In this document: positions 1-64,000 of the stretch, piece by piece | How the letters are laid out: each line of letters opens with the position of its first letter | How positions within the stretch are numbered: position 1 is the first letter of the stretch | Assembly (NCBI GenBank): GCA_045105815.1 | Contig: JBGCDX010000098.1 | Coordinates: 5,440-69,439, forward strand | Reading direction: 5' to 3' | DNA length: 64,000 bases | Origin: Gammaproteobacteria bacterium | GTDB taxonomy: Bacteria; Pseudomonadota; Gammaproteobacteria; UBA4575 | Program-made: the position numbers and the translations under genes | The notes under the pieces: model-generated | What the model was told of the DNA's origin: nothing | The model's input: the letters and a program-made list of their open reading frames with translations, nothing else | The model's database searches: none

Positions 1-635
1 CTCATAGCCTGTACAAATAATATTAATTCATATTATTAATAATTCATCTATACAACCCTTAGGAACCGAAGTCATTTAGTTACTGCGCTACAATGTTGCT
101 TTCTCTTTTATTACTAATGACGTTGATTGAAAATATTCTAGATAGGACCATCACTGTATAGCCAACAAAATATTTGCCTAAACAATCTTCTCTATTTTCT
201 TTCACAAATTTTGTCTGTTTGCGAAATTTTCAGCCGAAAAATAAAAGTTGGTGACACTGATTGGAAACCGATTATTTCTAAGAATAAGAAGCAAGGGGCT
301 TATCACTTAGACCGCCACTCTATTACCTTTTAAGAAATCAGTAAAATCTGATGAAACCTTTTAATTTTTATTTTAAACCGCTAGTCATGGACATTTTGTA
401 ATTTGCAGGAGTAATTTCATTCCACCTGATAACTAACACTAAATTATTCCAGAAAAAATAATTGAATAGTTAATCTTGAGATTGCTTGTATTTTATTGAC
501 CCATTAGGTTATGCACACAGTCTTCAAGAATATATACCATTAGGCATCCCATTATTTATAACATGTGTGATAATAAATTCTGATTAAACCAATTTTTTAA
601 CCTATCACATATTTGTCAACTGGAAATTTTTATTA

Positions 636-1616
636 ATGAGAATCTCATTCTTTTTATTTTATATAGTCTTTTATTTATTAATTTCACCAATTAGTCATGC
701 AGATGAAGTCATTCTATACAACGATGACAAAATTAGCGGCAATATCATAAATAAGACAGATGATGTGCTCACCTTGAAAACAAGTTATGCAGGCATAATA
801 AATATTACATGGAATAAAATTAAATCAATTTCTACTGACATACCTGCACATATTGTACTGAATGATGGTACTAAGATTAATGAAACGATATTAGCTAATA
901 AAACCTCTAGCTCTTCTAGCATTCAACAGATTGCTGAAATTAATCCACCTGTAAGACCAAACTTCATCAACAAAGGCCAGATTAATTTTGGTCTTGATAT
1001 AGAACGCGGTAATTCTGAAGTTGATGATTACCACCTAGACAGTGAAACAGAATTTAGGTGGCTACATGACAGGCTTTCTTTTGAATTGAATGGAGACTTG
1101 CAAGATAGTAATGGTAGAAGCTCTCAACAAAATGCTGAATTTCTGACAGATTATGACCATTTCTTAAATGATAAATTATTTACTTCAACCAGTTTACTAC
1201 TTGAGCATGATAGATTTGCTGACTTAAATTTACGCACCACACTAACCGCTGGAATGGGTTATCAAATATTTGAAGATCGGCGCATGAATTTATTTATTGA
1301 AGGTGGCCCGGGTTATATTTGGGAAAACTTTGATGAAGATGATAATGACAATTTTCCAATAGCCTTCTGGGCATTACAGTTTGATCGCTATTTATTTGAA
1401 AGATGGGGTCTACAAGCTTTTCATGATCATCGCTATAGCCAAAGTTTTGAAGGTGTATCTGACTTTATCTTTACATCTAGCACTGGATTAAGAATTCCGT
1501 TAGCCAATAATTTACAAGCTACCATTCAATTTAATTATGATTGGGATAATATGCCTTCTGAAAATGCAGACGAAGACAATCACGAAACACTATTTACTGC
1601 TGGTTATACATGGTAA
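636..1616 (+). CDS. Putative outer-membrane beta-barrel protein (DUF481/YdiY-like); N-terminal signal peptide
   Basis: ATG at 636. Hydrophobic N-terminus MRISFFLFYIVFYLLISPISHA. Alternating amphipathic segments. C-terminus ends ...TAGYTW with a terminal aromatic residue, typical of OM beta-barrels. Family assignment is from memory. Confidence 0.45.
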   Translation: MRISFFLFYIVFYLLISPISHADEVILYNDDKISGNIINKTDDVLTLKTSYAGIINITWNKIKSISTDIPAHIVLNDGTKINETILANKTSSSSSIQQIAEINPPVRPNFINKGQINFGLDIERGNSEVDDYHLDSETEFRWLHDRLSFELNGDLQDSNGRSSQQNAEFLTDYDHFLNDKLFTSTSLLLEHDRFADLNLRTTLTAGMGYQIFEDRRMNLFIEGGPGYIWENFDEDDNDNFPIAFWALQFDRYLFERWGLQAFHDHRYSQSFEGVSDFIFTSSTGLRIPLANNLQATIQFNYDWDNMPSENADEDNHETLFTAGYTW

Positions 1617-1681
1617 TACTCGTTTTTATATCTACTACCGTTAGCTAACTTAAATATTTTAATAAATATATTATTACCACT

Positions 1682-3175
1682 ATGACATTTAAATTTGACA
1701 ATACATATGCCAAAGAACTTGATGGTTTTTACACTGCGCATCAAAGTGCTGGAGCTCCAGCACCTAAAATCATAAAAGTAAATACGATGCTCGCTAATCA
1801 ACTGGGCATTGATATAAATAGCTTAAGCGAACAACAACAAATAGCGATCTTTTCCGGAAACCATGCACCAGAAGGCTCAGCGCCACTTGCACAAGTGTAT
1901 GCAGGACATCAGTTCGGTGGTTTTTCACAACAATTGGGTGATGGTCGTGCTTTGTTGTTGGGTGAAGTGGTAGATAAGAATGGTTTGCGCTTTGATATTC
2001 AACTAAAGGGCTCTGGTCGCACGCCTTATTCACGTGGCGGTGATGGCAAATCTGCGCTAGGACCGGTCTTGCGTGAATATATTATGAGTGAGGCGATGCA
2101 TGCATTAAATATTCCCACCACGCGCGCACTTGCCGCGGTGACAACAGGTGAAACCGTGATGCGCACCGAACCAACACCAGGTGGAGTATTCACACGCATT
2201 GCCGCAAGTCATATACGGATTGGTACATTCCAGTATTTTGCGGCACGACAAGAAATAGATCATATAAAAAAATTAGCGGATTATGCTATTGAACGACATT
2301 ACCCAAAAATTAAAGAAGAACTAGAAGAAGCTGATAATCTATATTTGTCTTTTCTCGCTCAAATTTGCAATGCTCAAGCTTCATTGGTTGCCCAATGGAT
2401 GTGTGTAGGATTTATTCATGGCGTAATGAATACAGACAACATGACTATTTCTGGTGAAACCATTGATTACGGGCCCTGTGCGTTTATGGACCATTTTGCT
2501 GCTGATACTGTTTATAGTTCGATCGATAAACAAGGTCGCTATGCGTATCACAATCAACCTTCTATTGCACAATGGAATCTTGCACGTTTGGCAGAGGCAT
2601 TATTGCCATTATTTGGTGATGAAACTGAGCAAGGCGTTGAACAAAGTATTAAACAAGCCACAGAAATTCTAGAAGCTTTCCCAGAACAATACACACAATA
2701 CTGGCTGATAGAAATGCGAAAAAAATTGGGGCTACACAGCAAAGAGGAAGAAGACCTAACACTTGCTAACGATTTATTAGCCAGCATGGATACTCAAAAA
2801 GTTGATTACACCCAATTATTCAATTACCTTGCGGATGTGTTGCAGGGCGAAGAGACACTGCCCCATACACTCTTTGATGATGCCACTGCCTTTACATTGT
2901 GGGTGGAACGATGGAAAGAGAGATTAGAACGAGATACTCATAATATTTCTGAAAGTGTTGAATTAATGAAGCAAGTGAACCCAGTTTATATTCCACGTAA
3001 CCACAAAGTGGAAGAAGCGATCGAGGCTGCAGTTGTTCACGAAGATTACTCTAAATTTGAAATATTAATAGACACTCTTAGCAATCCATATCAGTTACAA
3101 GATGGAAAAGACGATTACTCACAACCTGCACCAAAAGAATTTAGTGCGTCATTTAAAACTTTTTGTGGTACTTAG
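1682..3175 (+). CDS. selO: Protein adenylyltransferase SelO (YdiU/UPF0061 family)
   Basis: 497 aa. Contains the SelO hallmark stretch PLAQVYAGHQFGGFSQQLGDGRALLLGE...GSGRTPYSRGGDGKSALGPVLREYIMSEAMHALNIPTTRALA, which is near-identical in pattern to E. coli YdiU. Confidence 0.9.
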   Translation: MTFKFDNTYAKELDGFYTAHQSAGAPAPKIIKVNTMLANQLGIDINSLSEQQQIAIFSGNHAPEGSAPLAQVYAGHQFGGFSQQLGDGRALLLGEVVDKNGLRFDIQLKGSGRTPYSRGGDGKSALGPVLREYIMSEAMHALNIPTTRALAAVTTGETVMRTEPTPGGVFTRIAASHIRIGTFQYFAARQEIDHIKKLADYAIERHYPKIKEELEEADNLYLSFLAQICNAQASLVAQWMCVGFIHGVMNTDNMTISGETIDYGPCAFMDHFAADTVYSSIDKQGRYAYHNQPSIAQWNLARLAEALLPLFGDETEQGVEQSIKQATEILEAFPEQYTQYWLIEMRKKLGLHSKEEEDLTLANDLLASMDTQKVDYTQLFNYLADVLQGEETLPHTLFDDATAFTLWVERWKERLERDTHNISESVELMKQVNPVYIPRNHKVEEAIEAAVVHEDYSKFEILIDTLSNPYQLQDGKDDYSQPAPKEFSASFKTFCGT

Positions 3176-3201
3176 CCAGCCCCAAATACCAAGTATTTAT
3201 T

Positions 3202-4056
3202 CTAGCCTGGTAGCACTTCTGCATTAATCGGCAAACTATCGTCTCTCGACCATTCATTCCATGAACCAAGATAATTACGCAAATGTTTAAAGCCTGCTAA
3301 GTGCATCGCTACTAATGTATTGGAAACACGTGCACCTTTGAAGCAATAAATAATAATGTCGTCATCGGGATAAAGCCCATATTCTGCACACATGGCACGT
3401 ACTTTTTCTGGTGATTTAAACAATGGCATCCCTTCTGTTCGTTCCATAAAGTTGTACCACTCTATCCAACGTGCACCAGGCAAACGACCCTTACGTGGCG
3501 CAAAATCAATGCCGTAGGGAGATGAACTTTCTCCCGTCCACTCCACTTTATCGCGATTGTCTAATAGCTTTACATTAGGGTCACTCAATGACGCCAATAC
3601 CTCATCTTTTGTCGCGAGGATATTGTCTTGAGTCTTCACTTTAAAATTTGATGACTCAGTTACGGGGACAATGTCATCAACTGCAAAGCTTTTTTTATTC
3701 CACATGGAAAAGCCACCATCTAAGATGCCGGTATCAGGATGACCCAAATAGGTTAAAAACCAGTAACCGCGGCATGACCCACCATAGCGACTATCAAATG
3801 CATCTTCATAGATAATTACTTTCTTCTCATGTGTAATACCTGCAGCAGAAAACAGTGCTTGAAATTTATCTTGTAATTCTTTTAGTCCTTTGTCAGTTGT
3901 TTCTGCAAGATAAAAGAATATATCAGGAATACTTACCGCACCTGGAATATGACTTTTTTTATATTCATCTTCGTCACGGATATCAACCACTATTGTATTA
4001 CCTTCAGAAATGAACTCTTGAAGCTCTTCTGGTGAGTAAAGTATTTTATTTGTCAT
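3202..4056 (-). CDS. Two-domain rhodanese sulfurtransferase (thiosulfate/3-mercaptopyruvate sulfurtransferase, SseA-like)
   Basis: 284 aa, ATG at 4054-4056. Two rhodanese-like halves. Active-site Cys lies in IIYCFKGARVS. Convergent with selO. Confidence 0.8.
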   Translation of the reverse strand: MTNKILYSPEELQEFISEGNTIVVDIRDEDEYKKSHIPGAVSIPDIFFYLAETTDKGLKELQDKFQALFSAAGITHEKKVIIYEDAFDSRYGGSCRGYWFLTYLGHPDTGILDGGFSMWNKKSFAVDDIVPVTESSNFKVKTQDNILATKDEVLASLSDPNVKLLDNRDKVEWTGESSSPYGIDFAPRKGRLPGARWIEWYNFMERTEGMPLFKSPEKVRAMCAEYGLYPDDDIIIYCFKGARVSNTLVAMHLAGFKHLRNYLGSWNEWSRDDSLPINAEVLPG

Positions 4057-4363
4057 AGTTAACCTAATAAATTCTTATGATGTTCAAAGTGTATTAATTT
4101 TTGTAGTAATCATTATTGACATGAATCATTCTAATAATAATTAATTAAACAGAGCGTTTGATTAGCCATAGAGTAGCCTCAAATATTATTTTTAAATTTA
4201 TTTCGATGCATTTAAATCACTATGATGCTATTGCTACTACCAAGAAACAAATAGTTAAAAACTATGTATAGAATCAGGGTTACCTATATAAGCTAAATTG
4301 AATACCTAGATCGCTAAGCTAGCGCTACAATGGTCATTAGTAATGCATTGAGAGATATCGAAC

Positions 4364-4960
4364 ATGAAACTATATAACGCCGAGTTTTCTGGGAATTGCT
4401 ATAAAGTTCGTTTGCTTTTATCTCTTCTAAATATCGATCGGGAAATTGTACCAATCGACATTATCAACAAAGAACATAAGTCCCCTAGTTATTTGACCAA
4501 AAACCCATTAGGTGAGTTGCCGGCTCTTGAAGATGGTGCACATACGTTGCGTGACTCCCAAGCAATTCTTGTTTATCTTGCAAAAAAATATGGTAAGGAT
4601 GTTTGGCTACCAAACAACGCAAAAGAAATGGCTCTTGTTACGCAATGGTTATCTACTGCTTGTAACGATATTGCTCGTGGACCGATGGATGCAAGAGCTC
4701 ACTATAAATTTAAATTTGATGTCGATATTGAAAAAGCACGTGAAAAAAGCACGTCTATTTTAACCGTGATTAACAATCATCTTGCTGCTAGAGAATGGCT
4801 AGAACTGAATCGTGCAACCATCGCAGACATTGCTTGCTTTCCCTATATTGCACTTGCCCATGAAGGAAAAATATCTTTAGAGCCTTATACTAATATAAAA
4901 AAATGGATTACTAATATAAAAAAATTACCTAATTACATTTCAATGCCAGGATTAGATTAA
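4364..4960 (+). CDS. Glutathione S-transferase family protein
   Basis: 198 aa. N-terminal thioredoxin-like GST fold (MKLYNAEFSGNCYKVRLLLSLLNID...NPLGELPALEDGAHTLRDSQAILVYLAKKYG) and a helical C-terminal domain. Confidence 0.8.
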   Translation: MKLYNAEFSGNCYKVRLLLSLLNIDREIVPIDIINKEHKSPSYLTKNPLGELPALEDGAHTLRDSQAILVYLAKKYGKDVWLPNNAKEMALVTQWLSTACNDIARGPMDARAHYKFKFDVDIEKAREKSTSILTVINNHLAAREWLELNRATIADIACFPYIALAHEGKISLEPYTNIKKWITNIKKLPNYISMPGLD

Positions 4961-4964
4961 CTTT

Positions 4965-6347
4965 CTAATCCTCTATTACCCGCATGCTTTTCCATGGCCC
5001 AGTTTTAAATCTCCAGTAAAACACCGCACAGTAAATAACTACATTAATGGTGATGATCCACCATAGCCCATGCATCGTTGCATCAAAGTATTTAATATAT
5101 AAGTAACACGGAATAATTAATAAAAATATTGATATCACGATACTCATTTTCATAATGAAGCGTGTATCTCCCGCACCCTCTAACGCACCTAAAAACACTA
5201 AAAATATTGCATCAAATAAACAAAAGAATGCAACAAACCTTAAGAGCACTACTATCGTTTCAACACCGTTATCTAGTTCTTCTAGCCCACCATTTAAAGT
5301 AAATGGATAAATAAATATTTTAGGGATCGTTAAGTACATTACTGCGAGTACACCAAAAAATGCTAACGCTAAATGAATAGCTGACCAAGCTGCTTTTTCA
5401 GCCAACTCTGGTTTATTCTCACCTATTCTTTGACCCACTATCACTGCTACACCAATCATCATTCCAACCATTGGTAAAAATGAAAGCGCTTCAATATTGA
5501 AGGCAATATTGGTTGTCACACCTTCATGTGTACCCAATGTACCCACAAACATTAAAAAAGCAGTAAATGCTGACATGTCAATGAATAGCCTAAGCCCATT
5601 TGGCGCCCCAAAATAGATCAGTCTATTAAAAAGCTTTCGATTGAAATTCCAAGAAGCAAGTAAGTTAAATCGCTTGCGATATTTATTTTTAAAAATTAAA
5701 TATAGATACACTAATGACCCAGATATCACTGCTATATTACTAGCTGTTGCTGCACCTCGAATACCCATTTCAGGGAAACCATAATTTCCAAAAATTAAAG
5801 CATAGTCCAAGCCTATATTGATGACCGTGATGAGTATACTTACCCACATCACCACCAGAGTTTTACCTAACCCAGAAAAGAAGCTTGCTAGTGCATTGTT
5901 TAGCACCATAAACATAGCTGAGTACATTAGTATTTTAAAATACAAGGTCTCTTGCACTTGCACTTGTGGCTCATGACCCACTAAAGAGAAAAAACTTTCT
6001 GCTAAAAAGTAGGCAGGAATGATGATCAACAACGACATGGCGCTAAAATATATTCCCTGCCAAATAATTGCGCCGATTTTATTCTCTTCAGTTGCACCAT
6101 AATACTGGGCAACAAATGTATTTACATAGGCTGCTGTGCCAATAAAAAAACATAGCATTGCAAAGCTTGCCATCCCTGCTGGCATAGCGGCAGCTATTGC
6201 ATCAGGCGAATACCAAGCCAGAAACATTCGGTCAAAAAATAATAATATACTCCAAGCACCTGTACTTAAAATTAATGGAGTTGAAATTACTAATACTTCA
6301 CGATACCCACTTTCTTCAGACCAACGACGTTGCAAAGCTTTAAACAT
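4965..6347 (-). CDS. MATE family multidrug/sodium efflux transporter (NorM-like)
   Basis: 460 aa with about 12 predicted TM segments. MATE-like N-terminus MFKALQRRWSEESGYREVLVISTPLILSTG. Confidence 0.85.
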   Translation of the reverse strand: MFKALQRRWSEESGYREVLVISTPLILSTGAWSILLFFDRMFLAWYSPDAIAAAMPAGMASFAMLCFFIGTAAYVNTFVAQYYGATEENKIGAIIWQGIYFSAMSLLIIIPAYFLAESFFSLVGHEPQVQVQETLYFKILMYSAMFMVLNNALASFFSGLGKTLVVMWVSILITVINIGLDYALIFGNYGFPEMGIRGAATASNIAVISGSLVYLYLIFKNKYRKRFNLLASWNFNRKLFNRLIYFGAPNGLRLFIDMSAFTAFLMFVGTLGTHEGVTTNIAFNIEALSFLPMVGMMIGVAVIVGQRIGENKPELAEKAAWSAIHLALAFFGVLAVMYLTIPKIFIYPFTLNGGLEELDNGVETIVVLLRFVAFFCLFDAIFLVFLGALEGAGDTRFIMKMSIVISIFLLIIPCYLYIKYFDATMHGLWWIITINVVIYCAVFYWRFKTGPWKSMRVIED

Positions 6348-6403
6348 GCATGAATCTTACAGAGATTTTGTTCAGTAATAATATATGCATTAATTAACAT
6401 ACA

Positions 6404-6435
6404 TAAAAAAAGCCTCGCATAGCGAGGCTTTTTTG
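6404..6435. terminator. Bidirectional rho-independent terminator (A-run, 8-bp GC-rich stem AGCCTCGC/GCGAGGCT, T-run)
   Basis: aaaaaaAGCCTCGCatAGCGAGGCTtttttt lies immediately downstream of the minus-strand His-rich gene. It also faces the plus direction. Confidence 0.6.
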
Positions 6436-6485
6436 GTTCTTGTAGTATTATCTTTATTTTATATTAGCAAATAGGTCATCTTTTT

Positions 6486-6941
6486 TTAGCGACGATCTCG
6501 GTTGCGATCTCTATCCCGACGATCTCTATCTCTGTTTGAATCTCGACCCCTATGATTATCATGACCTCGATCATAGTGTCGATCATGTTTTACATGGTGT
6601 CTTCGATCACGGTACTTATCATAATGATGTCGGTCCCGCTTATAGTAACGACGTTCTTTATAATGGTGTCGATCACGATGACCATAATGGCGCTTATAAT
6701 CACGATGATAGTAATGATGCTTCTTGTGCTTGTAATAACGTTTACCATGACCACAACTTGGCCCATGCCTGTGTCCACGGTTATAACCATGTCCGTAATC
6801 GCTGTAACCAATTAGAACACTCCATGGATAATCGTTATAACCCACATTCCCATACACGCCTCCTCTGGCATGCGATGGAGCGGCGGCGGCCAATAACAGC
6901 ATCCCTACTGGTATTAGTATTAGCTTTTGCTTGATATTCAT
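6486..6941 (-). CDS. Secreted histidine/tyrosine/arginine-rich low-complexity protein (function unknown)
   Basis: The ORF track extends to a GTG at 6956. The ATG at 6941 is preceded by a perfect AGGAGA RBS. Signal peptide MNIKQKLILIPVGMLLLAAAAPSHA. The mature part is dominated by H/Y/R/K/D and ends in an RDRDRRDRDRNRDRR tail. Confidence 0.6.
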   Translation of the reverse strand: MNIKQKLILIPVGMLLLAAAAPSHARGGVYGNVGYNDYPWSVLIGYSDYGHGYNRGHRHGPSCGHGKRYYKHKKHHYYHRDYKRHYGHRDRHHYKERRYYKRDRHHYDKYRDRRHHVKHDRHYDRGHDNHRGRDSNRDRDRRDRDRNRDRR

Positions 6942-7355
6942 TCCATATCTCCTCACTACTTTTTGCTATCGATACCCCTATAACGTCTAGCATGGCTAAT
7001 TGGTTGACGCATACCTCAAAACCTTATTATTTTAAGCTTACTGGAATGCTAACTAACTGATAAATATGGTCATTGAATACGTTTAAATTTATCAGGTTTT
7101 TATTTAACCAATATAATTAACATCATTTTCAAATATACGCCGATGCATATTAAGGATGATTCGCTGAGCATCCATCTACACTAAAATGCTAGCCAGATTT
7201 TACGCCTGAAAAATCAATATTCGGTTATTTAAAGATGTCATCGAAATTGGTTAAAATTCAGCGCCAAATGTATTAAGATTCATACAGTTACGGGATACAA
7301 TCGCCTTCTCGGGAATCAAAGCCCATCGATTAATATTTAGGGAGAGAATATTTTA

Positions 7356-8657
7356 ATGACCACTCTTGATTATCCATCAAAAGAACAGCAAGCCGATACA
7401 CACGAGCTTGAACTTGGTCTTGAAATCCCTGTGCTTGAAGCATCTGAAAATGAATTAGCTTCACTTCGTTCAGCCTACGAAGCCGCAAGTTCTATACGTG
7501 ATGAATTACAAGTAAAATTAAAAACGGCTGTGGAATTCTCTAACGAGCAAGCCAAAGTTATAGAAGACATTAAAGATAGCCCATCGGAAGTTGCAGAATT
7601 AAAAGCTTTGCTTGGCAAAGCAACCGAACGAAACAATGTCCTCAGCACTAGTCTAAAAGAACGTGATATTGAAATTCAGGATGCAAATGATGAGATCACA
7701 TTCTTACGTGCAAGTGTTGCTGAACTAGAAGCGGTAAAAACTCAGCTCGATAACGCTGATGAAGATAATCGAGTTATTAGCAAGTCACTACAAGAACGTG
7801 AAACTGAGGTTGCAAACCTCAAGGAAAAAATATCAGTATTGCGATCAAAAATAATTGATATACAAGAAGTCAGAGAACAACTTAAACAAGCCGATAGCGA
7901 TAACCAAATATTAAGCAAAGAACTTGAAGACCAACGCATTCACTTAACTACACGAATTGAAGAGTTAGACAGCCAAATTGAATCGTTTGGCTCAATAAAG
8001 AAAGAATTTAATAAGCGTGGTACTGAGCTGAAACAGTTACAAGATGAATTAGGTCATTCTGATAATAAAATTTATCAACTTACCGGTGAAATTGAACAAC
8101 GCACCGAAAGAGAAAAACTATTACAGCAACAAATTGAAAAAGACATGAAGTCTCTCGAGTTACATGAAGTGAAAATACAGGCGCAAGAGCTTCAGCTAGA
8201 TGAGATGAATAGCTTACGCACCAATCTTATGGATCGAGAAAATCAAGTTACTGAACTCAATCAAAATCTAGAAGCTGAGCGTTCTCGTATTCGCTTACTT
8301 GAAACCGAAATGAGTGAAGCCCACATGGTAGTTAATAGCTTGCAAACTAAAATTGAAAGCGCCAACCAAGCTATACCAACTTTAGAACAAAATATACGTA
8401 TACGTGATGAGAAAATTTCCTCGCTAACAGAAGAAATAGCTGCTCATCAAGAACGGCTTGAAGCTTATATTAATTCTATTAACTTACGTGACAGCAAAAT
8501 CAACTCTCTTGAAAACGTCTTAAATCAGGCTAAAGAGCAGGTAAAACCACTACGCACTGAACTATCCACACAAGAAACTCGCATTCATGATCTTGAAAAA
8601 TTATTTCAAGAAGCCCAAAAGATTGTTCCCATTCCTAAGCGGGAAGAAGTTAAATAA
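7356..8657 (+). CDS. Cytoplasmic coiled-coil protein (no TM, no recognisable enzymatic domain); paralog of the N-terminal part of 27563-29503
   Basis: 433 aa. RBS GGGAGAG upstream. Heptad-rich sequence throughout. The segment EVAELKALLGKATERNN matches EIRELKTLLGQATQRYN in the 27563 protein. Confidence 0.6.
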   Translation: MTTLDYPSKEQQADTHELELGLEIPVLEASENELASLRSAYEAASSIRDELQVKLKTAVEFSNEQAKVIEDIKDSPSEVAELKALLGKATERNNVLSTSLKERDIEIQDANDEITFLRASVAELEAVKTQLDNADEDNRVISKSLQERETEVANLKEKISVLRSKIIDIQEVREQLKQADSDNQILSKELEDQRIHLTTRIEELDSQIESFGSIKKEFNKRGTELKQLQDELGHSDNKIYQLTGEIEQRTEREKLLQQQIEKDMKSLELHEVKIQAQELQLDEMNSLRTNLMDRENQVTELNQNLEAERSRIRLLETEMSEAHMVVNSLQTKIESANQAIPTLEQNIRIRDEKISSLTEEIAAHQERLEAYINSINLRDSKINSLENVLNQAKEQVKPLRTELSTQETRIHDLEKLFQEAQKIVPIPKREEVK

Positions 8658-8757
8658 ATATAATCAACGTTACCATCACACTCCGCATATCAGCTTCTAA
8701 TCAGCGACCTGGTCTAAATGACAATAAGTCGAACTTCACATTTTATATGTAGAAGTC

Positions 8758-8785
8758 TTGACTTCATTTAGATTCGCCCTACAAT
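8758..8785 (+). promoter_or_regulatory. Candidate sigma70 promoter (TTGACT, 16-bp spacer, TACAAT)
   Basis: cTTGACTtcatttagattcgcccTACAATg lies in the 314-bp gap between the coiled-coil gene and the EamA gene. Confidence 0.4.
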
Positions 8786-8791
8786 GCCCGC

Positions 8792-8956
8792 CATGAATTA
8801 CACAAGTACACAATATATTTTACGCACACTATGGCAACTGGTAACTAAACCAGTCTGGCAAAAACCTGTGTGTGAATCTATTTTATGTTGATGTAATAAC
8901 CACAAAATTTAGTTTCATAAGGCCGCAGGTTTTTAACTTGCGGCCTTTTTTTTGGT
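8792..8956 (+). ncRNA. Candidate small RNA or transcribed leader, about 160 nt, bounded by the predicted promoter and a strong intrinsic terminator
   Basis: Contains no ORF. It ends in GGCCGCAggtttttaactTGCGGCC followed by TTTTTTTTGGTTTTTTTT, 16 nt before the EamA start codon. Confidence 0.3.
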
Positions 8957-8971
8957 TTTTTTTAAGGAAAA

Positions 8972-9886
8972 ATGATGTTTGTACGTGCTGCCTACATTGG
9001 TGTGGTACTTATTTGGAGCACCACTCCCCTCGCTATTCAATGGAGTAGCGAATCTGGTGACTATTTATTTGCGATTAGCTTGAGAATGCTGATTGGCTTG
9101 AGCGTGTTGTATGTAATATTTTCTATCACACAATTAAAGCTATCAAGCGCTCGTTCTGCTATGCAGTGCTATGTGACAAGTGGTTTAGGAATTATTGTTT
9201 CCATGACTTGTGTGTACTGGGGTGCGCAATTTATTCCATCAGGATGGATAGCTGTAATTTTCGGACTATCACCCATTAGCACTGGATTGCTATCTGCATT
9301 GTTTATAAATGAGAAAAACATTTCATCATTCAAGGTTGCCGGCATGGTTATGGGCTTATTGGGCTTAATCGTTATCTTTGGGACAAGCAATCAGTTAAAC
9401 GCGCAAGTGTTATGGGGTGTATTTGCAGTATTTGTTAGTACCTTTACTCATTCATTAAGTGCTGTATTAATAAAACGAATAAACGCACCCATTTCAGGTG
9501 TTGAAGCTTCGTTAGGAGGCCTTACTGTGGCAGTACCTATCTTATTACTAAGTTTACTTTTTTCAGGTAAAGCAGTACCTATTGATATGCCAACATATGC
9601 TTGGGCGTCGATATTGTATTTGGGGGTAATTGCAACAGCACTTGGATTTACTTTGTATTACTACATTCTGAAAAACTTAGAGGCAATTCGCGTCTCGATG
9701 ATAACGTTGATTACTCCTGTAATTGCATTACTACTTGGTGGTGTATTGAATAACGAACCACTTACTGCATCAATCTTAATTGGTGTAGCTTTAGTGGTCA
9801 TTGGATTAGCCATGTTTCAGTTCGAAAAAAATATTGGATACTGGTTGAGACAAGTACTAAAAATTCGGCCACTTATGCATAAATAA
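8972..9886 (+). CDS. EamA/DMT-superfamily transporter
   Basis: 304 aa with about 10 TM helices. Shows the tandem EamA-like halves typical of drug/metabolite transporters. Confidence 0.75.
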   Translation: MMFVRAAYIGVVLIWSTTPLAIQWSSESGDYLFAISLRMLIGLSVLYVIFSITQLKLSSARSAMQCYVTSGLGIIVSMTCVYWGAQFIPSGWIAVIFGLSPISTGLLSALFINEKNISSFKVAGMVMGLLGLIVIFGTSNQLNAQVLWGVFAVFVSTFTHSLSAVLIKRINAPISGVEASLGGLTVAVPILLLSLLFSGKAVPIDMPTYAWASILYLGVIATALGFTLYYYILKNLEAIRVSMITLITPVIALLLGGVLNNEPLTASILIGVALVVIGLAMFQFEKNIGYWLRQVLKIRPLMHK

Positions 9887-9934
9887 GTAATACCAAACTG
9901 AAGCTCTTAGATATCTTTGTGGGACGCTCCCATT

Positions 9935-9962
9935 CACCGCAGCCTTAGCTGCGGTGTTATAT
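9935..9962 (+). terminator. Weak terminator-like hairpin after the EamA gene (CACCGCAGC-ctta-GCTGCGGTG then TTATATT)
   Basis: Perfect 9-bp stem. The following U-tract is poor. Confidence 0.35.
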
Positions 9963-10231
9963 TAGAGGTTGTACAGGTTTTATATTATGAGCGTTTCCAT
10001 TAATTACTATTTAATACAGTAAGTTAGGCTAACCACGATAAATCACTGCTTTTATTGTACAATACATGTATAAGTTATTTATGTAGTAGGTATATACATT
10101 ATGTGTACATTTTACTACGATGGTCTCAAGAAATCTCAAATATGCCGTTATACATAGTCATATAAAAAGATTTCAACTTTTTAAGATAATTTTACAATAT
10201 CTGTACAATGATTGTACATAAGGAGACTAAA

Positions 10232-11374
10232 GTGAAAAAATTACTCATTAACGCAAGGTACTTTTCAGCACCTCTGCTAATACTGGGAGCCTTGTTTGGT
10301 GTTCTCGCCGGCGGACCCTGGGTATGGACGGGTGTAGCATTACTCGGTGCTGCGATCATCATCGATACATTGGTAACCCGTGCCACCCCCGGCGCAGGTT
10401 TCGATGAAGACGGTAATACTAATGCAATTGTACCGTTACAGAATGGCATGATGTACGGAATGCTCGCCATCTTCATATTGTTGCAAATCGCATTAGGATG
10501 GCGCATTTCACAATATATGGATGCTGTGCCAATTGCGAACGCAACCTTGTTAGGTCTTGCTATTCAAAACGGAATAACAGGCTCGCAGTTAATCGGCGCA
10601 GTATTGTCTACAGGAATTTTTGCTGGTATCGGCATTATCTACGGACATGAGCTTGCACATACTAAAGGATTTAGTTTTGTAATCGCCCGTTGGATGATGG
10701 CTTTAAGTGGTAAAGCTCATTTCTGCTACGCACATGTATACAACCATCACTTAGAACTTGGACATCAAGACGATCCTGCTACCGCTCCACGAGGCAGAAG
10801 CTTATTTGCACATTACCCACTCTCAGGTATTGGTCAAAGTAAGTTTTTATTCCTAATGGAAAAGAGGCGTTTAGAAAGATTAGATGTGCCTTTCATATCA
10901 TGGAAAAACAGATGGCTACGTGGCTACGCCATGACATTACCAACTGTATTTCTATTTTGGTTCGCTGGTGGATGGATTGGTATTACATGTTTAGCTGGTG
11001 TTTGGTTTATCGCAAACTTCGAATTAGAGGCGCTTAACTACCTTGAGCACTATGGATTAATTCGTGAAAAAGGACAGCCAATTGACTATCGCCACAGCTG
11101 GGATAACAGCACTGCATTCACTAGTTGGTTTTTCATTGAGATTGGTCGTCAAGCTGACCACCATGATCGTGGAGAAACCCATTACTGGGAATTAGATGAA
11201 GTAGGTGCTCCTGATTGTGGCCGCGGTTACTTCACGCTGTTTGCCTTAGCGTTAATGCCAAAGGTTTGGCATAAGTTTATTAATAAGAAACTTAACGACT
11301 GGGATAACGAAATGGCATCTGAAGGTGAACTTAAAATAGCCAAAGAAATGAATACACAAGCCGGATATTCATAA
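10232..11374 (+). CDS. AlkB-type integral-membrane alkane/fatty-acid hydroxylase (non-heme diiron, His-box family)
   Basis: His boxes GHELAHTKG, NHHLELGH...DPATAPRGRS, NYLEHYGL and RQADHHDRGETHY align with the P. putida AlkB motifs HELGHK, EHNKGHH, NYIEHYGL and LQRHSDHHA. I prefer the GTG at 10232 because AGGAGA sits 5 nt upstream. The ATG at 10208 has no RBS. Confidence 0.7.
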   Translation: MKKLLINARYFSAPLLILGALFGVLAGGPWVWTGVALLGAAIIIDTLVTRATPGAGFDEDGNTNAIVPLQNGMMYGMLAIFILLQIALGWRISQYMDAVPIANATLLGLAIQNGITGSQLIGAVLSTGIFAGIGIIYGHELAHTKGFSFVIARWMMALSGKAHFCYAHVYNHHLELGHQDDPATAPRGRSLFAHYPLSGIGQSKFLFLMEKRRLERLDVPFISWKNRWLRGYAMTLPTVFLFWFAGGWIGITCLAGVWFIANFELEALNYLEHYGLIREKGQPIDYRHSWDNSTAFTSWFFIEIGRQADHHDRGETHYWELDEVGAPDCGRGYFTLFALALMPKVWHKFINKKLNDWDNEMASEGELKIAKEMNTQAGYS

Positions 11375-11411
11375 CCCCCTCGTGTTGAGTCCATATTTCA
11401 ACACATAACCT

Positions 11412-11437
11412 GACCCCCTCTATGGGGGTCTTTTTTT
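11412..11437 (+). terminator. Rho-independent terminator (GACCCCC-tctat-GGGGGTC, then TTTTTTT)
   Basis: Lies 38 nt after the stop codon of the AlkB-like gene. Confidence 0.65.
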
Positions 11438-11460
11438 AACTATATTTTTTTCTCTACTAT

Positions 11461-11859
11461 ATGAAAATGCAATCAAGCGAATCAAAACTTAACTTCCCAA
11501 AGGATTCACCTCATCTTGTATTTTATGATGACCGCTGTTCATTATGCACAGCAGAGATTAATCATTATCAAAAACTAGAGACATGCCATCCTATACAATG
11601 GATTGGGATCCATAAAAATCGAGATATTGTGCAACAACATAGCTTTACACAAAAGCAACTTTTAGAACGACTGCATGTAGTGCAAGGAAATGGAGAAACG
11701 CATATAGGAGCCTCTGCATTTATTACCATATGGCTTTCTATTAAACGTTATAGAGTGGTTGGACTAATGGTGAAAAAATTAAGGCTTACACCAATACTAA
11801 ATTATTTTTACGAACCCTTTGCGAAGCGGCGCTACCAGAAACGTATTTGTAAAATCTAG
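11461..11859 (+). CDS. DCC1-like thiol-disulfide oxidoreductase family protein (DUF393)
   Basis: 132 aa. Carries the hallmark VFYDDRCSLCTAEINHYQ (FYDGxCxLC-type motif). Confidence 0.75.
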   Translation: MKMQSSESKLNFPKDSPHLVFYDDRCSLCTAEINHYQKLETCHPIQWIGIHKNRDIVQQHSFTQKQLLERLHVVQGNGETHIGASAFITIWLSIKRYRVVGLMVKKLRLTPILNYFYEPFAKRRYQKRICKI

Positions 11860-12473
11860 ATTGAAGTATTCGCTCCTAATAGTGGCGTTTTAAGGTCAAC
11901 GATATCTGCTAACAATGAATTACCCGAAAGAAACAAACACTCTTCTTTTCCCATCTTAATTTCAAGAGATTGTTGGAGTGAACGTGCTAACGCATTTGCG
12001 CCTAACCTTTGATAATACGGTAGTTGTTGCATAAAAAATGGTAATTTTTCTACCAAGGGAGTTTCATTATTAACGCTGTGAATAAAGGCTTGTTCAAGAT
12101 CATTTACAGCCGTAACCACATCAGAATAGTCCTGCCAATCTAATGATAGGTCCAAACTCCAGCTCATATCTTTATTTAAGCTGCATTCAGAAAAATATAC
12201 TCCCGGATCATGTGTTATCCATGCCTGTGGCTCTATTAAACTCAATTTCCATTCTTGCTTTTTATAATATAAGTAATAAGCCTTACCTATGACGGGCTTA
12301 AAGCCATATTTAGCACCTAGCACCAAAGTAGAAGTAAAGTAATCTGCTAACCACTGATGACTGTTTTTAGCCTGTACATTTATAGGTGTAACAGCACGCA
12401 GATCATCAACAACACCAACTACACCCTTGCCTTGTGGGTTACTTATTTTTTGAATCTGTCCTGACATGTACAT
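11856..12473 (-). CDS. Hypothetical protein, last gene of the RR-HK-GT operon
   Basis: 205 aa with no recognisable motif and no TM. Co-directional with the upstream glycosyltransferase gene, 14 bp away. Confidence 0.5.
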   Translation of the reverse strand: MYMSGQIQKISNPQGKGVVGVVDDLRAVTPINVQAKNSHQWLADYFTSTLVLGAKYGFKPVIGKAYYLYYKKQEWKLSLIEPQAWITHDPGVYFSECSLNKDMSWSLDLSLDWQDYSDVVTAVNDLEQAFIHSVNNETPLVEKLPFFMQQLPYYQRLGANALARSLQQSLEIKMGKEECLFLSGNSLLADIVDLKTPLLGANTSI

Positions 12474-12486
12474 AATTTTACCAATA

Positions 12487-13248
12487 TTAAACCCGGATAT
12501 TGAAAATTTGGTCTGCTTTTAATACCTGTATACACTTTTCCATTGAGTTTGCACTGTACGCATCATCTTCATACAGAGAGTTACACAAATTAGCTGCAGC
12601 TATGGGTTGGGTTGATTTTCTTTGGAAAAGATCTAATGCCTCACCTCCACCATTTGTAATATCTTTTATAACCAATGGGCTAAGCATTCCTGCGCTTTCA
12701 AGAACAGGGCATTGAACTACATTATGAATAGCAGTTAATAATTTTGGGCCAATATATTGAGGCGGCATGTTGCCCATATTTTTTAATACCAAACGTTCTG
12801 CTGTATCGATATAGAACTCTAAAAATGGATTACCTTTTTTAAACATCATAAATGCATTATGCACTTTGATATACGCAATCAGTTTCTTCGGATTATCATG
12901 TGCACTTTGAACCCATACTTCTCGCCCAACTGCATAATTTTCATCAGGTAGAACAAATTGTGCAGGTAAAAATATTAGGAAATCTGCATCGCACCATACA
13001 ACCACCTCATACCCATCTTTCAAATATTTTTTTAATGCCAGCAAACGTGCTAAATCAGTAGCAATCACAATCTGATTTTTAGTCTTATTAAGAACATCAT
13101 TAGATACATAATCAAATAACTCATCACCAATGAATTTATAATCATAGTTATTAATTGAAGCCCAACTACGAACTGAATCTATACATATTTGTAGCCATTG
13201 CGCGGGCAGCGGTTGCCGATGGGACTGAAGAACAAGAGTTTTAGGCAT
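12487..13248 (-). CDS. DXD-motif glycosyltransferase (Gly_transf_sug-like)
   Basis: 253 aa. IATDLARLLALKKYLKDGYEVVVWCDADFLIF matches the sugar-binding/DXD region of OCH1/capsule-type glycosyltransferases. Start lies 4 bp after the histidine kinase stop. Confidence 0.55.
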   Translation of the reverse strand: MPKTLVLQSHRQPLPAQWLQICIDSVRSWASINNYDYKFIGDELFDYVSNDVLNKTKNQIVIATDLARLLALKKYLKDGYEVVVWCDADFLIFLPAQFVLPDENYAVGREVWVQSAHDNPKKLIAYIKVHNAFMMFKKGNPFLEFYIDTAERLVLKNMGNMPPQYIGPKLLTAIHNVVQCPVLESAGMLSPLVIKDITNGGGEALDLFQRKSTQPIAAANLCNSLYEDDAYSANSMEKCIQVLKADQIFNIRV

Positions 13249-13251
13249 GAT

Positions 13252-14316
13252 CTAAAGTGAGATAATAACTTTTAGTCCTGGCTGGTTATCTTCCAGTGAT
13301 ATAGAAGCTTTGTGCAACTTCAAAACCGCATTGACCAGACTTAATCCCAAGCCTGATCCTTCTATATGTTGCTGCTCTTGATCACGATAAAAGCGATCAA
13401 AAGCTTTTTCAACCGAACCATGAGGGATGCCAGGTCCATTATCTTGAATAATAATTATTTTTTCATTACTACTATTTTCAAGAGAAATTTTTATCACGCC
13501 ATTATGCTGAGTAAACTTAATCGCATTATCTAGAAGATTTGCTATCACTTGAAAAAATAAATCACGATCTCCCTTATAACTAATTGCTTTACTATCGACC
13601 GTAAATGTTTGGTTTTTTTCTTCAGCTAGGGGCATATATAGATCAACTGCATCTTGCACCACTTTTCCCAGATCAAATTCCTCAAACCTAGAGCCCTGAC
13701 GCCCTGATTCCAAACTAGACAAACTCAGTAATGCGTTAAATGTTTTTAATAAACTATCAACGTCTTTAACTAATGATGCTTTTCCTTCAATCTCATCATA
13801 TTTTTCCAAACCACTTTTATTTGAATTCTGCTCAAGTTTGTTTCTTAATCTTGCAAGTGGCGTACGTAAATCATGTGCAACCGTATCTGTAATATGTTGC
13901 ACACCTTCCATTAAGGTTTCAATTTTTTCAAGCATTTCATTCAAGACGTCTCCCAGAAAACTAAGATCGTCCCAGCGTGAATCAATTTCGATTCGCTTAG
14001 TTAAATCACCTGTTGTAATTATTTCTTGCGCCGTATTCGCTATACGATTAATGCGTGTTACCACAAAAACACTTATCAGATAACCCATCACACCCATGAT
14101 TAGCAAAGCTAATATGCTGATAACACTAAGTAGCACAAAAGCTTGGCTCAGCTCTGTTTCACTCTGCTGATAGAATAGATATATAGAAATGCTCAATGCA
14201 ATTACAGCAAATGCCAATAAAACTGCAAATAATGTTGCGACTTTAAAGCTAGAGCTGCTTCTATAATGCCTTTTTTTATTGCTTTTAAGTGTCGTCAATG
14301 ATGTAGCCTGCGCCAC
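13252..14316 (-). CDS. Sensor histidine kinase (two N-terminal TM helices with a minimal periplasmic loop, HAMP, HisKA, HATPase_c)
   Basis: H-box VAHDLRTPLARL. G-boxes IQDNGPGIP and GSGLGLSLV. The ORF begins at a GTG that overlaps the RR stop by 32 nt. Confidence 0.85.
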   Translation of the reverse strand: MAQATSLTTLKSNKKRHYRSSSSFKVATLFAVLLAFAVIALSISIYLFYQQSETELSQAFVLLSVISILALLIMGVMGYLISVFVVTRINRIANTAQEIITTGDLTKRIEIDSRWDDLSFLGDVLNEMLEKIETLMEGVQHITDTVAHDLRTPLARLRNKLEQNSNKSGLEKYDEIEGKASLVKDVDSLLKTFNALLSLSSLESGRQGSRFEEFDLGKVVQDAVDLYMPLAEEKNQTFTVDSKAISYKGDRDLFFQVIANLLDNAIKFTQHNGVIKISLENSSNEKIIIIQDNGPGIPHGSVEKAFDRFYRDQEQQHIEGSGLGLSLVNAVLKLHKASISLEDNQPGLKVIISL

Positions 14317-14962
14317 GCATAGTTTTAATGAGTTGTTTATCAGAGTTTTTATCTATTTTTTGTCGTAAGCGACTTATATGCACATCAATCACATTTGTCT
14401 GTGGATCAAAATGATAGTCCCATACATATTCTAGTAACATAGTGCGCGTTACGATTTGCCCTTTATGTCTTAAAAGGTATTCAAGTAATCTAAATTCTGT
14501 TGCTTGTAGAGAGACTTCTGCACCATTACTTTTGACTTTACGTGTCAATAAATCCAGCTCAACGCCTTGTGCTGATAAACATGTTTCTACATCTGCAGAC
14601 TTTCTATTTCTTCTATCTAGCGCTTCAATTCTTGCCAACAGTTCAGAAAAGGCAAAAGGTTTAACTAAATAGTCATCACCACCCGCTCGCAAACCCTTTA
14701 CACGGTCATCCACTTCACCAAGAGCACTGAAAATTAATATTGGCGTTATATTGCCAGCACCTCGTAACGTTTTAATAATTGTGAGGCCATCTATACCTGG
14801 AAGCATTCTATCAATAAGTAATACATCGTATTGCTCGGTTGTGCTTAAAAACAAGCCATCATTACCATCGGCTGCAGTATCTACAACATGACCTATTTCA
14901 GTTAGGCCGTTACTTACATAATCAAGTAGTTCTTGGTCATCTTCTATACAAAGGATACGCAT
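14285..14962 (-). CDS. OmpR-family response regulator (receiver plus winged-helix)
   Basis: Trimmed to MRILCIEDDQELL (ATG at 14960-14962). The longer ORF adds an unlikely hydrophobic leader. C-terminal trans_reg_C-like domain ...LLEYVWDYHFDPQTNVIDVHISRLRQKI. Confidence 0.9.
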   Translation of the reverse strand: MRILCIEDDQELLDYVSNGLTEIGHVVDTAADGNDGLFLSTTEQYDVLLIDRMLPGIDGLTIIKTLRGAGNITPILIFSALGEVDDRVKGLRAGGDDYLVKPFAFSELLARIEALDRRNRKSADVETCLSAQGVELDLLTRKVKSNGAEVSLQATEFRLLEYLLRHKGQIVTRTMLLEYVWDYHFDPQTNVIDVHISRLRQKIDKNSDKQLIKTMRGAGYIIDDT

Positions 14963-15003
14963 AATAATCACTATGATACTGGCTACAGACAAATATCCAA
15001 TGT

Positions 15004-15017
15004 TTGTAAAATTACAA
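15004..15017. promoter_or_regulatory. Palindrome TTGTAAAATTACAA in the divergent RR / lipid-modification-cluster intergenic region
   Basis: Perfect 6-bp arms with a 2-bp centre. Lies 42 bp upstream of the RR start codon (14962) and 81 bp upstream of the cluster start (15098). Confidence 0.3.
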
Positions 15018-15097
15018 AAATTTAATGCTCGGTTAAGGTCAATTTTAAGCAAGAAAGTACATACTAGAGGGGATATTTAACACACAAACCAATAACC

Positions 15098-15667
15098 ATG
15101 CAGATAAAGCACTTAAGTTATTCATTACTTTTACTATGGTTTTTTTCATCGGCATCATCGGCGACTAGTAACCAAGTATTCAGTCCATTACCTAACCAAG
15201 TGCTAGAAAGATGGAATAATTTTTCATTCGTTGGTGAAACCACGTTACGTCGTTATGGATTCCACGTGTATGACGCTTCTTTTTGGATAATGGGAGATAA
15301 ATCAGACAATTTTAGCTCTTCTGATATTTTATCTAACCATTCGTATGCTTTAAGCATTACCTATGCACGAAAAATAAGTGCACAACAATTATTGTCTAGT
15401 ACAAAAAAAGAATGGCAAAGACTAGGGTTTGCGAAGCGATACCCTCTCAATGCATGGTTGATCATGTTAGAAAACATTTGGCCAAGTGTTGAGAAAGGAG
15501 ATCAATTAATCGTGGTAGTAACTACGCAAGGAAAAACAACATTCTTTAATAAAAGCAATTCACTGGGCACCATTGATGATTCAAAATTTGGCCCAGCATT
15601 TTTATCTATCTGGCTAGACGAAAATTCACGCTTTAAGAAGAACCGTGAGGAACTATTAGGTGAGTAA
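15098..15667 (+). CDS. Chalcone-isomerase-like family secreted protein
   Basis: 189 aa with a signal peptide. VGETTLRRYGFHVYDASFWI resembles the Chalcone_3 family core. First gene of the eight-gene overlapping cluster. Confidence 0.5.
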   Translation: MQIKHLSYSLLLLWFFSSASSATSNQVFSPLPNQVLERWNNFSFVGETTLRRYGFHVYDASFWIMGDKSDNFSSSDILSNHSYALSITYARKISAQQLLSSTKKEWQRLGFAKRYPLNAWLIMLENIWPSVEKGDQLIVVVTTQGKTTFFNKSNSLGTIDDSKFGPAFLSIWLDENSRFKKNREELLGE

Positions 15668-16208
15668 ATTACAATTAATAAGACATTTAACTAGTTTTTT
15701 AGCAATAGTACTGATTTTAGGCTGCAGTACTACCACTTCAGATTATCAAGATACTCAACCTGAATTTGACCTTAAAGAGTATTTCACTGGTGAACTCAAA
15801 GGCTGGGGCTTAATAAAAAATTATCAAGGGAAAGTTACCAAACGGTTTACCGTAGAAATGACTGGCACATGGAAAGAAAACAAAGGTGTCTTATATGAAT
15901 TATTTACATACCAAGATGGCACTACACAAGAGCGTACGTGGTACTTAACGAAACAAGATAACAATATAAATACTGGTACTGCTAGTGATGTTGTCGGTGA
16001 AGCATCAGGCACACAAGAAGGTTTTTCATTTAATTGGAATTATGACTTGTTATTTGAGTCAGATGGCAAACAAATTCAAGTTCATTTACAAGATTGGTTA
16101 TACCAAGTAGACGACCATGCCGTTATTAGCGAAGCAAAAATTAAAAAGTTTGGTATCAATGTTGGCGAAGTGATCATATTTATACTCAAACAGGATGCAC
16201 AACAATGA
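15660..16208 (+). CDS. DUF3833-like lipoprotein
   Basis: GTG start overlaps the upstream gene by 8 nt. Lipobox LILGCSTTTS. The EYFTGELKGWG motif region is typical of DUF3833 (from memory). Confidence 0.5.
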   Translation: MSKLQLIRHLTSFLAIVLILGCSTTTSDYQDTQPEFDLKEYFTGELKGWGLIKNYQGKVTKRFTVEMTGTWKENKGVLYELFTYQDGTTQERTWYLTKQDNNINTGTASDVVGEASGTQEGFSFNWNYDLLFESDGKQIQVHLQDWLYQVDDHAVISEAKIKKFGINVGEVIIFILKQDAQQ

Positions 16209-16630
16209 GCTCACCACAAATTGAACAATTCATAAAAAATATGAATTCCATCCAACATGAAAATGCTAAACATGTGTTAGCAAATATATATACCGATGAT
16301 GTTGTTTTCATTGACCCTGTAAAAACTATAAAAGGTGTAGAAAACTTAACAAAGTACTTCGAAGACCTTTATAAAAGCGTCTCTTCTTGCCATTTCAAGT
16401 TAACTAATAATGTACCTAATAATAATCGCTATTCATTGGAATGGATAATGACTCTACAACATAAGAAAATATCAAATAATCAAGAGATTGAGTTGAATGG
16501 AGCATCATTTATTGAATTTATCGACGATAAAGTTTGTTACCACCGTGACTACTATGATCTCGGCGCTTTAGTTTATGAACGTATTCCGATACTTGGCTCA
16601 GTAATTAAAAAAATTCGTCATGCTATCTAA
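16205..16630 (+). CDS. NTF2/SnoaL-like family protein
   Basis: 141 aa. Composition is compatible with the alpha+beta cone fold. Overlaps the upstream gene by 4 nt (ATGA). Confidence 0.55.
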   Translation: MSSPQIEQFIKNMNSIQHENAKHVLANIYTDDVVFIDPVKTIKGVENLTKYFEDLYKSVSSCHFKLTNNVPNNNRYSLEWIMTLQHKKISNNQEIELNGASFIEFIDDKVCYHRDYYDLGALVYERIPILGSVIKKIRHAI

Positions 16631-17426
16631 TAAGACACAAAAACATTTTGAAAATAAAGTGATCTGGGTGACCGGTGCTTCATCAGGCATTGGCCGAGCA
16701 TTGGTCATTATGCTATCTAACATAGATTGTAAAATATATATTTCTTCACGCTCTGAAGATAATTTACATAAGACAATCGCCCAATGCCGAGACTCAAACA
16801 AAAAAAATATAGTCGTTCTAGCAGGAGATTTAACAAACAAACAAGTTAATCAAGAAATTCTAAAGAATATTGAACAAACCTCTGGAAAATTGGATATAGC
16901 AGTCTTAAATGCAGGTTCTTGTGAGTATGTTGATATAAATAATTTTGACAGCTCGTTATTTGAACGTCAGATAAAGACAAATTTTTTAAGTATGGTGTAT
17001 GGAATTGAGGCAGCCCTGCCTTTATTAAAGAAATCCGTAGAAGCCCAGCTAATAGGAATGAGTAGTACTGCTGCATATCTGGGTCTACCACGAGCTGAAG
17101 CTTATGGTGCTACCAAAGCTGCAATACGCAATATGTTCGCTGCCTTACGTGTAAGTTTACAGGCTCACAAAATAAGCAGTTCGGTAATCTGCCCAGGTTT
17201 TGTTGAAACAGAGCTTACTGCAAAAAATGATTTTGATATGCCTGCGATGATAACGGCTGTTAAATCTGCTGAATATATACTTAATGGAATCGCCAAACAT
17301 AAACAAGAAATACATTTTCCAAAGCGATTTAGCCTAACACTAAAACTAATAGCGTCTTTACCTAACCCAGTGGTTAGTTGGCTAATAAGAAAAACCATAC
17401 CAAAAAGCAGCAATACCAACACATGA
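16620..17426 (+). CDS. Short-chain dehydrogenase/reductase (SDR)
   Basis: VTGASSGIGRAL cofactor motif. Catalytic YGATKAA (YxxxK). Overlaps the upstream gene by 11 nt. Confidence 0.85.
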   Translation: MLSNKTQKHFENKVIWVTGASSGIGRALVIMLSNIDCKIYISSRSEDNLHKTIAQCRDSNKKNIVVLAGDLTNKQVNQEILKNIEQTSGKLDIAVLNAGSCEYVDINNFDSSLFERQIKTNFLSMVYGIEAALPLLKKSVEAQLIGMSSTAAYLGLPRAEAYGATKAAIRNMFAALRVSLQAHKISSSVICPGFVETELTAKNDFDMPAMITAVKSAEYILNGIAKHKQEIHFPKRFSLTLKLIASLPNPVVSWLIRKTIPKSSNTNT

Positions 17427-18700
17427 AGATTGCAATAATAGGTTCAGGTATTGCTGGTCTAACTGCCGCACATTTATTGCACCCAGACCATGACATTACT
17501 GTTTATGAATCAGATAGCTATGTTGGTGGGCATGCGAATACTATCGACGTAACTATGAAAGATACCACTATTTCTATAGATACCGGTTTTATTGTATTCA
17601 ATGACTGGACCTATCCCAACTTTGAAAAACTAATTAACTCCTTAGATATTCAGATTCAAAACTCAGAAATGAGTTTTTCGGCAATATGTGAAGAAAGCGG
17701 ATTTGAATGGTCTGGTAATGGCTTAAAAGGTTTAATTTTTAATTCTGATAACTGGAAACAACTAAAGCCTTATCAAATATTTTATGACATTGTTAGATTT
17801 AAGAAATTAGCATTAGCATTTTTAAACCAGAAAAATGAACAAATGACTCTTGGTGATTTTTTAGCTACTAATGAGTTCAGCGCACCCTTCATCAAGTATT
17901 ACATTTTACCTATGGGTGCAGCTATATGGTCTTCTACACTTGAGCAGATCAATGAATACCCGTGCAAAAGTTTTTTAACGTTTTTCAAAAATCATGGCTT
18001 ATTAAATTTAAAAATCCGACCACAATGGAAAACTGTTGTCGGCGGATCTAAACGATATGTCACTGAACTAATCAAACCATTTGAAAATAAAATTCATACC
18101 AATAGTGCAGTAACCAAAGTAAAGAGAGTTGCAGGTCGAGTTGAAATCTTCTCAACTGGACGCAGTCCTGCGTATTTTGATCATGTCTTCTTTGCTTGTC
18201 ATAGTGATCAAACATTAGCTTTATTAGACCATTGCAGCTCAAATGAAATTAATATTTTAGGTGATATCCAATATCAAGATAATATTGCTGTTTTGCATAC
18301 CGATGAATCAACCATGCCAAAAAGAGAAACTGCCTGGTCGTCTTGGAATTACTTTATCCCCAAAGAAAATACAGGCAATGCGAATGTAACTTACTATATG
18401 AATCGCTTACAGAACCTAAATTGTAAGAAAAATTACTTTGTAACACTAAACCCTTGCCAAAATATACATTCATCCAAAGTTTTAAAAACTATTCACTACA
18501 AGCACCCTGTATTTGATACTCCTGCAATTAATGCACAAAAGCACTATGAAACCATCAACGGAAAAGAGAATACATGGTTCTGTGGCGCTTATTGGCGTAA
18601 TGGTTTTCATGAAGATGGTGTATGGAGCGCAATCCGCGCTGTTGATAACTTTAACATGTATTTAAAAGATGAAGAGCTGCATTTACAAAGGGCGAGTTAG
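17423..18700 (+). CDS. NAD(P)/FAD-dependent oxidoreductase (amine-oxidase / phytoene-desaturase-like)
   Basis: Start moved to MKIAIIGSGIAGLTAAHLL (Rossmann GxGxxG). Forms an ATGA overlap with the SDR stop. About 425 aa. Confidence 0.8.
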   Translation: MKIAIIGSGIAGLTAAHLLHPDHDITVYESDSYVGGHANTIDVTMKDTTISIDTGFIVFNDWTYPNFEKLINSLDIQIQNSEMSFSAICEESGFEWSGNGLKGLIFNSDNWKQLKPYQIFYDIVRFKKLALAFLNQKNEQMTLGDFLATNEFSAPFIKYYILPMGAAIWSSTLEQINEYPCKSFLTFFKNHGLLNLKIRPQWKTVVGGSKRYVTELIKPFENKIHTNSAVTKVKRVAGRVEIFSTGRSPAYFDHVFFACHSDQTLALLDHCSSNEINILGDIQYQDNIAVLHTDESTMPKRETAWSSWNYFIPKENTGNANVTYYMNRLQNLNCKKNYFVTLNPCQNIHSSKVLKTIHYKHPVFDTPAINAQKHYETINGKENTWFCGAYWRNGFHEDGVWSAIRAVDNFNMYLKDEELHLQRAS

Positions 18701-19406
18701 ACATCAGCGCTATGCACCTCGCGTGCATGCATTCACGTATTCATTATTTATGATGTATGTGGATTTAGATGAATTACCTACATTATTCAACAAACATTTT
18801 TTATGGGCAGTAAATAAAACCAATTTGGCCTCATTTCATCGCAATGATCATCATGGCGACAATGTGTCTCTTGCTAATTCAATACGTGAGCTAGTTTTTG
18901 ATAAATCTGGAGAAAATGTAGAAGGACCAATTAGACTGCTTACTCACTTTCGTTATTTTGGCTATGTATTCAATCCTATCAGTATGTACTTTTGTTATGA
19001 CGCTGCTGGAGAAAATGTGACCCATGTTGTAGCTGAAGTAATGAATACACCTTGGAAAGAACAACATTGTTATGTGCTGTCAAACAAACAGCATGATCAA
19101 GTTATTTCAGCTAAACATAAAAAAGAATTTCATGTGTCTCCTTTTATGCATATGAATATGGAGTACCACTGGAATATTCATACCCCTGACCAACATATGA
19201 ATATAAATATTGAGAATTGGTCTGATAATAAAATGGTTTTTGATGCATCCATGTACTTAGAAAAGATTGAATTATCCACCTCTAACTTAAGAAATGTTTT
19301 ATTTAATTTTCCTTTAATGACATTAAAGGTTACTACGATGATTCATTTTGAGGCACTAAAACTTTGGATCAAGGGGATCCAATATATACCCCACCCTAAA
19401 AACTAA
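18669..19406 (+). CDS. DUF1365 family protein
   Basis: N-terminus MKSCIYKGRVRHQRYAPRVHAFTYSLFMMYVDLDELP matches the DUF1365 signature. Overlaps the upstream gene by 32 nt. Confidence 0.75.
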   Translation: MKSCIYKGRVRHQRYAPRVHAFTYSLFMMYVDLDELPTLFNKHFLWAVNKTNLASFHRNDHHGDNVSLANSIRELVFDKSGENVEGPIRLLTHFRYFGYVFNPISMYFCYDAAGENVTHVVAEVMNTPWKEQHCYVLSNKQHDQVISAKHKKEFHVSPFMHMNMEYHWNIHTPDQHMNINIENWSDNKMVFDASMYLEKIELSTSNLRNVLFNFPLMTLKVTTMIHFEALKLWIKGIQYIPHPKN

Positions 19407-19418
19407 CAGGTTTCAAGA

Positions 19419-20672
19419 ATGTCGATAGTCCCTAAATATAAAAATACACAAAATATTCGTAGCGAATTGAGCTGGTCTGAACAAATAGTATGCGCAGCTT
19501 TATTTAAAAAACTTGATCTAATTAATGTTGGATTTTTGCAAGTTCATGTAAATGATATTGTCTATGATTTTGGCATCAAAGAGATGCAAACCGAGTTACA
19601 TGCTGTAATTCATGTAATTGATACGCGTGTGTTCAAAGCCATACTATTTGGCGGTGAGCCTGCAGCAGGAAATACATACGTAAAAGGTTGGTGGTCTTCA
19701 GACAACTTAATCAATGTAATGCGTTTATTCACACTAAACCGAGAAGTATTGTTTTCATTTAAATCTGGGTTTGCTTCATTAGCTAAACGCGCTTATGCGA
19801 TAACACATTTTACTAACAAAAATAACCAACAAGGATCAAAGCGAAATATAACTGCTCACTATGATATTGGTAATGACTTATACAAGTTATTTTTAGATGA
19901 AAGCATGATGTACTCTTCCGCATGCTTCACCCGACAACACACAACACTGGAAGATGCCTCAGCGCACAAGCTGAATATAATTTGTGAGAAATTGGAGCTA
20001 AACTCAACTGACCATGTGCTAGAAATTGGTAGCGGCTGGGGTGGCTTTGCCATCTACGCTGCACAACACTACGATTGCAAAGTTACCACAACCACTATTT
20101 CAGATGAGCAGTACTCATATCTGCATGACAAAGTCACTAGCCATAATTTAACAAATAAAATTACAATATTAAAACAAGATTATCGCAACCTTGAAGGCCA
20201 GTATGACAAATTAGTTTCGATTGAAATGATCGAATCTGTAGGACATCAATTCATAAATGAATATTTCTCCATTTGCAGTAGATTACTAAAACCAAATGGA
20301 GCGATGTTAATTCAGGCCATCACTATTTCAGACTATCTGTACGATCACTACATTCAATCAATGGATTTTATACGTAAATATGTTTTTCCTGGTGGCAGCT
20401 TACCAAGCATGTCATCAATGCTTAGCGCTATAGCCAGCAGTAGCGACTTAACCTTATTTCATAGTGAAAGCTATGCGTCCAGTTACGCTAAAACATTAAA
20501 AATTTGGCATCAACGATTTATTACTAATAAAGAAAAAGTAATAGAACTGGGTTATGGAAATGCATTTATTCGCTTATGGGAGTATTACTTAAAGTACTGT
20601 CAAGCAGGTTTTGAAGAAAGAGTTATCGATGTACAACAAATTGTATTAAAGAAACCAGAAAATCGTTTCTAA
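19419..20672 (+). CDS. Cyclopropane-fatty-acyl-phospholipid-synthase-like SAM-dependent methyltransferase
   Basis: 417 aa. SAM motif VLEIGSGWGGFAIYAA. CFA-synthase-type N- and C-terminal regions. Confidence 0.85.
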   Translation: MSIVPKYKNTQNIRSELSWSEQIVCAALFKKLDLINVGFLQVHVNDIVYDFGIKEMQTELHAVIHVIDTRVFKAILFGGEPAAGNTYVKGWWSSDNLINVMRLFTLNREVLFSFKSGFASLAKRAYAITHFTNKNNQQGSKRNITAHYDIGNDLYKLFLDESMMYSSACFTRQHTTLEDASAHKLNIICEKLELNSTDHVLEIGSGWGGFAIYAAQHYDCKVTTTTISDEQYSYLHDKVTSHNLTNKITILKQDYRNLEGQYDKLVSIEMIESVGHQFINEYFSICSRLLKPNGAMLIQAITISDYLYDHYIQSMDFIRKYVFPGGSLPSMSSMLSAIASSSDLTLFHSESYASSYAKTLKIWHQRFITNKEKVIELGYGNAFIRLWEYYLKYCQAGFEERVIDVQQIVLKKPENRF

Positions 20673-20679
20673 ATAAATA

Positions 20680-21231
20680 ATGAAAAATAACTTAAGGTTC
20701 TTAATATTTAACTTTGTTGGACTTCAAGTGACATGGGCCGCATGCGCCTATGGAGCAACCCATTCCTTTCCAACGCTTGGTCTTTATGTAGGTTTAGCAT
20801 ACATAATCTTACATTTTTATTTGAGCAAACAGCGTATACGCGATCTTAAAATTATGCTTATCATAGCTGTAGTTGGAATTATTCTTGATATGATACTTAC
20901 GCAAATAAATATTTTGTCATTCCCAATTGCCACAAATGATTCTTTGATTATTCCTGCATGGTTAATGGCTTTGTGGTTTGTATTCGCCTTAATGGTACCT
21001 TATAGCCTGTATTGGTTAAGTAAAAACTTAAAGATTGCTGCTATTGCTGGAGCCATTGGAGGTAGCTTTAGTTACTTTCTTGGCCACCAACTAGATGCAC
21101 TACAGTTAGCAGAACCTTTAATAATGAGCGTAGGAATTTATTTCCTAAAATGGGGGATTATATTTCCTGCAGCATTACTAGTCGTTAAACACATTACGAA
21201 TAATCAGCTAAACATAAAGACCACTGCCTAA
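20680..21231 (+). CDS. Small polytopic membrane protein (DUF2878-like), last gene of the cluster
   Basis: 183 aa with 4-5 TM helices. Begins 8 nt after the methyltransferase stop. Confidence 0.45.
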   Translation: MKNNLRFLIFNFVGLQVTWAACAYGATHSFPTLGLYVGLAYIILHFYLSKQRIRDLKIMLIIAVVGIILDMILTQINILSFPIATNDSLIIPAWLMALWFVFALMVPYSLYWLSKNLKIAAIAGAIGGSFSYFLGHQLDALQLAEPLIMSVGIYFLKWGIIFPAALLVVKHITNNQLNIKTTA

Positions 21232-21242
21232 AAAAGCCATAC

Positions 21243-21992
21243 TTAAGCTAATAAATCAGCATTCACTATATTTTCAGCAAACCCTTGATATGCATTTTCG
21301 AACTGCTTAGCCATACTGTCTGGAAAAGCATGGAACACTCCCTTCTGAAGCGCTTCAAGAATACTGTCCGCAACTAAACTTGGTGGTTCTGCTATTTCAC
21401 CTATTCCAGCATTGGTAGCCATATCCGTTGCGATTGGCCCAGGATGCACACTTACTACCGTAGTACCTTGCTCTTTCAATAAATCACGTAGCGCTTGAGT
21501 AATTGAATAAGCTGCTGCCTTTGATGCGCTGTAGGTTGCAAATGGGGCAAAACACTTTATTGACGCAAGTGAATTGAGTTGTATGAGCGCTCCCCCACCA
21601 TTCTTTTTCAGCACAGGCGCAAAAGCTTGAGCTATTCTTATTAAACCCGATACATTCATATCCATTTCATACGCCATGCTATCCAATGCATTTACATCTA
21701 AAGGAGTTGTTGTATTGAGCACCCCCGCATTGTTTACAACCATATCCACATCTGACGCATATTGTGCCGCTTGCAAAATCGTTTCAGGCTTTCCCAGATC
21801 TACATGTATCACTTCAACACGATCACCATATTTATCAGTCAAAGCTTTAGCTGACTCTATATTTCTAACTGCTAAATAAACTTTTTTAACACCCGCTTTA
21901 TCTAAAAATGTTTCTGCAATTACTTTTCCTATGCCTCGGTTTGCACCAGTCACCAATGCAGTCTTACCTTCCGTCTCAAACGAAGTCGCCAT
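21243..21992 (-). CDS. SDR family oxidoreductase
   Basis: VTGANRGIGK cofactor motif. Catalytic YSASKAA. Convergent with the cluster. Confidence 0.85.
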   Translation of the reverse strand: MATSFETEGKTALVTGANRGIGKVIAETFLDKAGVKKVYLAVRNIESAKALTDKYGDRVEVIHVDLGKPETILQAAQYASDVDMVVNNAGVLNTTTPLDVNALDSMAYEMDMNVSGLIRIAQAFAPVLKKNGGGALIQLNSLASIKCFAPFATYSASKAAAYSITQALRDLLKEQGTTVVSVHPGPIATDMATNAGIGEIAEPPSLVADSILEALQKGVFHAFPDSMAKQFENAYQGFAENIVNADLLA

Positions 21993-22157
21993 GAAATTCT
22001 CCTTTATTATTTGAATTTGTTATCTCGAAGCACAACTAACCTAGCAGATATACTGTATATAATGGACAAGACTTACACTAAGTCTATTACAAAAATACTA
22101 TACTCTTAACATATTTCGCATACCGTTTATTAATATTGAGAATGATAAATAGAACTT

Positions 22158-22511
22158 ATGAATATTCATGAAAAAATTAATTATGTAGAACTTCCTGCTA
22201 AAAACATAAACGCCACCAAAGCGTTTTTTGAGAAAGCTTTTGGGTGGACATTCACTGACTATGGGCCTGATTATGCAGCTTTTGAAAACCAAGGACTTGA
22301 TGGAGGATTTTTCACGTCAGACCTCATATCTTCAACCCATAATGGCAGTGCGTTAGTGATTTTTTACAGCAATACACTAGAAGAAACTCAAACAAAAATC
22401 GAGAAAGCTGGTGGCACTATAATTCAAGAGATATTTTCTTTCCCAGGTGGAAAACGCTTCCATTTTACAGATCCAAATGGCAATGAATATGCAGTCTGGT
22501 CAGACAAATGA
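22158..22511 (+). CDS. VOC/glyoxalase-bleomycin-resistance family protein
   Basis: 117 aa. Glyoxalase-like beta-alpha-beta-beta-beta module (KAFFEKAFGWTFTDYGPDYAAF). Confidence 0.8.
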   Translation: MNIHEKINYVELPAKNINATKAFFEKAFGWTFTDYGPDYAAFENQGLDGGFFTSDLISSTHNGSALVIFYSNTLEETQTKIEKAGGTIIQEIFSFPGGKRFHFTDPNGNEYAVWSDK

Positions 22512-22649
22512 TAGCTTGGATATCAGCTACTTCATCGTTTAAATACTGCTAGTTATACAAACACATTTATAACTTAACACTCTCCTCTTCTAAAATCATA
22601 GTAAGCGTTTAATTACCTCCACTTACATCATTAAGAAGAAAAACTAGCT

Positions 22650-22898
22650 ATGCTAATACTGTTACAAACTTTATTATACTTAATTGGAATTCTATTCACT
22701 GGATATCTATTGGTAGAAGGCTGGCTAAATCAAGCAGTATGGGTGAAAGGCTGCAGCAAAGGATTGTTTGCCAGTGTAACCGAAATGGAGTCATGGGCGG
22801 CAAAAAAACACCGTAGCTCTGAACCACAAGACTATTGGGGGTTCATGGGATTTTATTGCGTTGCTTTTATGTTTTTTCTTATAGTATTAATATTTTAG
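22650..22898 (+). CDS. Small two-TM membrane protein (hypothetical)
   Basis: 82 aa with hydrophobic ends and a weak RBS. Confidence 0.3.
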   Translation: MLILLQTLLYLIGILFTGYLLVEGWLNQAVWVKGCSKGLFASVTEMESWAAKKHRSSEPQDYWGFMGFYCVAFMFFLIVLIF

Positions 22899-22995
22899 AG
22901 CATGTCATTACTATAAAAATATCTCAGCAGTCACCGAAAAAATTATATTGGAAACTACTATTTGATACTAACTAACACAGCACAGATATCTTAGA

Positions 22996-24912
22996 CTAAG
23001 AACCAATAATATCCCCATCCTTACGCGTAATCACAATAGTAGAATCACGTGGAATAGTGACACCATCAAATGGCGCTGGGAAGTTTGTAAGAACAGGATC
23101 TCCATTACCAGGATGCTGTGTGTTTATAAACATAGTTTTGCGATTTGGCGTTGTAGTAATTCCAGTTATTTCATCACTCGCCACACCAGTGAATAAACGA
23201 CGCAAATCTCCTGTGCTTAAATCTGCGACCAACATCTGATTATTAAGCCCATCCTTTTGCCCACCGTCAGTTTGAATAAACAAGCGGCCATCTGGATCCG
23301 CCCATAAACCATCTGGATTAATGAACGTATCTTCCGTTCCATGTGTAGTTTCTGCAATTAAGTATATATCCCACTTAAAGTGAATTCCGGTGTGTCTTTT
23401 GCTTTCTTTCCAACGAATAATATGACCATCTGCATTGGGTGCCAATGGGTTAGCTGCATTAGCTTCAGTACGTAAACTGTTATTTGTTAATGTGCAATAC
23501 ACAGTCCCACTTGGTCCAACTGTAGTCCACTCAGGCCTATCCATTGGTGTCGCACCCACAATGTCTGCTGCAATACGTGCGTAAGTAAGCACTTCCGCCT
23601 GACTACTGAAACGTTGAGCGATATTAGGATTATCAATTGTAAGCTCTAACCAATCCCCACTACCGTCATCATTAAAACGGGCGGCATATAACTTACCATG
23701 ATCTAACGGGCTTTTGCCTTCGCGGCGCATTTGCCGCCAATTTCCTTCAGATACAAACTTATAAATATAATCAAAACGTTGATCATCGCCCATGTATCCT
23801 ACAACGCAGCCACCTAAACCAACCGTAAGTGCAATACCTTCATGCTTTATTCGACCAAGTGCAGTGCGTTTAACAGGTATAGAGGTTCCATCAAAAGGAT
23901 CAATTTCAACGACCCAACCAAAGCGGTTTTCCTCATTCTGGAAGTCAGGATCAGACAAATCAAAACGTTTATCAAAGTTTTGCCAACCATATCCAAATCC
24001 TCGTTCCGAAAAACCATAACGCTCTTGTTCTGTTGTTGGCAACCAAGAATTATTTTGATTAGTCACACCAAAATAACCATTGAAGTTTTCTTCACACGTT
24101 AGATAAGTACCCCAAGGCGTATAACCGTTGGCACAATTATTTACCGTGCCTAATGGACTGTTTCCGTTTGGAGTAGCAAGTAAATCGGATTCTGCAACGG
24201 GGCCACTAAACTCTACCGGTGTATTTACATGAATACGTCTTGCAAAAACACTCTTAACTTGACGCCATTGTCCTTGATGTTTTTTTAGCTCTACAACTGA
24301 TACACCATGGGCATGCTGCATTACACGCACATCTTCAAGACTGTCCGGTAGATTTTTACCTAATACATGTGATGTCCTGCCAAATTCATGGTTAACACAC
24401 AGCACACCATTGCGGTTACCGCCTTTGTAAGCATCTTTATTAGTATTTCTGATCCAGTCTAGATCGTCATCCCAATCCAAATCATCATTCCAACCACAAC
24501 GAGGCTTACTTGAATCCTTAACCGGAAAGTAATGCATGCCATCATGTCCGATTCCAATTTGCTTAGCTTGATCAGTCGCATTGGGTGGGTAGTTATATGC
24601 TGGACCTCCTGGCTCTAATGGCTCGCCCCATGGGATCAGCACATCCCATTGATATTCAGGCGCAATACTGGGCCATGGGCCAGTACCTTCTGCAACTGTC
24701 ACAGGAGTAAAGCCAACTTTAGCACCACAATGACTCCCAGCAAATGCTGCGAAAGATGCTGTCGCGAAAAATGCGGTAGAAGCTGCACCTAACCCCCCTT
24801 TTAATAGAGTACGCCTAGATAGGTTAACCTCTAAAACTTTAGCAAATGGGATATTTGTGGAATAATTGCAAACAACTTCATCACTGAGATCTTGTTTAAT
24901 TACTCGAGACAT
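22996..24912 (-). CDS. phoX: PhoX-family alkaline phosphatase (Tat-secreted, DUF839 beta-propeller)
   Basis: 638 aa. Twin-arginine motif SRRTLLKGGLGAASTAF. Size and the Gly/Asp/Trp-rich propeller repeats are typical of PhoX. Confidence 0.8.
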   Translation of the reverse strand: MSRVIKQDLSDEVVCNYSTNIPFAKVLEVNLSRRTLLKGGLGAASTAFFATASFAAFAGSHCGAKVGFTPVTVAEGTGPWPSIAPEYQWDVLIPWGEPLEPGGPAYNYPPNATDQAKQIGIGHDGMHYFPVKDSSKPRCGWNDDLDWDDDLDWIRNTNKDAYKGGNRNGVLCVNHEFGRTSHVLGKNLPDSLEDVRVMQHAHGVSVVELKKHQGQWRQVKSVFARRIHVNTPVEFSGPVAESDLLATPNGNSPLGTVNNCANGYTPWGTYLTCEENFNGYFGVTNQNNSWLPTTEQERYGFSERGFGYGWQNFDKRFDLSDPDFQNEENRFGWVVEIDPFDGTSIPVKRTALGRIKHEGIALTVGLGGCVVGYMGDDQRFDYIYKFVSEGNWRQMRREGKSPLDHGKLYAARFNDDGSGDWLELTIDNPNIAQRFSSQAEVLTYARIAADIVGATPMDRPEWTTVGPSGTVYCTLTNNSLRTEANAANPLAPNADGHIIRWKESKRHTGIHFKWDIYLIAETTHGTEDTFINPDGLWADPDGRLFIQTDGGQKDGLNNQMLVADLSTGDLRRLFTGVASDEITGITTTPNRKTMFINTQHPGNGDPVLTNFPAPFDGVTIPRDSTIVITRKDGDIIGS

Positions 24913-25097
24913 GCAGTAGCCCTCTCTTCAGATTTCAAATTCATTAGGGCTTTAACCTTGTTTTTCACTTGTTTAATAATTTCTACCGTAATATTAATTA
25001 TAACCTACCATCTTGTTAACCTTATTTGACGATTAACAAAAAAAGATTGGCTAGTGGACTTATAAGACAATAAATAGCTAGATATATATCAGACACT

Positions 25098-25595
25098 TTA
25101 CTTATTTTTTTTGCGCCACTCCCATGGTTTGACTCTTTGTTTTTCAGGTAACTTCCATATACCTTTTCTTTTTTTCTCTGCTTGTGCTTGGTAATCGAAT
25201 AACTTTTTTGAGACTGCATATCTCTCATACACATAAGCATAGCCATTTTTCACAAGCTCACCATTAACCCAAGTCTCTCCCATATAAACATGCCCAACTA
25301 CTCGACCATATTGATCACGATCAAACTCTTCCACCACTACTTCTTTACCTGCCACATAGTTTTTTAATGCTTGGCGCGATTGTTTCCAAAAAGGTTGCTT
25401 ATGTTCAGGTGCATCAATTTCAGCTAACCGCACACGAACTTCCCGACCTTGCTGTATGATATTAATGGAATCACCATCTAATACTTTAATAACTCTACCT
25501 TCATAGGTTTCTGCAAAATTAAAATTATCACACGCACTCAACCACAGTACTGATACTAGAAAAAGTACCGAAAGATATATTTTAATTTTATTCAC
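25098..25595 (-). CDS. Secreted thermonuclease (SNase/micrococcal-nuclease-like) lipoprotein
   Basis: GTG start. Lipobox LWLSAC. SNase core VRLAEIDAPE...GRVVGHVY. Confidence 0.85.
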   Translation of the reverse strand: MNKIKIYLSVLFLVSVLWLSACDNFNFAETYEGRVIKVLDGDSINIIQQGREVRVRLAEIDAPEHKQPFWKQSRQALKNYVAGKEVVVEEFDRDQYGRVVGHVYMGETWVNGELVKNGYAYVYERYAVSKKLFDYQAQAEKKRKGIWKLPEKQRVKPWEWRKKNK

Positions 25596-25623
25596 GCCTG
25601 CAAAATAACCCGTATTGAAACAC

Positions 25624-26997
25624 CTAACATGAATTTAAAGAACGACTATTTTGCAATTTACCAATATAAAACGAACCACAACCTATGATTAAAATTATTA
25701 GCGATATTAATAACAGTTTAGTGTATTTATGCAAATCACCCAGCCACTGGGTATAACCTGAAGACTCAAGAAAATATAAACCTGCACCCAATATTGCTGT
25801 AACAAAAGCTAATAAATAGCTCCATTTAGGAATTACTTTTTGATTGCCAAATATACAAAAAAATACAACAGGAGCTAAAAATAATGAAGCCGTACCACTA
25901 ACCGCTACTGCACTAAAAAGATCTTGATTGCCAAAAAACACGCACAACAAACCCAGCAACATAAACACCAGCATAATCATGCGTCCATTTTTAACACTCG
26001 TGCCTACAAGCTTCATATCTACAGCAATTAATTTTGCAGAACTGGATAGCGTACTATCAAGTGTAGACATTGCTGAAATCACCAATGTGGCACTAAATAG
26101 TAGCATTGGCCATTCGCCTAATAAGCCCATCAACACAGTATTCATTGACTCACCTTCACTGGCATGTGCCCCTGCCCAAACCCCTAAACAACCAAATATT
26201 ACAATACATATAATACTAATCCAGGCTGCATGATAAAAACTTTTCCGAGTAGTCTCTCTGTCTGCTATAAAACCTCGGTCCATCATTACTGGATCATGCA
26301 TCGGATAACTCCAAATTTGCAGCAAAGCTACCAGCATAAGAACTGGGCCAGGTTGATCAAACTGAAATTCTTTAAACGTTAAATCTGAAATCGAAAACTG
26401 ACCACCACCCAATACAATAATTAGCAGCATCAAGAGAACAAATACGAAAATACTCATCTGTAATACATCTGTTTTCAAAGATGCATGCAATCCACCCAAC
26501 ATTGAATAAAGTAATGTGACTGCAGAAAAAGCAATTATGGCTAATACATATGCGTTGGAACCCGCCATTCCAAATAATAATCCTATTACTAATAAATTTG
26601 CGAACACTTCACTTATTAAGCGAATTACAATAATAACGTTATAGCAAGCCACGCCCATACGCCCAAATCGAGCTTGCAAGAATTCTTGTACGCTTCCAAA
26701 ACCTTGCTCAAAACGTAATTGATCTACAATTTTCCCACCCGTTAAAAATGACAAGTAATACAGCGCATAAGCGAGTGTTCCCCACAGACCATAATAATAT
26801 CCAAGAATTGCAGCGTTCATTAATGAACGTGCAAATATCCAAGTGGTAACTTGGGAAAACGTTAGGGTAAGTAAACTAGGAGCATCACCTTGTGGCGACA
26901 ATCCGGAATAAAATGAGTTTACTGTTTTTGCAATAGGTGCAAAAACAATAGATAACATAGCGATAACACCCGCTATCGCGATTAACGCATATTCCAT
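25624..26997 (-). CDS. Sodium:solute symporter (SSS) family transporter
   Basis: 457 aa with about 12-13 TM helices. SSS-like N-terminal half. Lies 28 bp upstream of the nuclease gene on the same strand. Confidence 0.6.
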   Translation of the reverse strand: MEYALIAIAGVIAMLSIVFAPIAKTVNSFYSGLSPQGDAPSLLTLTFSQVTTWIFARSLMNAAILGYYYGLWGTLAYALYYLSFLTGGKIVDQLRFEQGFGSVQEFLQARFGRMGVACYNVIIVIRLISEVFANLLVIGLLFGMAGSNAYVLAIIAFSAVTLLYSMLGGLHASLKTDVLQMSIFVFVLLMLLIIVLGGGQFSISDLTFKEFQFDQPGPVLMLVALLQIWSYPMHDPVMMDRGFIADRETTRKSFYHAAWISIICIVIFGCLGVWAGAHASEGESMNTVLMGLLGEWPMLLFSATLVISAMSTLDSTLSSSAKLIAVDMKLVGTSVKNGRMIMLVFMLLGLLCVFFGNQDLFSAVAVSGTASLFLAPVVFFCIFGNQKVIPKWSYLLAFVTAILGAGLYFLESSGYTQWLGDLHKYTKLLLISLIILIIGCGSFYIGKLQNSRSLNSC

Positions 26998-27562
26998 TAT
27001 TGTGATCTAATTTGGCTTAAGTAAGATTATTTGAGAATTGTGCCTACTATAGACAGGAATAACATGTGTTTAATTACACAGTCATTTTAAAAATGATTAA
27101 CCTTTAACGTAGAAATTGCGTTGCTTAAAGCCTCAATAAAAGATGTATAGGTTAAAGTGCAATCAAATCAGAAGTGGCCAGTTCAAACATCAACATAGAA
27201 GGACATTATAAAAAACGCCTTATTGTCTATTTAGTAGGCAAAACTTTAACTTTAAATTAAATAATCTCCACAAATAGACTGAGCGCAAACATTTTTAATT
27301 TACTAAGATCAATATAAATCCAAATTATTTAACTTACGTCTTTTTCTTAATCTATTACATTAACTATTTTCAAAGTAAAGTTTTTTCTCAACTATTTCCT
27401 TAAAAATGGTACACCTATTTTGCTTAATGTAATAAAATTGTCAAAAGTTTGTCGAAAAAAATAGCATTAAACAATAATTAACAAGGGCTTAATGTAGGCA
27501 AATCTAATTAAAATAATTAATACCAACTACCTTATAAAAATAACCCGCTTGAGAGAATAAAG

Positions 27563-29503
27563 ATGTCTTATTTGATTTCCAATTTCATTTTTGTATTGGC
27601 CGCAACTTTTTTTCTTGGCCTAGGAATGGGATGGTTTATGTGGGGCCGCTTAAAAAAGCGAATAGTGTCACTTGAGAATGATTGGCGCAATCGTTTTATT
27701 ACTTTAGATGATGACTACCAATTATTAATTAAAGATTTCAATGAAGTTGAACTTTTACTTAAAGATCGAATAGAACATATCAATTCCATTAATGATGAAA
27801 AAAACGATTTAGCTATAAAGTTAAATTCTGCAACAAACCTTAATAGCAACACTGGTAATGAGATAGAAGAGTTAAAAAGCCAATTAAGCAAAACCACTAC
27901 ACATCATCGCATCATTAGCAAAGAACTCAATGAAACGAAAAGAGAATTAGAAACCCTTAACAGCACACCTGATGAAATAAGAGAACTTAAAACCCTTCTA
28001 GGACAGGCCACTCAACGTTATAACAATAACGGTCTTGAGTTAAATAACAAAAATGAAGAACTAATATCATTACAGAATCAGTTAGAAAGCACTAGCAAAC
28101 AAACCAGCTCACTAAAAAATGAGTTAGACCATTTGCGTACAAAACTCTTAAATCGTGATAAAGACTTTGAAACTCAAGCCTTATTATTTACAGATACACA
28201 AAACAAACTACGCAATAGCGAGTCTGCATTACAAACCGCTCAAATAAAACTTGATGCAGGTGCTAATCAAAGCATCACAATTAGCACTCAATTAAAAGAG
28301 AGAGATGAGAAAATCTTAATTTTAGAAAATCAGGTTAAGCTCGTATCTAAACAATACAAAGATACTCAATTAGAATTAGCAGACACCAAAAAACATGTGC
28401 CTGCGTTAAATAATGAAATTAATTCTCTACGTGAGCGTGTCCCATCACTTGAGAGCTCTCTCAAGCAACGTGACTCAAGTATTGCGGCACTCGAGAACGA
28501 AGTTAATCGCTTGGCTACAGACTTTCCACCTTTACATGACGAAATAGAAACTCATAAAAAACAAGCTGATGATTTAAAGCAACAATTAAATACTTTGCAG
28601 CTAAGTGTTCCTGATCTTAAAAGCACTATTGCAGCTCGCGATGCACATATACGTGAATTAGAAGTATTTATGAAAGATGCTCAGAATGCCATTCTAAAAC
28701 CTGCAAATGGAAAAAATGGCAATGGCAAAACTGTAAATGGAAATGGTGCCACAAACGGTAATGTTGTTCACATTAATGGCACATCTAAATCTAACAAAAA
28801 TGGATCCAGCCAAGCCAATGGGTCTTCTAAAAACAAAGTTGCTACACATATCAATAATAAAGCTAAACAAAATAATTCAGCTAAACTAGTAGCTACAAAC
28901 AATAAAGCTGCAGCCACAGCAGTCAAACCAAAAATTAAACCTTATGGGTTAAAGAAGCCAACTCGAAAGCCTGATGATTTAAAACTGATTACAGGGATTG
29001 GTGAAACACTAGAAAAAACGTTACATAAGTGCGGAATTTTCTATTTCGAACAAATCGCTAGCTTTAACTTAAAAGATGTTAATACAGTAGATCAATTACT
29101 TAATTTCAGAGGCCGTATTGATCGCGACGATTGGATTAAACAAGCAAGAGTTTTAATGCGTGCTAACAAAAGTACCAATACAGCCAAAAACACTAATAAT
29201 GCTGCTACTAAAAAAACCACTCAAAGGCGCGTACCTAAACGCAAACCTAAAATGAAGCCACTTGGCATGAAACGACCCAGTGGTGAACTAGATGATTTAC
29301 AACTCATCAATGGTGTTGGGCCAACACTTGAGAAAAAACTTCACCGACTTGGAATTTATCACTATGAGCAAATTGCTCATTTAACTGCAGAAGATATTGC
29401 AACCATAGATAGCAAACTTAAGACCTACAAAGGTCGTTTAAAGCGTGATAAATGGCCTATGCAAGCACGTAGATTACATAAAGAATTTTATGCAGGATTG
29501 TAA
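27563..29503 (+). CDS. Membrane-anchored coiled-coil protein with two C-terminal DUF4332/H3TH-like helix-hairpin-helix modules
   Basis: N-terminal TM FIFVLAATFFLGLGMGWFMW. About 330 aa of coiled coil, paralogous to 7356-8657. An Asn/Gly/Lys-rich linker. Tandem repeats DDLKLITGIGETLEKTLHKCGIFYFEQIA... and DDLQLINGVGPTLEKKLHRLGIYHYEQIA.... Confidence 0.6.
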   Translation: MSYLISNFIFVLAATFFLGLGMGWFMWGRLKKRIVSLENDWRNRFITLDDDYQLLIKDFNEVELLLKDRIEHINSINDEKNDLAIKLNSATNLNSNTGNEIEELKSQLSKTTTHHRIISKELNETKRELETLNSTPDEIRELKTLLGQATQRYNNNGLELNNKNEELISLQNQLESTSKQTSSLKNELDHLRTKLLNRDKDFETQALLFTDTQNKLRNSESALQTAQIKLDAGANQSITISTQLKERDEKILILENQVKLVSKQYKDTQLELADTKKHVPALNNEINSLRERVPSLESSLKQRDSSIAALENEVNRLATDFPPLHDEIETHKKQADDLKQQLNTLQLSVPDLKSTIAARDAHIRELEVFMKDAQNAILKPANGKNGNGKTVNGNGATNGNVVHINGTSKSNKNGSSQANGSSKNKVATHINNKAKQNNSAKLVATNNKAAATAVKPKIKPYGLKKPTRKPDDLKLITGIGETLEKTLHKCGIFYFEQIASFNLKDVNTVDQLLNFRGRIDRDDWIKQARVLMRANKSTNTAKNTNNAATKKTTQRRVPKRKPKMKPLGMKRPSGELDDLQLINGVGPTLEKKLHRLGIYHYEQIAHLTAEDIATIDSKLKTYKGRLKRDKWPMQARRLHKEFYAGL

Positions 29504-29562
29504 GGACTACAAACCGCTATAGAACAACAGCAAATATCGATCAAGATGTTTGCTTCAATCAT

Positions 29563-31176
29563 TTAAGTCCCGGTATTAGCTTGTTCAAGCAATACTTGAT
29601 TAGCAAGATATTCCTCGTAACTCCCTTGAAATAAGTTTAGTTGCTGATCTTTAATTTCTACTATGCAGTTCGCCAAGGAAGAAACAAATTCACGATCATG
29701 ACTGACGAAAATTAAGGTGCCTTCATAATGCTCAAGCGCTAAATTTAAAGCTTCTATACTTTCCATATCAAGATGATTGGTAGGCTCATCCATGACCAAT
29801 ACATTTGCATCAGACAACATTAACTTACCAAATAATAGTCGATTCTTTTCTCCACCCGAACATACTTTAGCTTGTTTCTCAAAGTCATCTGAAGAAAACA
29901 ATAGACGACCGAGTGTTCCACGCACCGCCTCATCATCATGTTTAGGTTTTCTCCATAGAGACATCCAATCAAACAAGTTCATATTTCCTTCAAACTCATT
30001 ACTAGTATCTTGTGGGCAATAGCCTAAACTTGCATTCTCAGACCATTTAACAACTCCTTGATTAGCTTCAAGTTCGTTCATTAAACAGCGCAGAAATGTT
30101 GATTTGCCAACTCCATTTTCGCCAATCACAGCTAAGCGTGTACCAGACTCAATTATCATCTCGCCACCATTAAAGAGCTCTTCACCATCAAACCCATGCG
30201 CAAGACCTTCGACCGTTAAAGCATTGCGATGTATTTTTTTATCTTGGCCGAATCGAATAAATGGGCTGCGACGGCTCGAAGGTTTAATATCTTCAAGTTG
30301 AATCTTTTCAATTTGCTTAGCACGCGATGTTGCTTGACGGGCTTTTGATGCATTAGCAGAAAAACGACTAACAAATTGCTGCAAATCTGCAATTTGAGCT
30401 TTCTTTTTAGCATTCTGGGATTGCATACGTTCACGTACAGCAGTTGAAGCAATCATGAAATCATCATAATTTCCAGGATATAAACGCAGTTCACCAAAAT
30501 CCATATCAGCCATATGAGTACACACTGCGTTTAAGAAGTGTCTATCATGAGAGACGATAATCATAGTGCTTTTACGTTCGTTTAATATATTTTCCAACCA
30601 ACGGATGGTATTAATATCTAAATTATTTGTAGGCTCATCTAACAGCAAAATATCTGGATCAGAAAACAAGGCCTGCACTAGCAACACTCTAAGCTTCCAG
30701 CCTGGAGCCACCTCACTCATCAAACCATTATGAAATTCTAACGCTATACCTGCACTTAACAACAAGTCACCTGCGCGACTTTCAGCGCTGTAACCATCTA
30801 ACTCAGCAAACTCTACTTCTAAATCAGCGACCTTCATGCCATCTTCTTCAGACATCTCAGGTAAAGAATAAATATGTTCGCGTTCTTGTTTAATTTCCCA
30901 TAATTGCTGATGACCCATAATCACGGTATCAATCACCGTGAACTCTTCAAAAGCAAATTGATCCTGACTTAACTTACCGAGACGTTCATTAGGGGTGATT
31001 GAAACATTTCCAGATGTTGGTGTTTGACTACCATCTAGAATTTTCATAAACGTTGATTTACCGCATCCATTTGCACCGATTAGGCCATAGCGATTACCAT
31101 CACCAAATTTTGCTGAAATGTTTTCAAATAACGGTTTCGCACCAAATTGCATGGTGATATTTGCAGTAGTAATCAA
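29563..31176 (-). CDS. ybiT: ABC-F family ATPase YbiT (two ABC domains, no TMD)
   Basis: 537 aa. N-terminus [47 protein letters not shown] aligns residue for residue with E. coli YbiT. TTG start. Confidence 0.85.
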
Positions 31177-31367
31177 TGAATTAATCCCTGAAGATATGGA
31201 TGAACAAACGTTTAATCGCTGCGTACTATAAAGATTTGTAGCGGAATCGTCGAGTCAAACAGTGTAATTATATTTGCAAGATGATGGCGATATTAGCCAT
31301 TTAGTATATGGCTACACTCAACTATTCATAATGAGATGGTTAAGCTACCACCTTAGCTACGCTGCAT

Positions 31368-32897
31368 TTATGCTATTTGATCATCAGCCACATGATAACG
31401 AGGGTCTTCCAACACATTCACCTCTACCAAATCACCTGCTTTTGTAAGTAATTGACGACACTCAACGCTAAGATGACGCAAGTGTAATGTTTTACCTGCT
31501 TTTATATATCTTTCTGCCAGGGTATCAATCGCTTCAATCGCTGAATGATCTGCTACTCGCGAATTTTGAAACTCTATTACAACATCATCCGGGTCATCAT
31601 TTGGGTTAAACATTTCTAAAAAGTTTTTTACTGAACCAAAAAATAGCGGGCCATTCAGTTCATGAATTCTGGAGCCTTTCTCATCATCATAACTATTGAT
31701 GTTGATATGTTTGGCATTTTCCCAAGCAAATGCCAATGCCGAAACAATTACTCCGACCACAACTGCCACTGCTAAATCTGTAAACACAGTAACGGCTGAA
31801 ACTAACACCAGTACGAAGGCATCCGTTAGCGGAATTTTCCTTATTATTCTTAGACTTGACCATTCAAAAGTTGCAAACACAACGATGAACATAACACCTA
31901 CAAGTGCCGCCATAGGAATGCGTTCAATTAAGGGCGATGCAAAAAGAATAAATATTAGCAAGAAGATTGCAGCTGCTACACCTGATAAGCGTTGACGACC
32001 ACCAGAGTTTATATTGATCATGCTCTGCCCAATCATCGCACAGCCTCCCATGCCACCAAACAGTCCTGTTACCGTATTAGCGATACCTTGCCCTACGCAC
32101 TCACGGTTTCCACGTCCACGCGTATTAGTAACTTCATCGATTAACGTTAAGGTAAGTAGCGATTCTATAAGACCGATGGCTGCAAGAATAAACGCATAGG
32201 GCAAAATAATAAATAGTGTTTCAAAATTAAAAGGCACCGCTGGAATATGAAATGTTGGTAGACCGCCCTCAATACTTGCTAAGTCTCCTACGGTTGCGGT
32301 ATCTAATTGTAAGCCGATGACCAACAAACTAACGACAATAATAGCAGCCAATGCTGCTGGAAATTTTCCAGTAATTTTTGGCAAAAAATGAATGATTGCC
32401 ATTGTAAGAACTATTAGGCCAGCAAAAACAACCAAAGCATTCCCGCTTAACCATTCTTTTATTCCTTCAGGCGAAGTAATTTGAAAATGTTGTAGCTGCG
32501 CTAGAAATATCACAATCGCTAATCCATTAACAAACCCAAGCATAACGGGATGAGGCACGATTCGAATGAATTTACCAAGCCGCATTACTCCAGCTGATAT
32601 TTGAAAAATACCAGTAAGCACTACAGCGGCAAATAGATACTCAACTCCATGCTCCGCGACCAAAGCCACCATGACCACAGCCATCGCGCCCGTTGCACCC
32701 GATATCATGCCTGGACGTCCACCAAAAATAGCCGCTAATAAACCCACCATAAAAGCTGCATACAATCCCACTAGTGGATCAACACCTGCTACAAAAGCAA
32801 ATGCTACTGCTTCTGGCACTAAGGCTAACGCAACTGTTAAACCAGACAAAAGCTCATTTTGAAAACACGCGCGACTAGCGCAACCAAGCTGAAACAT
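31368..32897 (-). CDS. SulP-family anion (sulfate/bicarbonate) permease with C-terminal STAS domain
   Basis: 509 aa. Polytopic N-terminal part. STAS-like C-terminus. Confidence 0.85.
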
Positions 32898-33235
32898 GAA
32901 TTACCTATAGAGATTTCACTACACGAAGGGCGCGCAATATAACAGAATATTACTAGACAAAATATACAGCTATAGAGGCCCTATCTTGCCCAACTTGACT
33001 ACAAATAAATTCAAGAACCCGTATGGTATGCAGACCAAAGTTGATCAGTAAGAAACTAATATTCTTACAAACCTAGCGATAACACCAATAATAGTTTCTA
33101 AACACAAAATTTTTGAATCTCAGCCTGAATATAAGGTAGTTCATTGGTAGTATGGGCAGTACACTTTACGCTGAACTGCAGATAACGTAATACCGTTAAA
33201 ACCTCTTAAATTTCCGACCAAGAACCAAGCTACCT

Positions 33236-34618
33236 GTGACTACAAACACATTTTCTACTTTACCTTTAGCACCTGAACTTCTCTCAAATATAGAGTCATT
33301 AAATTATCTAAAAATGACTCCAATACAAGAACAAAGCTTACCGAAGATCTTACAAGGCAAAGATTTGCTTGCACAAGCAAAAACAGGTAGCGGCAAAACA
33401 GTCGCTTTTGGGATCGGAATTTTGCACAATTTTGATGCACAACTATACCAAACCCAAGCGCTAGTAATTTGTCCCACCCGAGAACTTGCAGACCAAGTGA
33501 GCAAAGAACTACGTCGCCTTGCGCGCGCAACACCCAATACAAATATTTTGACACTATGTGGTGGAAAACCGCTTGGCCCCCAACTCGCTTCATTAGAACG
33601 TAACCCACATATTGTAGTGGGCACGCCCGGCCGATTACTTAAACATTTAGAAAAAGGCACATTAAATCTTAATAAGTTAAAAACATTGGTGCTGGACGAA
33701 GCAGATCGTATGTTAGATATGGGTTTTCTAGAAGACATCATGCGTGTAATTGATGACACTCCAAAACATAAACAAACACTACTTTTTTCTGCCACCTATC
33801 CTGACGAAATTCAACGCATTAGTAAAAATATTCAGAATGATCCGATAGATGTACGCGTAGAGAGCTTACATAAAGACACAAAAATAAAACAAGTATTTTA
33901 TGAAATAGGAAAAGGCGACCGGACTAAAGTATTAATCGCTTTATTAGAGCACTACCGCCCAGAGTCTAGCTTGATATTTTGTAACCGAAAACAGCAATGC
34001 CAAGAACTTGCAAATGAATTATGGAAACAAGGTTTTCATGCTCTAGCATTACATGGCGATCTAGATCAAAAAGATCGTGATCAAGTATTAGTGCAAGCTA
34101 TGAATAAAAGCACTTCTATTTTAGTTGCAACTGATGTCGCAGCACGTGGCTTAGATATTAAAAACCTAGATGCAGTGATCGTATTTGAAATTTCCCCAGA
34201 CCCAGAAGTCCACATTCATCGCATTGGACGAACAGGCCGTGCAGAAAGCAATGGCTTAGCACTTAGCTTATTCATGCCTTCTGAAGCAAAAAAAGTTATC
34301 GCAATTGAAGATTATCAGAAGAGTCCGGTTACCATTCATAAGCCCAGCTCCTTAAAAACTCGAGAAAACTTTAAACTTAGCCCACCTATGGTCAGTTTAA
34401 ACATAAACGGCGGACGCAAAGAAAAAGTGCGGCCTGGTGATATTCTTGGAGCGTTAACAGCAAACACTACATTACCCGGTAAGCAAATTGGCAAGATTGA
34501 TATATTTGATTATTTCTCTTATGTCGCAGTAGAACGTTCTATAGCCAAGCAGGCGTTTAATATCCTGGCTGACGGAAAAATTAAAGGTCGAAAATTTAAA
34601 GTGCGTAAATTGCGATAA
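33236..34618 (+). CDS. dbpA: ATP-dependent DEAD-box RNA helicase DbpA
   Basis: Q-motif, AKTGSGKT, DEAD, SAT and HRIGRTGR motifs. C-terminal DbpA-type RNA-binding domain. 460 aa versus 457 in E. coli. GTG start. Confidence 0.85.
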   Translation: MTTNTFSTLPLAPELLSNIESLNYLKMTPIQEQSLPKILQGKDLLAQAKTGSGKTVAFGIGILHNFDAQLYQTQALVICPTRELADQVSKELRRLARATPNTNILTLCGGKPLGPQLASLERNPHIVVGTPGRLLKHLEKGTLNLNKLKTLVLDEADRMLDMGFLEDIMRVIDDTPKHKQTLLFSATYPDEIQRISKNIQNDPIDVRVESLHKDTKIKQVFYEIGKGDRTKVLIALLEHYRPESSLIFCNRKQQCQELANELWKQGFHALALHGDLDQKDRDQVLVQAMNKSTSILVATDVAARGLDIKNLDAVIVFEISPDPEVHIHRIGRTGRAESNGLALSLFMPSEAKKVIAIEDYQKSPVTIHKPSSLKTRENFKLSPPMVSLNINGGRKEKVRPGDILGALTANTTLPGKQIGKIDIFDYFSYVAVERSIAKQAFNILADGKIKGRKFKVRKLR

Positions 34619-34684
34619 AGATCTATAAAACTATTTGCAAAAATGACGGACTAAATTATATAAGCAGTAAAAATACTAATAATC

Positions 34685-35605
34685 ATGTCAGAAATTAGAT
34701 ATATAGCAATAATATTAGCAGTAATTTTTTTATTATCAGCAGGCACATCATGCTCTACACCTTCAGAAAAAAATATTATTAAAAATATAGAACTTTGCAC
34801 TACCTTAGTATGTAGAAACTTGACCTGGACAGATGGATTTAAGCATTGTGGCACCTTTATTCATGAATGTGGCAATTACACCGAGGCATCAATTAAAAAC
34901 CAATATTCATTACAAGGATTTGCATTTCAATATGATCCCCAAAATTCAGGAAGCTCGACTTATATTGCTGATCGCGAAGCATTCCTAAACCCCAACAAAG
35001 AAGACGTTACCCATCAGCTCATACCCGCACCTACCGGCATATCATCAAATGAATTTGTCGGGCTAATTCGTTCTAATGCCAAAACGTATGCTGCGACTGC
35101 CTATTGGCCATATGGGCCTAATTCAAATAGTGCTGCAGATTTTCCTCTCTATAAAAGTGGCGCTAAAACGAAAAAAATTGATGGTGCATTAGGTTTGCAC
35201 CATTACCACAAAGATTCTGAACTAGATGAAATAAAAAATAATGCAGTCAGATTATTTTATGAATATGCAAGCAGTAAAACCAAAACATTGGTTAAGCAGA
35301 TTAAACAACAAACACTTAATGATGGCAGTTTCATGAACTTGAATATCGGCGACAATAAAGAAGAAATCATCAGTAGTTTATTTGCTCTACAGGCTTTTTA
35401 TATCACTACACAAAATGGCCCTACAGGAAACACTATAGATTTACGCACCAACACTACATCTGATCATGCTCGATTACATGAAGCAGACCGTTGGAATGTA
35501 ACCTATGATGATAATGGCGAGATATTTTGGTTTTTACAATTAGATTTTGACATGCAGAATCTTTATGAAATTAACGTTAAATCTTCAGGCTTAGAATTGC
35601 CTTGA
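34685..35605 (+). CDS. Hypothetical lipoprotein
   Basis: 306 aa. Lipobox-like LLSAGTSCS. No recognisable domain. Confidence 0.5.
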   Translation: MSEIRYIAIILAVIFLLSAGTSCSTPSEKNIIKNIELCTTLVCRNLTWTDGFKHCGTFIHECGNYTEASIKNQYSLQGFAFQYDPQNSGSSTYIADREAFLNPNKEDVTHQLIPAPTGISSNEFVGLIRSNAKTYAATAYWPYGPNSNSAADFPLYKSGAKTKKIDGALGLHHYHKDSELDEIKNNAVRLFYEYASSKTKTLVKQIKQQTLNDGSFMNLNIGDNKEEIISSLFALQAFYITTQNGPTGNTIDLRTNTTSDHARLHEADRWNVTYDDNGEIFWFLQLDFDMQNLYEINVKSSGLELP

Positions 35606-35618
35606 TTATTATTAATAA

Positions 35619-36317
35619 ATGTTAAGTATTCCATCTACTCGTTCCTCACCAAAAGACGTTGCAAGATTAAAACGAGCTTTTCTAACTGCATTTTTATTTA
35701 CAACTTTTTTATGGGCGATCGAAATACTAAAATATTTTTTTGGTCTCGAGGTATTTAAGCTTGGTGTTCACCCTCAAAGTTTATTAGGTTTAATTGGGGT
35801 AATCACCGCACCCTTAATTCATGGCTCATTCGAGCATTTAATCTCTAATACTCCTGCACTGCTCATCCTTGGCACGATTCTTTTATATGGATATCCACGC
35901 TCATGCTGGTTAGTGCTCACAGCAGTTTGGCTGATAGCTGAGCTTGGTGTGTGGTTTACTGCACGCCCTGTTTACCACTTTGGTGCTAGCGGGCTAACTT
36001 ATGGCTTTATGGCTTTCATATTTATTATTGGCATTTTACGCAGAGACCGCCTGGCGATTACACTTTCATTATTAGTATTCTTTTTATATGGCACTATGAT
36101 TTGGGGAGTATTCCCTCATCGGCCAGGCGTATCGTTTGAAACCCACCTATGGGGTGGAGGTCTCGGGGTAATATGCGCAGTATTATTGCGTAATTATGAT
36201 CCTTCTCCCCCGCAAAAACGATACAGCTGGGAAGATGAAGACGAAGATGACCCTTATATAGGTGATGATTGGAATGATGCTGATAGTAAAATAGAAAATA
36301 ATGAAAAAGCTGAATAA
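35619..36317 (+). CDS. Rhomboid-family intramembrane serine protease
   Basis: About 6 TM helices. GxSG motif in [12 protein letters not shown] conserved His sits in a later TM ([10 protein letters not shown]). Acidic C-terminal tail. Confidence 0.7.
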
Positions 36318-37182
36318 TATTTTCAGCCATTATCACGTAAGATATCCTTATATGCATTCTCAACGATTTACTAAACTACAAAAACAGTTAAGAAGACAAA
36401 CTGGAAAAGCAATTGCAGATTACCATATGATTGATGATGGTGATCGCATTATGGTGTGCCTATCAGGAGGAAAAGATTCATATACTCTTTTAGACATGCT
36501 TATGCAGCTACAACCGGTAGCTCCAATTAACTTTGAACTCATAGCAGTTAATTTAGACCAAAAACAACCTGGTTTTCCTGAGCATATCTTACCTAACTAC
36601 CTTGACAAGCTAAATGTTGAATACCGTGTAATTGAAAAAGACACCTATAGCATTGTTAAAGAAAAAATAGCACCAGGGAAAACTACCTGCTCATTATGCT
36701 CCCGATTACGACGTGGAATTCTTTACAATACAGCCGAAGACATAAGTGCAAATAAAATTGCACTAGGCCACCATATGGATGATTTAGTTGAAACGATGTT
36801 TATGAATATGTTTCATGGCTCAAGACTAAAAACTATGCCACCAAAATTAGTAAGTGATGATAAGCGTAATGTAGTGATTCGGCCTTTAGTATATTGCCGA
36901 GAAAAAGATATCGCTAACTATTCAGAAAGAAAAGAATTCCCTATCATTCCATGTAATTTATGCGGAACCCAGCCTAACCTTGAACGCGTGCGTATAAAAA
37001 ATATGCTTAGCGAATGGGACAAACAGTCGCCCGATCGTGTTGGAAATATTTTTCGCTCTATGAAAAATATATCTAGCAGCCACTTGCTAGATACTAGTTT
37101 GTTTGATTTTGATTCTATGACTTCAGAATCTGTTAGCTCAGAAAATGAAGAAGAATTAGTTTTTAGTGCACAACCTCAGTAG
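36301..37182 (+). CDS. ttcA: tRNA 2-thiocytidine(32) synthetase TtcA
   Basis: PP-loop [10 protein letters not shown]. Cys motifs [10 protein letters not shown] and CNLCG. Closely matches the E. coli TtcA core. An alternative start is the ATG at 36352. Confidence 0.9.
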
Positions 37183-37221
37183 ATATATTATCTAGCTATC
37201 CACTTACCGCAATTAATTCGG

Positions 37222-37680
37222 TTGAGAAATTTTATATACCAACATTCAATCTCTAGCCATATCTTTGTAATTATGCAGATGGGTGGCATAGCTACCTGTT
37301 GTTATCCAGTTGGTTTACAGAATTCAGGCAGCATCTATTGGTTAGTATTGTGTGCACTGGGTGCAATACTAGGTGTATTAACACTTTGTTATAACAAGAT
37401 CGGCAACTTTAGCGTCTACCCTGAAATTAAAAGTAAAGCCATATTAATAACCATTGGTCCCTATCGATATATTAGACATCCTATGTATACAAGCTTGATA
37501 ATAATGATGTGTGGTATCGCACTCTATAATTATCATTGGTTAAATGCTGTAGGTGTAATTCTTGTGTTAAGCGCAGTAATAAATAAAGCTAATATTGAAG
37601 AAAAGTTGTTACTCATAAGATTTACAGGCTACGCAAATTATCAGCGTAAAAGTCATCGATTTTTGCCATTTATATATTAA
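37222..37680 (+). CDS. Isoprenylcysteine carboxyl methyltransferase (ICMT)/phospholipid methyltransferase family membrane protein
   Basis: The motif GPYRYIRHPMYTS is diagnostic. The ORF begins at a TTG. The true start may be the ATG at 37273 (MQMGG...). Confidence 0.7.
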   Translation: MRNFIYQHSISSHIFVIMQMGGIATCCYPVGLQNSGSIYWLVLCALGAILGVLTLCYNKIGNFSVYPEIKSKAILITIGPYRYIRHPMYTSLIIMMCGIALYNYHWLNAVGVILVLSAVINKANIEEKLLLIRFTGYANYQRKSHRFLPFIY

Positions 37681-38128
37681 ATATAAAAAATCTTAGCATT
37701 GCTCACCACTAACTCCGCTCTCGGCTTAGGACTATTGTCGAAGGGAATTTGTGGCTTACTCGATAAAGGCTTTGGTTAACGATTTATAGTGGATTCTTAT
37801 AGAGCTTCAAACCTCTATACTCGCATTTGATTATTAGCGCTCAGTGCGCATAACAAGCACATAAAGCCCTTCAAACTGTTGTTTTGTGGCTAAAACAGTA
37901 TAAATATTGTGGATATTAGAGGAATCGCCCTTACTACTCTATAATTCGCGGCCGTTTGTATAAAACACTCTAGAGTTAACTGCATGATATTCATAGCGAA
38001 TAGCTCAAATTATGTACGCTATTGCTTGGTCGTTACTCTTTTGTAGTAGATCGATTCAGGCCCAGAACATCTAAAATACATAACTAATATATATAAGTAT
38101 AAAAATACACCCAGGTTTTTGAGTCGAA

Positions 38129-41100
38129 ATGAGAATATTTAATAAGCCCACCCCTACACAATCTAATCAAGGGTTATATGACCCTGCATACGAATCTGAT
38201 GCTTGTGGCGTTGGATTTGTCGTCGATATTAAAGGCCGCAAGTCACACAAGATCGTAGAAAACGCGGTAACCATACTTAAAAACTTAATCCATCGTGGCG
38301 CATGTGGTTGTGAAGAAAACACTGGAGATGGCGTAGGCATGCTTACCCAGCTACCGCATAAATTCTTTGTGCGTGTATGTAAAGATATAGGTTTTGATTT
38401 ACCAGAATTTGGTCATTATGGCGCAGGGATGGTGTTTTTGCCGAATGACGCTACGCAACAAAATCACTGTATTGAAGAATTCCATAAAATCATTAAGCAA
38501 GAAGGTCAGCAGTTATTAGGTTGGCGTGATGTGCCTATCAATTCTTCATCTCTCGGCTCAATGGCTAAAGATGGCGAACCAACATTTAAACAAATTTTTA
38601 TTGGTCGCAGTTCAGATATAAATGATGAATTATCCTTTGAACGTAAACTTTATGTAATTCGCAAACGAATTGAACATACTATATACAATAATTTAGAACT
38701 TACTGAACGTGAGCGTTTTTACATCCCTTCACTCTCACACCGCACCTGTGTTTATAAAGGCATGCTCACAGGCTCACAATTTCAACCTATGTTTCCTGAT
38801 GTTTCAGATCCTGACTTTGAATCTGCCATGGCATTGGTACACCAACGTTTTTCAACAAATACTTTCCCAGCATGGGAACTTGCTCATCCGTTTCGCTATG
38901 TAGCGCATAACGGAGAAATTAATACCGCACGTGGCAATGCAAACTGGATGCGAGCTCGCGAACCATTATGTAAATCAGATTTATTTGGTGATGATTTAGA
39001 AAAATTATTTCCTATCGTTCAAGAAGGTGGAAGTGATTCACTAACTTTTGACAATGTGATGGAATTTTTGCACATGAGTGGACGTCCGCTATCACATGCA
39101 GTGTTAATGATGATCCCAGAGGCCTGGAGCGGACATGAAACGATGGACCCCGCTCGTAAAGCATTTTATGAATATCATGCTTGTTTAATGGAGCCATGGG
39201 ATGGGCCAGCCTCTATTGCCTTCACCGATGGCAATGTCATGGGAGCAGTACTAGATCGTAATGGTCTGCGTCCTTCCCGTTATTACGTAACCAAAGATGA
39301 CATGGTTATTATGGCCTCTGAAGTCGGTGTACTCGATATTCCACCTGAGAATATTTTAATCAAAGACCGGTTACATCCTGGTCGTATCTTTATGGTGGAT
39401 ACCGTACAAGGTCGCATCATTGATGACGAGGAAATCAAAAAAGAATTTGCTGAACAACATCCTTATGAACAATGGCTAAAAGATAACTTAGTAGCCTTAG
39501 AAGACTTACCTGCACCTAAAAATGTAGCTACAGACAACGAAGATACACTATTACAGCGTCAGCAAGCATTTGGTTATACGCATGAAGACTTACGCGTACT
39601 TATGGCACCTATGGCTGCGAATGGTTTAGAACCCACAGGTTCAATGGGCACTGATGCAGCGCTAGCCGTATTATCGAATCGATCACGATTGCTATATGAC
39701 TACTTTAAGCAGTTATTCGCACAGGTTACCAATCCCCCTTTAGATGGCATTCGAGAGGAATTAGTTACACAAGTTGCTACGACAGTAGGTCCTGAGAAAA
39801 ATCTATTAGAGGCTACTGCAGATAGTTGCAAACAAGTTAGATTACCTTCACCTATTCTTACTAATGATGGTTTAGCACGTATACGTGAAATAACAGATGC
39901 TGGCTTAAAAGCTATAACTATACCTATCGTATACCCTGTTGCTAATTCAGGCGCAGGATTAGATAAAGCACTAACCAGTGTATTTGCAGATATCGATAAA
40001 GCGATTGCAGAAGGTTATACGAATATTATTCTTTCGGATCGTGGAATTACTCAAGAACTAGCCGCAATCCCAGCGCTATTAGCTACTGCAGGTGTGCACC
40101 ATCATTTAATACGTACTGGTGCGCGAACAAAAGTAGGATTAATTCTTGAATCAGGCGAACCACGAGAAATTCATCATTTTGCAGTATTAATTGGTTATGG
40201 CATTGGTGCTATTAATCCATATCTTGCACTTGAATCACTAGGCGACATGATTGGCAAAGGTCATTTGCCAGAAATGCCAATTGAAAAAGCTGTGCAAAAC
40301 TATACTAAAGCGATCAACAAAGGCTTAACCAAGACCATGGCGAAGATGGGTATTTCTACCGTTCAGTCTTATCGAGGTGCACAGGTATTTGAAGCGATCG
40401 GTCTTAATAAAGAATTTGTTGATAAATTTTTCACTTGGACTGCTTCACGTATTGGTGGCATTGGTTTAGAAGAAGTTGCCAAGGAAATGAGTATTCGACA
40501 TCACAATGCATTCCCTGATCGTGCAGCCAAACGCCCTAACCTAGATTGGGGTGGTGAATATCAATGGCGACGTGATGGTGAGTATCATTTATTTAACCCA
40601 GATACCGTTTTCAAGCTGCAACATTCAACGCGTTCTGGACAATTCAGTGTATTTAAAGAATATACAGATAAAGTTAATGAACAAAATGAACACCTAGCCA
40701 CCTTACGCGGCTTGTTTGATTTTAAGTTTGCAGATAATGCAATTCCTTTAGAAGAAGTTGAGCCGATTGAAAATATCATGAAACGGTTTTCAACAGGTGC
40801 TATGTCTTATGGATCAATCAGTAAGCAAGCCCATGAAACCTTAGCGATTGCGATGAATCGCATTGGCGGTAAATCAAATACTGGTGAAGGTGGTGAAGAT
40901 GCAGATCGATTCACACCAGATGAAAATGGAGACTCTAGAAGAAGTTCAATCAAGCAAGTAGCATCTGGGCGCTTTGGTGTAACCAGTGAGTATTTAGTAA
41001 ATGCTGATGATATCCAAATTAAGATGGCGCAGGGCGCAAAACCTGGTGAAGGTGGCCAACTGCCAGGCACCAAAGTGTATCCATGGATTGCAAAAGTACG

Positions 41101-42706
41101 CGGCTCTACTGCCGGAGTTGGATTAATTTCCCCTCCTCCACACCACGATATTTATTCTATTGAAGATTTAGCACAACTGATACACGACTTGAAGAATTCA
41201 AACCCTAAAGCACGTATTCATGTAAAACTTGTGGCTGAAGTCGGTGTAGGTACCGTTGCAGCAGGCGTAGCAAAAGCTCATTCAGATGTTGTACTCGTCT
41301 CAGGTTACGATGGCGGTACCGGCGCATCACCTATGAGTTCATTAAAACATGCTGGACTACCATGGGAATTAGGCTTAGCTGAAACACAACAAGTACTAAT
41401 GATGAATGGATTGCGTGATCGCATCGTTGTACAAACAGATGGGCAACTAAAAACTGGGCGTGATGTTATCGTTGCAGCTTTACTAGGAGCTGAAGAATTT
41501 GGCTTCTCAACCGCCCCACTGGTAGTGATGGGTTGCATCATGATGCGAGTGTGCCACTTAAACACTTGCCCTGTAGGTGTAGCAACACAAAACCCAGAAC
41601 TTACTAAGAAATTTGCAGGGCAACCAGAATTTGTTGAAAACTTCTTTAAGTTTATTGCTGAAGAAGTACGTGAATATATGGCTAAACTTGGCTTCAGAAC
41701 TGTTAATGAAATGATCGGTCAAGTGAAGCGGTTAAATGTGAAAAACGCGGTTGATCACTGGAAAGCGCGCGGACTAGATTTTAGTAACATCTTGCATGAA
41801 CCTGCTAACCCAATGAACAACAAAGCTTATTGTGTTAATCAACAAGACCATGGTCTTGACCAATCTTTGGATGTTACTCAACTAGTACCACAGTGCAAAA
41901 ATGCAATTGAAAACAGTAAGAGTGTCGAAGTCTCACTTGAGGTTAAAAACATTCATCGTTCAGTAGGCACTATATTGGGTTACAACATTACCAAACGTTA
42001 CGGTGCTTCAGGACTACCAGAAGATACTATTAAAGCTCACTTCCATGGATCAGCCGGCATGAGCTTTGGTGCCTTTGTACCTAAAGGCGTCACCATGACA
42101 CTAGAAGGTGATGCGAATGACTATCTAGGAAAAGGTTTGTCTGGTGGAAAAATTATAGTTTACCCTTCAAGCAAGTCATCATTTGTTCCAGAGGAAAACA
42201 CGATTGTTGGCAACGTATTATTATATGGAGCAACTTCTGGAGAAGCATATATTCGTGGCATTGCAGGTGAACGTTTTTGCGTTCGTAACAGCGGTGTCCA
42301 CACAGTGGTAGAAGGTATAGGTGACCATGGTTGTGAATACATGACGGGTGGACGTGTAGTTGTAATTGGGCCTACCGGTCGTAACTTTGCAGCGGGAATG
42401 TCTGGTGGCGAAGCATATGTGTTAGCCAATAAAGAAGAGTTTAAAATATTGTGCAACCTAGATATGGTTGATCTTGATGAACTTGACGATGAAGATAAGG
42501 AAGTAGTTAAAAGCTTACTTACTAATCATAGTAATTACACCAAGAGCACCGTGGCTAGCAATATTTTAGATAACTGGAATGAATATCAAAATAGATTTAT
42601 TAAAGTAATGCCAAAAGATTATAAACGTGTACTGGCTGCTATTAAGAAAGCAGAAGTAGAAGGGACCTCAGTCGATGAGGCAGTAATGGAGGCGGCTCAT
42701 GGCTAA
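38129..42706 (+). CDS. gltB: Glutamate synthase (NADPH) large subunit
   Basis: 1525 aa. Ntn amidotransferase start CGVGFV. FMN and 3Fe-4S regions. C-terminal GXGXG beta-helix domain. Confidence 0.97.
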
Positions 42707-44162
42707 AGTTACTGGATTTATGGAATACCATCGAGCGAAACAACCGTATCGCCCTGTAGAAGTACGTCTAAATGACTGGAGCCAGGTAATGGCGCCGTGG
42801 GATATAAAACCATTACAAGATCAAGCTGCGCGCTGCATGGATTGTGGTATACCGTTTTGTCATCAAGGTTGTCCACTAGGTAATTTAATCCCAGATTGGA
42901 ATGACTTGGTCTATCGAGATCAATGGGAAGAAGCTATCGAGCGTTTACACGCAACCAATAATTTTCCTGAATTCACAGGGACACTATGCCCTGCACCATG
43001 CGAAGGATCTTGTGTGCTTGGTATCAATGATGACCCAGTAACCATCAAAGGGGTAGAACTTACTATAATTGATAAAGCATTCGAAAATGGCTGGGTACAT
43101 CCTCAAATTGCAGAAAATAAAACAAACAAAAAAGTTGCCATTGTAGGCTCTGGTCCAGCTGGACTAGCAGCAGCACAACAGCTTGCAAGAGCCGGTCATG
43201 ATGTAACCGTATTTGAACGTGCCGACCGCATCGGTGGTTTATTACGTTATGGTATTCCAGAATTTAAGATGGAAAAGAAAGTAATCGATCGCCGTATGAA
43301 GCAAATGATTGCTGAAGGTGTAACCTTTAAAACCAACACCCACGTGGGTGAAAATATTTCAGTTAGCGATCTTCGTAATAATTTTGATGCATTAGTACTC
43401 ACTGGTGGTGCATGCGCAGCACGGGATTTACCAGCTGAAGGCCGTGAACTCAATGGCATCCATCAAGCCATGGAGTTTTTACCCATGCAGAATAAAATTT
43501 GTGAAGGTGATGATGAGCCAAACGGTTTTATTAACGCCAAAGACAAGCATGTAGTAATTATAGGTGGCGGTGATACTGGTGCAGATTGTTTGGGCACCTC
43601 CAATCGCCATGGTGCAAAGTCTGTACATCAACTGGAGATCATGCCGAAGCCTCCGGAAGTTCGTGGAACAGACAATCCATGGCCTGAATGGCCTCGCATT
43701 TTCCGCACCGCTTCTGCTCATGAGGAAGGTGTTGAACGTGTGTACTCTGTTTCTACTAAGCGATTTGTTGATGATGGCAGCGGAAACGTAAAAGCATTAG
43801 ACCTCATCACCGTCGAAATCAAAAATGACAATGGTCGAATGAGTTTTGAAGAAGTAGCAGGTAGCGAACAAACTATACCTTGTGACTTAGCTTTACTAGC
43901 TATGGGTTTTGTTGGCCCTGAGAAACCAGGCATGCTAGAACAACTTGATGTTGAACTTGATGCACGTGGTAACGTAATTTGTGATCCAAACTGGATGACC
44001 AATGTAGACGGTGTGTTCACAGCAGGTGATATGCAACGCGGACAAAGTCTAATTGTATGGGCGATTGCCGAAGGACGCTCAGCTGCTCAAGCTGTAGACA
44101 CTTACCTAATGGGCAACAGTGACCTACCTGCGCCTGTAGAACCTAGCAGCAGAGCTCAATAA
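42699..44162 (+). CDS. gltD: Glutamate synthase small subunit
   Basis: 487 aa. Cys clusters for 4Fe-4S. FAD/NADPH Rossmann motifs [11 protein letters not shown] and [10 protein letters not shown]. Overlaps the gltB stop by 8 nt. Confidence 0.97.
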
Positions 44163-44189
44163 TACTTCTTAAAATACTGTGTACGGAGG

Positions 44190-44615
44190 ATGCTTTTTTT
44201 GAATAAGCATCAGTTTGTTACATTGCTAGCGTTCTTATTGCTAGCTTGCATGATAATCGGTTCTACATATTTAGTCCTTAACTATGGCTGGCTTAATTCC
44301 TTATTGTCTAGCAGCGCTTTAATAGCTATCAGTTTAATCTTATTTTTAACTTACAAAAAAATTCGCTTTTCACGTCTGTATAAAAAATACCGCGACAAAG
44401 AACTTGTTAAAAAGATAATGAAGCGCACTCTTTGGCAAGGACAAACTGCTGAACAAGTTATTGATGCTCTAGGAAAGCCTAAAGATATAGACCGAAAAGT
44501 ATTAAAAACTAAAACCAAAGAAATCTGGAAATATTTCCCATCTGGACACAGGCAATATGACCTTCGCATTACTCTTGATAACGATGAAGTGGTTGGTTGG
44601 GACGACAAACTCTGA
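44190..44615 (+). CDS. Hypothetical two-TM membrane protein
   Basis: 141 aa. RBS ACGGAGGA. Begins 27 nt after gltD. Confidence 0.5.
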   Translation: MLFLNKHQFVTLLAFLLLACMIIGSTYLVLNYGWLNSLLSSSALIAISLILFLTYKKIRFSRLYKKYRDKELVKKIMKRTLWQGQTAEQVIDALGKPKDIDRKVLKTKTKEIWKYFPSGHRQYDLRITLDNDEVVGWDDKL

Positions 44616-44842
44616 TTTTTTATCCCCTAGTTCTCGCCCCAAATTCTGTCAATTCTTTAAATAAACATTAAAATTCTGCATAGATACTTTTAAATCGTTA
44701 GAGCTTGACCGCCTGTCCACTCACATGAAGTAGTCATCATCTTATTATAAATATAAGCTTAATAAGTCACCTAAAATACCGTTTAACTAGGCAATGATTC
44801 ATATATAACTAATCAGCTTAAAAGGAAGTTTGTTAAACACAT

Positions 44843-47314
44843 ATGGCTGATACTGCGCCAATCGATATCATTTTCAGAACCAAACTGAAGCTACTTGCCG
44901 AACAAACTGTTACCGGCATTACTGCAACATTGATAACAAGTTTCCCATTAGTGCTAATGCTCTGGAATGTAACTGAGCATAGTACTTTGCTTAAATGGCT
45001 TACCTGCGTTGTAATACTATCCGCGCTTCGTTACGCACATATTTATTACTATTACAAAAAAAAACCTGACACCGTTATACATTGCAAAACGTGGAGATTA
45101 CTTTTTTATTCTAGTTTTGCCTTATCTGGCCTGACCTGGAGCTTAAGCATTGTTCTACTCGCACCCAAAGAAAGCATTGGTTTTTTTGCCGCAAATATAT
45201 TGTGGGTATGTGCAATTATTGCCGGGGCCATAGGCTCTTATTCATTCTTGAAAAGAATCTTTATTTCATTTTCTTTAGCTGCCTGCTTGCCTAGCATTGT
45301 TTATCTATTCATTATCGGAGACAACATCTATACAAGCATGGCCATAGGTGTAAGTGTCGCATGCGGGTATATGATATTGTCATCTTATAATTTAAATAAG
45401 GTGATCAACATAAATATCACAAATACTGTCAATGAAGTAAATAAAAGCAAAAAACTCAGCAAGCAAAAGAATATTCTAAATTCAATTGCTGAGGCAGCAG
45501 AATTTCTACTCGAAGACTCCTGGGAAAACTCTACACATGACTTCTTAAAAAAATTAGGCACGAGTATTAATGTAAGTCGTATCCAAATATTTGAAAACAC
45601 TTTAGATTATGAGATGGGTTGTTTTACACCAAATGCGAGATTTCATTGGTATTCAAAATCTTCACCTCATTACAACATATCAAACAAACTTGCTACATAT
45701 GAAGAACTCAATCTTACCAGGTGGAAAGAAAAACTCTCTATGGGAGAAAGTATTTATGGGAATATAGACTCCTTTCCAGAGGAAGAGCGCATATTTTTAC
45801 AGGCAATTAATATTCAATCATTATTTATTTTGCCTATTTTTGTTGGCAATGAATGGTGGGGGTTCATTTCTTTTGATGAGTGCAAATCTAGCCGCACATG
45901 GGATGATGAAGAAATTGATGCTCTGAAAACTGCAGCTGCCGTTATTGGTGCTGCCATCAAAAGAACCTGGGATGAAAATAAATTAAGTTATCACGCAAGT
46001 CATGATTCACTCACCAGCTTACATAACAGAAGAGCCTTCGAAGTTGAATTAAAAAGATTAATTCAAATCTGTGAACGTGATTTTGTTGAGCATATACTAT
46101 GTTATATAGATTTAGATAGATTCAAAATAATTAATGATACTTGTGGGCATAATGCTGGCGACGAGCTCTTATGTAAGTTAAGTGAGGTTATGAAGAAGTC
46201 ATTAAGAAAAGGTGATTTTCTTGCTCGTATTGGTGGAGATGAGTTTGCAGTTTTACTTGAGAATATATCAATCGATGAAGCCAAAAATGCGATTAAGACA
46301 TTACAATTATCAATTGATAAATACACATTTCATTACAACAATAATACTTTCAGAGTTGGTGCAAGTATAGGAATAGTACCCGTTAACACAAACTGTATTG
46401 ATCCAGATAAGATCTTACAAGCAGCAGACAATGCATGCAGAGCTGCAAAACAATCAAATACGAATCAAATTCGTATATATAATGTAGATGATTCTGCAAT
46501 TAGTGACCAAAAAATTAATTCTCAATCATATATACATATAAATAGAGCGCTTGAAAACGATAAATTTACACTACTATTTCAGCCTATATGTAAAACAATT
46601 GCAGTTAATGAGAAATGGGATAAATTTGAAGTTTTAATAAGAATGCATGGTGACAATGGAACTCTTATTTCACCAAACCGATTTTTACCAACTGCTGAAC
46701 GATTTAATCTAATTCAAAAAATTGATCGTTGGGTTTTCAGAGCCAGTATCAAGAAACTATCAAAACATGTAGATCTCTATAATCATGTTGATTCACTTTC
46801 AATCAATATATCTGGCGCGACATTATGTGAGCCAACTTTCAGAAACTTTGTAACTACAATATTCAAAGAATATGAAGTGCCCGCTGAGAAGATTTGTTTC
46901 GAAATTACTGAAACAGCAGCTGTGTCCAATTTAATGGAAGCTAATAATTTTATTAATTGTTTGCGTAATTTAGGATGTAAATTTGCATTAGATGATTTCG
47001 GCACAGGTTTTTCATCTTTTGATAATTTGAAAAATCTACCTGTCGATTTTGTAAAAATCGACGGATCATTTATAAGGGAGATAAATACCAACCCTATTGA
47101 TTATGAGATGGTAAGTTCATTGCATAGGATTGCTAAAATAATGCAGATTGAAACCGTTGCAGAATTTGTAGAGAGTCAAGATATTTTAGATACTTTAGAA
47201 AACATCGGGATTACATATGTACAAGGATATGAAATCAGTAAGCCACTACAATTACATGAACTCCTTGATCCTAACCACAGAAACATAGCACTTACTAACA
47301 CTAATGTTGCTTAG
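44843..47314 (+). CDS. Membrane-bound GAF-GGDEF-EAL c-di-GMP signalling protein
   Basis: 823 aa with about 8 N-terminal TM helices and a GAF-like region. Intact RIGGDEF. EAL domain with EVLIRM and DDFGTG. Confidence 0.9.
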   Translation: MADTAPIDIIFRTKLKLLAEQTVTGITATLITSFPLVLMLWNVTEHSTLLKWLTCVVILSALRYAHIYYYYKKKPDTVIHCKTWRLLFYSSFALSGLTWSLSIVLLAPKESIGFFAANILWVCAIIAGAIGSYSFLKRIFISFSLAACLPSIVYLFIIGDNIYTSMAIGVSVACGYMILSSYNLNKVININITNTVNEVNKSKKLSKQKNILNSIAEAAEFLLEDSWENSTHDFLKKLGTSINVSRIQIFENTLDYEMGCFTPNARFHWYSKSSPHYNISNKLATYEELNLTRWKEKLSMGESIYGNIDSFPEEERIFLQAINIQSLFILPIFVGNEWWGFISFDECKSSRTWDDEEIDALKTAAAVIGAAIKRTWDENKLSYHASHDSLTSLHNRRAFEVELKRLIQICERDFVEHILCYIDLDRFKIINDTCGHNAGDELLCKLSEVMKKSLRKGDFLARIGGDEFAVLLENISIDEAKNAIKTLQLSIDKYTFHYNNNTFRVGASIGIVPVNTNCIDPDKILQAADNACRAAKQSNTNQIRIYNVDDSAISDQKINSQSYIHINRALENDKFTLLFQPICKTIAVNEKWDKFEVLIRMHGDNGTLISPNRFLPTAERFNLIQKIDRWVFRASIKKLSKHVDLYNHVDSLSINISGATLCEPTFRNFVTTIFKEYEVPAEKICFEITETAAVSNLMEANNFINCLRNLGCKFALDDFGTGFSSFDNLKNLPVDFVKIDGSFIREINTNPIDYEMVSSLHRIAKIMQIETVAEFVESQDILDTLENIGITYVQGYEISKPLQLHELLDPNHRNIALTNTNVA

Positions 47315-47503
47315 CAAGATTTACAAAATTAATATCATTGTGCCAGTAACTTGACACTACTTTAAAATTTTCTAAGCCTCGTTGCATTGGCGATTATTTT
47401 AACAGTTACCGTTTATCTGTTTTTTCAAACCACTTATTTCTATCATTCTTTACCTATATCTACAGATGATTAACGCTAGCATCGCTCAACTAGAGGAGAG
47501 AGC

Positions 47504-47674
47504 ATGGCACATTTTCAAGAACGAAGAACAGGTGGCGATCGCCGTCAATTCGAAGGGCAAGATAGAAGAAAGAATACTAAGCGACGTGAAAATACCGAAA
47601 CAAATTTAGAATTTATTGAGCGTGCGAGGTTCAAAGCGTGGTTAGTGATGACCGATAAAGACACACAGAATTAA
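47504..47674 (+). CDS. Possible small basic protein (56 aa) with RRxxGDRRQ...DRR motifs
   Basis: Strong RBS GAGGAGAGAG 5 nt upstream. Shorter than the ORF-track cutoff. Its stop lies in the loop of a 13-bp inverted repeat (47648-47697). Confidence 0.3.
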   Translation: MAHFQERRTGGDRRQFEGQDRRKNTKRRENTETNLEFIERARFKAWLVMTDKDTQN

Positions 47675-47810
47675 TTATACTTTTGCCTTTATCGGTCATT
47701 CCTAATTAACAAAATCAAAATTTCAGGCAACCTCTACAGTCCCTAAGCTTAGTCAGCCCATTTGTCGGGCGCGGTAAACATAAGCCATACTCATATTGCA
47801 TCATGCACTC

Positions 47811-48194
47811 ATGAAGCAGACGATATTAAAATTCATTTTACCTTGGATAACTGTTATCGCACTATTTGTATCTGGCTTTTATTTATCTACTCAACATGAG
47901 AAGCCCATTACAAATCACATGACTACAGCCTTTAATGACACTGTTAATAAAAGTCAGATCAATGATAAGGATATTTCTGTAAGAAAAAAACTAATTAATG
48001 ATTTTGAAATTGCTTTTCTTAAGCAATATACACCTCTCCTAGGCTGCAAAGTGCTCGATAATGAAGTGAAATCAGGTAAGTGTGGTCGGCACTTAGAACA
48101 GGCAAAGAATGATTTCAAGCAACAATTTATAAAAAACCGTGGTTTACCTAAAAATACTTTTGAGGAACTTAAGTTAAGTTTTTTAGAACAATAG
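47811..48194 (+). CDS. Hypothetical protein with N-terminal TM anchor
   Basis: The ORF begins at a TTG (47796). The first ATG gives MKQTILKFILPWITVIALFVSGFYLS. Confidence 0.45.
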   Translation: MKQTILKFILPWITVIALFVSGFYLSTQHEKPITNHMTTAFNDTVNKSQINDKDISVRKKLINDFEIAFLKQYTPLLGCKVLDNEVKSGKCGRHLEQAKNDFKQQFIKNRGLPKNTFEELKLSFLEQ

Positions 48195-48221
48195 CAAGTA
48201 AGCGATAAGAGTTAAAACTTA

Positions 48222-49385
48222 TCACTTAGTCTTTATAATCATACCTTTACCAATAAGTATCATACGTATTACACGTTCCGCAGCATTTGCAAGATCTTGC
48301 TTAGAATTTTTTATAGCCATTTCAAAGGTCATATCTTTTGCCGCAGCGCTTTCAATACCATCAATACCATGCTCAAACACTTGTCTAGCATCATCTGACA
48401 AAGCACCACCTATAGCTACCACAGGTACTTTATGGGCCTTAGCAACTTTAGCTACACCAGAAGGTGTTTTCCCGAAAGCAGTTTGAAAATCTACACGACC
48501 CTCGCCCGTCAACACTAGATCTGCACCTTTAATATATTTTGCAAGATTAGTAGCTTTGACAACAATGCTAATTCCACTTTCTAAGCTAGCTCCTGCGAAT
48601 GCAACTAAACCAGCACCTAAACCACCTGCCGCACCTGCACCTGGCATTCGACCAACATCTTGTTTTAAATCACGTTTGATTAATTTACTTAAGCTTTTTA
48701 AATTTTCATCTAATTGTAAAACCATTTTAGGATTAGCGCCTTTTTGCGGTCCAAAAACATGTGACGCACCTTTTTTCCCAAATAGAGGGTTTTCAACATC
48801 GCATGCTACAACGATATTTGTTTTAGCAATACGTGGGTCGATTCCTTGTATATCAATACTAGAAACTTTTGCAATCATTCCGCCAGACCCAAGTTCTTTA
48901 ATCTCTTTACCACGAGCATTTAAAAAGCTCACACCGAGGGCTTGAGCCATACCAACACCACCATCATTTGTAGCTGAGCCACCAATACCGATGATGATCT
49001 TTTTAGCACCCTTGTTAATAGCATCAATAATAAGCTGACCTGTACCATAAGTAGTCGTTTTTAATGGGTTTTTCTCACGACCTTTCACCAGCGGCAAACC
49101 TGATGCTTCTGCCATCTCAATTACTGCCGTCTTGTCTTTGGCTAGCCAACCATATTTTGCAGTAACGAGCTTACCTGCAGGACCTTTAACTCGTTTAGAT
49201 ACAAACTTACCATTTGCTGCATCTACCATAGATTGAACTGTGCCCTCGCCACCATCAGCCATAGGCACTTTTATGCATTTAACTTTTGGCAAAACACGTT
49301 TAATGCCTTTCTCTAAACAATTTGCTACTTCTAACGAGGTAAGATTTCCTTTAAAAGAATCAGGAGCAATAACAATCTTTTTCAT
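48222..49385 (-). CDS. Glycerate kinase (GarK/GlxK family)
   Basis: 387 aa. The N-terminus MKKIVIAPDSFKGNLTSLEVANCLEKGI is characteristic of glycerate kinases. Confidence 0.9.
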   Translation of the reverse strand: MKKIVIAPDSFKGNLTSLEVANCLEKGIKRVLPKVKCIKVPMADGGEGTVQSMVDAANGKFVSKRVKGPAGKLVTAKYGWLAKDKTAVIEMAEASGLPLVKGREKNPLKTTTYGTGQLIIDAINKGAKKIIIGIGGSATNDGGVGMAQALGVSFLNARGKEIKELGSGGMIAKVSSIDIQGIDPRIAKTNIVVACDVENPLFGKKGASHVFGPQKGANPKMVLQLDENLKSLSKLIKRDLKQDVGRMPGAGAAGGLGAGLVAFAGASLESGISIVVKATNLAKYIKGADLVLTGEGRVDFQTAFGKTPSGVAKVAKAHKVPVVAIGGALSDDARQVFEHGIDGIESAAAKDMTFEMAIKNSKQDLANAAERVIRMILIGKGMIIKTK

Positions 49386-49461
49386 AATGAATTATTTTTC
49401 TAAAGTTCAAGGGATATTATATAAGAGCTAGCTATTAAAGCTATATCGTCAAGAAGTAATA

Positions 49462-50433
49462 CTATTTATTGCGTGCCATATAGGCCAACTCAGAATCGGC
49501 GTGTAATAAAGAAGAAAAGTCCTCCTCTTCATCACGATACTTTACGACTAGATGATCAATACGTGAGGCTTCATGTGCTTGTGGATAAGACAACATAGTA
49601 TCCATACGACCTAAATTATGCAAAAGCTCTCCTGCTTTAGCGGGGAATATTGTTTCAATCCGCGTACCAATTTTCTGCTGATAATGCTGATCAATATGTT
49701 CAACTAAGGTGGTTGTACAATTATCTCGTAATGTACGATAAAACTTTGGCTCATCATGCAAAGCATTTGCAGATTTCACCAAATCCTTAAACAGTGAAAC
49801 AATAAATTTTTCATCTGCTTTAATAGGGTATAGATGAAGCGCTGACCCTCGTTCTAGTGCGCGCAAGGATAAAAGATCTTTTTCAGCCCCAAAAATATAA
49901 ATTAACTCAAATTGACGCAAAGCACCTGCAATCAAACTATATTCTTCAAGCACTTCTTTTCTAGCTTCAACTGAAATTATAATATGACCTTGTTCCCCAA
50001 ATCCAAAGTCAAGCATTGTATGCGCCATAAGTTTTGAATCATTAAATGGTTCTACAATGAGGGCAAGACTATTAAGCTTTGTTAAGTCGTACTTTCTGTT
50101 TTCCCAACTAGTCGTTACCCTATCTCCATGCCATGAAGCATTGCGAAAATTTTGCACAACAATTGTTTCATTATTGATCACAATTTTAGGTAAATTAGCT
50201 ACCTCAGTATGCCATTCTCGATTATTGCTAGCTTGTATTGTCGACAACCAAACCAAAAGCCCAACTAACATTACTGATGGAAATAAATTAACCAAAGGTT
50301 TTCTCCTAAACCTAATTAATACCATCGCACCTATTATAAAAATAAATAAACTAAGTTTGCTAGATATATTCAAAAAATGTTGCAACATCAATACATTCAT
50401 TACCCAAACAAGAAGCAACACAATTTGTTTCAT
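49462..50433 (-). CDS. Hypothetical membrane-anchored protein (possibly DUF4105-like)
   Basis: The ORF begins at a TTG (50445). The ATG at 50433 gives MKQIVLLLVWVMNVLM. Two N-terminal TM segments and a soluble C-terminal domain. Confidence 0.5.
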   Translation of the reverse strand: MKQIVLLLVWVMNVLMLQHFLNISSKLSLFIFIIGAMVLIRFRRKPLVNLFPSVMLVGLLVWLSTIQASNNREWHTEVANLPKIVINNETIVVQNFRNASWHGDRVTTSWENRKYDLTKLNSLALIVEPFNDSKLMAHTMLDFGFGEQGHIIISVEARKEVLEEYSLIAGALRQFELIYIFGAEKDLLSLRALERGSALHLYPIKADEKFIVSLFKDLVKSANALHDEPKFYRTLRDNCTTTLVEHIDQHYQQKIGTRIETIFPAKAGELLHNLGRMDTMLSYPQAHEASRIDHLVVKYRDEEEDFSSLLHADSELAYMARNK

Positions 50434-50557
50434 GATGTATTTCAAAAAAATGATGATTGAATATTGTACCTGTATTAAGCTTTACAAGCTCAAAAGGTAT
50501 CAGTAGAAAACTGGAAATTATGATATACCCAACAAAATTTTAGTTAGGCAATATAAG

Positions 50558-50596
50558 GCAAAAAAGATGCACTAGTTCTTGATCAAGAACTAGTGC
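50558..50596 (-). terminator. Perfect 28-bp palindrome GCACTAGTTCTTGATCAAGAACTAGTGC acting as an intrinsic terminator for the minus-strand small gene
   Basis: On the minus strand the hairpin is followed by a TTTTTT run (plus-strand AAAAAA at 50560-50565). Lies 30 nt downstream of the stop codon of 50626-50862. Confidence 0.5.
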
Positions 50597-50625
50597 ATAT
50601 TAAATTAATAACTAATGATCTTATA

Positions 50626-50862
50626 CTATTTGTTTGAGGCCGTTTTACCTGTGGGACGCGCATCATTTTGAAGCCACTCGTAATAACCATCCACACCTAA
50701 AGATCTAACTTTTTGAATTCGGAAATTCTGTTCATCTTGACTAATCTGGCCAAGCATATGACTTAACTGTATTTGCTGCTCAACTTGCTCTGCAGTGAGA
50801 TCTGCTGCGTTTAGGCTAAAAGCCGCTAAACCTAAGAGCAGTACTAAAGACCACTGTTTCAT
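50626..50862 (-). CDS. Small secreted protein (hypothetical)
   Basis: 78 aa. Signal peptide MKQWSLVLLLGLAAFSLNA. Confidence 0.45.
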   Translation of the reverse strand: MKQWSLVLLLGLAAFSLNAADLTAEQVEQQIQLSHMLGQISQDEQNFRIQKVRSLGVDGYYEWLQNDARPTGKTASNK

Positions 50863-51150
50863 GTCTAATACTCCGTATATTTTATAGGGGTTTATATTAG
50901 CAAATTAACCTTGATTCTAACAAGTACCACGGGATTGCCGGCCATCAGATTGAGATCGAAGGTAACTTGGAAGCCTAGAAGTGATTGTTCTAATTGAATA
51001 AATTATTAGAACCAAGCTGAATTGCTGTGATACTTTATCACTCTTATCCCAGAATGAATTATGACGGGATAGGTAAAATGATATGACCTTTGAGAACATA
51101 ATTACATTAACAAAAGTTTATTTATCTATAGGAATTTATAGGGGAAGAAA

Positions 51151-51468
51151 ATGTTACTGACAAATTTAGAGCTAGTACCAGGCAAAAAAATTACCCAACA
51201 CTTTGGTTTAGTACAAGGCAACACTATTCGCGCCAAACACCTTGGTAAGGATTTTCTTGCAGGTTTAAAAAATATCTTTGGTGGTGAGTTAGGGGCTTAT
51301 ACCGAACTTCTTGCAGAATCTAGACAAGAAGCAACTGACAGAATGGTACAACAAGCCCAAGCTATGGGTGCCAACGCAATAGTTAATATTCGCTATAGCA
51401 CATCATCTGTCGCTCAAGGTGCAGCAGAGCTATATGCATATGGAACTGCAGTAAAAATTGACCCATAA
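51151..51468 (+). CDS. ybjQ: YbjQ/UPF0145 family protein (putative heavy-metal-binding domain)
   Basis: 105 aa. Matches YbjQ family sequences (from memory) throughout (…GELGAYTELLAESRQEATDRMVQQAQAMGANAIVNIRY…LYAYGTAVKI). Confidence 0.85.
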   Translation: MLLTNLELVPGKKITQHFGLVQGNTIRAKHLGKDFLAGLKNIFGGELGAYTELLAESRQEATDRMVQQAQAMGANAIVNIRYSTSSVAQGAAELYAYGTAVKIDP

Positions 51469-51481
51469 AGGCAAAAGTAAA

Positions 51482-51949
51482 ATGGAAATTTTAATACTGA
51501 TAATTTTATTAGCACTTGGCTATTTTTTTGGGCAACGTGCTGAGAAAAAACACTTTAAATCAATCATAGCAAGAGAGAAAGCATCTCTTAGCTTTCCTAC
51601 AGTAACTATGAAAACTCCACCACCCATTCACAACCATGAGCTAGACTCTAAACTGGTAACCGGAAGCGTAGTGATATCAATAGATTTTTTCAAAAAGTTT
51701 GTAGCTTCGTTAAAAATGTTATTCGGTGGAAGAGTTACCCAATATGAATCTCTTTTAGATCGCGCACGTAGAGAAGCATTACTTCGCATGAAAGAACAAG
51801 CCGCATTAAGCAATGCTTTTGTTGTCATGAACACTCGCGTAGAAACAGCCTCTATTAGTAAAAATAGTAAAAGACGTAATAGTGTTGGCGCCGTTGAGGT
51901 TCTTGCTTACGGAACTGCTATTTCCTTAGGCAAAAAAATAAACAATTAG
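51482..51949 (+). CDS. Membrane-anchored YbjQ-like paralog
   Basis: The ORF-track start at 51458 is a TTG inside ybjQ. The ATG at 51482 gives MEILILIILLALGYFFG (TM helix), followed by a YbjQ-like domain (FGGRVTQYESLLDRARREALLRMKEQAALSNAFVVMNTR...LAYGTAISL). Confidence 0.65.
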   Translation: MEILILIILLALGYFFGQRAEKKHFKSIIAREKASLSFPTVTMKTPPPIHNHELDSKLVTGSVVISIDFFKKFVASLKMLFGGRVTQYESLLDRARREALLRMKEQAALSNAFVVMNTRVETASISKNSKRRNSVGAVEVLAYGTAISLGKKINN

Positions 51950-51951
51950 TT

Positions 51952-52824
51952 ATGAAGTATACTCCCGCACAACCACCAGAAGGCATCAATGTTGCTGTTG
52001 AACATCCATTAAAATCATTTTTCATTTTAACTGCTGGCACGATTGGTATAATTATTATTACTGTTTTAGCTTTGGGATTAGCTGCTGACTATTTAGTTAA
52101 GTATATTCCCGTAGAATATGAACAAAGCTTGTTTAGTGAAGATGGCGTGTATTTAATGCCTTTTGCTACTGATGACAGCGACGAAGGCATTCAAGTCAAA
52201 CAATATGTGCAAAATTTAGTTGATCAATTACATAGTGCTTCTGGAGAATCTTTTTCCGACCATCATTTCCTAGTTGAAATTGCCAACACAAACGATGTAA
52301 ATGCATTTGCAGTTCCTGGTGGACATATCGTAGTTACCAAAGGATTATTTTCATCTATCGAGTCTGAAAATGGTCTCAGCATGATATTAGCTCATGAAAT
52401 GGCTCATCATTATGAACGTCACCCATTACGCAGCACAGGTAGGGGCTTAGTAGTGTCTTTGTTTTTGCTCACCATCTTAGGTGCAGATGGCTCTAGTTTC
52501 TTACAAGGCTTTATCGGCAATACAGCTTCCATTACAAACTTAGCCTTTAGTCGTCAACAAGAAACTGACTCAGATAACTTTGCATCCAAGCTATTAATTA
52601 AGTTTTATGGTCACGCATCTGGAGCCGCTGAGTTTTTTGAGTACATCAACTCAGAAGAAAGCGTAATTGATGATATACCCAGCTTCTTAAGCACGCATCC
52701 TGCTACAGAAAACAGAATTTCTGATCTCGTCGAAATTGAAAAAGATTATTCTGGCGTTAAGAAACCATTACCTGCTTTTTTGAATGACTACATACAGAAT
52801 AACCAAGAGAATGAGCACTTTTAG
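51952..52824 (+). CDS. M48-family zinc metalloprotease with N-terminal TM anchor
   Basis: HEXXH in LAHEMAHHYERH. Downstream third ligand region QETDSD. Begins 2 nt after the previous stop. Confidence 0.85.
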   Translation: MKYTPAQPPEGINVAVEHPLKSFFILTAGTIGIIIITVLALGLAADYLVKYIPVEYEQSLFSEDGVYLMPFATDDSDEGIQVKQYVQNLVDQLHSASGESFSDHHFLVEIANTNDVNAFAVPGGHIVVTKGLFSSIESENGLSMILAHEMAHHYERHPLRSTGRGLVVSLFLLTILGADGSSFLQGFIGNTASITNLAFSRQQETDSDNFASKLLIKFYGHASGAAEFFEYINSEESVIDDIPSFLSTHPATENRISDLVEIEKDYSGVKKPLPAFLNDYIQNNQENEHF

Positions 52825-53070
52825 ATAACATGGTTAACCGATTAAAACCTATTCTAATAAAACACTACAATAATTAAGTTAATTTTACACAAAACTACCT
52901 ATGAGCAATACCATTCATCAGTAAATTTATCATTCTGACTTACTCAATAAATTGCATGCTTAAGCTATCACCTATACTCAAATGTGGTAAATGACGTGTT
53001 ATTTGAATCCAACCTCATTTATTAAAGAGAATTTATATTAGCCTATACTTTTCAATTTTTGGGCTCACAA

Positions 53071-53544
53071 ATGAACAAAAAGCATTGCTCTGAATATATT
53101 CTTATAGCTATTGCAACTTTAGTTTGCACTAACTGTAATTATATTCAACATTACCAAACGCAAGAGCAATACTCAAAAATTCAAGAGAATATATCTTTGT
53201 CTACTTTAGATAAAGTTAATGAATATACTAGCCGCACCCCTTTTCATAAAACCTACGAATTTGAATTTAATAATTCAAATAATAATCCCTATGCGCTCAT
53301 TTTTTATCTTAACGAAAGCAGTTTTTCTAAAAGTATTATTAAACACCGCAAGGAAAATGATTTGCATCGTGAAGCCATCCGGATTGACGAAAGCAAGTTC
53401 ATTCTAAGAGACTTAGAAAATAATTTGCCCAAGGCTAGTGTCATCGCTTGGAGACAAGTAGCCAACCATATCGCAGCGGATGAAGCACGTGATGGCTATC
53501 ATGTAATGCAGGAATATATTCGACTTAAAATTCGAGACCTTTAG
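53071..53544 (+). CDS. Hypothetical lipoprotein
   Basis: The ORF-track start is a TTG. The ATG at 53071 gives MNKKHCSEYILIAIATLVCTNC with a lipobox-like motif. No recognisable domain. Confidence 0.45.
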   Translation: MNKKHCSEYILIAIATLVCTNCNYIQHYQTQEQYSKIQENISLSTLDKVNEYTSRTPFHKTYEFEFNNSNNNPYALIFYLNESSFSKSIIKHRKENDLHREAIRIDESKFILRDLENNLPKASVIAWRQVANHIAADEARDGYHVMQEYIRLKIRDL

Positions 53545-53655
53545 CCTCAAACATTTCATATCAACGCTCACCTCACCCCACCTTTTTACATAAACATATC
53601 CCACTTTTAAAAGGCACTAAAAGGAACTAATTTTGATCTTCAAGCTCAAAATGAA

Positions 53656-53967
53656 ATGAGAACGTTGATCATCCATCTGATAACCATAGTATTTATATGC
53701 CTTTTTTCTCTACAAGCGTTCGCAGGCAAAAAAGATCGTTATGCATATGAAAACTGTCTACTGGAACATCTAGACCATGCAAAATTAGATGTTGCGAGTC
53801 GCTATATTGCAGAAGCATGCGAAGAAAACTATGGCAGCGGGCCCTCTAAAGCAATATTCAGTGATGAACGCAAATACAATGAGTGCTTATTAGATCATAT
53901 GGTAGGTGTGGAAAGTGTCGATGCAGTCATAAGGATACGAAGAGCTTGTGAGCGGAAGTTTCGTTGA
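53656..53967 (+). CDS. Small secreted Cys-containing protein (hypothetical)
   Basis: 103 aa. Signal peptide. Duplicated YxxCLLxH...ACE-type half-repeats. Confidence 0.45.
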   Translation: MRTLIIHLITIVFICLFSLQAFAGKKDRYAYENCLLEHLDHAKLDVASRYIAEACEENYGSGPSKAIFSDERKYNECLLDHMVGVESVDAVIRIRRACERKFR

Positions 53968-54270
53968 ATATTCTGCAACAGACAAACGGTATATTTTAAT
54001 CAATTAAGTTTTAATACTTATATTGCAATAAGGAATTTAAAGAGTATAGTTCGCGACCGATGAAATATTTAATACAACAATTAATTAATAATAGCGGCTA
54101 CACAACAGCAATGTTTAGGCCTGTAAATTATATGCCAGCAAATACTGAATATTGTATGGCTATGAAAAGTATACGTATGAAAACTGAAATGATAATTAAA
54201 AAAGTTAAACATATTACCTAGCAAACCTTCTACATCAAATGGAAGGCCTAGCTCACCTTCCGGAAACAAC

Positions 54271-54308
54271 TAAAAACCCCGGTTGCGTGAGCATCGGGGT
54301 TTTTTATT
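54271..54308 (+). terminator. Rho-independent terminator (ACCCCGGTTGC-gtga-GCATCGGGGT then TTTTTTATT)
   Basis: GC-rich interrupted stem with a GNRA-like tetraloop, followed by a U-tract. Lies after a 300-nt stretch with no annotated ORF. Confidence 0.6.
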
Positions 54309-54389
54309 GCCTATGAATTAATAAATTATGTATTTAGCAGCAACCCAACTAGAGAACTATTATCAACAAACCTAACAAGGAGACATATT

Positions 54390-54617
54390 ATGAATATAGA
54401 AAAAGTTTTACAAAACAACGAAAGCGTAAGCTTTATGTTTTTTCTTTCAGGAAAACTATGGTATCGCACCGAAAGTGGCTTTAAGTTCCCTGTACCAATT
54501 AAAGGCTCAGGACAGTCCGTTTTCCTAAACGAAGATCGTGCAAATCGCTTTTATCCTTACATCAAAGCACATGCTAAAAAATTGGAAGAAAAATTAGATA
54601 ATGCTAAAGCCGCATAA
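54390..54617 (+). CDS. Small hypothetical protein (75 aa)
   Basis: RBS AAGGAGA 8 nt upstream. No recognisable family. Confidence 0.45.
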   Translation: MNIEKVLQNNESVSFMFFLSGKLWYRTESGFKFPVPIKGSGQSVFLNEDRANRFYPYIKAHAKKLEEKLDNAKAA

Positions 54618-54650
54618 TTTTAATTCATCGTGCAAAAAAAGGAGACATTG

Positions 54651-54863
54651 ATGACAAACAAAAATAAATTTCCGAAAGCGAAGATAACAAAGTTATCTCG
54701 GCGCAACCTTATGCATGACCATCCTTTATTAAGTAAAGGTGGTCTTCATCAAGAAACGCATAAATCCAAACGGTTTTTAAATAAAATTAAAATAAAAAAA
54801 GAGTGGCTTCCGCAAAGTATATTTTCTAAATTATATTTTGCGGAAGCTATTCTTATTGTTTAG
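54651..54863 (+). CDS. ArfA-like alternative ribosome-rescue factor candidate (small basic protein with a hairpin inside its ORF)
   Basis: Start at the ATG after RBS AGGAGA (54641-54646). NLMHDHPLLSKGG...KSKRF resembles E. coli Arf[22 protein letters not shown]. A 15-bp stem hairpin begins at codon 52, as in arfA. Confidence 0.45.
   Translation: MTNKNKFPKAKITKLSRRNLMHDHPLLSKGGLHQETHKSKRFLNKIKIKKEWLPQSIFSKLYFAEAILIV
54807..54846 (+). promoter_or_regulatory. Long hairpin inside the arfA-like ORF (CTTCCGCAAAgTATAT...ATATtTTGCGGAAG), a candidate RNase III / truncation site
   Basis: A 10-bp perfect stem extends to about 15 bp with one mismatch. Lies in the 3' third of the ORF. Confidence 0.45.
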
Positions 54864-55060
54864 CATTAATAAATCAGGAATTCATTTATCCTTGCCTTAT
54901 AATATGAGTATTACAGTATTTTACTATTGCAAATATGAAATTGATGCGTTAGCCTGAAAATGACTTAGTGAGTACATCTCTATAGAATTAATTAAACTTA
55001 TATCTATAAAAACACCTGTACTACAGAACAATCTTATAAAAAAGATAATGGGAAGTTCAG

Positions 55061-55801
55061 ATGAGTAAACCCTTAATCATATTGTTAGGTATAATACTGA
55101 TAGCTATTCTCGGCTATTTTTGCATCTATAAACACAGTCCTGAAATTCAAAGTGACATTGATACAAGAACTAATGCAGCTCTTGCTGAACAAGGATTAGA
55201 ATATATTGAAGTTGACACAGATGGCCGTGATATTGTGCTGACTGGTGAGGTACTAAACGAGACAATCAGACAGCAAGCAGATGAACACGCAAAAAATGTC
55301 CCTGGTGTGCGCATCGTTGATAATCAATTAACTATTACTGCTGCTGCACCAGCACCAGAAATTATCATAGAAAAGGAATCTGAAGTTGAGGAAGCAATAG
55401 AAGCACCTAAACTTGAAGCTTTACCAGAATATACTTGTCAACAAGAATTCAACACATTACTTGATGCGAGTAAAATTAACTTTTCAACCAATAGCGCAGA
55501 AATTGATATATCAAGTACTAACTTATTAATTAATTTAATCGATGTTGCTAATCAATGTCCTGAAACAAATATTGAAATTTCTGGCCATACCGATTCCCGT
55601 GGTAGTGACGATTACAACCTACGCTTGAGCCAGTCACGGGCTACGTCCGTTATGAAATATTTAATTAACAACGGCATTGACTCTAATCGATTAAGAGCTG
55701 TAGGTTATGGTGAAACCAACCCTATTGCTGATAACGAAAGTGATGAAGGTTTAGCAAAAAATAGAAGAATAGAATTTAACGTAGAGGGGCTTTCACAATG
55801 A
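55061..55801 (+). CDS. BON-domain plus OmpA-like peptidoglycan-binding protein with N-terminal TM anchor
   Basis: TM helix LIILLGIILIAILGYFCIY. BON-like stretch ...DIVLTGEVLNETIRQQADEHAKNVPGVRIVDNQL. OmpA_C motif GHTDSRGSDDYNLRLSQSRATSV...NRRIEF. Confidence 0.85.
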   Translation: MSKPLIILLGIILIAILGYFCIYKHSPEIQSDIDTRTNAALAEQGLEYIEVDTDGRDIVLTGEVLNETIRQQADEHAKNVPGVRIVDNQLTITAAAPAPEIIIEKESEVEEAIEAPKLEALPEYTCQQEFNTLLDASKINFSTNSAEIDISSTNLLINLIDVANQCPETNIEISGHTDSRGSDDYNLRLSQSRATSVMKYLINNGIDSNRLRAVGYGETNPIADNESDEGLAKNRRIEFNVEGLSQ

Positions 55802-56460
55802 GCTATTTAATTACCCAACTTTGGATCTGCTTACTAATTGCTGCTGCAATCGGTGCAATTATTGGATACTGGTTAGCTAAGTCATCATGTCGCAGCAAAC
55901 TTGATGATTTAGATGCTAGCTGGCGACACAAGCTAGAAGATAACAGCAATGAGCACTCACGAAAATTAGCAGAACTCAGTACATCTGCCGTTACACCAGC
56001 CGCTGTAGCAGCGGTGTCTACTCCACCTGTGGCAGCCATAACGGAGCAGTCGAGTTATGAAGTGGAAGATATAGAAGGGATTGGTAAAAGTTATGGAAAA
56101 AAACTTCGCGATATGGGTATTTCTACAACTGAACAATTACTCAATACATGTTTCAACCTAGATGGACGCATAACCGTAGCCGAGCAAATAGGTATTGAAG
56201 ACTTTGTAGTACGCAAGTGGGCTAGCATGGCTGACTTGATGAGGATAAATGATATCGAAGGTCAATACTCTGAGCTAATGGTCTACGCTGGAGTTGATTC
56301 AGTGCAAGAACTTGGTCAGGAAAATGCTAGCGCACTTCATAGTAAATTATCTACTGCTAATGCTGAACAAAACCGCGTCAAGGTTATCCCTGACGAAACT
56401 ACTCTTGCGCAAATGATCAACCACGCTAAGAGTCTTAGAGAGGTAATACAAGATACTTAA
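55798..56460 (+). CDS. DUF4332/H3TH-like domain protein with N-terminal TM anchor, translationally coupled (ATGA) to the OmpA-like gene
   Basis: TM helix. The C-terminal domain EDIEGIGKSYGKKLRDMGISTTEQLL... and a second HhH-like repeat match the modules in the 27563 protein. Confidence 0.6.
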   Translation: MSYLITQLWICLLIAAAIGAIIGYWLAKSSCRSKLDDLDASWRHKLEDNSNEHSRKLAELSTSAVTPAAVAAVSTPPVAAITEQSSYEVEDIEGIGKSYGKKLRDMGISTTEQLLNTCFNLDGRITVAEQIGIEDFVVRKWASMADLMRINDIEGQYSELMVYAGVDSVQELGQENASALHSKLSTANAEQNRVKVIPDETTLAQMINHAKSLREVIQDT

Positions 56461-56522
56461 GATATTAATAGATTGCAGAAATCATCAAGCAGTATTCAGA
56501 AACAGTTAGGGTCAGACTATCT

Positions 56523-57149
56523 CTATAGCTCGCCCCAACTCTTACGTCTCCGCCATGGCACACGAGTAAGCACTAAACCCAACACCAAGCTGCCGATAGC
56601 TGTTATAGCTCCAGTGATAAACCATTGGCGATCTTTATAGATGGATTTAAACTCACTATTCTCTTGTTTGATATTAACTACCTGTGCCCGTTCTTCTTCT
56701 AGAATCTTTTTAAGCTTCTGATTTTCTTGTTGCAACTCCAAAGGCCGCTTAGCAGCACTCTTTACCTGGGAAAGCTCAGTGGATAGCTTAGCCGTGCGCA
56801 CTTTAACTTGGGCATCAAAATTTTCTTTAAGTAAATTGTATTCTTTCTTTAAAACCTCGAGCTGTTGTCGACCTGCAGGTTCTGAAATAAGATAACTTTC
56901 TAGCATCCATCCTACCTTTTTGTCCTGAGTTGAAACCTTTACGTAACCCTCATCTCGATTAGTTTGTAACACCACTACTGGAGTACCACTTTTTATCTGA
57001 GCTATTATTTCACTACTTAGACTCATACTGCGATGCAAAGTGATTTCTAATTCATCAGTAACATAACGTTCATTTGTTTCAGACAAGGCTACGCTACTTA
57101 TAAAAAACAGCATAAACACAATCATTACTTTATTTATGTTAGAGAACAT
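56523..57149 (-). CDS. SH3-domain protein with coiled coil and C-terminal TM anchor (TIGR04211/YgiM-like)
   Basis: Signal peptide. SH3-like region ...GTPVVVLQTNRDEGYVKVSTQDKKVGWMLESYL. Coiled coil. C-terminal TM FITGAITAIGSLVLGLVL. Confidence 0.75.
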   Translation of the reverse strand: MFSNINKVMIVFMLFFISSVALSETNERYVTDELEITLHRSMSLSSEIIAQIKSGTPVVVLQTNRDEGYVKVSTQDKKVGWMLESYLISEPAGRQQLEVLKKEYNLLKENFDAQVKVRTAKLSTELSQVKSAAKRPLELQQENQKLKKILEEERAQVVNIKQENSEFKSIYKDRQWFITGAITAIGSLVLGLVLTRVPWRRRKSWGEL

Positions 57150-57186
57150 TTAATATAAATTTAAATCGAATCAATATATTTTTAGT

Positions 57187-58236
57187 TTAGGACTTATCAG
57201 CCAACGCACTTACCGGCACACGCTTCACTTGATAACCATCTTTTTCCATCAAAGCAAGTACACCCTGGTCACCATACAAGTGCAAAGCACCCACTGCAAT
57301 AAAGGTTTTTTTCTCGCGCATAGGTTTACGCATATAATGCTCCATGACAACATTTCTATTCTTAACTACATGCTGAAGATAAGTCTCTCGATAGCGCTCA
57401 TATTCAGGCTTATTAGGAATAAAACTAGTACTGATCTCATACATTTTTGTTAAATCTTCTTCTAAATAGGCTTTCAACATCTTATCAATTGTATTGCGCA
57501 TTTCTGTATAACTATTGACTGTAAATTCTAGTAATTTAATTTGCACATCTTCCGGCATTGCATAAAAAGTTACCAAAAATTCTTCAATACTCTCTACTTG
57601 ATAAAGATCTTTTCTTTGTGCTGCTGCACGATCGAGCAATTCATAATCTAAAATTAAGTCCTCTGTGTTTTCAGCCTTAACGGCAAAACTGCGCATCGCA
57701 GCCCATGGTTTGAGATGCATGATGGTTTCCTTATTTAAACCAACCTCCAACAGCACAGTCTCTACTCTTGCATATAATTCTTTTCCAACTAACATTTCTA
57801 GAGTTTGCCCTCTAGGTAAAGTCATATCACCTTTAATCATCTGCCCACCATTGTATGGGTTCCAATAATGATCACTAGGAAATGACTCCATTGCAAAACT
57901 TGTCATATCATCAAATTTGCCGATAATATTTTCGCGCACTTCATTAACGCGTTTATCATTCATATGAATGGTGCCAAAAATATAACCAACAAATTCTTTA
58001 TCTTTTTCAATCTGCCATAAAACACCTTTGGTAAATCGACCAGACTCCTTTATAGGCTTTTGTAACTCTTTCTCCATCTTTAGCAATTCTTCGTCACTGA
58101 GTTCACCAATTTCTTCAACAATTGGTTTATGTACTTTTAGCGAAGAGGCATTACTCATTTGCATACCAAGCAGCAATGTTAAAGATGTAGCCAAACTGAA
58201 AATTATGAATATTTTCCATGAATTTAATTGATACAT
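57187..58236 (-). CDS. TraB/GumN family protein (periplasmic)
   Basis: Signal peptide. The GTIHMND and VGALHLYGDQGVLALMEKDGYQV motifs are typical of the GumN/TraB family. Confidence 0.75.
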   Translation of the reverse strand: MYQLNSWKIFIIFSLATSLTLLLGMQMSNASSLKVHKPIVEEIGELSDEELLKMEKELQKPIKESGRFTKGVLWQIEKDKEFVGYIFGTIHMNDKRVNEVRENIIGKFDDMTSFAMESFPSDHYWNPYNGGQMIKGDMTLPRGQTLEMLVGKELYARVETVLLEVGLNKETIMHLKPWAAMRSFAVKAENTEDLILDYELLDRAAAQRKDLYQVESIEEFLVTFYAMPEDVQIKLLEFTVNSYTEMRNTIDKMLKAYLEEDLTKMYEISTSFIPNKPEYERYRETYLQHVVKNRNVVMEHYMRKPMREKKTFIAVGALHLYGDQGVLALMEKDGYQVKRVPVSALADKS

Positions 58237-58391
58237 AGCTTATAACTCCGACAAATTAAAAATGAAAATCTTTAAAATTGAAATGTAATAGTTTGATTAC
58301 AGTTTTCATAACTACTATAGACAAAAAAAGCCGCTAGCGGATTCCCAGTAGCAGCTTTTTTAGATAATAAACCAATTTTAATACTAATTAG

Positions 58392-59519
58392 TTAAGAATA
58401 TTTCCTAAGTGTTTTTGGCACCTTACTGTAATCTACAGATATGGCCTCATGCGGGCACGCTTCCACACAAGCAAAACAACGAATACATTCATTCTCATCA
58501 ATAAATAGAGAGTTATAATATAAGCCAGAAGTTTTTGCTGGTTGTACGCGCTCGAAACTAGAAATTTTGCCATCGCCATCTGTTTTGAAATTTGTAGCTT
58601 CCACCAAACAATTTGGGGTTGGTTTCACCATCAAGCATTCATCACATAGTACACACTTCGTATTATCAACTACTGGTGCTGGTGAACGGGCATCTTCAAA
58701 TTTATCAAAGTAGATGTCGCTATCCGCTAAACCCGCTTCAATCAATGCCTCTACACCCAAATCGATCATGATAGGTGGTCCACAAAAGAATGCTTTCATA
58801 TCATCAACAGACACTACATCTTTACTTAGATATTCATTCTTGAAGTGTTCCGTTACAAATCCACGCGCACCATCCCAATCACTGTCTTCTGCCTCTTCTG
58901 ATAACACAGGGATAAATTTAAATGAATTTTTCTTATTCCATTTACGCTCTATTTCTTTCATTTCTTCATGCAAGTATAAATCTGCTTGCGTTCTTGCTCC
59001 ATAAAAAAAGTAGCAATCTCTTTCAAGTTGCGCATTACATGCCTGCTCAACGATTGCATTAATCGCACTCATGCCACTACCGCCAGCAATACAGATCATA
59101 GTTTTGTTACTAGCATCTATTCCGAATTTGCCAAGTGGACCAGAGATCTTTACATGCTCACCTTCACGATTATCACCCGCAATCCAGCTTGAAAGTTTAC
59201 CGCCATGAACAAGTCGAATAAAAAATGAATATTCATTCTTATTTTCATTCTCAGGTGCACGCGCAAAAGAATAAGAACGTGGCTTTCTGCATCCGGGCAC
59301 AGTGATCGTTGCATACTGACCGGCTTTAAAGACAATTTGCTTAGCGTCTTCATTGCATCGAATGACTACTTTATAGGTATCATAGGTCAAGTTTTCTACG
59401 CTACTAATAACGCCTTGATTAACCGTAACTCGCTTAGTCTGAATATCACGATTTGGCTCAGGTAGCTTCCTCATGTAGTTATCTAACGGATCGTGAAAGT
59501 TATTTAGTGCCGTTGCCAT
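58392..59519 (-). CDS. FNR-like FAD/NAD(P)H oxidoreductase fused to a C-terminal 2x[4Fe-4S] ferredoxin domain
   Basis: RSYSFA FAD motif. GGSGMS NAD motif. CVLCDEC and CIRCFACVEACP cluster motifs. Lies 59 nt downstream of the Mo-enzyme gene on the same strand. Confidence 0.8.
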   Translation of the reverse strand: MATALNNFHDPLDNYMRKLPEPNRDIQTKRVTVNQGVISSVENLTYDTYKVVIRCNEDAKQIVFKAGQYATITVPGCRKPRSYSFARAPENENKNEYSFFIRLVHGGKLSSWIAGDNREGEHVKISGPLGKFGIDASNKTMICIAGGSGMSAINAIVEQACNAQLERDCYFFYGARTQADLYLHEEMKEIERKWNKKNSFKFIPVLSEEAEDSDWDGARGFVTEHFKNEYLSKDVVSVDDMKAFFCGPPIMIDLGVEALIEAGLADSDIYFDKFEDARSPAPVVDNTKCVLCDECLMVKPTPNCLVEATNFKTDGDGKISSFERVQPAKTSGLYYNSLFIDENECIRCFACVEACPHEAISVDYSKVPKTLRKYS

Positions 59520-59578
59520 TATTTCATTTACTCCTCATTAACTCTTATTATTCTTTATTCCCTTAATGTTTCAGCAAC

Positions 59579-61873
59579 TCAGCTAAAGATACCGGGATGG
59601 CGCTTTTCGACAAACGCAATAATTTCTTTATCACTTGCTTCAATACCTTGGTTTTGTGGATCTTCACGCCATTTTTTAATATAGCCCTCTTTTCCACCCC
59701 ATTCTTTAAGCAAGGCTTGTCTACGCATCTCATCGCTCGCTTTTTCAATTTCACAAAGCACCGAATAAAATGTTGGGCTCGTTCCAAAGTCAGTAAGCAT
59801 TTCTGAATTCAATGCATTCACATTAACACCGCCTGGTGTATTGCTACCTTTAAATTGCTTTTGCGTGGAGCAAATACCATCCACATGACCTTCAACAATT
59901 ACCAGATAAGCAAAGGTTTCACCGCGATCATTATATAAGCGACATAAGTCACCATCCTCTAATCCGCGCGACTTCGCTTCCTTAGGATTTAATTCCACTG
60001 TAGGTCTAGACATCATGGCTTGTAGACGTGGCACTGACTGAAACGAATCACCAATGAAGTAATGCGAAGCACTACTTAGAATTTGCAAAGGGTAGTCTTT
60101 ACGTTTCGGATCTTCTTGACCCTCAATTTCAGGAACATAAGAAGGAAGTGGATCAATCCCTTCTTCTTTTAATGCTTCACACCAAATATCAATTTTACCG
60201 GAAGGTGTCGGCCAACCATTCTTCATGAAGTTTCTACTTTCTGTACTGGTATTCGCGCGTACAAAACCTTTGTTTTCAAAGTCTTCGTATTTAATACCTT
60301 CCATTAACAAATTAGACTCACCTTCATCACACAACACATCACGAACAATTTCTTCATCCGTTTGTGTAAAGGCGTTGTCGCCCTCTTCAACGTATTCCAT
60401 TTTCTTTGCTAACATGCGGAATAATTCAGAATTACGAACGCTTTCACCTAAGGGCTCAATAACGGGTTTATTCATAGTGAAATACCAGTTACCATAAGTG
60501 GCAACCATATCCATGCGTTCTAACTGTGTATCAGCAGGGATCACGACATCGGCATAGTTACAAGTATCGGTCCAAAATGTTTCGTGTACGGCTACAAATA
60601 AGTCATCACGCATAAAACCTTCACGCACACCATTGGTGTTTGGTGCACAGTTGGCGGGATCTGAGTTATAAACAAAGATACTCTTTATCGGTGGGTCTAG
60701 CTGCTCGCCATCAGCACCAATGTTTTCCGATAAGGCACGACCAATCTGTACCATATTGACCGCACGTTTACGCGTGCCCAAATCTGGACGATGCAATTTA
60801 TCGCTCATGCAACGGAACCACATCTCATTCAAAGTTCCAAAACTAACACCACCACAAGCTTCTCGCCATGCGCCTGTAATGCATGGAAGAATTAAAATTG
60901 AGCGACACATTTGGCCAGCATTTTGGTGGCGATTTAATCCGTAGTTTGCACGAATACAAGTTTTCTTAGATGACGCATATTCCAACGCAAATTTTTCAAT
61001 ATCTGCAGCAGGGATACCGGTAATCTTTTCTACTTTATCAAGCGGATAATCAGGAAGTTTAGTTTCTAATAATGCTTCCCAACCATTGGTTTGTTCTTTT
61101 AAGAATTCAAGATCATGCTTACCTGCATCAACAATAACTTTCATCATACCTAGCGCTAATGCTGCATCAGTACCTGGCTTAGGCTGAATATGCCAGTCAG
61201 CCATCATCGTAGTTCGCGTTACACGCGGATCGATAACAATTAACTTCATGCCACGTTCTTTTGCTTCACGAATAAATGGGATTGCATGTACACCGGTACT
61301 CACTAAGTTGGCACCCCAAAGAATCATCAAGTCCGCTTCTTGAGCCGCTTCATGCACAGACATATTTGAGTGTGCCAAACCATAGGTATGTAGATCTGCC
61401 CACATCGCTGCGTAAATACATATCGACTGCACCAATCCTGCAGCTTCCATTTTGTTCCAGAAGCGATAATCCATGGTCCAATAACCCACCATACCCATCG
61501 TTCCTGAATAAGAGTAAGGCTGTACCGCAGCACTTCCGTATTCACTAATTACACTTTTGAAATTACCGGTTATGGTTTCTAATGCCTCATCCCAACTGAT
61601 GCGCTCAAATTTTGCGCCCGGTCCTTTTGGTCCGACACGTTTATGCGGGTACAGCACACGGTTTTCGTTGTAGACCAAATCAAGATAGTGGTTAACCTTG
61701 TTACATAAATAACCGCGCGTTATGGGATGCGTTGGATCACCTTGTACGCGTACCGCTTTACCTGTTGAATCATCTTTTGTAACCAACATAGAACATGAAT
61801 CAGGGCAATCATGTGGGCAAGTCACGTGGTGGACAGAATGCCCTTCTGGCGCTTTAATTTTATCGGTCTGCAT
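59579..61873 (-). CDS. Cytoplasmic molybdopterin (bis-MGD) oxidoreductase, MopB superfamily, substrate unknown
   Basis: 764 aa. N-terminal Fe-S motif CPHDCPDSC with a downstream Cys. No Tat or signal sequence. MopB-like domain order. Confidence 0.85.
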   Translation of the reverse strand: MQTDKIKAPEGHSVHHVTCPHDCPDSCSMLVTKDDSTGKAVRVQGDPTHPITRGYLCNKVNHYLDLVYNENRVLYPHKRVGPKGPGAKFERISWDEALETITGNFKSVISEYGSAAVQPYSYSGTMGMVGYWTMDYRFWNKMEAAGLVQSICIYAAMWADLHTYGLAHSNMSVHEAAQEADLMILWGANLVSTGVHAIPFIREAKERGMKLIVIDPRVTRTTMMADWHIQPKPGTDAALALGMMKVIVDAGKHDLEFLKEQTNGWEALLETKLPDYPLDKVEKITGIPAADIEKFALEYASSKKTCIRANYGLNRHQNAGQMCRSILILPCITGAWREACGGVSFGTLNEMWFRCMSDKLHRPDLGTRKRAVNMVQIGRALSENIGADGEQLDPPIKSIFVYNSDPANCAPNTNGVREGFMRDDLFVAVHETFWTDTCNYADVVIPADTQLERMDMVATYGNWYFTMNKPVIEPLGESVRNSELFRMLAKKMEYVEEGDNAFTQTDEEIVRDVLCDEGESNLLMEGIKYEDFENKGFVRANTSTESRNFMKNGWPTPSGKIDIWCEALKEEGIDPLPSYVPEIEGQEDPKRKDYPLQILSSASHYFIGDSFQSVPRLQAMMSRPTVELNPKEAKSRGLEDGDLCRLYNDRGETFAYLVIVEGHVDGICSTQKQFKGSNTPGGVNVNALNSEMLTDFGTSPTFYSVLCEIEKASDEMRRQALLKEWGGKEGYIKKWREDPQNQGIEASDKEIIAFVEKRHPGIFS

Positions 61874-62194
61874 TATTTGAATCTCCTAACACTACTTCTC
61901 TGGTCTACTACTCTTTATCACTGGCCGAACAATGGTTCATACCGAGTAGGTGGATGATGTGACACCTATATATATAGAAGTGTCACTTCCTTATTAATTT
62001 AACATTACTACAAGGCCCCATTGTCTACAATATGGGCCAACAATATAAACGAGGTATTATTTTTGACTCTCTTGGGGCGTATTTTTGCAAATAAACATTA
62101 TATAAGAAAAGGGATTTATTGGCGCCTCAAAAGTGCTAGAAAAAAGCATGCAAATCACTCAGAATCAACTTAACCTGCAATCACTAAAAAGCCT

Positions 62195-63259
62195 TTAAAG
62201 AAGAGAGAGTTGTTCTTCATCCACCTGTTCTAATAACGTTAATTTTGACACTGAGACTCCCAACAAACGTACTTGTCTGCCTCTCACGTCGGCCTTAGAG
62301 AGTAAATCTTGCAAAGGGCTCGTGATATCTTCATGTTTACCAATATCATTACCTAGCGTTATTGAGCGAGTAAGCTGAACAAAATTATTAAACTTCACCT
62401 TGATCGTAATGGTGCGTGCGGTCATTCGCTTATCTTTTAAATCCTGCCAAACTTCTTCGGCAAGCTTTTCCAGTCTATTCAGCATCTCCGCCTCATCACC
62501 TAAATCTTCATTATATGTCTTCTCAGATCCAATAGATTTGCATTGCCGATGACTAATGACCTTTCGATGATCTACACCACGAGCAGCATGGAAATAGTAA
62601 TCACTTACTTTGCCAAAAATTGGCTTAAGCTCCTCTAAGTCCCATGCCAGCAAATCTTCACCGCTATACACACCTAAGTCTTTCATTTTCCCTTCAGTAG
62701 CGGGCCCAATACCATGGAATTTTCCAATCGGTAATTGTTTAACAAATTCTGGCCCTTGTTTTTCAGTTATGAGCGTCAAACCATCGGGCTTATCTAGATC
62801 AGAAGCAATTTTAGCTAAAAACTTGTTGTATGAGATCCCTGCCGAAGCGGTAAGCCCGGTAACCTGTTTAATTTCATTTTTTATCGCTTTAGCCACAAGG
62901 GTTGGTGAACCAAAACTGCGTTTACTCTGTGTGACATCTAAATAAGCTTCATCCAAAGATAAAGGCTCCACTAAATCAGTATAGCTAAACATGATGTCGC
63001 GAATTTGTTGTGAGATTTGTCGATATAGCTCAAAACGTGGACGTACGAAAATCGCATTGGGGCACAAGCGTAAGGCATGCACACATGGCATGGCAGAATG
63101 TATTCCAAACTTACGTGCTTCATAGCTGCAGGTTGCAACGACTCCACGTTGTTCTGGATCCCCACCTACAACCACAGGTTTCTTACGGTAATGAGGGTAA
63201 TCCCTTTGCTCTACCGAAGCATAAAATGCATCCATATCAATATGTATGATGTCTTGCAT
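62195..63259 (-). CDS. dinB: DNA polymerase IV (Y-family translesion polymerase)
   Basis: 354 aa. MQDIIHIDMDAFYASVEQRD...SIDEAYLDV catalytic motifs. Close to E. coli DinB throughout. Confidence 0.95.
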   Translation of the reverse strand: MQDIIHIDMDAFYASVEQRDYPHYRKKPVVVGGDPEQRGVVATCSYEARKFGIHSAMPCVHALRLCPNAIFVRPRFELYRQISQQIRDIMFSYTDLVEPLSLDEAYLDVTQSKRSFGSPTLVAKAIKNEIKQVTGLTASAGISYNKFLAKIASDLDKPDGLTLITEKQGPEFVKQLPIGKFHGIGPATEGKMKDLGVYSGEDLLAWDLEELKPIFGKVSDYYFHAARGVDHRKVISHRQCKSIGSEKTYNEDLGDEAEMLNRLEKLAEEVWQDLKDKRMTARTITIKVKFNNFVQLTRSITLGNDIGKHEDITSPLQDLLSKADVRGRQVRLLGVSVSKLTLLEQVDEEQLSLL

Positions 63260-63469
63260 GCGGATCTTCTATTAACTTTTTTGCTATCGTTTTCATCCAG
63301 GTGAGTGACAAATGAAAACTATTTATTCTTTTTCCCAAATGACTACCAAAATGACATGAATATGATTTAGAATTTACCCAGTAAGTAAGTGTTCATTAAT
63401 AATAATTACTAAATATAAATACTCTAGATTCAATGTAAATCTAGCCAATTCCATAACGAGGTTAACACC

Positions 63470-64000
63470 ATGGCTGCTATTTCTGAAAAAATTCTTTGGC
63501 CCATCGTTGCCATTTTCATCTTTGGTGTACTCGCCGGGTTTTATATCGACGACCGTAGAAGGCTCGCACAAGAAGGCGGTAGCCCCAAGGAACACGGTGG
63601 TAATGCAGCTGAACAAAAAGAGCATGGCGGTAAAGCAGCCGAGCATGCTGGCCAAGCCACAACTAAAACTCCTGCCAGCACTGCTCAATCGCAACCTGCC
63701 TCCGCGAGCAACTCAAGCTCTCATTCGGCAAGCAGTGGCCAATCATCACAGAGCAGCCAAACAAGTACTGCAACCTCCATGGATATCAATGAGTATCTCT
63801 CAAAGTTAAGCAGTGAGAATAGCGCACAATTAGAAGCTAACGCAGCTCAGCACCAAGGCTTCTCCGGTGGAATTGAAGAGTACTTAAATGGTGCAAAAGT
63901 AAAAGTTTCTCAAACCACGCCAAGCAACAACAACGCACAAACCAATAATAATCAAGCAAATGGTGCTACTTCAATGAGCATAGATGAGTACCACACCAAA
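63470..64000 (+). CDS. Membrane-anchored low-complexity protein, 5' partial (runs off the window end)
   Basis: ATG at 63470 with RBS ACGAGG. TM helix ILWPIVAIFIFGVLAGFYI. HGG/Ala/Ser/Gln-rich region. Repeated SM(D/S)I(N/D)EY motif. No stop before base 64000. Confidence 0.4.
   Translation, partial: MAAISEKILWPIVAIFIFGVLAGFYIDDRRRLAQEGGSPKEHGGNAAEQKEHGGKAAEHAGQATTKTPASTAQSQPASASNSSSHSASSGQSSQSSQTSTATSMDINEYLSKLSSENSAQLEANAAQHQGFSGGIEEYLNGAKVKVSQTTPSNNNAQTNNNQANGATSMSIDEYHTK

Follow-up and report, generated by a model that had tools for sequence, protein, structure and literature searches.

A reverse-strand open reading frame in the window analysed here, a 64-kb stretch of gammaproteobacterial DNA, translates into a chain dominated by His, Tyr, Arg, Lys and Asp, which raises the question of whether such a frame is a gene at all and, if so, what its product would do for the cell. 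As mechanically called, the frame runs from 6486 to 6956 (-) with a GTG start, while the ATG at 6941 gives a coding sequence of 151 amino acids and a stop at 6486..6941 (-). The ribosome-binding site AGGAGA that the earlier note saw ahead of this ATG is present at 6948..6953 (-), 6 nt before the start, and is retained in orthologues, all of which share the MNIK start. Translation from the ATG opens with MNIKQKLILIPVGMLLLAAAAPSHA, followed by the predicted cleavage and then RGGVYGN.... Several frames are open here on both strands, as would be seen if biased DNA composition had merely left a frame open without a gene. However, in comparison with four orthologues the 6486-6941 (-) frame has a dN/dS of 0.07-0.16, and 55 of the 74 differences between the window gene and the orthologue L001 fall on third codon positions. 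When conservation of the alternative frames was checked, purifying selection was found in the annotated frame only: pN/pS is 0.11-0.27 in the sense frame and 1.1-2.5 in the frames of the overlapping plus-strand ORFs, which are therefore artefacts, as had been proposed. Homologues down to about 40% identity keep the same architecture, and the start codon, ribosome-binding site, promoter and terminator are all conserved. The region 6486-6941 (-) is a genuine gene under purifying selection, and the dN/dS and frame-wise pN/pS values leave virtually no room for a frame opened by composition. Tandem Repeats Finder detected no DNA tandem repeat at the gene, therefore the composition bias is not due to a recent repeat expansion. 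When the entire window was scanned in six frames, no second His+Tyr-rich stretch or core motif was found, and the gltD/GGDEF position, at which L012-L014 carry their family copy, holds no additional one here. The window gave no match to Rfam, which indicates no known leader or riboswitch, and none in a tRNA scan.

The gene appears to stand alone. Between it and the MATE gene lies a symmetric intrinsic terminator hairpin of 13 pairs with an A run and a T run (6406..6434), in accordance with the bidirectional terminator that had been assigned to the gene, and equivalent hairpins occur downstream of the gene in L002 and L001. Together with the ribosome-binding site, the coding sequence and a predicted promoter of its own, this makes the locus a putative single-gene transcription unit. 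MATE, GST and SelO adjoin the gene, as the earlier note described, and so does rhodanese; a functional link to the MATE pump is not supported, since L001 and L006-L008 carry a convergent DUF1501 gene downstream and distant members differ again. Comparison of the neighbourhoods of orthologous loci thus shows that MATE adjacency is not obligatory. The window also contains a DCC1-like thiol oxidoreductase near the gene and a Chalcone_3/DUF3833/SDR/amine oxidase/DUF1365/CFA synthase/DUF2878 cluster. No consistent metal theme was found in the gene neighbourhoods of the family loci, and literature on the PUMA_CC neighbour gave nothing informative.

Three overlapping searches returned 11, 15 and 24 homologue matches, which correspond to about 45 distinct sequences of 90-173 amino acids sharing a signal peptide, a core motif and a variable basic tail. 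The window protein, which heads alignments A1 and A4, has these parts in the same order, the tail being His/Tyr-rich. His makes up 4-28% of the family tails (15-27% in most) and Tyr 11-23%, and almost every member has a pI of about 10. Among relatives whose source is named, the nearest come from metagenome-assembled genomes (MAGs) of uncultured Thiotrichales/Gammaproteobacteria. MAGs with a family member include CAZFEP01, CALAJL01, CAYXVH01, JABDMD01 and GCA_020357715.1, together with the contigs ERZ25072999 and ERZ26052130, and the gene also occurs in the JGI samples 3300002039 and 3300024521. That no family could be recognised in this protein is borne out: Pfam and NCBIfam scans found none at E <= 0.01 / 0.1, and a PDB profile search with the N-terminal alignment gave one chance match only (E = 2.7). 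Searching plasmids with tblastn gave no match, look-up of the exact sequence of the window protein returned no record, and no precedent was found in the literature on His/Tyr-rich periplasmic disordered proteins. As far as can be judged from sequence, this is a rare, undescribed protein family of uncultured gammaproteobacteria.

Residues 1-25 (6867..6941, -) read as a Sec-type signal peptide with the n-region MNIKQK, the h-region LILIPVGMLLLAAAA and the c-region PSHA, with predicted cleavage after SHA. Its architecture, already suspected in the earlier note, is conserved family-wide, S23 (-3) and A25 (-1) being nearly invariant, and the AlphaFold model places a helix at residues 3-19, within the signal peptide, and predicts none beyond it. 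The mature part then begins with a conserved motif at residues 26-53, RGGVYGNVGYNDYPWSVLIGYSDYGHGY (6783..6866, -), which alignment identifies as the family signature and which the earlier note did not contain. Its consensus is VYGNVGYxDYPWxILIGYxDYG; in 34 sequences G31, G34 and P39 are invariant and N32, I44, G45, Y46 and Y53 nearly so, and dN/dS over residues 26-66 is 0.01-0.14. The description of the mature region as H/Y/R/K/D-dominated is thus right for its overall composition and wrong for its first ~28 residues, a stretch that is not low-complexity and is conserved more strongly than any other in the family. A predicted disordered region rich in His, Tyr, Arg, Lys and Asp follows at residues 54-130 (6552..6782, -), with [KR]HHY-type units and the single Cys63 (6753-6755, -) inside it. 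The chain ends at residues 131-151 (6489..6551, -) in the RD run RGRDSNRDRDRRDRDRNRDRR. This RD-repeat tail does exist, yet it does not define the family, being limited to the window's close clade and absent from most members. There are also subfamilies whose chains finish with YC(P/H)(Y/H), and at L017 and L018 a 112-aa YxYCP protein is encoded downstream.

The 126-residue mature part consists of R 22%, H 16%, Y 14%, D 13%, G 11% and K 7%, so that R/H/Y/D/K together account for 72%, R+K for 29%, His+Tyr for 30% and Tyr+Arg for 36%. It has about 20 His, one Cys and no Met, a GRAVY of -2.5, a pI of 10.3 and a net charge of about +20 at pH 7 and +40 at pH 5. Compared with composition-preserving shuffles, the tails are enriched about 2-2.5-fold in [KR]HH (z = 9.2) and HHY (z = 9.7), z-scores which are inflated because the family sequences are related, while HxH is depleted; RHHY is present in 28 of 43 family tails. 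Whether 12 or 34 aligned sequences were supplied, AlphaFold gave the mature part a pLDDT below 50 along practically its entire length, and even the conserved N-terminal motif is not folded in the monomer model. The mature protein is therefore predicted to be intrinsically disordered, which agrees with the earlier view that it has no globular domain.

The main result of the analysis lies upstream of the coding sequence. A -35 element GTCAAC (extended, cGTCAACC) at 7003..7008 (-) is followed after 17 nt by a -10 element CGTTAT at 6980..6985 (-), both recognised by orthologue conservation and by a match to the literature. Ten distinct upstream regions of orthologues all carry GTCAAC and CGTT without variation, 16-17 nt apart, while the spacer sequence and the flanks vary. 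The motif was found at 15 of 18 loci, once per locus and always upstream of the gene, including the distant subfamilies L016, L017 and L018 with different neighbours; one subfamily, L012-L014, lacks it. In the 64 kb window the perfect pattern GTCAAC-N16-18-CGTT has this promoter as its single match, against 0.25 expected by chance. A further conserved element, GTATCGATAGCAAAAA (6960..6975, -), coincides with the predicted transcription start or follows it directly, and in it alignment A3 shows T67, T69, C70, A74 and the A run to be conserved. It holds the palindrome TATCGATA and is a candidate for the start of the 5' UTR or for an operator.

The same core promoter has been defined by mutagenesis for SigAb of A. 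baumannii as GTCAAC and CGTT with an optimal 17-bp spacer (PMC12153292), and the predicted consensus of ECF37 (RpoR of C. metallidurans) is xGTCAAC / xxCGTTAT (PMC13492112). The window gene has the -35 GTCAAC and the -10 CGTT(AT) at a spacing within 16-18 nt, and shares with the SigAb regulon and the ECF37 system RpoR-RsrA-RsrB also the 17-bp spacer and an A/T-rich stretch upstream. SigAb is induced by copper, is required for Cu/Ni tolerance and has been reported as Acinetobacter-specific, with sigAb-aabA-aabB, relA and the sRNA SabS as direct targets (PMC12153292). The differences are that these direct targets include no exported His-rich protein and that the comparison is made between Acinetobacter and MAGs labelled Thiotrichales, in which likeness of the promoter does not carry over the copper signal. 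No ECF sigma gene is present among the 50 window ORFs scanned, and a sigma/anti-sigma pair adjoins the gene at none of the 18 loci. We also considered the plus-strand GTTGACG as a sigma-70 -35 element of the divergent 433-aa gene, a reading rejected as the main explanation because a matching -10 is not conserved while CGTT is invariant at fixed spacing, and because the motif persists in L016 and L017, in which the gene upstream has the same orientation. A CsoR/RcnR-like operator (ATAGGGGTAT) was discarded as L005, L006 and L015 have not kept its G tract. A promoter of the ChrR type (TGATCC-N16-CGTA) differs from that of this gene, and is absent near the CFA-synthase cluster. It is thus well supported that the gene is driven by a conserved promoter predicted to be of the ECF37/SigAb envelope-stress type, and the product is very probably an ECF-driven exported stress protein.

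According to the model we favour, an ECF sigma factor with ECF37/SigAb specificity would transcribe the gene from GTCAAC-N17-CGTTAT, and such a promoter implies that the protein is made when extracytoplasmic stress releases the sigma factor. The strongly basic, disordered chain would be exported by Sec and its signal peptide removed, leaving the ~28-residue Gly/Tyr/hydrophobic motif, which probably serves in self-association or partner docking, and a fast-evolving tail of [KR]HHY-like units and R/D runs. In the periplasm the imidazoles, often as adjacent His-His pairs beside Tyr, would most likely bind or buffer Cu, Ni and Zn; the acting sigma factor, the releasing signal, the final location of the protein and its ligand are all parts of the scheme that we infer. 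The conserved envelope-stress promoter makes periplasmic metal buffering the most likely job of the protein, an assignment that we nevertheless put forward only tentatively. Metal binding, one of the options in the earlier note, is a hypothesis that gains strength, because the conserved core elements of the promoter are identical to those of the copper-responsive SigAb and because [KR]HHY units, with their adjacent bis-His, are overrepresented in the tail. Against it stand the lack of Met and the single Cys of the mature protein, unlike periplasmic Cu(I)/Ag(I) binders, the high content of Tyr, Arg and Lys, for which metal binding has no need, and the depletion of HxH spacing. The neighbourhoods without a consistent metal theme, the subfamily L012-L014 without the promoter and the window ORFs scanned without a sigma gene also count against it.

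Known proteins offer partial parallels. The periplasmic metal sponges SilE and PcoE, on which our working model is built, are small, disordered and His-containing, are exported by Sec and are produced in response to metal stress; the window protein has a Sec signal and a disordered state, both predicted, in common with them. However, there is no homology (no Pfam or NCBIfam match), and their His/Met motifs bind Cu(I)/Ag(I), whereas the mature protein of the window is Met-free, strongly basic and Tyr/Arg-rich. SmbP of Nitrosomonas europaea is likewise a small periplasmic His-rich protein, which binds several Cu, Ni or Zn ions; it resembles the window protein in size, high His content and (predicted) periplasmic location, but going by its description it is helical with heptad repeats, while ours is predicted to be disordered with the repeat unit [KR]HHY. 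With RcnB (PF11776) there is no Pfam match, and efflux-pump adjacency is not conserved.

A net charge of about +20 at pH 7 disfavours the binding of cations and favours anions. It is therefore conceivable, although rather unlikely, that the cationic aromatic chain coats or cross-links anionic envelope components such as LPS phosphates, phospholipids, peptidoglycan, polyphosphate or extracellular DNA, and so stabilises the envelope when stress activates the ECF factor. The earlier note had raised polyanion binding as well, and the further rise of the charge to +40 at pH 5, the R+K and Tyr contents, the pI of about 10 in nearly all members and the ECF-type envelope-stress promoter on the gene are all in accordance with it. 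What it leaves unexplained is His at 15-27% in most members and the [KR]HHY enrichment, and envelope-biogenesis genes are not consistently adjacent.

Singlet oxygen and hypohalous acids have His and Tyr among their principal targets in proteins, and with His+Tyr at 30% of the mature protein, similar across the family, the product might be a sacrificial scavenger that absorbs oxidants or a matrix cross-linked through dityrosine. The SDR, amine oxidase and CFA synthase of the window cluster belong elsewhere to the singlet-oxygen ChrR regulon (PMC5507510), and GST, rhodanese, SelO and the DCC1-like thiol oxidoreductase are nearby. We regard this as unlikely, as neither the gene nor the CFA-synthase cluster of the window has a promoter of the ChrR type, the neighbourhood may be plain synteny and the Arg/Lys/Asp content would be unexplained.

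Another improbable idea is that the protein forms a stress-triggered periplasmic condensate by metal-, pH- or polyanion-driven phase separation, in which Tyr+Arg (36%) would act as stickers and His (16%) as a switch that responds to pH or metal, the N-terminal motif might nucleate assembly, and the resulting protective extracytoplasmic phase would sequester metals or oxidants. It is compatible with our results because of the predicted disorder, the composition conserved despite sequence divergence and the non-random [KR]HHY units, and would give squid-beak HBPs and other coacervating proteins rich in His and Tyr a counterpart in bacteria, under ECF control.

By analogy with CpxP acting on CpxA, and AabB/RseB on their anti-sigma factors, the protein could also be a periplasmic regulon member that binds the anti-sigma factor or sensor and is titrated or degraded under stress, so as to modulate the ECF pathway by feedback. 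A small, predictedly periplasmic protein with a conserved ECF promoter and a short docking-like motif beside a variable tail would suit this, and small periplasmic partners are encoded in the SigAb and RpoR operons. CpxP, Spy and ZraP are also small periplasmic proteins strongly linked to an envelope-stress regulon, but they are folded, helical, of the LTXXQ family and under two-component control, whereas the window protein is predicted to be disordered and has no Pfam match. Such feedback seems quite improbable, as the adjoining sigma/anti-sigma pair is missing at all 18 loci and the extreme conserved composition would be unnecessary.

Human histatin 5, a 24-residue peptide dominated by H/K/R/Y, has adjacent His-His pairs and an N-terminal ATCUN motif, and its metal binding is tied to function. 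The likeness in composition and in His-His pairs, together with sample or record names of some relatives from which we presume marine, possibly host-associated sources, could speak for an exported antimicrobial, or a peptide directed at a host or competitor. This is very unlikely: the mature N-terminus here is RGG..., without His at position 3, and there is no homology to histatin; an outer-membrane route is missing, and the surroundings hold no genes for processing, immunity or dedicated export; the MATE pump is not a conserved neighbour; and a self-protective role fits stress-sigma control better. A structural protein of periplasmic inclusions, for example of the sulfur-globule envelope of sulfur-oxidising Thiotrichales, is rejected as hardly credible, for although a small, predictedly Sec-exported, Gly/Tyr-containing protein in MAGs labelled Thiotrichales would suit it, and soxYZ is close to the gene of one distant member, after which a secreted coiled-coil protein that recalls SgpD is encoded, the GRAVY of -2.5 is at odds with SgpA, SgpB and SgpC, described as extremely hydrophobic (PMC10386293), and no sox or dsr genes are among the window ORFs scanned.

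From these results, an exported, ECF-controlled protein that possibly buffers periplasmic metals remains the reading we prefer. Uncultured hosts, the rarity of the family and a function that is inferred limit its impact. The extreme, conserved His/Tyr/Arg composition without a fold offers a compact model for periplasmic disordered binders of metals or polyanions and a possible source of metal-binding or pH-switchable peptide tags. Sigma factors of the ECF37 type are almost uncharacterised, and SigAb, the member that has been studied, is without a known effector protein among its direct targets. SigAb was thought to be confined to Acinetobacter, and the same promoter signature is found here across several subfamilies of uncultured gammaproteobacteria. 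One small exported protein behind the same promoter in several subfamilies points to a lineage-conserved effector, and the family gives a concrete handle on the signal that the ECF37-type sigma group senses.

The minus-strand ORF at 6486..6956, opened by GTG in the ORF listing of the window, was found as the earlier note had described it, together with its ATG, ribosome-binding site, composition, hairpin and neighbors. Translation from the ATG at 6941 gives 151 aa with the N-terminus MNIKQKLILIPVGMLLLAAAAPSHA followed by RGGVYGNVGY, and AGGAGA (6953-6948, -) lies six bases 5' of this ATG. The 126 mature residues (R 22%, H 16%, Y 14%, D 13%, G 11%, K 7%) include one Cys and no Met, with a GRAVY of -2.5, a pI of 10.3 and a net charge of about +20 at pH 7. 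A hairpin of 13 pairs with A and T runs at its flanks is located at 6406-6434, and the neighborhood further comprises genes for MATE (4965-6347, -), GST (4364-4960, +), rhodanese (3202-4056, -) and SelO (1682-3175, +). No second stretch of comparable His and Tyr richness was found in six frames of the whole 64 kb window, and there is no DNA tandem repeat. In protein-guided codon alignments with four orthologues dN/dS was 0.07-0.16 over the whole gene and 0.01-0.14 over residues 26-66, and 55 of the 74 nucleotide differences from the related locus L001 are at third codon positions. Orthologues share the MNIK start as well as the AGGAGA site. Another frame kept by relatives would, according to the earlier note, speak against the gene; both long plus-strand frames (6536..6934 and 6552..6815) have pN/pS of 1.1-2.5, in agreement with its view of these ORFs as artefacts, and the sole other low-ratio frame is an antisense frame which shares wobble positions and is closed by stops (36 open codons at most). 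Judged by these substitution patterns the ORF at 6486-6941 (-) is a real gene, and the probability of an artefact is negligible.

Homologues are rare: 11 were found in a collection of 5.8 billion proteins, 15 among 1.84 billion representatives and 24 when the N-terminal 64 residues were searched as a profile. The four orthologues of the codon alignments are genomic loci in MAGs labelled as uncultured Thiotrichales or Gammaproteobacteria. All of the approximately 45 distinct sequences (90-173 aa) consist of a Sec-type signal peptide with nearly invariant S at -3 and A at -1, the motif (G)VYGNVGYxDYPWxILIGYxDYG, in which G31, G34 and P39 (residues of the window's protein) are invariant, and a variable tail of pI around 10 containing 4-28% H (mostly 15-27%), 11-23% Y and roughly 15-30% R+K. 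The order of residues in the tails is non-random: compared with composition-preserving shuffles [KR]HH (z = 9.2), HHY (z = 9.7) and DR (z = 11) are enriched, these z-scores being inflated by the relatedness of the sequences, while HxH is depleted; RHHY is present in 28 of 43 tails. The RD-repeat C-terminus emphasized by the earlier note is confined to the window's clade and is incidental, and many distant members end in YC(P/R/H)(Y/H) with a single Cys. At locus L005 the family protein is 46% identical to that of the window, the MATE 86% and the neighboring coiled-coil protein 64%; by this measure the family protein diverges much faster than its neighbors. It has no relatives in Pfam, NCBIfam or PDB, and AlphaFold, given 12 or 34 aligned sequences, modelled the signal-peptide helix alone, with pLDDT below 50 nearly throughout the mature chain. 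This is a genuine, rare and uncharacterized family of exported, disordered His/Tyr/Arg-rich proteins with a conserved ECF37/SigAb-type promoter.

That promoter was recognized in aligned upstream regions, where an invariant GTCAAC (-35; 7008-7003, -), a variable spacer of 16-17 nt, an invariant CGTT(A/G)T (-10; 6985-6980, -) and a conserved (G)TATCGATAGCGAAAA precede the ribosome-binding site. The conserved GTATCGATAGCAAAAA block with its palindrome TATCGATA (6975-6960, -) lies directly 3' of the -10 element, at the predicted transcript start, and may serve as an operator or as an element of the RNA 5' end. The pattern GTCAAC-N16-18-CGTT has a single match in the 64 kb window (0.25 expected by chance) and exactly one, always 5' of the gene, in each of 15 of 18 related loci, including distant subfamilies with different neighbors (L016, L017, L018); among the 18 it is absent from the MFS-linked subfamily only (L012-L014). 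Reading the complement TTGACG as a sigma-70 -35 element of the divergent gene leaves the invariant CGTT at fixed spacing unexplained, and also fails where the upstream gene shares the strand and the motif persists. The AAC/CGT signature is typical of ECF sigma factors. The match is exact to the core promoter of Acinetobacter baumannii SigAb, determined by saturation mutagenesis as GTCAAC / CGTT with an optimal 17-bp spacer (PMC12153292), and the predicted ECF37 consensus is xGTCAAC / xxCGTTAT, with Cupriavidus metallidurans RpoR-RsrA-RsrB as representative (PMC13492112, Table 4). SigAb is induced by copper and required for Cu and Ni tolerance, and its known direct targets are SigAb itself, relA and an sRNA (PMC12153292). 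By its promoter the gene is a candidate member of an ECF37/SigAb-type regulon; no sigma factor gene was found among the window ORFs scanned. The ChrR-type promoter, TGATCC-N16-CGTA, differs from that of the family, and was not found 5' of or near a cluster at 15098-21231 (+) encoding Chalcone_3-like, DUF3833, SDR, FAD amine oxidase, DUF1365, cyclopropane-fatty-acid (CFA) synthase and DUF2878 proteins, three of which (SDR, amine oxidase, CFA synthase) are members of the sigmaE-ChrR core regulon for singlet oxygen in other bacteria (PMC5507510). Next to this cluster, in divergent orientation, lie genes for an OmpR-type response regulator and a histidine kinase (13252-15052, -).

The constant neighbor throughout the close clade is the divergent coiled-coil gene (7356-8657, +; Pfam PUMA_CC, E = 3.7e-11), whose product is exactly 433 aa long (436 in L015) and 59-91% identical. 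The product is predicted to be cytoplasmic, and the promoter of the gene may sit in the 414 bp between it and the family gene. Another long coiled-coil protein is encoded in the window (27563-29503, +; 646 aa) and weakly resembles the crescentin rod, with a score under the Pfam cutoff. The MATE gene lies 3' in the window, L002-L005 and L015, and is replaced by a convergent DUF1501 gene in L001 and L006-L008; the link to the MATE pump, which the earlier note places next to the gene, is incidental. Between the family gene and its 3' neighbor stands a terminator, both where this neighbor is MATE (window, L002) and where it is the DUF1501 gene (L001). The family gene forms a unit by itself. No consistent functional partner emerged across the examined loci, because distant members sit in differing contexts: beside an MFS transporter and gltBD, formate-dehydrogenase-like genes, soxYZ or urease accessory genes. 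In L012-L014 the family gene lies between gltD and the MFS transporter, surrounded by gltB, gltD and genes for a GAF-GGDEF-EAL protein and glycerate kinase that are also present in the window (38129-49385), where the corresponding position holds a 141-aa membrane protein (44190-44615) and no second family copy. Directly 3' of the L016 member a secreted 109-aa H/Y/R/G/N-rich protein (5564-5893; GKRYYGHGNRYYNKHAYSYGHRNRHYGKRYY) may be a divergent tandem paralogue. In one subfamily, that of L017 (4365-4703) and L018 (4337-4675), a secreted 112-aa coiled-coil protein follows the family gene by 21-34 nt; its mature N-terminus has YxYCP(H/E)HD and the family member ends in YC(H/P)(H/Y). The single cysteine in each partner of this pair hints at a disulfide or at a metal site common to both. 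Elsewhere in the window PhoX alkaline phosphatase near a staphylococcal-nuclease homologue (22996-25595, -) suggests phosphate scavenging from nucleic acids, and a gene for an M48 peptidase comes directly after a YbjQ_1 gene (putative heavy-metal-binding domain) (51458-52824, +).

Transcription of the gene alone by an ECF37/SigAb-type sigma factor, giving a 5' UTR of about 35 nt, and a product that would be exported by Sec and remain unfolded are well supported as predictions. The conserved N-terminal motif is beta-prone, Gly alternating with aromatic and aliphatic residues in it, and its probable role is self-association or docking. The dense His-His-Tyr units would bind and buffer transition metals in the periplasm, in the manner of SilE/PcoE and SmbP, which are His-rich periplasmic metal binders. 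This is consistent with copper-responsive SigAb being the only characterized sigma factor of the promoter type. The large positive charge, the absence of Met and scarcity of Cys, the unexplained Tyr and Arg content and the lack of a consistent metal theme in the neighborhoods argue against a simple metal sponge, and metal buffering, although the most probable of the readings, is therefore rated somewhat below even odds. Binding of a polyanion or of the envelope is unlikely; the metal or polyanion idea of the earlier note is nevertheless plausible and gains regulatory support from the promoter. Oxidant scavenging or cross-linking is improbable, and feedback on the ECF pathway is quite improbable. 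An antimicrobial role is very improbable, and so is that of an inclusion-envelope protein; for a sulfur-globule protein the product is not hydrophobic enough. In composition it resembles histatin 5. It belongs to none of SilE/PcoE, SmbP or histatin 5, as it has no profile match and lacks His/Met motifs, an ATCUN motif and helical repeats. The gene product would be of the stress-induced periplasmic binder type.

Follow-up and report, generated by a model that had tools for sequence, protein, structure and literature searches.

'MSYLI'-anchored helix-hairpin-helix proteins and their BON+OmpA partners: a candidate link between cell wall, inner membrane and nucleoid in an uncultured marine bacterium

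Introduction

The only characterized homolog of the C-terminal helix-hairpin-helix (HhH) modules described here is PhaH of Caulobacter crescentus (NF045508, HhH-domain phasin). Its N-terminus binds PHB granules, and the review PMC13052382, citing Salinas et al. (2023; pmid 37487601), reports nonspecific DNA binding by its HhH module. Halomonas PhaC2 carries either a COG3743 domain or a histone-H1-like tail at the same position (PMC8686332). The same module of about 70 aa is found on a flexible linker in Urf1, protein-O and protein-3h of RC-LH1 and at the extended C-termini of NuoE, L21 and S2 from Alphaproteobacteria. Urf1 is membrane-anchored and has the module on its cytoplasmic tail. The module (Urf1/protein-O type) is not resolved in the RC-LH1 maps, and the authors of the RC-LH1 structures call the function of the Urf1-type module obscure. 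We found the literature nearly silent on DUF4332 (an incidental mention in full text), on COG3743, on the NuoE C-terminal extension and on the combination of BON, OmpA and HhH domains.

Two other groups of membrane proteins are similar in layout. ZipA-type bitopic tethers have an N-out/C-in anchor, a long linker and a C-terminal ligand-binding domain, which in ZipA binds FtsZ. In MotB/Pal/ArfA-type and BON+OmpA anchors, the domains stand behind one N-terminal TM helix. Little is understood of how bacteria place the nucleoid with respect to the envelope. To our knowledge, PhaM, PhaF, PhaH, AlgP and McdA/B, the known nucleoid tethers, link organelles rather than the cell wall.

Here we describe three proteins, P1, P2 and P3, encoded in one window (the whole stretch of 64,000 nucleotides that was analysed). 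The source is an uncultured marine bacterium, and all three were previously "hypothetical proteins". The ORFs of P1 (7356..8657, 433 aa), P2 (27563-29503, 646 aa) and P3 (55798-56460, 220 aa) were verified and the coordinates in a preliminary description are exact, as is the ATGA overlap that it noted at P3; these genes and all features given below are on the + strand. By comparison of their parts, P1, P2 and P3 are members of one modular family. Even on this ordinary reading alone, three hypothetical proteins are reclassified into one family with defined parts.

Results

Domain organization of P2

P2 starts with a TM anchor ('MSYLISN…GW') and a juxtamembrane helix (LExxWR) at residues 1-45 (27563..27697). 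Residues 46-380 (27698..28702) form a coiled-coil rod with 28/56-residue periodicity, in which the motif hPxLxxxLxxRDxxIxxLE is repeated and which is the part paralogous to P1. It is followed by an Asn/Gly/Lys-rich basic linker (residues 381-458, 28703..28936) that is poorly conserved (41% identity), HhH module 1 (residues 459-535, 28937..29167), a second basic linker (residues 536-565, 29168..29257) and HhH module 2 (residues 566-646 and the stop codon, 29258..29503). The net charge is +17 over residues 381-470, mostly due to the first linker, and +11 over residues 536-577. The C-terminal ~265 residues, both HhH modules included, have a net charge of about +33. The anchor, linker and two C-terminal modules by which the preliminary description had distinguished P2 from P1 are real features of the protein, and the modules are nearly invariant among P2 orthologs: mean pairwise identity is 81% in module 1 and 85% in module 2, the highest in P2, and 56% in the rod. 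The consensus is YGLKKPxxKPDDLKLIxGIGxxLEKTLHKCGI…GRIDRDxWIKQA for module 1 and LGMKRPxGELDDLQLINGVGPxLExKLHRLGIYH…GRVKRDKWPxQA for module 2; the module HMM gives them 144 and 135 bits, respectively. Both contain a unit of ~70 aa, DDLxxIxGIGxxLExxLxxxGIxxxxQIA…GRIxRDxWxxQA.

In NCBIfam, the P2 modules matched NuoE (E 6e-50), L21 (2e-36), S2 (1e-33) and PhaH (4.4e-29, model positions 126-231 of 234). Each match consists of two P2 stretches aligned to the C-terminal end of the model. Among PDB chain sequences, module 2 matched those of Urf1 (9wqv_a) at E 3.9e-19 and of protein-O (8yy9_O) at E 2.3e-15. These profile and sequence matches identify the P2 modules as HhH modules of the NuoE/L21/S2/Urf1/PhaH type, COG3743-like. 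DUF4332 and COG3743 had both been proposed as the profile affiliation of the modules. Membership in the COG3743/H3TH HhH group stands, but P2 gave no match to Pfam DUF4332 at E values up to 0.1, and Cdd1 and HHH_5 matched below threshold only. P2 as a whole was rejected as PhaH (102 bits vs the full-length cut-off of 250), NuoE (NF009040; 171 vs 514), L21 (NF008915; 126 vs 281) and S2 (NF008966; 117 vs 526), all of these scores coming from the common module.

P2 resembles PhaH in layout, each having one end on a cellular structure and an HhH end, the latter reported to bind DNA in the case of PhaH. In place of the granule-binding N-terminus, however, P2 has a TM anchor followed by 335 aa of coiled coil, and it carries two modules. 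It shares with Urf1 the membrane anchorage and the module on a cytoplasmic tail, whereas Urf1, NuoE, L21 and S2 have no coiled coil and start with a U-shaped two-helix TM domain or with enzyme or ribosomal parts. An exact-sequence lookup of P2 gave no match; a homology search found P0011, which is 100% identical. In the P2 orthologs P0034 and P0035 the modules are wholly absent, and the P2 rod must therefore have some module-independent function. P2 has genes for a solute symporter and for an ABC-F ATPase as its neighbors. An AF2 model of the C-terminal 192 residues (mean pLDDT 50.9) shows a four-helix pattern in each module at low confidence; it was kept out of the fold search because of this pLDDT and of a shallow, near-identical alignment.

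P3 and its DUF4332 domain

In P3, residues 1-63 (55798..55986) comprise the anchor ('MSYLITQ…GYW') and juxtamembrane helix, modelled by AF2 as a single helix over residues 2-63. Residues 64-87 (55987..56058) form a short disordered linker rich in Ala, Val and Pro (pLDDT <50 at residues 68-81). Residues 88-220 (56059..56460) form an acidic DUF4332 domain of two tandem four-helix HhH units. P3 scores 104.7 bits (E 4.7e-30) with Pfam DUF4332 (PF14229; gathering cut-off 23.2 bits), residues 93-213 covering positions 1-122 of the 122-position model. P3 is therefore a full-length DUF4332 member with an acidic, tandem double unit, whereas the P2 modules are single and basic. The P2-module HMM gives P3 10.9 bits, for the hairpin alone, and hhalign aligns one P2 module with one DUF4332 half (91% probability, E 1e-6). 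By this alignment, the P2 modules and the P3 DUF4332 domain are distantly related. The preliminary description had counted one shared module three times; the two copies in P2 hold, while the third, in P3, is a distant relative.

DUF4332 domains of the anchor family described below are consistently acidic, with a mean net charge of -8 (n=101), in contrast to about +5 for the P2 modules. A Foldseek search of the P3 model against PDB returned nothing at E <=0.001. The best structural matches of the modelled DUF4332 domain, a tendency only, are the protein-binding acidic repeats of NusA (AR1/AR2, (HhH)2 domains); NusA is a soluble transcription factor with no detectable sequence relation to P3. 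For the acidic DUF4332 domain of P3, a basic protein is a more likely ligand than DNA.

The 'MSYLI' anchor family and the BON+OmpA cassette

Alignment of the P2 and P3 anchors with hhalign (98.9%, E 1.7e-17) indicates that the two N-termini ("MSYLI…GW") are homologous, a relationship absent from the preliminary description. An anchor-only profile search of public data found 1332 protein clusters, the match always being N-terminal. Of the best 100 hits among these 1332 that are 170 aa or longer, 83 have an HhH module or DUF4332 at their end (module 50, DUF4332 43). We define here the previously undescribed 'MSYLI' anchor family as an anchor, a variable spacer and an HhH end: the TM helix reads M-[SGN]-Y-L-I…G..(I/F)GW, K/R are absent before it and present after it, and the protein ends in an HhH module or DUF4332. 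P2 and P3 both have this anchor, and P1 has none. Family members are 171-961 aa long and the spacer is conserved in neither sequence nor length; P0038 uses a different repeat.

In P2 and P3, the TM helix is preceded by no K/R and followed at once by three to four, and both proteins are predicted to be N-out/C-in with their bulk in the cytoplasm. With this predicted topology they are not a periplasmic or outer-envelope scaffold, which corrects the envelope-associated scaffold suggested earlier. P2 and P3 are like ZipA by description in that one N-terminal TM helix is joined through a long spacer to a small binding domain in the cytoplasm, but there is no sequence or domain relationship.

The gene directly upstream of P3 (55061..55801) encodes a 246-aa BON+OmpA protein (Pfam OmpA 6.9e-23, BON 2.1e-10) and its stop codon overlaps the P3 start codon (...caATGAgc...). 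Its N-terminus has a Lys ahead of the TM helix and is a signal-anchor, with a periplasmic BON domain and an OmpA-like domain of the peptidoglycan-binding kind behind, as in MotB/Pal/ArfA-type and BON+OmpA anchors. The partner is, however, a single-pass HhH protein and not a MotA/ExbB/TolQ-type channel. The TM helix of the BON+OmpA protein is without Asp, and an ion-driven stator is therefore unlikely. The protein reached no NCBIfam equivalog cut-off. The coupling of P3 to this gene, proposed earlier, extends to distant relatives. Among eight hand-sampled anchor-HhH loci outside the P2 family (P3 and seven others), a BON+OmpA gene is directly upstream in all eight, the two genes overlapping or standing <=4 nt apart. 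Anchor-HhH genes as a rule follow a BON+OmpA gene and are coupled to it in translation, and we define this two-gene cassette, previously undescribed, here. P2 lies outside it, there being no adjoining BON+OmpA gene. That P2 and P3 occur together is seen in the window and suggested by five protein pairs whose longest contigs are identical in length.

A possible link between wall, membrane and nucleoid

The predicted topologies suggest an arrangement in which the BON+OmpA protein would be N-in/C-out and hold peptidoglycan in the periplasm, and the anchor protein would be N-out/C-in with its HhH domain projecting into the cytoplasm. The two probably pair via their TM helices, as we infer from gene adjacency. 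The length of the spacer would set the reach: P3 has ~25 residues of disordered chain, whereas in P2 a coiled coil of ~335 residues is extended by the 78-residue basic linker. P2 would be a solitary copy that left the cassette and now serves as a membrane-to-nucleoid tether or spacer. It is read as a nucleoid tether because its tail carries about +33 and two HhH modules of the PhaH DNA-binding type; DNA binding by these modules is carried over by analogy from PhaH as one characterized homolog. The probable role of the family is to hold something in the cytoplasm, in all likelihood DNA, at the cell envelope. The function, earlier described as not evident from sequence, is not entirely opaque, given that the PhaH module is reported to bind DNA (PMC13052382).

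The full reading of a cell-wall-linked inner-membrane cassette, a solitary membrane-nucleoid tether (P2) and a soluble rod derivative (P1) may well be correct, although we stop just short of expecting it. If so, it provides a candidate direct link from wall to membrane to chromosome, made of a peptidoglycan binder and a cytoplasmic HhH domain on an adjustable spacer and conserved across >1000 protein clusters. It would also give a working hypothesis for the orphan DUF4332 and the C-terminal domain of NuoE, L21, S2 and Urf1. A wider version of the proposal is unlikely as a whole. It would make the BON+OmpA and 'MSYLI' HhH proteins an undescribed, widespread mechanical link across the envelope, running from the sacculus via the inner membrane to the nucleoid or else to a different polyanion or machine of the cytoplasm, with the interchangeable spacers (25 to >600 aa of coil) acting as rulers of the distance from the wall. 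Duplication of the ruler gene in this lineage would have given P2 as a free-standing long tether and P1 as a soluble rod that tunes it.

Some observations run counter to a DNA tether. The DUF4332 domain of P3 is acidic and structurally closest to protein-binding repeats, and the cassette's own HhH domain may not bind DNA. P2 has no BON+OmpA neighbor, and two of its orthologs do without modules. The module is also present on NuoE, L21, S2 and Urf1, where a tethering role is not obvious. The acidity of the anchor-family DUF4332 and the occurrence of the module on such unrelated large machines (with Urf1 in RC-LH1) would fit if the HhH ends were protein-protein adaptors recruiting some protein or machine of the cytoplasm and keeping it at a defined distance from a wall-fixed point in the membrane; the acidic DUF4332 of P3 might then bind the basic modules of P2. 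We regard such adaptors as somewhat doubtful, since the only characterized homolog of the P2 module type is reported to bind DNA, the P2 tail is strongly polycationic and the gene context of P2 points to no partner protein.

P1 and its kinship with P2

P1 is a soluble, strongly acidic coiled-coil protein (net charge -31). It is a rod-only paralog of P2, with no anchor, linker or HhH module, and ten orthologs are all 427-434 aa long. Comparison with an 88%-identical ortholog (L001) gave a dN/dS of 0.045. The dS of this pair is already ~1.3 and more remote pairs would saturate; amino acid identity per region was used for those instead.

The rods could be taken for cytoskeletal filaments of the crescentin/FilP kind, or for a membrane lattice, that shape the cell or its internal membranes, the HhH modules being accessory. 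Their long heptads with 28-residue repeats are in keeping with this, as are the strong purifying selection on P1 and the module-free persistence of P1 and of two P2 orthologs. The crescentin rod model (PF19220, Rod_CreS) does detect both proteins, but at 17.1 bits for P1 and 29.6 bits for P2 against a cut-off of 100, and P1 and P2 were rejected as crescentin rods. A match above threshold, P1 with the PUMA coiled-coil (PF24627; 43.3 bits, cut-off 30.1; P2 25.0 bits), leans the same way as the heptads, but at this size on a 74-position model it is indistinguishable from generic coiled-coil similarity (SMC reaches 48 bits). The best-conserved part of P2 is the modules and not the rod, and the lack of conservation between anchor and HhH end across the family (171-961 aa) is what one would expect of a spacer and not of a particular polymer. 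Cytoskeletal filaments are, in our view, distinctly unlikely. P1 and P2 were also rejected as SMC, Rad50 or MukB proteins: P1 scored 39.7-48.2 bits and P2 40.0-43.6 bits against cut-offs of 567-729, with matches confined to the coiled-coil arms.

A defence reading was rejected as well, P1 and P2 matching defence-system libraries by generic coiled coil only. The more specific proposal that the BON+OmpA/anchor-coil pair senses phage at the envelope for defence, as Zorya does, is highly improbable: a cell-wall binder with a long intracellular rod does recall ZorAB, and the OmpA domain matches ZorB models (E 2e-14), but the ZorB matches span the generic OmpA/MotB domain only, the partner is no ZorA-like multi-pass protein and Asp is missing from the TM helix, the examined loci are free of nearby effector genes for a nuclease or helicase, and P1, P2 and P3 gave no specific PADLOC match.

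Generic models also complicate the comparison of the two rods. Single coiled-coil models (SMC, JetC) reach 30-48 bits on P1, and raw pairwise BLAST E-values were therefore discarded as proof of paralogy, which was decided by controls and intermediates. With the P1-family HMM, real members of the P2 family scored 43-236 bits (P2 itself 48.5), compared to <=16 for reversed and <=4 for shuffled sequences. The second coiled-coil protein of the window scored only 6.5 bits. After bridging sequences had been taken out, hhalign of the P1 and P2 families gave a score of 144 (E 1.4e-19) over 293 colinear columns; reversed controls gave 33 and shuffles in 7-column blocks 25-36. The recurring motif is in the same register in both rods. 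The L015 protein (634 aa: anchor, coil and two modules) aligns with P1 over 421 aa at 36.6% identity (E 6e-65) and with P2 along the full length at 36%, and thus bridges the two families by sequence. We do not claim it as the unduplicated ancestor because rearrangement has made it ambiguous where the gene lies with respect to the P1 and P2 slots. Judged by these controls and intermediates, P1 and the P2 rod are true paralogs and not compositional look-alikes, in agreement with the kinship proposed in the preliminary description. That composition and heptad periodicity alone, without common ancestry, produced the likeness has almost nothing left to recommend it: pairwise identity is merely 22-27% and the SMC/JetC scores on P1 come near the 48.5 bits above, but this is already contradicted by the collapse of the reversed and shuffled scores, the colinear alignment with its shared register, intermediates at 37% identity with common end modules and the conservation of P1 and P2 as neighbors.

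In L009, L011 and L014 the P1 and P2 orthologs are ~5 kb apart in conserved order. Joint occurrence of P1 and P2, in conserved synteny, is confined to one small group of MAGs, a clade of uncultured Thiotrichales-like bacteria. An earlier suggestion of lineage-specific expansion thus applies to the P1/P2 duplication and not to the whole architecture, given the 1332 clusters with the anchor. P0037 is P1-like and soluble and has retained one module; MatE is nearby, as for P1. The series of architectures shows P1, as far as sequence can trace it, to derive from an ancestor with anchor, coil and module, the anchor having been lost before the module. Inspection of the sequence beyond the P1 stop codon for a leftover of the lost module found none. 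If P2 is a tether as proposed, P1 most likely co-assembles with the P2 rod or competes for it and so modulates the tether; alternatively, it may persist as a free rod. P1, P2 and their relatives would then form a dissection series from full-length through anchor-less with one module to rod only. P1 itself looks monocistronic. Just five in-frame codons precede it, and a terminator-like hairpin (8919..8947) with a 13-bp stem followed by a T run lies after the gene.

Genes encoding P1, P2 and P3

P1, a soluble coiled-coil protein (7356-8657, plus strand, 433 aa), P2, an anchored coiled-coil protein with two C-terminal modules (27563-29503, plus strand, 646 aa), and P3, an anchored DUF4332 protein (55798-56460, plus strand, 220 aa), are encoded in the window as set out in the preliminary description. 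The ATG of P3 indeed overlaps the TGA of the gene upstream (55061-55801; …caATGAgc…), whose product matches BON (E = 2e-10) and OmpA (E = 7e-23) in Pfam. The window belongs to the MAG of an uncultured gammaproteobacterium, and a homology search returned P0011 ('MAG: hypothetical protein AB8B92_09110'), which is 100% identical to P2. Judged by its homologs, P1 is a genuine, constrained gene, because dN/dS is 0.045 against an 88%-identical orthologue and 8 of 10 homologs span 427 to 434 aa. A hidden P1 anchor is impossible because only five in-frame codons precede the ATG. A strong terminator-like hairpin is located 3' of the gene (8919-8947).

Paralogy of P1 and the P2 rod

P1 is related by descent to the coiled-coil part (rod) of P2, as had been proposed, and a likeness of composition only was rejected, on the basis of reversed and shuffled controls, a colinear hhalign alignment, a shared motif in the same register and intermediates. 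Pairwise BLASTP (E = 7e-9 and 9e-8; 22 to 27% identity) is weak proof when taken alone, because generic SMC and JetC models reach 30 to 48 bits on P1. An HMM built from P1 plus P0001-P0010 scored 43 to 236 bits on 27/27 real P2-family sequences, against at most 16 bits on reversed and at most 4 bits on shuffled controls; the other coiled coil in the window, an SH3-and-anchor protein, gave 6.5 bits. With both bridging sequences taken out, hhalign of the two families gave a score of 144 over 293 colinear columns (99.2% probability, E = 1.4e-19), compared with 33 for reversed profiles and 25 to 36 after 7-column block shuffles. Shuffling of 14- and 28-column blocks still left scores of 46 to 94, as expected if the signal consists of common 14- to 28-residue motifs and their order. 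Both rods carry hPxLxxxLxxRDxxIxxLE with a 28-residue periodicity in the same register and end in …IxxLExxxxxAQxxhxxP.

A 2.67-Mb MAG chromosome (L015) encodes a single 634-aa protein with the MSYL anchor, the rod and both modules. Over 421 residues its rod is 36.6% identical to P1 (E = 6e-65); at full length the protein is 36% identical to P2. P0037 (511 aa) is soluble, has a P1-like N-terminus and retains one C-terminal module; its gene lies near a MatE gene, like that of P1. The contig also carries the P2 orthologue P0036, ~6 kb away. In conclusion, P1 is derived from an anchor+rod+module gene that lost first the anchor and then the module, and no module remnant was found 3' of the P1 stop codon. 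The P2 orthologues P0034 (416 aa) and P0035 (409 aa), on 14-kb and 28-kb contigs, consist of the anchor and the full rod and end shortly after it without linker or modules; this is a second, independent module loss inside the family.

P2 end modules and the DUF4332 domain of P3

The ~70-aa helix-hairpin-helix (HhH) modules of P2 had been assigned to DUF4332. Pfam does not bear this out, giving sub-threshold Cdd1 and HHH_5 matches only. In NCBIfam the modules match C-terminal extensions, two stretches in each model, of alphaproteobacterial NuoE (6e-50), L21 (2e-36), S2 (1e-33) and the phasin PhaH (4e-29), with P2 far under the whole-protein cut-offs of these models. The modules are PhaH-type in identity. 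Among PDB chain sequences they match Rhodovulum Urf1/'protein-3h' (9wqv_a, 3.9e-19) and Dinoroseobacter 'protein-O' (8yy9_O, 2.3e-15). Both cryo-EM studies modelled the N-terminal TM part alone, and what the compact C-terminal domain does is described by their authors as obscure or unknown (PMC12079452, PMC13066640). Caulobacter PhaH is reported to bind DNA nonspecifically via its C-terminal HhH domain and so to spread PHB granules along the nucleoid (PMC13052382, citing Salinas et al. 2023; also PMC12678847); this is the sole functional datum for the module type that we found in the literature searched. Halomonas PhaC2 variants have a COG3743 match in one strain and a histone-H1-like DNA-binding match in another, and both were taken by the authors as DNA-binding properties (PMC8686332).

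Across P2 orthologues the modules are the best-conserved part (mean pairwise identity 81 to 85%, against 56% for the rod and 41% for the linkers). The net charge is +17 over residues 381-470, 0 in the module 1 core, +11 over residues 536-577 and +5 in the module 2 core. Modules and linkers together form a polycationic tail.

P3 carries a full DUF4332 (Pfam, 104.7 bits). Its AF2 model (mean pLDDT 91) shows a long helix (2-63), a disordered linker (64-87) and a compact domain of eight helices, arranged as two units of four. The second half of DUF4332 can be aligned with a single P2 module (profile-profile probability 91%, E = 1e-6), and this alignment takes in the final W/I-x-x-A-K/R-x-L helix; with the first half only the hairpin aligns, and the P2-module HMM gives just 10.9 bits on P3. 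The P2 modules are basic, in contrast to the consistently acidic DUF4332 domain of the P3 family (mean net charge -8, pI 4.8, n = 101). Because of this weak match and the opposite charge, the earlier wording that the same module is used three times is to be revised: the HhH units are related, but P2 has two basic single units and P3 one acidic double unit.

A shared anchor and the BON+OmpA cassette

The preliminary description overlooked that P2- and P3-family proteins share a homologous N-terminal stretch of ~57 residues (hhalign 98.9%, E = 1.7e-17), in which MSYLI is followed by a TM helix with GW at its end and then by LExxWR. Since TM helices can yield spurious profile matches, an anchor-only profile (55 positions) was searched alone against 1.84 billion representatives. 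With E limited to 1e-3 it matched 1332 proteins, and with E limited to 1e-10 it matched 129. In all but two of 150 matches listed, the profile aligned to the N-terminus. A PhaH-type module (50) or DUF4332 (43) forms the C-terminal end of 83 of the 100 listed matches that are at least 170 aa in length; these proteins are 171 to 961 aa long with one to four HhH-domain copies. The spacers of different subfamilies are unrelated. They seem to grow through internal repeat expansion, because the spacer of P0038 (L020, 5001-6521) consists of three copies of a distinct ~50-residue repeat (…NLARxHxRLTEVxxxxxxLxxWxxVFQTKLxKTKSDYxQLR…).

All eight anchor-HhH genes inspected outside the P2 family directly follow a BON+OmpA gene; the two genes either overlap or are separated by no more than 4 nt. 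The eight genes encode P3 (ATGA overlap), P0066, P0120 and P0118 (66 to 35% identical to P3, with different flanking genes), P0038 (anchor, coiled coil and one module), P0183 (191 aa, one module), P0245 (coiled coil and a module) and P0221 (917 aa, two DUF4332 domains). P2-family genes are the exception, being solitary between a solute symporter gene and an ABC-F gene. The anchor-HhH proteins form one modular family, and the cassette with a peptidoglycan binder is conserved. We are highly confident of this family and of the P1/P2 paralogy taken together. The literature searched contains no account of the anchor family, its strict tie to HhH domains, the cassette or the P1/P2 decay series; BON, OmpA, DUF4332 and the COG3743/PhaH HhH module are families already known by name.

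The anchors have no K/R ahead of the TM helix and 3 to 4 K/R in the next 15 residues (22 P2-type and 100 P3-type sequences), and are therefore predicted to be N-out/C-in. The BON+OmpA partners have K/R ahead of the helix and a BON domain straight after it, which predicts N-in/C-out, the placement that an OmpA-like peptidoglycan binder needs. With the anchors predicted N-out/C-in, the HhH domains of P2 and P3 would be cytoplasmic. To our knowledge, all other known carriers of the module (NuoE, ribosomal proteins, phasins) are cytoplasmic.

Convergent to P3, the gene at 56523-57149 (minus strand) encodes an 'SH3 and anchor' protein (TIGR04211, 129 bits; cut-off 65 bits) with SH3b, a coiled coil and, at the C-terminus, a TM helix. 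In L017, an unannotated 197-aa minus-strand gene occupies this slot, and TraB/GumN-family, FAD/NAD oxidoreductase and molybdopterin genes come next, just as they do in the window. The TIGR04211 protein may be a further envelope-associated coiled-coil protein kept beside the cassette in this clade.

Possible function

The BON+OmpA protein and the anchor protein, both single-pass, would pair within the membrane. The wall-bound partner would fix the complex, and the spacer would determine how far into the cytoplasm the anchor protein holds its HhH domain. The homologous anchor of P2 may let it dock on this same BON+OmpA protein. Given the long rod and the polycationic double-HhH tail, P2 is most simply read as a membrane-to-nucleoid tether or spacer; DNA tethering itself is a tentative proposal, about evenly balanced at best. 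P1 (soluble, of fixed length, net charge -31) may pair with the P2 rod, and the acidic domain of P3 may bind a basic protein, not DNA; these roles are more speculative still.

One main rival is that the HhH end domains are protein adaptors, a view supported by the NusA-like fold and acidic character of DUF4332. The other, that the P1/P2 rods are cytoskeletal, would accord with the absence of modules from two P2 orthologues and all P1s, but Rod_CreS is far under cut-off and the wider anchor family shows no conservation of its spacers. A Zorya-like defence role was rejected after a defence-model search. On the tether reading, we count the family as a variant of the known HhH-based cellular tethers; since this function is one that we infer, the significance of the family is moderate.

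Gene order of P1 and P2 in relatives

Synteny is kept in L009, L011 and L014, in the order MatE (-), His-rich (-), P1 (+), four minus-strand genes, P2 (+) and ABC-F (-). P1 and P2 are ~5 kb apart in these loci, and the window has ~14 kb more genes between them (8972-24912). The extra genes include an EamA-type transporter, a fatty-acid desaturase, a two-component system (13252-15052), a conserved chalcone-isomerase-like/DUF3833/SnoaL/SDR/amine oxidase/DUF1365/cyclopropane-fatty-acid-synthase-like/DUF2878 cluster (15098-21231) and a PhoX alkaline phosphatase (22996-24912). The relatives are labelled uncultured Thiotrichales. L014 (CAXMUG010000079.1) was deposited as 'uncultured Mycobacterium sp.'; it has the MatE, His-rich, P1 … P2, ABC-F synteny at 69 to 94% identity to the window and is almost certainly a mis-binned gammaproteobacterial contig. 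In L003 (ENA ERZ25767047 ctg37138, 191 kb), the P1 orthologue, nuclease and solute-symporter genes are in the usual order, and the 13-kb locus stops within the symporter gene, just short of the usual P2 slot.

The His-rich gene (6486-6956, minus strand) encodes a 156-aa protein with a signal-peptide-like N-terminus and then a low-complexity region extremely rich in His/Arg/Tyr/Asp/Lys (…HRHGPSCGHGKRYYKHKKHHYYHRDYKRHYGHRDRHHY…). A Pfam search with this protein gave no match. It is kept directly upstream of P1 in L001, L003, L011 and L014 (64 to 89% identity). Two plus-strand ORFs overlapping the gene (6536-6934 and 6552-6815) look like by-products of its repetitive composition.

Follow-up and report, generated by a model that had tools for sequence, protein, structure and literature searches.

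Organization and recurrence of the eight-gene cluster

Eight co-directional ORFs on the + strand occupy positions 15098–21231 of the window, the whole stretch of 64 kb that was analysed, which comes from an uncultured lineage represented by a metagenome-assembled genome, a low-GC marine gammaproteobacterium. In order, they encode a chalcone-isomerase-fold protein, a DUF3833 lipoprotein, an NTF2/SnoaL-like protein, a short-chain dehydrogenase/reductase (SDR), an FAD-dependent UfaD-like protein, a DUF1365 protein, a CFA-synthase-family methyltransferase, and a DUF2878 membrane protein; a response regulator and a histidine kinase diverge from them. The genes are joined by overlaps of 4–32 nt or gaps of 7–12 nt; the recomputed junctions (−8, −4, −11, −4, −32, +12, and +7 nt) and the ORF list agree with the compact layout described in an earlier note on this DNA. 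The −4 nt junction of genes 4 and 5 is the ATGA at 17423, and the starts listed for gene 5 are 17378 or 17423. Promoter-like and terminator-like enrichment was looked for inside the cluster and was not found. All eight Pfam assignments exceed the gathering score, so that the domains proposed from the letters, including DUF1365, CFA-synthase, and amine-oxidase, are borne out by the profile search.

The gene content is not new, because annotated clusters that unite the eight families are already known from cultured Pseudoalteromonas and Salinivibrio. The order in Pseudoalteromonas shioyasakiensis p1 is sigma-70/ChrR-DUF1722-phrB-NTF2-SDR-FAD-DUF1365-CFAS-DUF2878-CHI-DUF3833, and the cluster of Salinivibrio kushneri starts DUF1722-MerR-phrB; in both, the eight families lie on one strand with 30–49% identity to the window proteins, and the internal order NTF2-SDR-UfaD-UfaO-methylase-DUF2878 is identical. 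In contrast, the chalcone-isomerase-like (CHI) and DUF3833 genes are the first of the operon here and the last there, the photolyase and DUF523/DUF1722 genes are absent here, and a two-component system is found instead of ChrR/ECF sigma (Pseudoalteromonas) or MerR (Salinivibrio). The partners that had been called essentially undescribed are indeed functionally uncharacterized, but they are already annotated in the same cluster of Pseudoalteromonas, Salinivibrio, and Aeromonas (PMC10012899). The arrangement is not due to chance, since the same order and the divergent regulators recur in other loci; the eight genes in this order with the divergent pair are present in L001, L003, L004, L009, L010, L011, L092, and L095, with protein identities of 57–88%, and the regulator-kinase pair is kept with the cluster though the outer flanks differ.

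The probable furan fatty-acid core

Genes 5–7 match, by family and order, ufaD-ufaO-ufaM of Rhodopseudomonas palustris, arranged as RPA2571-2570-2569 (PMC7380195). Gene 5 (17423..18700, +; 425 aa from the ATG at 17423) is UfaD-like (Pfam NAD_binding_8 4e-13, Amino_oxidase 1e-11), has the amine oxidase LkcE as its nearest solved structure (6e-29), and is 40–49% identical to homologues of Rhizobium, Pseudoalteromonas, and Salinivibrio; in 79 of 80 loci, a gene of its family directly precedes DUF1365. Gene 6 (18669..19406, +; 245 aa) is UfaO-like and matches DUF1365 over its full length (8e-82); 7769 homologues were found, and a search for a solved structure gave no match. Gene 7 (19419..20672, +; 417 aa; Pfam CMAS 4e-83) is a SAM methyltransferase of the CFA-synthase family, a member of which follows DUF1365 in 79 of the 80 loci. 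It scores below the NCBIfam cut-off for a true Cfa (272 vs 400 bits) and is 34% identical to E. coli Cfa and 41–47% to post-UfaO methylases; at the position of Cfa H266, a histidine that helps to bind the bicarbonate cofactor, gene 7 and all the post-UfaO methylases compared carry Gln. The ufaD>ufaO>methylase trio shares one strand in 78 of 80 loci of wide phylogenetic spread, in line with the wide conservation that the earlier note gave for this core, and the FAD and CFA-like assignments given there in general terms can be narrowed to UfaD, UfaO, and a methylase in the ufaM (RPA2569) position.

Furan fatty acids are antioxidants in membrane lipids. They are made by marine gammaproteobacteria (PMC3528120), and the region is read, with moderate confidence, as an operon for the formation of methylated furan fatty acids on existing membrane phospholipids, provided with lipid-handling accessories and switched by its own two-component system. 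The assignment of the core steps follows the proven pathway of R. sphaeroides and R. palustris, to which the genes are linked by homology and in which UfaD is a desaturase and UfaO a DUF1365 protein involved in O2-dependent furan formation (PMC7380195). Gene 7 would methylate the cis-vaccenoyl chain to 11-methyl-12-trans-18:1, UfaD (gene 5) would generate the 10,12-diene, and UfaO (gene 6) would insert an oxygen atom from O2 with the closure of the furan ring. By family and order, gene 7 holds the place that UfaM (RPA2569) has in R. palustris, and in P. syringae the best match of UfaM is the methylase after DUF1365 (PMC5507510); in R. sphaeroides, however, this position is taken by a dispensable methylase, RSP1089, with the functional UfaM encoded elsewhere (PMC7380195), and gene 7 could therefore be of the RSP1089 type.

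The link drawn in the earlier note between the RSP1087-1091 region of R. sphaeroides, the sigma-E/ChrR regulon, and furan fatty acids is found in the literature (PMC7380195, PMC3546557, PMC5507510). As in R. palustris RPA2571-RPA2569 and R. sphaeroides RSP1091-RSP1087 (Lemke et al. 2020, PMC7380195), FAD desaturase, DUF1365, and CMAS-family methylase genes share one strand and the same order; the R. sphaeroides operon also includes an SDR (RSP1087) and RSP1088, annotated as a lipoprotein, and both kinds of partner are present here. Unlike those systems, the cluster has neither adjacent rpoE-chrR nor a sigma-E promoter motif, carries extra NTF2, DUF2878, CHI-fold, and DUF3833 genes, and belongs to a low-GC marine gammaproteobacterium. 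The likeness is one of family and order rather than of directly compared sequences, and genes 5–7 are therefore taken as orthologues of the proven enzymes on the strength of their Pfam families, the gene order, and cross-references in the literature.

Accessory genes and alternative products

Gene 1 (15098..15667, +; 189 aa; Pfam Chalcone_3 39.5 bits, E 8e-10) has a Sec-type signal sequence and a chalcone-isomerase fold whose closest counterparts are fatty-acid-binding proteins of plants, and gene 2 (15660..16208, +; 182 aa; Pfam DUF3833 6e-61) has the lipobox LILGC, with Cys22 invariant in 40 homologues, and a 10-strand calycin/FABP-like beta-barrel. Judging from the folds, the former is probably a periplasmic fatty-acid or lipid binder and the latter probably a binder of hydrophobic ligands anchored to the outer membrane; the ligands that the two probably bind or shuttle, at the outer membrane or in the periplasm, would be furan lipids or products of their oxidation. 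Identity to AtFAP1/AtFAP3, the plant chalcone-isomerase-fold FAPs, and to calycin/FABP/nitrobindin barrels is only 7–14%, and export through a signal peptide or as a lipoprotein sets the two proteins apart from these.

The NTF2/SnoaL-like product of gene 3 (16205..16630, +; 141 aa; Pfam SnoaL_2 9e-12) is cytoplasmic, and its family directly precedes the SDR in the Pseudoalteromonas, Salinivibrio, and Aeromonas clusters (PMC10012899). The SDR of gene 4 (16620..17426, +; 268 aa; Pfam adh_short 1e-41) is 38–41% identical to the SDRs encoded in the Pseudoalteromonas and Salinivibrio clusters and is of the same family as PSPTO_1119 and RSP1087, an SDR dispensable for furan fatty-acid synthesis (PMC5507510, PMC7380195). 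Gene 8 (20680..21231, +; 183 aa; Pfam DUF2878 1e-36) encodes a polytopic membrane protein in which hydrophobic segments are seen; DUF2878 is present at 34 of 80 ufa loci, and its V. cholerae homologue VC1123 adjoins the cluster there (PMC12971978). By analogy with RSP1087-1089, SDR included, the NTF2-like, SDR, and DUF2878 proteins may be conserved companions dispensable for the synthesis itself, and they may process oxidized furan lipids.

That the product is another modified fatty acid (methyl-branched, conjugated-diene, cyclopropane, or a reduced or oxidized form derived through the SDR and NTF2-like proteins) is unlikely: the location of gene 7 at the position of RSP1089, not needed for furan fatty acids in R. 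sphaeroides, and the possible other oxidation roles of DUF1365 noted by Lemke et al. (PMC7380195) speak in its favor, together with the tight coupling of the SDR and NTF2 genes to ufaD (4–11 nt overlaps) and an identity of only about 37–40% to alphaproteobacterial-type homologues, but the co-linearity of the trio argues for one conserved three-step function and a second methylase is unneeded if gene 7 works as UfaM. A cluster mainly devoted to the repair or detoxification of oxidized membrane lipids, with oxidoreductases acting on peroxidation products and periplasmic binders for their removal, has a very low probability; UfaD and UfaO have been shown genetically and in vitro to act in biosynthesis (PMC7380195) and a SAM methylase has no obvious task in repair, even though three redox enzymes (SDR, FAD oxidase, and DUF1365) are encoded, both lipid-binding folds are exported, and genes for a glyoxalase, a second SDR, and a thiol oxidoreductase of the DCC1-like kind lie nearby, as does one for methionine sulfoxide reductase in relatives.

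The divergent two-component system

The OmpR-family, CusR/HprR-like response regulator (14285..14962, −; 225 aa; Pfam Response_reg and Trans_reg_C) most likely starts at the ATG at 14962 rather than at the TTG at 15052, which gives a spacer of 135 bp to the cluster; in NCBIfam it comes nearest to the CusR/CopR/HprR models, with every score under the cut-off, and it is 45% identical to E. coli CusR. The histidine kinase (13252..14316, −; 354 aa) has two TM helices followed by HAMP, HisKA, and HATPase domains (Pfam). The outer loop between the helices counts only ~10 residues in the hydropathy profile and in a 7-sequence alignment, and the NCBIfam match to CusS begins only past the sensor domain; the kinase is thus predicted to be of the intramembrane-sensing type and, being almost devoid of a periplasmic part, would read its signal within or at the membrane or via a partner protein. 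Conserved Cys or Met residues hinting at direct oxidant sensing were not found in the TM region of the 7-sequence alignment.

The spacer contains a 16-bp imperfect palindrome, ATTACAAAAATTTAAT (15011..15026), a candidate binding site of the regulator and the only place in the 64 kb that fits ATTAmAwAnATTTAAT exactly. An alignment of the spacers from 7 loci shows this box to be invariant. When the kinase was used for a reverse search, 12 metagenome loci were obtained; the six that combine an identity of at least 42% with sufficient flanking sequence all adjoin ufa genes, in two gene layouts. L098 and L099 show the co-directional order RR>HK>ufaD>ufaO, with 42–44% identity for the kinase and 68% for the regulator, and the box is upstream of ufaD. 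If one mismatch is allowed, each of the 13 loci with an orthologous kinase has the box directly upstream of its ufa genes, whatever the layout (24 matches observed vs 1.1 in shuffles). The divergent pairing, present here and kept in relatives, is therefore much better supported than by its passing mention in the earlier note, and this dedicated pairing, in place of light or singlet-oxygen regulators, is the distinguishing feature of the locus.

A regulator-kinase operon divergent from a single target operon, with an AT-rich palindromic box in the spacer, is also the organization of E. coli CusRS/cusCFBA and HprRS (YedWV/HypVW)/hiuH-msrPQ, the latter responding to oxidants (PMC8249747; bioRxiv 10.1101/2021.09.09.459708). 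However, CusS and HprS have a full periplasmic sensor domain, the half-site is ATTAAAT here and TGACAA there, the present system does not reach the NCBIfam thresholds of the heavy-metal subfamily, and its target is a lipid-modification operon. On comparative grounds, the CusR-like regulator would bind the palindrome and from there control the eight-gene operon as well as its own, and in this lineage the two-component system would replace the ChrR/sigma-E or MerR/photolyase control by light and singlet oxygen. The locus would thus represent a known pathway for furan fatty acids under a different regulation, with its own membrane-embedded sensor kinase and regulator.

The two-component system might instead be a mere neighbour, the cluster being governed by an unlinked ChrR/sigma-E or MerR-type regulator elsewhere in the genome, of which 64 kb are visible. 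V. cholerae and P. syringae encode the regulators away from the cluster (PMC5241685, PMC5507510); with an ECF sigma within 10 kb at about 6 of 80 diverse loci, rpoE/chrR are not the usual neighbours that they had been taken for, and MerR-type regulators occur at about 16 of the 80. The absence of rpoE/chrR holds within the window, where ORFs for ECF sigma, ChrR, or MerR/PhrR-like proteins and a photolyase gene were not found. Such unlinked control is quite improbable, since the sigma-E-type motif TGATC-N15-19-CGTA was not found near or upstream of the cluster and its two matches elsewhere in the window are at chance level, photolyase and DUF1722, companions of ChrR/MerR control elsewhere, are missing, and both the presence of ufa genes beside every kinase orthologue with sufficient flanking sequence, in two independent layouts, and the recurrent box argue for dedicated control.

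Directly downstream of the kinase, with gaps of 3 and 13 nt, genes for an unclassified 253-aa protein, without a match in Pfam, NCBIfam, or PDB, and for a weak DUF2452 protein (205 aa) are located at 11856..13248 (−); they may share a transcript with the two-component genes, and the pair is kept behind the kinase in L001, L009, and L010 only. A gene for a DCC1-like (DUF393) thiol-disulfide oxidoreductase is located at 11461..11859 (+; Pfam DCC1-like 4.5e-21), and in L004, L005, L006, L011–L013, and L091–L096 such a gene directly adjoins the kinase or the cluster.

The probable furan fatty-acid gene set

The eight co-directional genes at 15098-21231 (+), which encode a chalcone isomerase (CHI)-like protein, a DUF3833 protein, an NTF2/SnoaL-like protein, an SDR, a UfaD-like protein, a UfaO-like DUF1365 protein, a CFA-synthase-like methylase and a DUF2878 protein, probably constitute a furan fatty-acid (FuFA) operon with lipid-handling accessories that is switched by its own two-component system, as judged from sequence. 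Experiments in alphaproteobacteria have established how the core works, and the gene content is known; the difference here appears to be a dedicated CusR-like regulator, a short-loop kinase and a conserved putative operator instead of light and singlet-oxygen regulators. The genes, the overlapping layout and the families proposed in an earlier note all held: the ORF list gives the same coordinates, the recomputed junctions are -8, -4, -11, -4 (ATGA at 17423), -32, +12 and +7 nt, and all eight products score above the Pfam gathering thresholds (Chalcone_3, DUF3833, SnoaL_2, adh_short, NAD_binding_8/Amino_oxidase, DUF1365, CMAS and DUF2878, respectively). No enrichment of promoter-like or terminator-like sites was found inside the eight-gene cluster.

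Genes 5, 6 and 7 can be likened, by family and gene order, to the characterised enzymes of R. sphaeroides and R. palustris. In R. sphaeroides, RSP1091 is the FAD desaturase UfaD (Lemke et al. 2020, PMC7380195), RSP1090 is the DUF1365 protein UfaO, which closes the furan ring with O2, and the methylase UfaM is RSP2144, located elsewhere in the genome; the CFA-synthase-like RSP1089, RSP1088 and RSP1087 are dispensable, the last of these, an SDR, for FuFA synthesis (PMC7380195). Gene 5 matches NAD_binding_8/Amino_oxidase as a UfaD-type FAD oxidoreductase and overlaps the DUF1365 gene by 32 nt, gene 6 matches PF07103 (DUF1365, the UfaO family) at 8e-82 over residues 5-244 of 245, and gene 7 matches the Pfam CMAS family at 4e-83. 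A survey restricted to one genome per species yielded 80 loci from Nitrospira, Planctomycetes, Acidobacteria, beta- and gammaproteobacteria; the UfaD-type gene lies immediately upstream of the DUF1365 gene in 79 of them, and the ufaD-ufaO-methylase trio is on one strand in 78, the two exceptions being contig ends. As a stand-in for the characterised alphaproteobacterial enzymes, homologues encoded on a ChrR-carrying Rhizobium plasmid were compared; they are 37% (UfaO) and 40% (UfaD) identical to the window proteins. Among solved structures, UfaD comes closest to LkcE and the methylase to E. coli Cfa, and none was found for DUF1365.

The methylase gene stands in the position of RPA2569 (UfaM), a place equally occupied by the dispensable RSP1089. 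The P. syringae protein that best matches UfaM is the methylase encoded after DUF1365 (PMC5507510). Against the NCBIfam model of the true cyclopropane synthase (Cfa), gene 7 scores 272 bits, below the cut-off of 400, and so is not a canonical Cfa. At the site corresponding to His266, a bicarbonate ligand in E. coli Cfa, Gln is found in 4/4 post-DUF1365 methylases compared, gene 7 included (L007, L101 and L102 were in the comparison; here and below, L numbers denote homologous loci in other genomes or metagenomes), in a region where the alignment is gapped, and the His is kept in the two examples of a second methylase type found with DUF1295; at the position of Cfa Cys139, gene 7 has Ser. These Gln and Ser changes could matter for the choice between methyl-olefin and cyclopropane chemistry. 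As a separate observation, DUF1295 accompanies the ufa (furan fatty-acid) genes in 48 of 80 other loci, and a small PEMT/ICMT-like membrane methyltransferase of 152 aa at 37222-37680 (+) weakly matches the DUF1295 probe; lying 16 kb away, it is probably unrelated to the cluster.

The eight-gene content is already annotated in cultured bacteria, hence it is not new. Cultured examples were located by tblastn of plasmids and chromids: in Pseudoalteromonas shioyasakiensis the annotated genes are sigma-70, ChrR, DUF523/DUF1722, phrB, NTF2, SDR, FAD oxidoreductase, DUF1365, CFA-synthase family, DUF2878, chalcone isomerase family and DUF3833, and Salinivibrio kushneri has the same set but with MerR replacing sigma/ChrR. 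The window proteins share 30-49% identity with those of the Pseudoalteromonas and Salinivibrio clusters, from which the window operon differs in that the two putative exported lipid binders (genes 1 and 2) are moved to the operon head. In Aeromonas salmonicida a six-gene unit from NTF2 to DUF2878 is a predicted operon (PMC10012899), and the listed regulon of the MerR-type PhrR includes the DUF2878 gene VC1123 of V. cholerae (PMC12971978). The host lineage consists of uncultured marine gammaproteobacterial MAGs, and furan fatty acids are made by marine gammaproteobacteria (PMC3528120). A gene 100% identical to gene 1 at the protein level is found as one NCBI MAG protein, and the best species-level match of UfaO (79%) belongs to a MAG labelled Thiotrichales.

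The divergent regulator pair and its candidate operator

The two-component system noticed beside the cluster was confirmed as a divergent OmpR-type regulator (14285-14962, -) and a histidine kinase (13252-14316, -). The regulator ORF most likely starts with the ATG at 14962, leaving a divergent spacer of 135 bp. The regulator shares 45% identity with CusR of E. coli, and its best NCBIfam models all score below their cut-offs (cztR_silR_copR, 242.6 vs 279.2; CusR, 229 vs 420; HprR, 216 vs 353). The kinase has two transmembrane helices followed by HAMP-HisKA-HATPase, and the CusS model aligns to it from model position 154 onwards; no periplasmic sensor domain is present between TM1 and TM2, the loop being about 10 residues in 7/7 aligned orthologues. 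Because of this short TM1-TM2 separation, the kinase is, by its predicted topology, of the intramembrane-sensing type. Its membrane region contains no conserved Cys or Met suggesting direct oxidant chemistry.

The pair is tied to the ufa genes by three lines of evidence: co-conservation, a reverse search with the kinase and a conserved box. The pair and the eight genes are kept together in L001, L003, L004 and L009-L011, where the outer flanks vary. In a sister lineage that shares the chromosomal neighbourhood of L004 (L005, L006, L012 and also L013), the pair and genes 1 and 2 are missing, the layout being DCC1 < DUF3429 > NTF2 > SDR > ufaD > ufaO > methylase; since the pair is absent along with the genes for CHI and DUF3833, it and the two putative exported binders appear to have been gained or lost together. 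The reverse search with the kinase alignment found 12 metagenome loci; every one of the six that are at least 42% identical and have sufficient flanking sequence adjoins ufa genes. At L098 and L099 the short-loop kinase (42-44% identity) and the regulator (68%) are co-directional and directly upstream of ufaD-ufaO.

The third line is a 16-bp imperfect palindrome, ATTAmAwAnATTTAAT, at 15011-15026, in the spacer between the regulator and gene 1. No other exact match exists in the 64 kb, and the box is unchanged across seven aligned spacers. When up to one mismatch is allowed, 13/13 loci with a kinase orthologue have it, always in the spacer preceding the ufa genes; at L098 and L099 it lies 60 bp ahead of ufaD and overlaps the stop codon of the kinase gene. 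The matches observed number 24, vs 1.1 in shuffles. We infer from sequence the binding of the regulator to this candidate box and the direction of control. The window layout mirrors that of cusRS/cusCFBA, whose spacer contains the palindrome AAAATGACAATTTTGTCATTTT, and HprRS/HypVW, a close relative of CusRS, is oxidant-responsive (PMC8249747; bioRxiv 10.1101/2021.09.09.459708). The sole other match in the window with at most one mismatch, at 13735-13750 (-), was rejected as a second operator and taken as coding conservation, since it falls inside the coding sequence of the kinase and relatives have it too (L001, 5064-5079; L010, 5061-5076); an internal regulatory site at this place is possible.

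OmpR-type regulator/kinase pairs also stand directly upstream of the ufa clusters of other uncultured proteobacteria (L033, L040, L042 and L081). They were set aside as another system, their kinases being unrelated (21-26% identity to the window kinase) and provided with periplasmic domains. The ufa genes may have come under two-component control on more than one occasion.

Singlet-oxygen control and the inducing signal

The absence of rpoE/chrR was borne out in the window, where neither Pseudoalteromonas and Rhizobium ECF/ChrR probes nor E. coli RpoE gave a match and Pfam searches of candidate-size ORFs found no ECF sigma or ChrR; likewise, no probe match to a MerR/PhrR-like regulator, photolyase (phrB) or DUF1722 was obtained in the 64 kb. 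The photolyase/MerR set is present in Salinivibrio and in about 16/80 loci. The earlier note had regarded adjacent rpoE/chrR as the usual state, which the survey contradicts: an ECF sigma is nearby in only about 6 of the 80 loci and a MerR-type gene in about 16. A ChrR pair located elsewhere in the genome is a possible alternative source of control, as the rpoE/chrR pair is unlinked to the cluster in V. cholerae and P. syringae (PMC5241685, PMC5507510). The sigma-E motif is reported as TGATC-N16-18-CGTA (PMC5241685, PMC5507510), and a search of the window with TGATC-N15-19-CGTA found no sigma-E-type promoter near the cluster or its upstream spacer (14963-15097); the two matches obtained, at 31358 and 35442, are a chance-level count and distant from the eight genes.

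As membrane lipids, furan fatty acids scavenge radicals. Their bacterial pathway was not solved until 2020, and the only regulatory circuits known for them respond to singlet oxygen (ChrR/sigma-E) or light (MerR). The ufa pathway appears here wired to a putative membrane-embedded two-component sensor with a candidate operator and is without photolyase, which suggests that furan-lipid synthesis is also deployed on a non-light, membrane-borne signal. A more specific and rather unlikely proposal is that the short-loop kinase senses the state of membrane lipids, oxidised furan or polyunsaturated acyl chains being perceived directly in the bilayer or via the CHI-fold and calycin-barrel binders or DUF2878; antioxidant lipid pathway and sensor would then form one module, a light-independent feedback loop. 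FuFA-pathway genes are required for sigma-E activation in R. sphaeroides (PMC3546557), and a lipid-state kinase, if true, would be the two-component counterpart of this finding and, among bacterial two-component systems, the first devoted to furan-lipid homeostasis. The candidate box, the regulator and the kinase offer a compact system for finding the inducing signal.

Accessory proteins and neighbouring genes

Gene 1 has a signal sequence and gene 2 a lipobox with an invariant cysteine. The AlphaFold model of the DUF3833 protein (pLDDT 94) is a closed antiparallel barrel of 10 strands, within the 8-10 of calycin/FABP-like barrels, and its closest structures are BFA1, nitrobindin/Rv2717c, CpeS-type lyases and OlmO, the FABPs being more distant; the model of gene 1 (pLDDT 84) has a chalcone-isomerase fold with Arabidopsis FAP3 and FAP1 among its top structural matches. 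Exported barrels for hydrophobic ligands seem recurrent at ufa clusters, since a Blc-type lipocalin gene lies directly upstream of ufaD in others of them. The models support a putative role of genes 1 and 2 in periplasmic lipid binding, with no particular ligand, and would provide first working hypotheses for DUF3833 and bacterial CHI-like proteins, which are widespread partners. Single-sequence or profile searches of the PDB with DUF1365, DUF3833, DUF2878, the CHI-like protein and a 253-aa neighbour gave nothing meaningful. The reading of DUF2878 as an INSIG-like diacylglycerol-binding protein, based on a weak NCBIfam match (E 0.0024, 17.8 bits vs a cut-off of 280), was dropped because the profile search gave no support.

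Downstream, a second, convergent SDR gene (21243-21992) ends 11 nt past the DUF2878 stop and is followed by a glyoxalase-family gene (22158-22511). Both are considered neighbours and not cluster members because only the closest relatives (L001-L003, L009 and L010) retain them, and L004 and L011 have msrA and other genes in their place.

On the other side, a DCC1-like (DUF393) thiol-disulfide oxidoreductase gene (11461-11859, +) recurs next to the kinase or the ufa cluster in L004, L005, L011-L013 and L091-L096, with and without the two-component system, and its product may be a further functional partner. A 388-aa membrane protein (10208-11374, +; Pfam FA_desaturase, 3e-28), also upstream in L001, displays by eye the histidine motifs of alkane hydroxylases (HELAH, NYLEHYGL and ADHHDRG); it could be an AlkB-like hydroxylase, not an acyl desaturase. 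Two genes (11856-13248, -) follow the kinase gene closely, the gaps being 3 and 13 nt; they encode the 253-aa protein, which had no Pfam, NCBIfam or PDB match, and a weak DUF2452 protein. The 253-aa protein contains a stretch, VVWCDADFLIF, that by eye resembles the DxD motif of glycosyltransferases; L001, L009 and L010 share the two genes, and L081 likewise has a DUF2452 homologue near its ufa cluster.

Follow-up and report, generated by a model that had tools for sequence, protein, structure and literature searches.

Stop-less messages are the default targets of trans-translation, and ArfA, BrfA and ArfT are tiny, fast-evolving back-up rescue factors. The KGKGS(Y) motif of ArfA is its channel-binding motif and its N-terminal RGxIKDNAxxAL segment contacts RF2; BrfA (YqkK of Bacillus; PDB 6SZS) evolved independently of ArfA and is reported to be restricted to Bacillus. 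ArfA (alternative ribosome-rescue factor A; YhdL in E. coli) is made from non-stop mRNA by way of RNase III cleavage or a terminator, the mature protein having 52-55 residues, and neither a terminator nor an RNase III site precedes the stop codon of arfT (PMC6299226). The brfA gene has 72 codons, with a Rho-independent terminator ahead of the stop, and its truncated mRNA gives rise to an active protein some 62 residues long (PMC8012679). The tail of SmpB binds the empty mRNA channel, and channel-binding tails are described for SmpB, ArfA, ArfB and BrfA; reviewers of the field point out that homology is a poor guide to back-up rescue factors and anticipate that more systems await identification (PMC8012679). 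Here we describe a gammaproteobacterial gene that belongs to a new family of basic proteins of about 50 residues, for which we see roughly even chances that they are ArfA/BrfA analogues made from non-stop mRNA.

The gene lies on the + strand of the window, by which we mean the whole stretch of 64,000 nucleotides analysed. Direct reading of the sequence gives an ORF of 70 codons plus TAG at 54651-54863, encoding a small basic protein, and a Shine-Dalgarno-like AGGAGA at 54641-54646 (+ strand), 4 nt 5' of the ATG. An earlier note on this DNA had reported an ORF following AGGAGA, and this is borne out, the translation of 54651-54863 being exactly the 70-residue peptide then quoted. The GGAG of the ribosome-binding site is invariant in an alignment of six homologous loci. 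The same protein, identical in sequence, is recorded as P0001 ('hypothetical protein') in a Gammaproteobacteria MAG, and the family HMM scores 81.9 bits on the ORF, the sole copy within the window. A co-oriented 75-codon ORF (54390-54617, + strand) ends 33 nt 5' of the gene and is a possible operon partner, the relation being uncertain; it has syntenic counterparts of 75-76 residues at L001, L003, L004 and L006, its conservation does not extend beyond the window clade, and Pfam and NCBIfam scans assign it to no family. The only promoter-like sites on the 5' side (54334-54391) are upstream of this 75-codon ORF. On the 3' side of the hairpin described below, the next gene is a co-oriented BON-OmpA gene at 55061, with a promoter-like site at 54960-54988 between the two.

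With a cut-off of E <= 1e-3, profile searching recovered 152 or more cluster representatives; among the 150 matches listed, all but two are 44-126 residues long, and matches are limited to query residues ~14-57. Metagenomes were scanned separately with a trimmed 13-sequence core. The shared region is a core of 35 residues, RN(P/L)LHDHPLLxKGGVHxKxxKAKRxxxKxxLKKEW, which in the window protein is R18-W52 (RNLMHDHPLLSKGGLHQETHKSKRFLNKIKIKKEW; 54702-54806, + strand), the sole part conserved family-wide. In 99 representatives the information content is 2-4 bits from R-N to W and falls below 1 bit straight after W. Core substitutions number 594 at the third codon position, against 286 and 187 at the other two, and we rejected a spurious ORF on the strength of this third-position excess together with the conservation of the family. 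AlphaFold2, run with a 49-sequence alignment, predicts a basic α-helix over residues 37-51 (HKSKRFLNKIKIKKE; codons at 54759-54803, + strand), with a mean pLDDT of 91 over residues 41-50, and no regular structure in residues 1-36.

Pfam, NCBIfam and PHROGs lack the family, which is usually unannotated and was previously unnamed. Neither Pfam nor NCBIfam places the window protein in a family, and scans of 49 members against both give scattered single weak matches, which we treated as noise; the PHROGs matches are all weak (E >= 0.02) and are to families with no assigned function. No PDB chain sequence, 6SZS of BrfA included, is matched at E <= 10 by profiles A1 and A3, and tblastn with one family member found no match among the phages of GenBank or the plasmids of PLSDB. 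In the literature we found neither a described family of this kind nor a link between tRNA arrays and ribosome rescue. Family members occur on Gammaproteobacteria-like metagenome contigs of marine and sediment origin and on one IMG/VR viral contig, the close relatives of the window protein being from Thiotrichales-like MAGs; L027 is carried by a contig of 2.65 Mb.

The ORF is interrupted by a conserved RNA hairpin of 21-22 bp with a 10-nt loop (54801-54852, + strand), identified by folding and by covariation in 27 homologous hairpins, which starts at GAG-TGG, the codons of E51 and W52. The intragenic hairpin claimed earlier is thus present and bigger than supposed, the arms quoted at 54807-54846 being the core of the longer stem. 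In a 121-nt context the fold has -37.3 kcal/mol (z = -7.5), and 0 of 200 shuffles fold as well; the 52-nt hairpin alone has -29.7 kcal/mol (z = -9.2). A T-rich tract, TATTCTTATTGTT (54848-54860, + strand; post-hairpin run TTCTTATTGTTT), overlaps the 3' base of the stem and extends past it, and the in-frame TAG follows at 54861-54863 (+ strand), 9 nt past the last stem pair and beyond what would be the usual termination point. The order within the ORF is therefore hairpin, T-rich tract, stop, and by sequence the stem and tract resemble a Rho-independent terminator. A simple terminator scanner made no call at the hairpin, whose loop exceeds the scanner's 8-nt limit. Rfam has no family that reaches threshold for the hairpin, sub-threshold matches being miRNA-like (e.g. 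mir-6, 36.5 bits against a gathering threshold of 58), and a dispersed repeat such as REP was rejected, the hairpin sequence being unique in the window. Throughout the window clade a T-rich run follows the stem (e.g. TTTTCTTTTT at L004, L027, L028 and L032), and the stop begins 60-69 nt from the hairpin start, always 3' of the stem and T-tract and at least 9 nt past the stem; L042 also has a clear U-tract 3' of its stem.

The hairpin is under selection family-wide, and its start is the exact end of protein conservation. It occurs at the same codon in all ten close homologues and in 17 more distant members, and these 27 distinct loci have hairpins of 48-54 nt that start at the E-W codons; every W-bearing member begins its hairpin at GAG-TGG. 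Across the 27 hairpins 90 % of cells are paired, against 43-51 % when the partner is slid, compensatory changes on both sides are seen at 15 of the 20 stem pairs, and none of 500 shuffles attains the observed values. Both W and hairpin are missing from four divergent members (L033, L034, L036 and L038), whose ORFs end at ordinary stops.

The position of the stop codon, by contrast with this fixed register, is unconstrained across the family. It falls within the 5' arm at L012 and L018, in the loop at L013 and L015, in the 3' arm at L014 and L042, just 3' of the hairpin at L017 and in the window clade, and far downstream at L011, L016, L024 and L029; in none of about 25 hairpin-bearing lineages does it come ahead of the hairpin. 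Many messages of the family probably lack a stop codon. About one-third of lineages (L012-L015, L018, L042 and L039) have an in-frame stop within the hairpin; translation of an uncleaved message would terminate there in the normal way, and only RNase III cleavage ahead of those stops would make the non-stop state universal.

Many members are neighbours of tRNA genes. Fourteen of 23 scanned loci, or 12 distinct loci once the duplicates L029-31 are merged, are within tRNA arrays, 3-13 nt 5' of tRNA-Asp. At six of these 12 the first in-frame stop is inside or beyond a tRNA gene: at L011, L020, L021, L022 and L029-31 that gene starts 3-13 nt past the hairpin, and at the sixth, L016, the stop overlaps tRNA-Ile and no tRNA-Asp was called. 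Given 5' processing of the tRNA, the messages at L011, L020-22 and L029-31 cannot hold a stop, and yet purifying selection continues to act on their core. Because many array loci are homologues of one another, the independent associations are few. The array loci have no T-tract 3' of the hairpin. Single tRNAs adjoin L042, L036 and L038, and typA/bipA adjoins L035. We provisionally rejected the idea that the array-bearing contigs are phages, there being one IMG/VR match only; flanking HTH_3, HNH_5 and Band_7 genes and a contig of 3.07 Mb (L042) suggest instead a bacterial chromosome or an integrated element.

A close parallel in gene layout is arfA. ArfA and the family proteins are both small, basic and functional at about 50-55 residues, their genes both have an in-ORF hairpin of about 20 bp running from a Trp codon where protein conservation ends, and in both the C-terminal extension and the position of the stop vary among homologues. 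In E. coli arfA the hairpin has 20 bp and begins at the W51 codon; in the window the hairpin at 54801-54852 likewise stands at the end of the conserved region, 5' of the stop at 54861-54863. The earlier note had taken the gene for a divergent arfA with arfA architecture, and the architectural half of that claim holds: the hairpin is selected family-wide and in register with the core, the stop drifts, several relatives have their first stop inside a downstream tRNA gene, and the geometry is that of E. coli arfA. The homology half fails. Similarity to an ArfA profile, the lack of which the same note had named as grounds for refutation, was not found: the window protein draws no PF03889 match from Pfam at E <= 10, and neither do 49 family members at E <= 1; with filters off, an ArfA HMM built here scores true ArfA at 96-115 bits and none of 156 family sequences above 4.9; and when the family is aligned with a diverse set of ArfAs in HHalign, the probability is 0.25-0.5 %.

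A true, extremely divergent ArfA (PF03889) homologue would account for the shared Trp codon at the hairpin start, for a D-to-W spacing of 29 residues that equals that of E. coli arfA, and for the local likeness of 'LHD(H)PL(L/F)R' to enteric ArfA, but we regard it as very improbable. The 'LLHDPLF' resemblance on which the claim had drawn does not carry over, since the matched 'HDP' is specific to enterics and other ArfAs have 'LVTSPLF' (consensus VTSPLF). The hallmarks KGKGS(Y) and RGxIKDNAxxAL, invariant or nearly so as columns of the ArfA alignment A5, are absent from the family consensus; ArfA has RGxIKDNALxALV plus KGKGSY where the family has RNPLHDHPLLxKGGVHxK, with no detectable sequence homology, and the profile comparisons, with HMM scores of at most 4.9 bits in both directions with filters off, the PF03889 search and the HHalign probabilities all speak against this reading. 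The family tail is predicted to be helical, whereas that of ArfA is described as extended and positively charged, and the surroundings of the genes differ as well, being often a tRNA array for the family and, for arfA, zntR and mscL on either side (E. coli locus L040).

The layout of the window clade, hairpin and T-tract 5' of the stop, is that of brfA, the putative Rho-independent terminator ahead of the stop codon being the shared trait. The two differ in distribution, BrfA being reported from Bacillus only and the family occurring in Gammaproteobacteria-like metagenome contigs. ArfT of Francisella, the KGG-repeat stress proteins and the family are all very small basic peptides with K-G-G. 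The ArfT motif is KKGGSTNKK (PMC6299226), as against xKGGVHEK in the family, ArfT being compared here by its published motif; arfT is without a pre-stop terminator or RNase III site, whereas the family is defined by one. The KGG-repeat Pfam model matched none of 49 members at E <= 1, and HHalign against E. coli YciG gave 1.3 % probability over 7 columns (RKGGVHE to RKGGQHS), which is not significant. The SmpB tail, for which we used the E. coli sequence that we take to be ...KKQHDKRSDIKEREW..., shares with the family a basic tail, helical by prediction in the family, and H-(D/E)-K and (R/K)-E-W motifs; the spacing of the motifs differs, the SmpB body domain is absent in the family, HHalign gives 0.2-0.3 % probability, and no PDB SmpB chain was matched. 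The family has no sequence similarity to the known rescue factors ArfA, BrfA, ArfB, SmpB and KGG/ArfT. Its predicted basic helix (residues 37-51) and non-regular N terminus resemble the channel-binding tails of SmpB, ArfA, ArfB and BrfA.

Readings without rescue have to be weighed against these parallels. The family could comprise ordinary small basic RNA- or ribosome-binding proteins, e.g. stress- or tRNA-associated ones, with the hairpin as a terminator or a 3' stability or processing element that merely shares sequence with a weakly constrained ORF end, and with neither tmRNA sensing nor any part in rescue. The normal stops within the hairpin at L012-L015, L018 and L042 would be expected of such proteins, as would the hairpin-less members with ordinary stops (L033, L034, L036 and L038); the tRNA-array context fits a tRNA- or RNA-binding role equally well, and the RKGGVHE/RKGGQHS tie to KGG-repeat stress proteins, weak and not significant at 1.3 %, points the same way. 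We nevertheless consider this reading unlikely, if a serious contender, because none of about 25 hairpin-bearing lineages stops before the hairpin, whose start is always the last conserved codon pair, and because at L011, L020-22 and L029-31 (probably also at L016) the ORF has no stop before the tRNA gene, which requires a stop-less message. Unconserved, often hydrophobic tails of 2 to more than 70 residues are, moreover, unlikely to be neutral on a protein of 50 residues.

The register between peptide and hairpin would also suit a regulatory nascent arrest or leader peptide, the core of which would stall the ribosome at E-W, melt the 5' arm and control downstream termination or processing, the target being the BON-OmpA gene in the window and tRNA-Asp elsewhere. 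SecM, MifM and VemP provide a precedent, being arrest peptides with conserved sequences that act on downstream RNA structure (PMC8012679). At 35 residues, the RN-to-EW segment would roughly fill the exit tunnel, and its last codons are precisely those at which the hairpin begins; the hairpin and T-tract of the window clade are terminator-like and lie 5' of the co-oriented gene at 55061. A cis-acting leader is, however, expected to stay with its target, and the genes downstream vary (tRNA-Asp, tRNA-Pro, tRNA-Lys, BON-OmpA, bipA and hydrolases). The hairpin-less members retain the N-terminal motif, the tRNA-array loci have no T-tract and so nothing to attenuate, and in the window the promoter-like site at 54960-54988 intervenes between the hairpin and the downstream gene; overall this explanation appears distinctly improbable.

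The explanation that we favour is that of a rescue peptide made from non-stop mRNA, an assignment that is drawn entirely from gene architecture and context, and from these we infer transcript ends, tmRNA control, ribosome binding and rescue activity. The functional product would be the conserved core, ending at or just past W52, and the selected hairpin, running from the E-W codons, would set the 3' end of the message. For the window gene, hairpin and T-tract would end transcripts 5' of the TAG by putative Rho-independent termination; in the tRNA-array relatives, RNase P cleavage at the tRNA-Asp 3-13 nt downstream would set the end, and RNase III cleavage of the ~21-bp stem is an alternative means of end formation. 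The peptide would then be translated largely from a stop-less message; as long as trans-translation works, tmRNA-SmpB would tag it for degradation, and it would build up only on saturation of that pathway. Its invariant N-terminal motif, RNxxHDHPLLxKGGxH, may promote peptide release, most simply via recruitment of a release factor. A more specific version, in which the family is a rescue-peptide family independent of ArfA, BrfA and ArfT and many members obtain their non-stop mRNA through RNase P at an array tRNA-Asp, with the conserved 3' hairpin blocking exonucleases, is put forward tentatively, as a possibility somewhat short of even.

The family carries the one regulatory signature common to two independently evolved rescue factors. 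Should a rescue function not be borne out, it is still a well-defined case in which selection keeps an RNA structure and a peptide in strict register. Should the function be borne out, the family would be a new one among rescue factors, with a clean sequence motif for mechanistic work, and a hairpin placed where the core ends, together with a drifting stop, would be usable as a search criterion for rescue factors. Confirmation would also link tRNA-array processing with translation quality control, and the array arrangement, if the proposal is true, would couple the output of a rescue factor to tRNA-operon transcription and to the capacity for trans-translation.

The gene under study is an open reading frame (ORF) of 70 codons on the forward strand (ATG at 54651, TAG at 54861-54863; read in the sequence, as is a ribosome-binding-site-like AGGAGA at 54641-54646), the product of which is exactly the small basic peptide that an earlier note quoted and proposed to be a divergent ArfA. 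Folding of 54780-54900 (-37.3 kcal/mol, z = -7.5) gives a stem-loop of 21-22 bp at 54801-54852 on the same strand, beginning at the GAG-TGG codons of E51/W52; the arms described earlier, at 54807-54846, are the core of this larger stem, and the isolated 52-nt hairpin folds with -29.7 kcal/mol (z = -9.2). An A-run lies 5' of the stem, and a T-rich run, TTCTTATTGTTT, overlaps its 3' base and continues past it, with the stop codon coming only after this run; in close relatives the tract after the stem is TTTTCTTTTT. The hairpin, whose sequence is single copy within the window, was not called by a simple terminator scanner because the loop limit of the scanner is 8 nt. The stop lies 9-22 nt downstream of the stem in 10/10 members of the window clade, i.e. 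the close homologues of the window gene. Rho-independent termination usually releases the transcript at or before such a distance, and the stop in this clade is thus probably at or past the usual release point.

The protein belongs to an unannotated, fairly widespread family. Only six close relatives came up in a word-indexed search, none of them named beyond 'hypothetical' and one from a Gammaproteobacteria MAG; when a profile of these six was run with HMMER in full against 1.84 billion cluster representatives, 152 family proteins were obtained at E <= 1e-3, with lengths of 44-126 aa for all but two among the 150 matches listed, and with matches restricted to query residues ~14-57. Anchoring 99 representatives on the HDHP motif defined a 35-residue core (R18-W52), R-N-[PL]-L-H-[DN]-H-P-L-[LM]-x-K-G-G-V-H-E-K-[ST]-x-K-A-K-R-x-x-[ED]-K-x-x-L-[KR]-[KR]-E-W, in which most columns carry 2-4.3 bits of information, with a drop below 1 bit from the residue after the W. 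Family members matched no family in Pfam, NCBIfam (49 members scanned) or PHROG, and are hypothetical or nameless in the source databases. AlphaFold2, using a 49-sequence alignment, predicts residues 1-36 to be without regular structure and, with confidence, a basic helix at residues 37-51 (pLDDT 91 over residues 41-50). Core substitutions in the window clade favour the third codon position (594 versus 286 and 187), as expected of a translated gene; in the hairpin-encoding part the excess is much weaker (155 versus 104 and 113).

Loci were fetched for seven syntenic close homologues, 28 metagenomic members, one IMG/VR member and one on a 3.07-Mb contig. Every member keeping the ...KKEW end has a hairpin of 48-54 nt and 19-23 bp that starts with GAGTGG, the E-W codons, and ends with CCAYTC, its interior sequence varying between members. 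In an alignment of 27 distinct hairpins to a 20-pair structure, standard pairs occupy 90 % of cells, compared with 43-51 % in controls with the 3' partner shifted by 1-3 columns; changes occur on both sides in 15/20 pairs, the covariation score is 0.597 versus 0.13-0.18 in these controls, and the observed values were matched by 0/500 shuffles. No Rfam family accounts for the hairpin. Four divergent members (L033, L034, L036 and L038) have neither the W nor the hairpin and end in ordinary stops. In the only viral-collection member (L039; 2989-3114 of a 145.7-kb IMG/VR contig, product MKPRNFFAVHAHFRKGGAHGKTNKANRKQGKQNLQKELRSV, ending ...QKELRSV*) the stem again starts at the E codon; this gene directly precedes and overlaps a DksA/TraR-like zinc-finger ORF. 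The copy in locus L023 (1018-1202) has a frameshift before the KKEW codons and retains a perfect 22-bp hairpin, and in L016 (2986-3165) the W codon has become Cys (GAGTGT), creating a mismatch in the stem. Such copies could be in decay, or could reflect maintenance of the hairpin independent of the peptide.

The arfA-like architecture noticed earlier holds. E. coli arfA (L040) has a 20-bp hairpin that begins with the last base of the W51 codon, right after the conserved region. The arfA stop is preceded by a terminator as well as an RNase III site, so that a non-stop mRNA yields ArfA, which is repressed by trans-translation and is 52-55 aa long when mature (PMC6299226). In brfA, which evolved independently of arfA, a Rho-independent terminator precedes the stop; reviewers anticipate that more small rescue factors await identification and will escape homology searches (PMC8012679). 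ArfT has a KKGGSTNKK motif, but no hairpin of the kind present here. The new family has gene design, size, charge and tail character in common with ArfA, BrfA and ArfT, but the sequence of none of them.

The proposed homology to ArfA fails. The window protein had no match in Pfam or NCBIfam by hmmscan even at E <= 10. A diverse ArfA alignment was compiled from enteric, Shewanella, Vibrio, Pseudoalteromonas and Colwellia proteins, all annotated PF03889 (consensus RGxIKDNALKALVTSPLFRxRVEKPKKGKGSYxRK). The 'LLHDPLF' that had been paired with 'LMHDHPLL' is confined to enteric ArfA, other ArfAs having 'LVTSPLF'. When the family was compared with ArfA, HHalign gave probabilities of 0.25 % and 0.5 %, and hmmsearch with an ArfA HMM and all filters off gave <= 4.9 bits or, with query and target exchanged, <= 3.8 bits, compared with 96-115 bits for true ArfAs. 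Profile searches of all PDB chains, including ArfA, BrfA, ArfB, SmpB and ribosomal proteins, found nothing at E <= 10, and HHalign against SmpB and the KGG-repeat protein YciG (the E. coli sequence of each) was not significant. With Pfam, HHalign, filter-free HMM and PDB profile searches all rejecting it, a true but very divergent ArfA is very improbable, the shared architecture notwithstanding. Four proteins in the ArfA alignment A5 (P0285, P0286, P0293 and P0296) are only 60-67 aa long and end ...KAA or ...NAA, recalling the C terminus of the ssrA degradation tag; they are bona fide ArfAs of Pseudoalteromonas, Colwellia and Vibrio, apart from P0286, an unnamed metagenomic sequence, and such ends could be another way to hold ArfA levels low, or an ORF-calling effect.

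The stop codon of the new family is without positional constraint and drifts between lineages, in none of which was a stop found before the hairpin. Counting from where the hairpin begins, L012 and L018 reach an in-frame stop at +12 nt, within the 5' arm; the first such stop falls in the loop in L013 and L015; in the 3' arm in L014 and L042; just past the hairpin in L017 (+54) and the window clade (+60 to +69); and 180-250 nt downstream in L011, L016, L024/25 and L029-31. ARAGORN placed 12 distinct loci (14/23 scanned, including the duplicates L029-31) inside dense arrays of up to 22 tRNAs in ~3 kb, with arrays or tRNA sites at 2295-5265 (L011), 965-5354 (L018), 266-2638 (L029), 4484-4557 (L019), 3157-3234 (L022) and 3204-3278 (L023). 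The gene typically lies between tRNA-Ala, tRNA-Tyr or tRNA-Lys and tRNA-Asp(GTC), the latter starting 3-13 nt past the hairpin wherever ARAGORN called it; in L016 it was uncalled, the next called being tRNA-Ile at 3333. The first in-frame stop falls within tRNA-Asp in L020, L021 and L022 and within the following tRNA-Glu in L011 and L029-31, and the L016 ORF extends to 3342, overlapping tRNA-Ile; the 'long' family ORFs in protein databases are tRNA-gene read-through. Array loci have no T-tract and no room for a promoter between hairpin and tRNA and, given how tRNA 5' ends are known to mature, we therefore infer that RNase P processing must strip the stop codon from those messages in which the reading frame runs on into a tRNA gene. 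The core is conserved in these stop-less lineages nonetheless.

An HTH_3 repressor-like ORF, an HNH_5 endonuclease and, in related loci, a Band_7 protein flank many of the array loci, which are therefore mutually related and represent few independent associations. Their carriers, on metagenome contigs of 74-226 kb for L011, L018, L020 and L022, may be chromosomal, integrated elements or phage; ARAGORN called unusual anticodons in the arrays (SeC/tca, Tyr/ata, Asp/atc and Ile/tat). Single tRNA neighbours are tRNA-Lys, 54 nt downstream, in L042 and tRNA-Arg in L036 and L038, and the GC-rich member L035 (2959-3132) lies ~120 nt upstream of typA/bipA (3253-5076), which encodes a ribosome-binding translational GTPase.

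No tRNA or tmRNA gene, RF-1-like GGQ ORF or, by ArfA HMM search, ArfA-like ORF was found in the window. ORF calling and the homologous loci identify a conserved 75-codon ORF with its own AAGGAGA site at 54390-54617 (forward strand), which ends 33 nt before the small basic gene; all window-clade loci keep this ORF, its product ends ...AKAA, and it matched no Pfam or NCBIfam family. In L004 and L006 a further small ORF (71-75 aa) lies 5' of it. The only promoter-like sites are upstream of the 75-codon ORF, and the two genes may therefore form one transcript ending at the hairpin. The conserved neighbourhood comprises, upstream on the forward strand, a VF_A0006-family protein (precomputed Pfam PF28034 in homologous loci), an M48 peptidase and YbjQ-domain proteins (53656-53967 and 51952-52824 listed), and, downstream, a BON-OmpA protein (55061-55801) and a DUF4332 protein (55798-56460), with no evident link to translation.

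Lineages with the stop inside the hairpin support a rival reading, that of a small protein which binds RNA or the ribosome in an ordinary role and has a sloppy C terminus overlapped by a terminator or stability hairpin, an explanation that we consider possible, though the less probable one. An arrest-peptide or attenuator leader is unlikely, given the varied downstream genes and the existence of hairpin-less members. The best-supported of the readings weighed, with about an even chance of being correct, is a new family of small basic peptides in which the selected hairpin would set the 3' end of the message, so that synthesis would depend on how much trans-translation capacity is available, as with ArfA and BrfA; the peptide would act on the ribosome, most plausibly rescuing non-stop complexes. 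That the family functions as a rescue factor made from a non-stop message is a clear, testable hypothesis.
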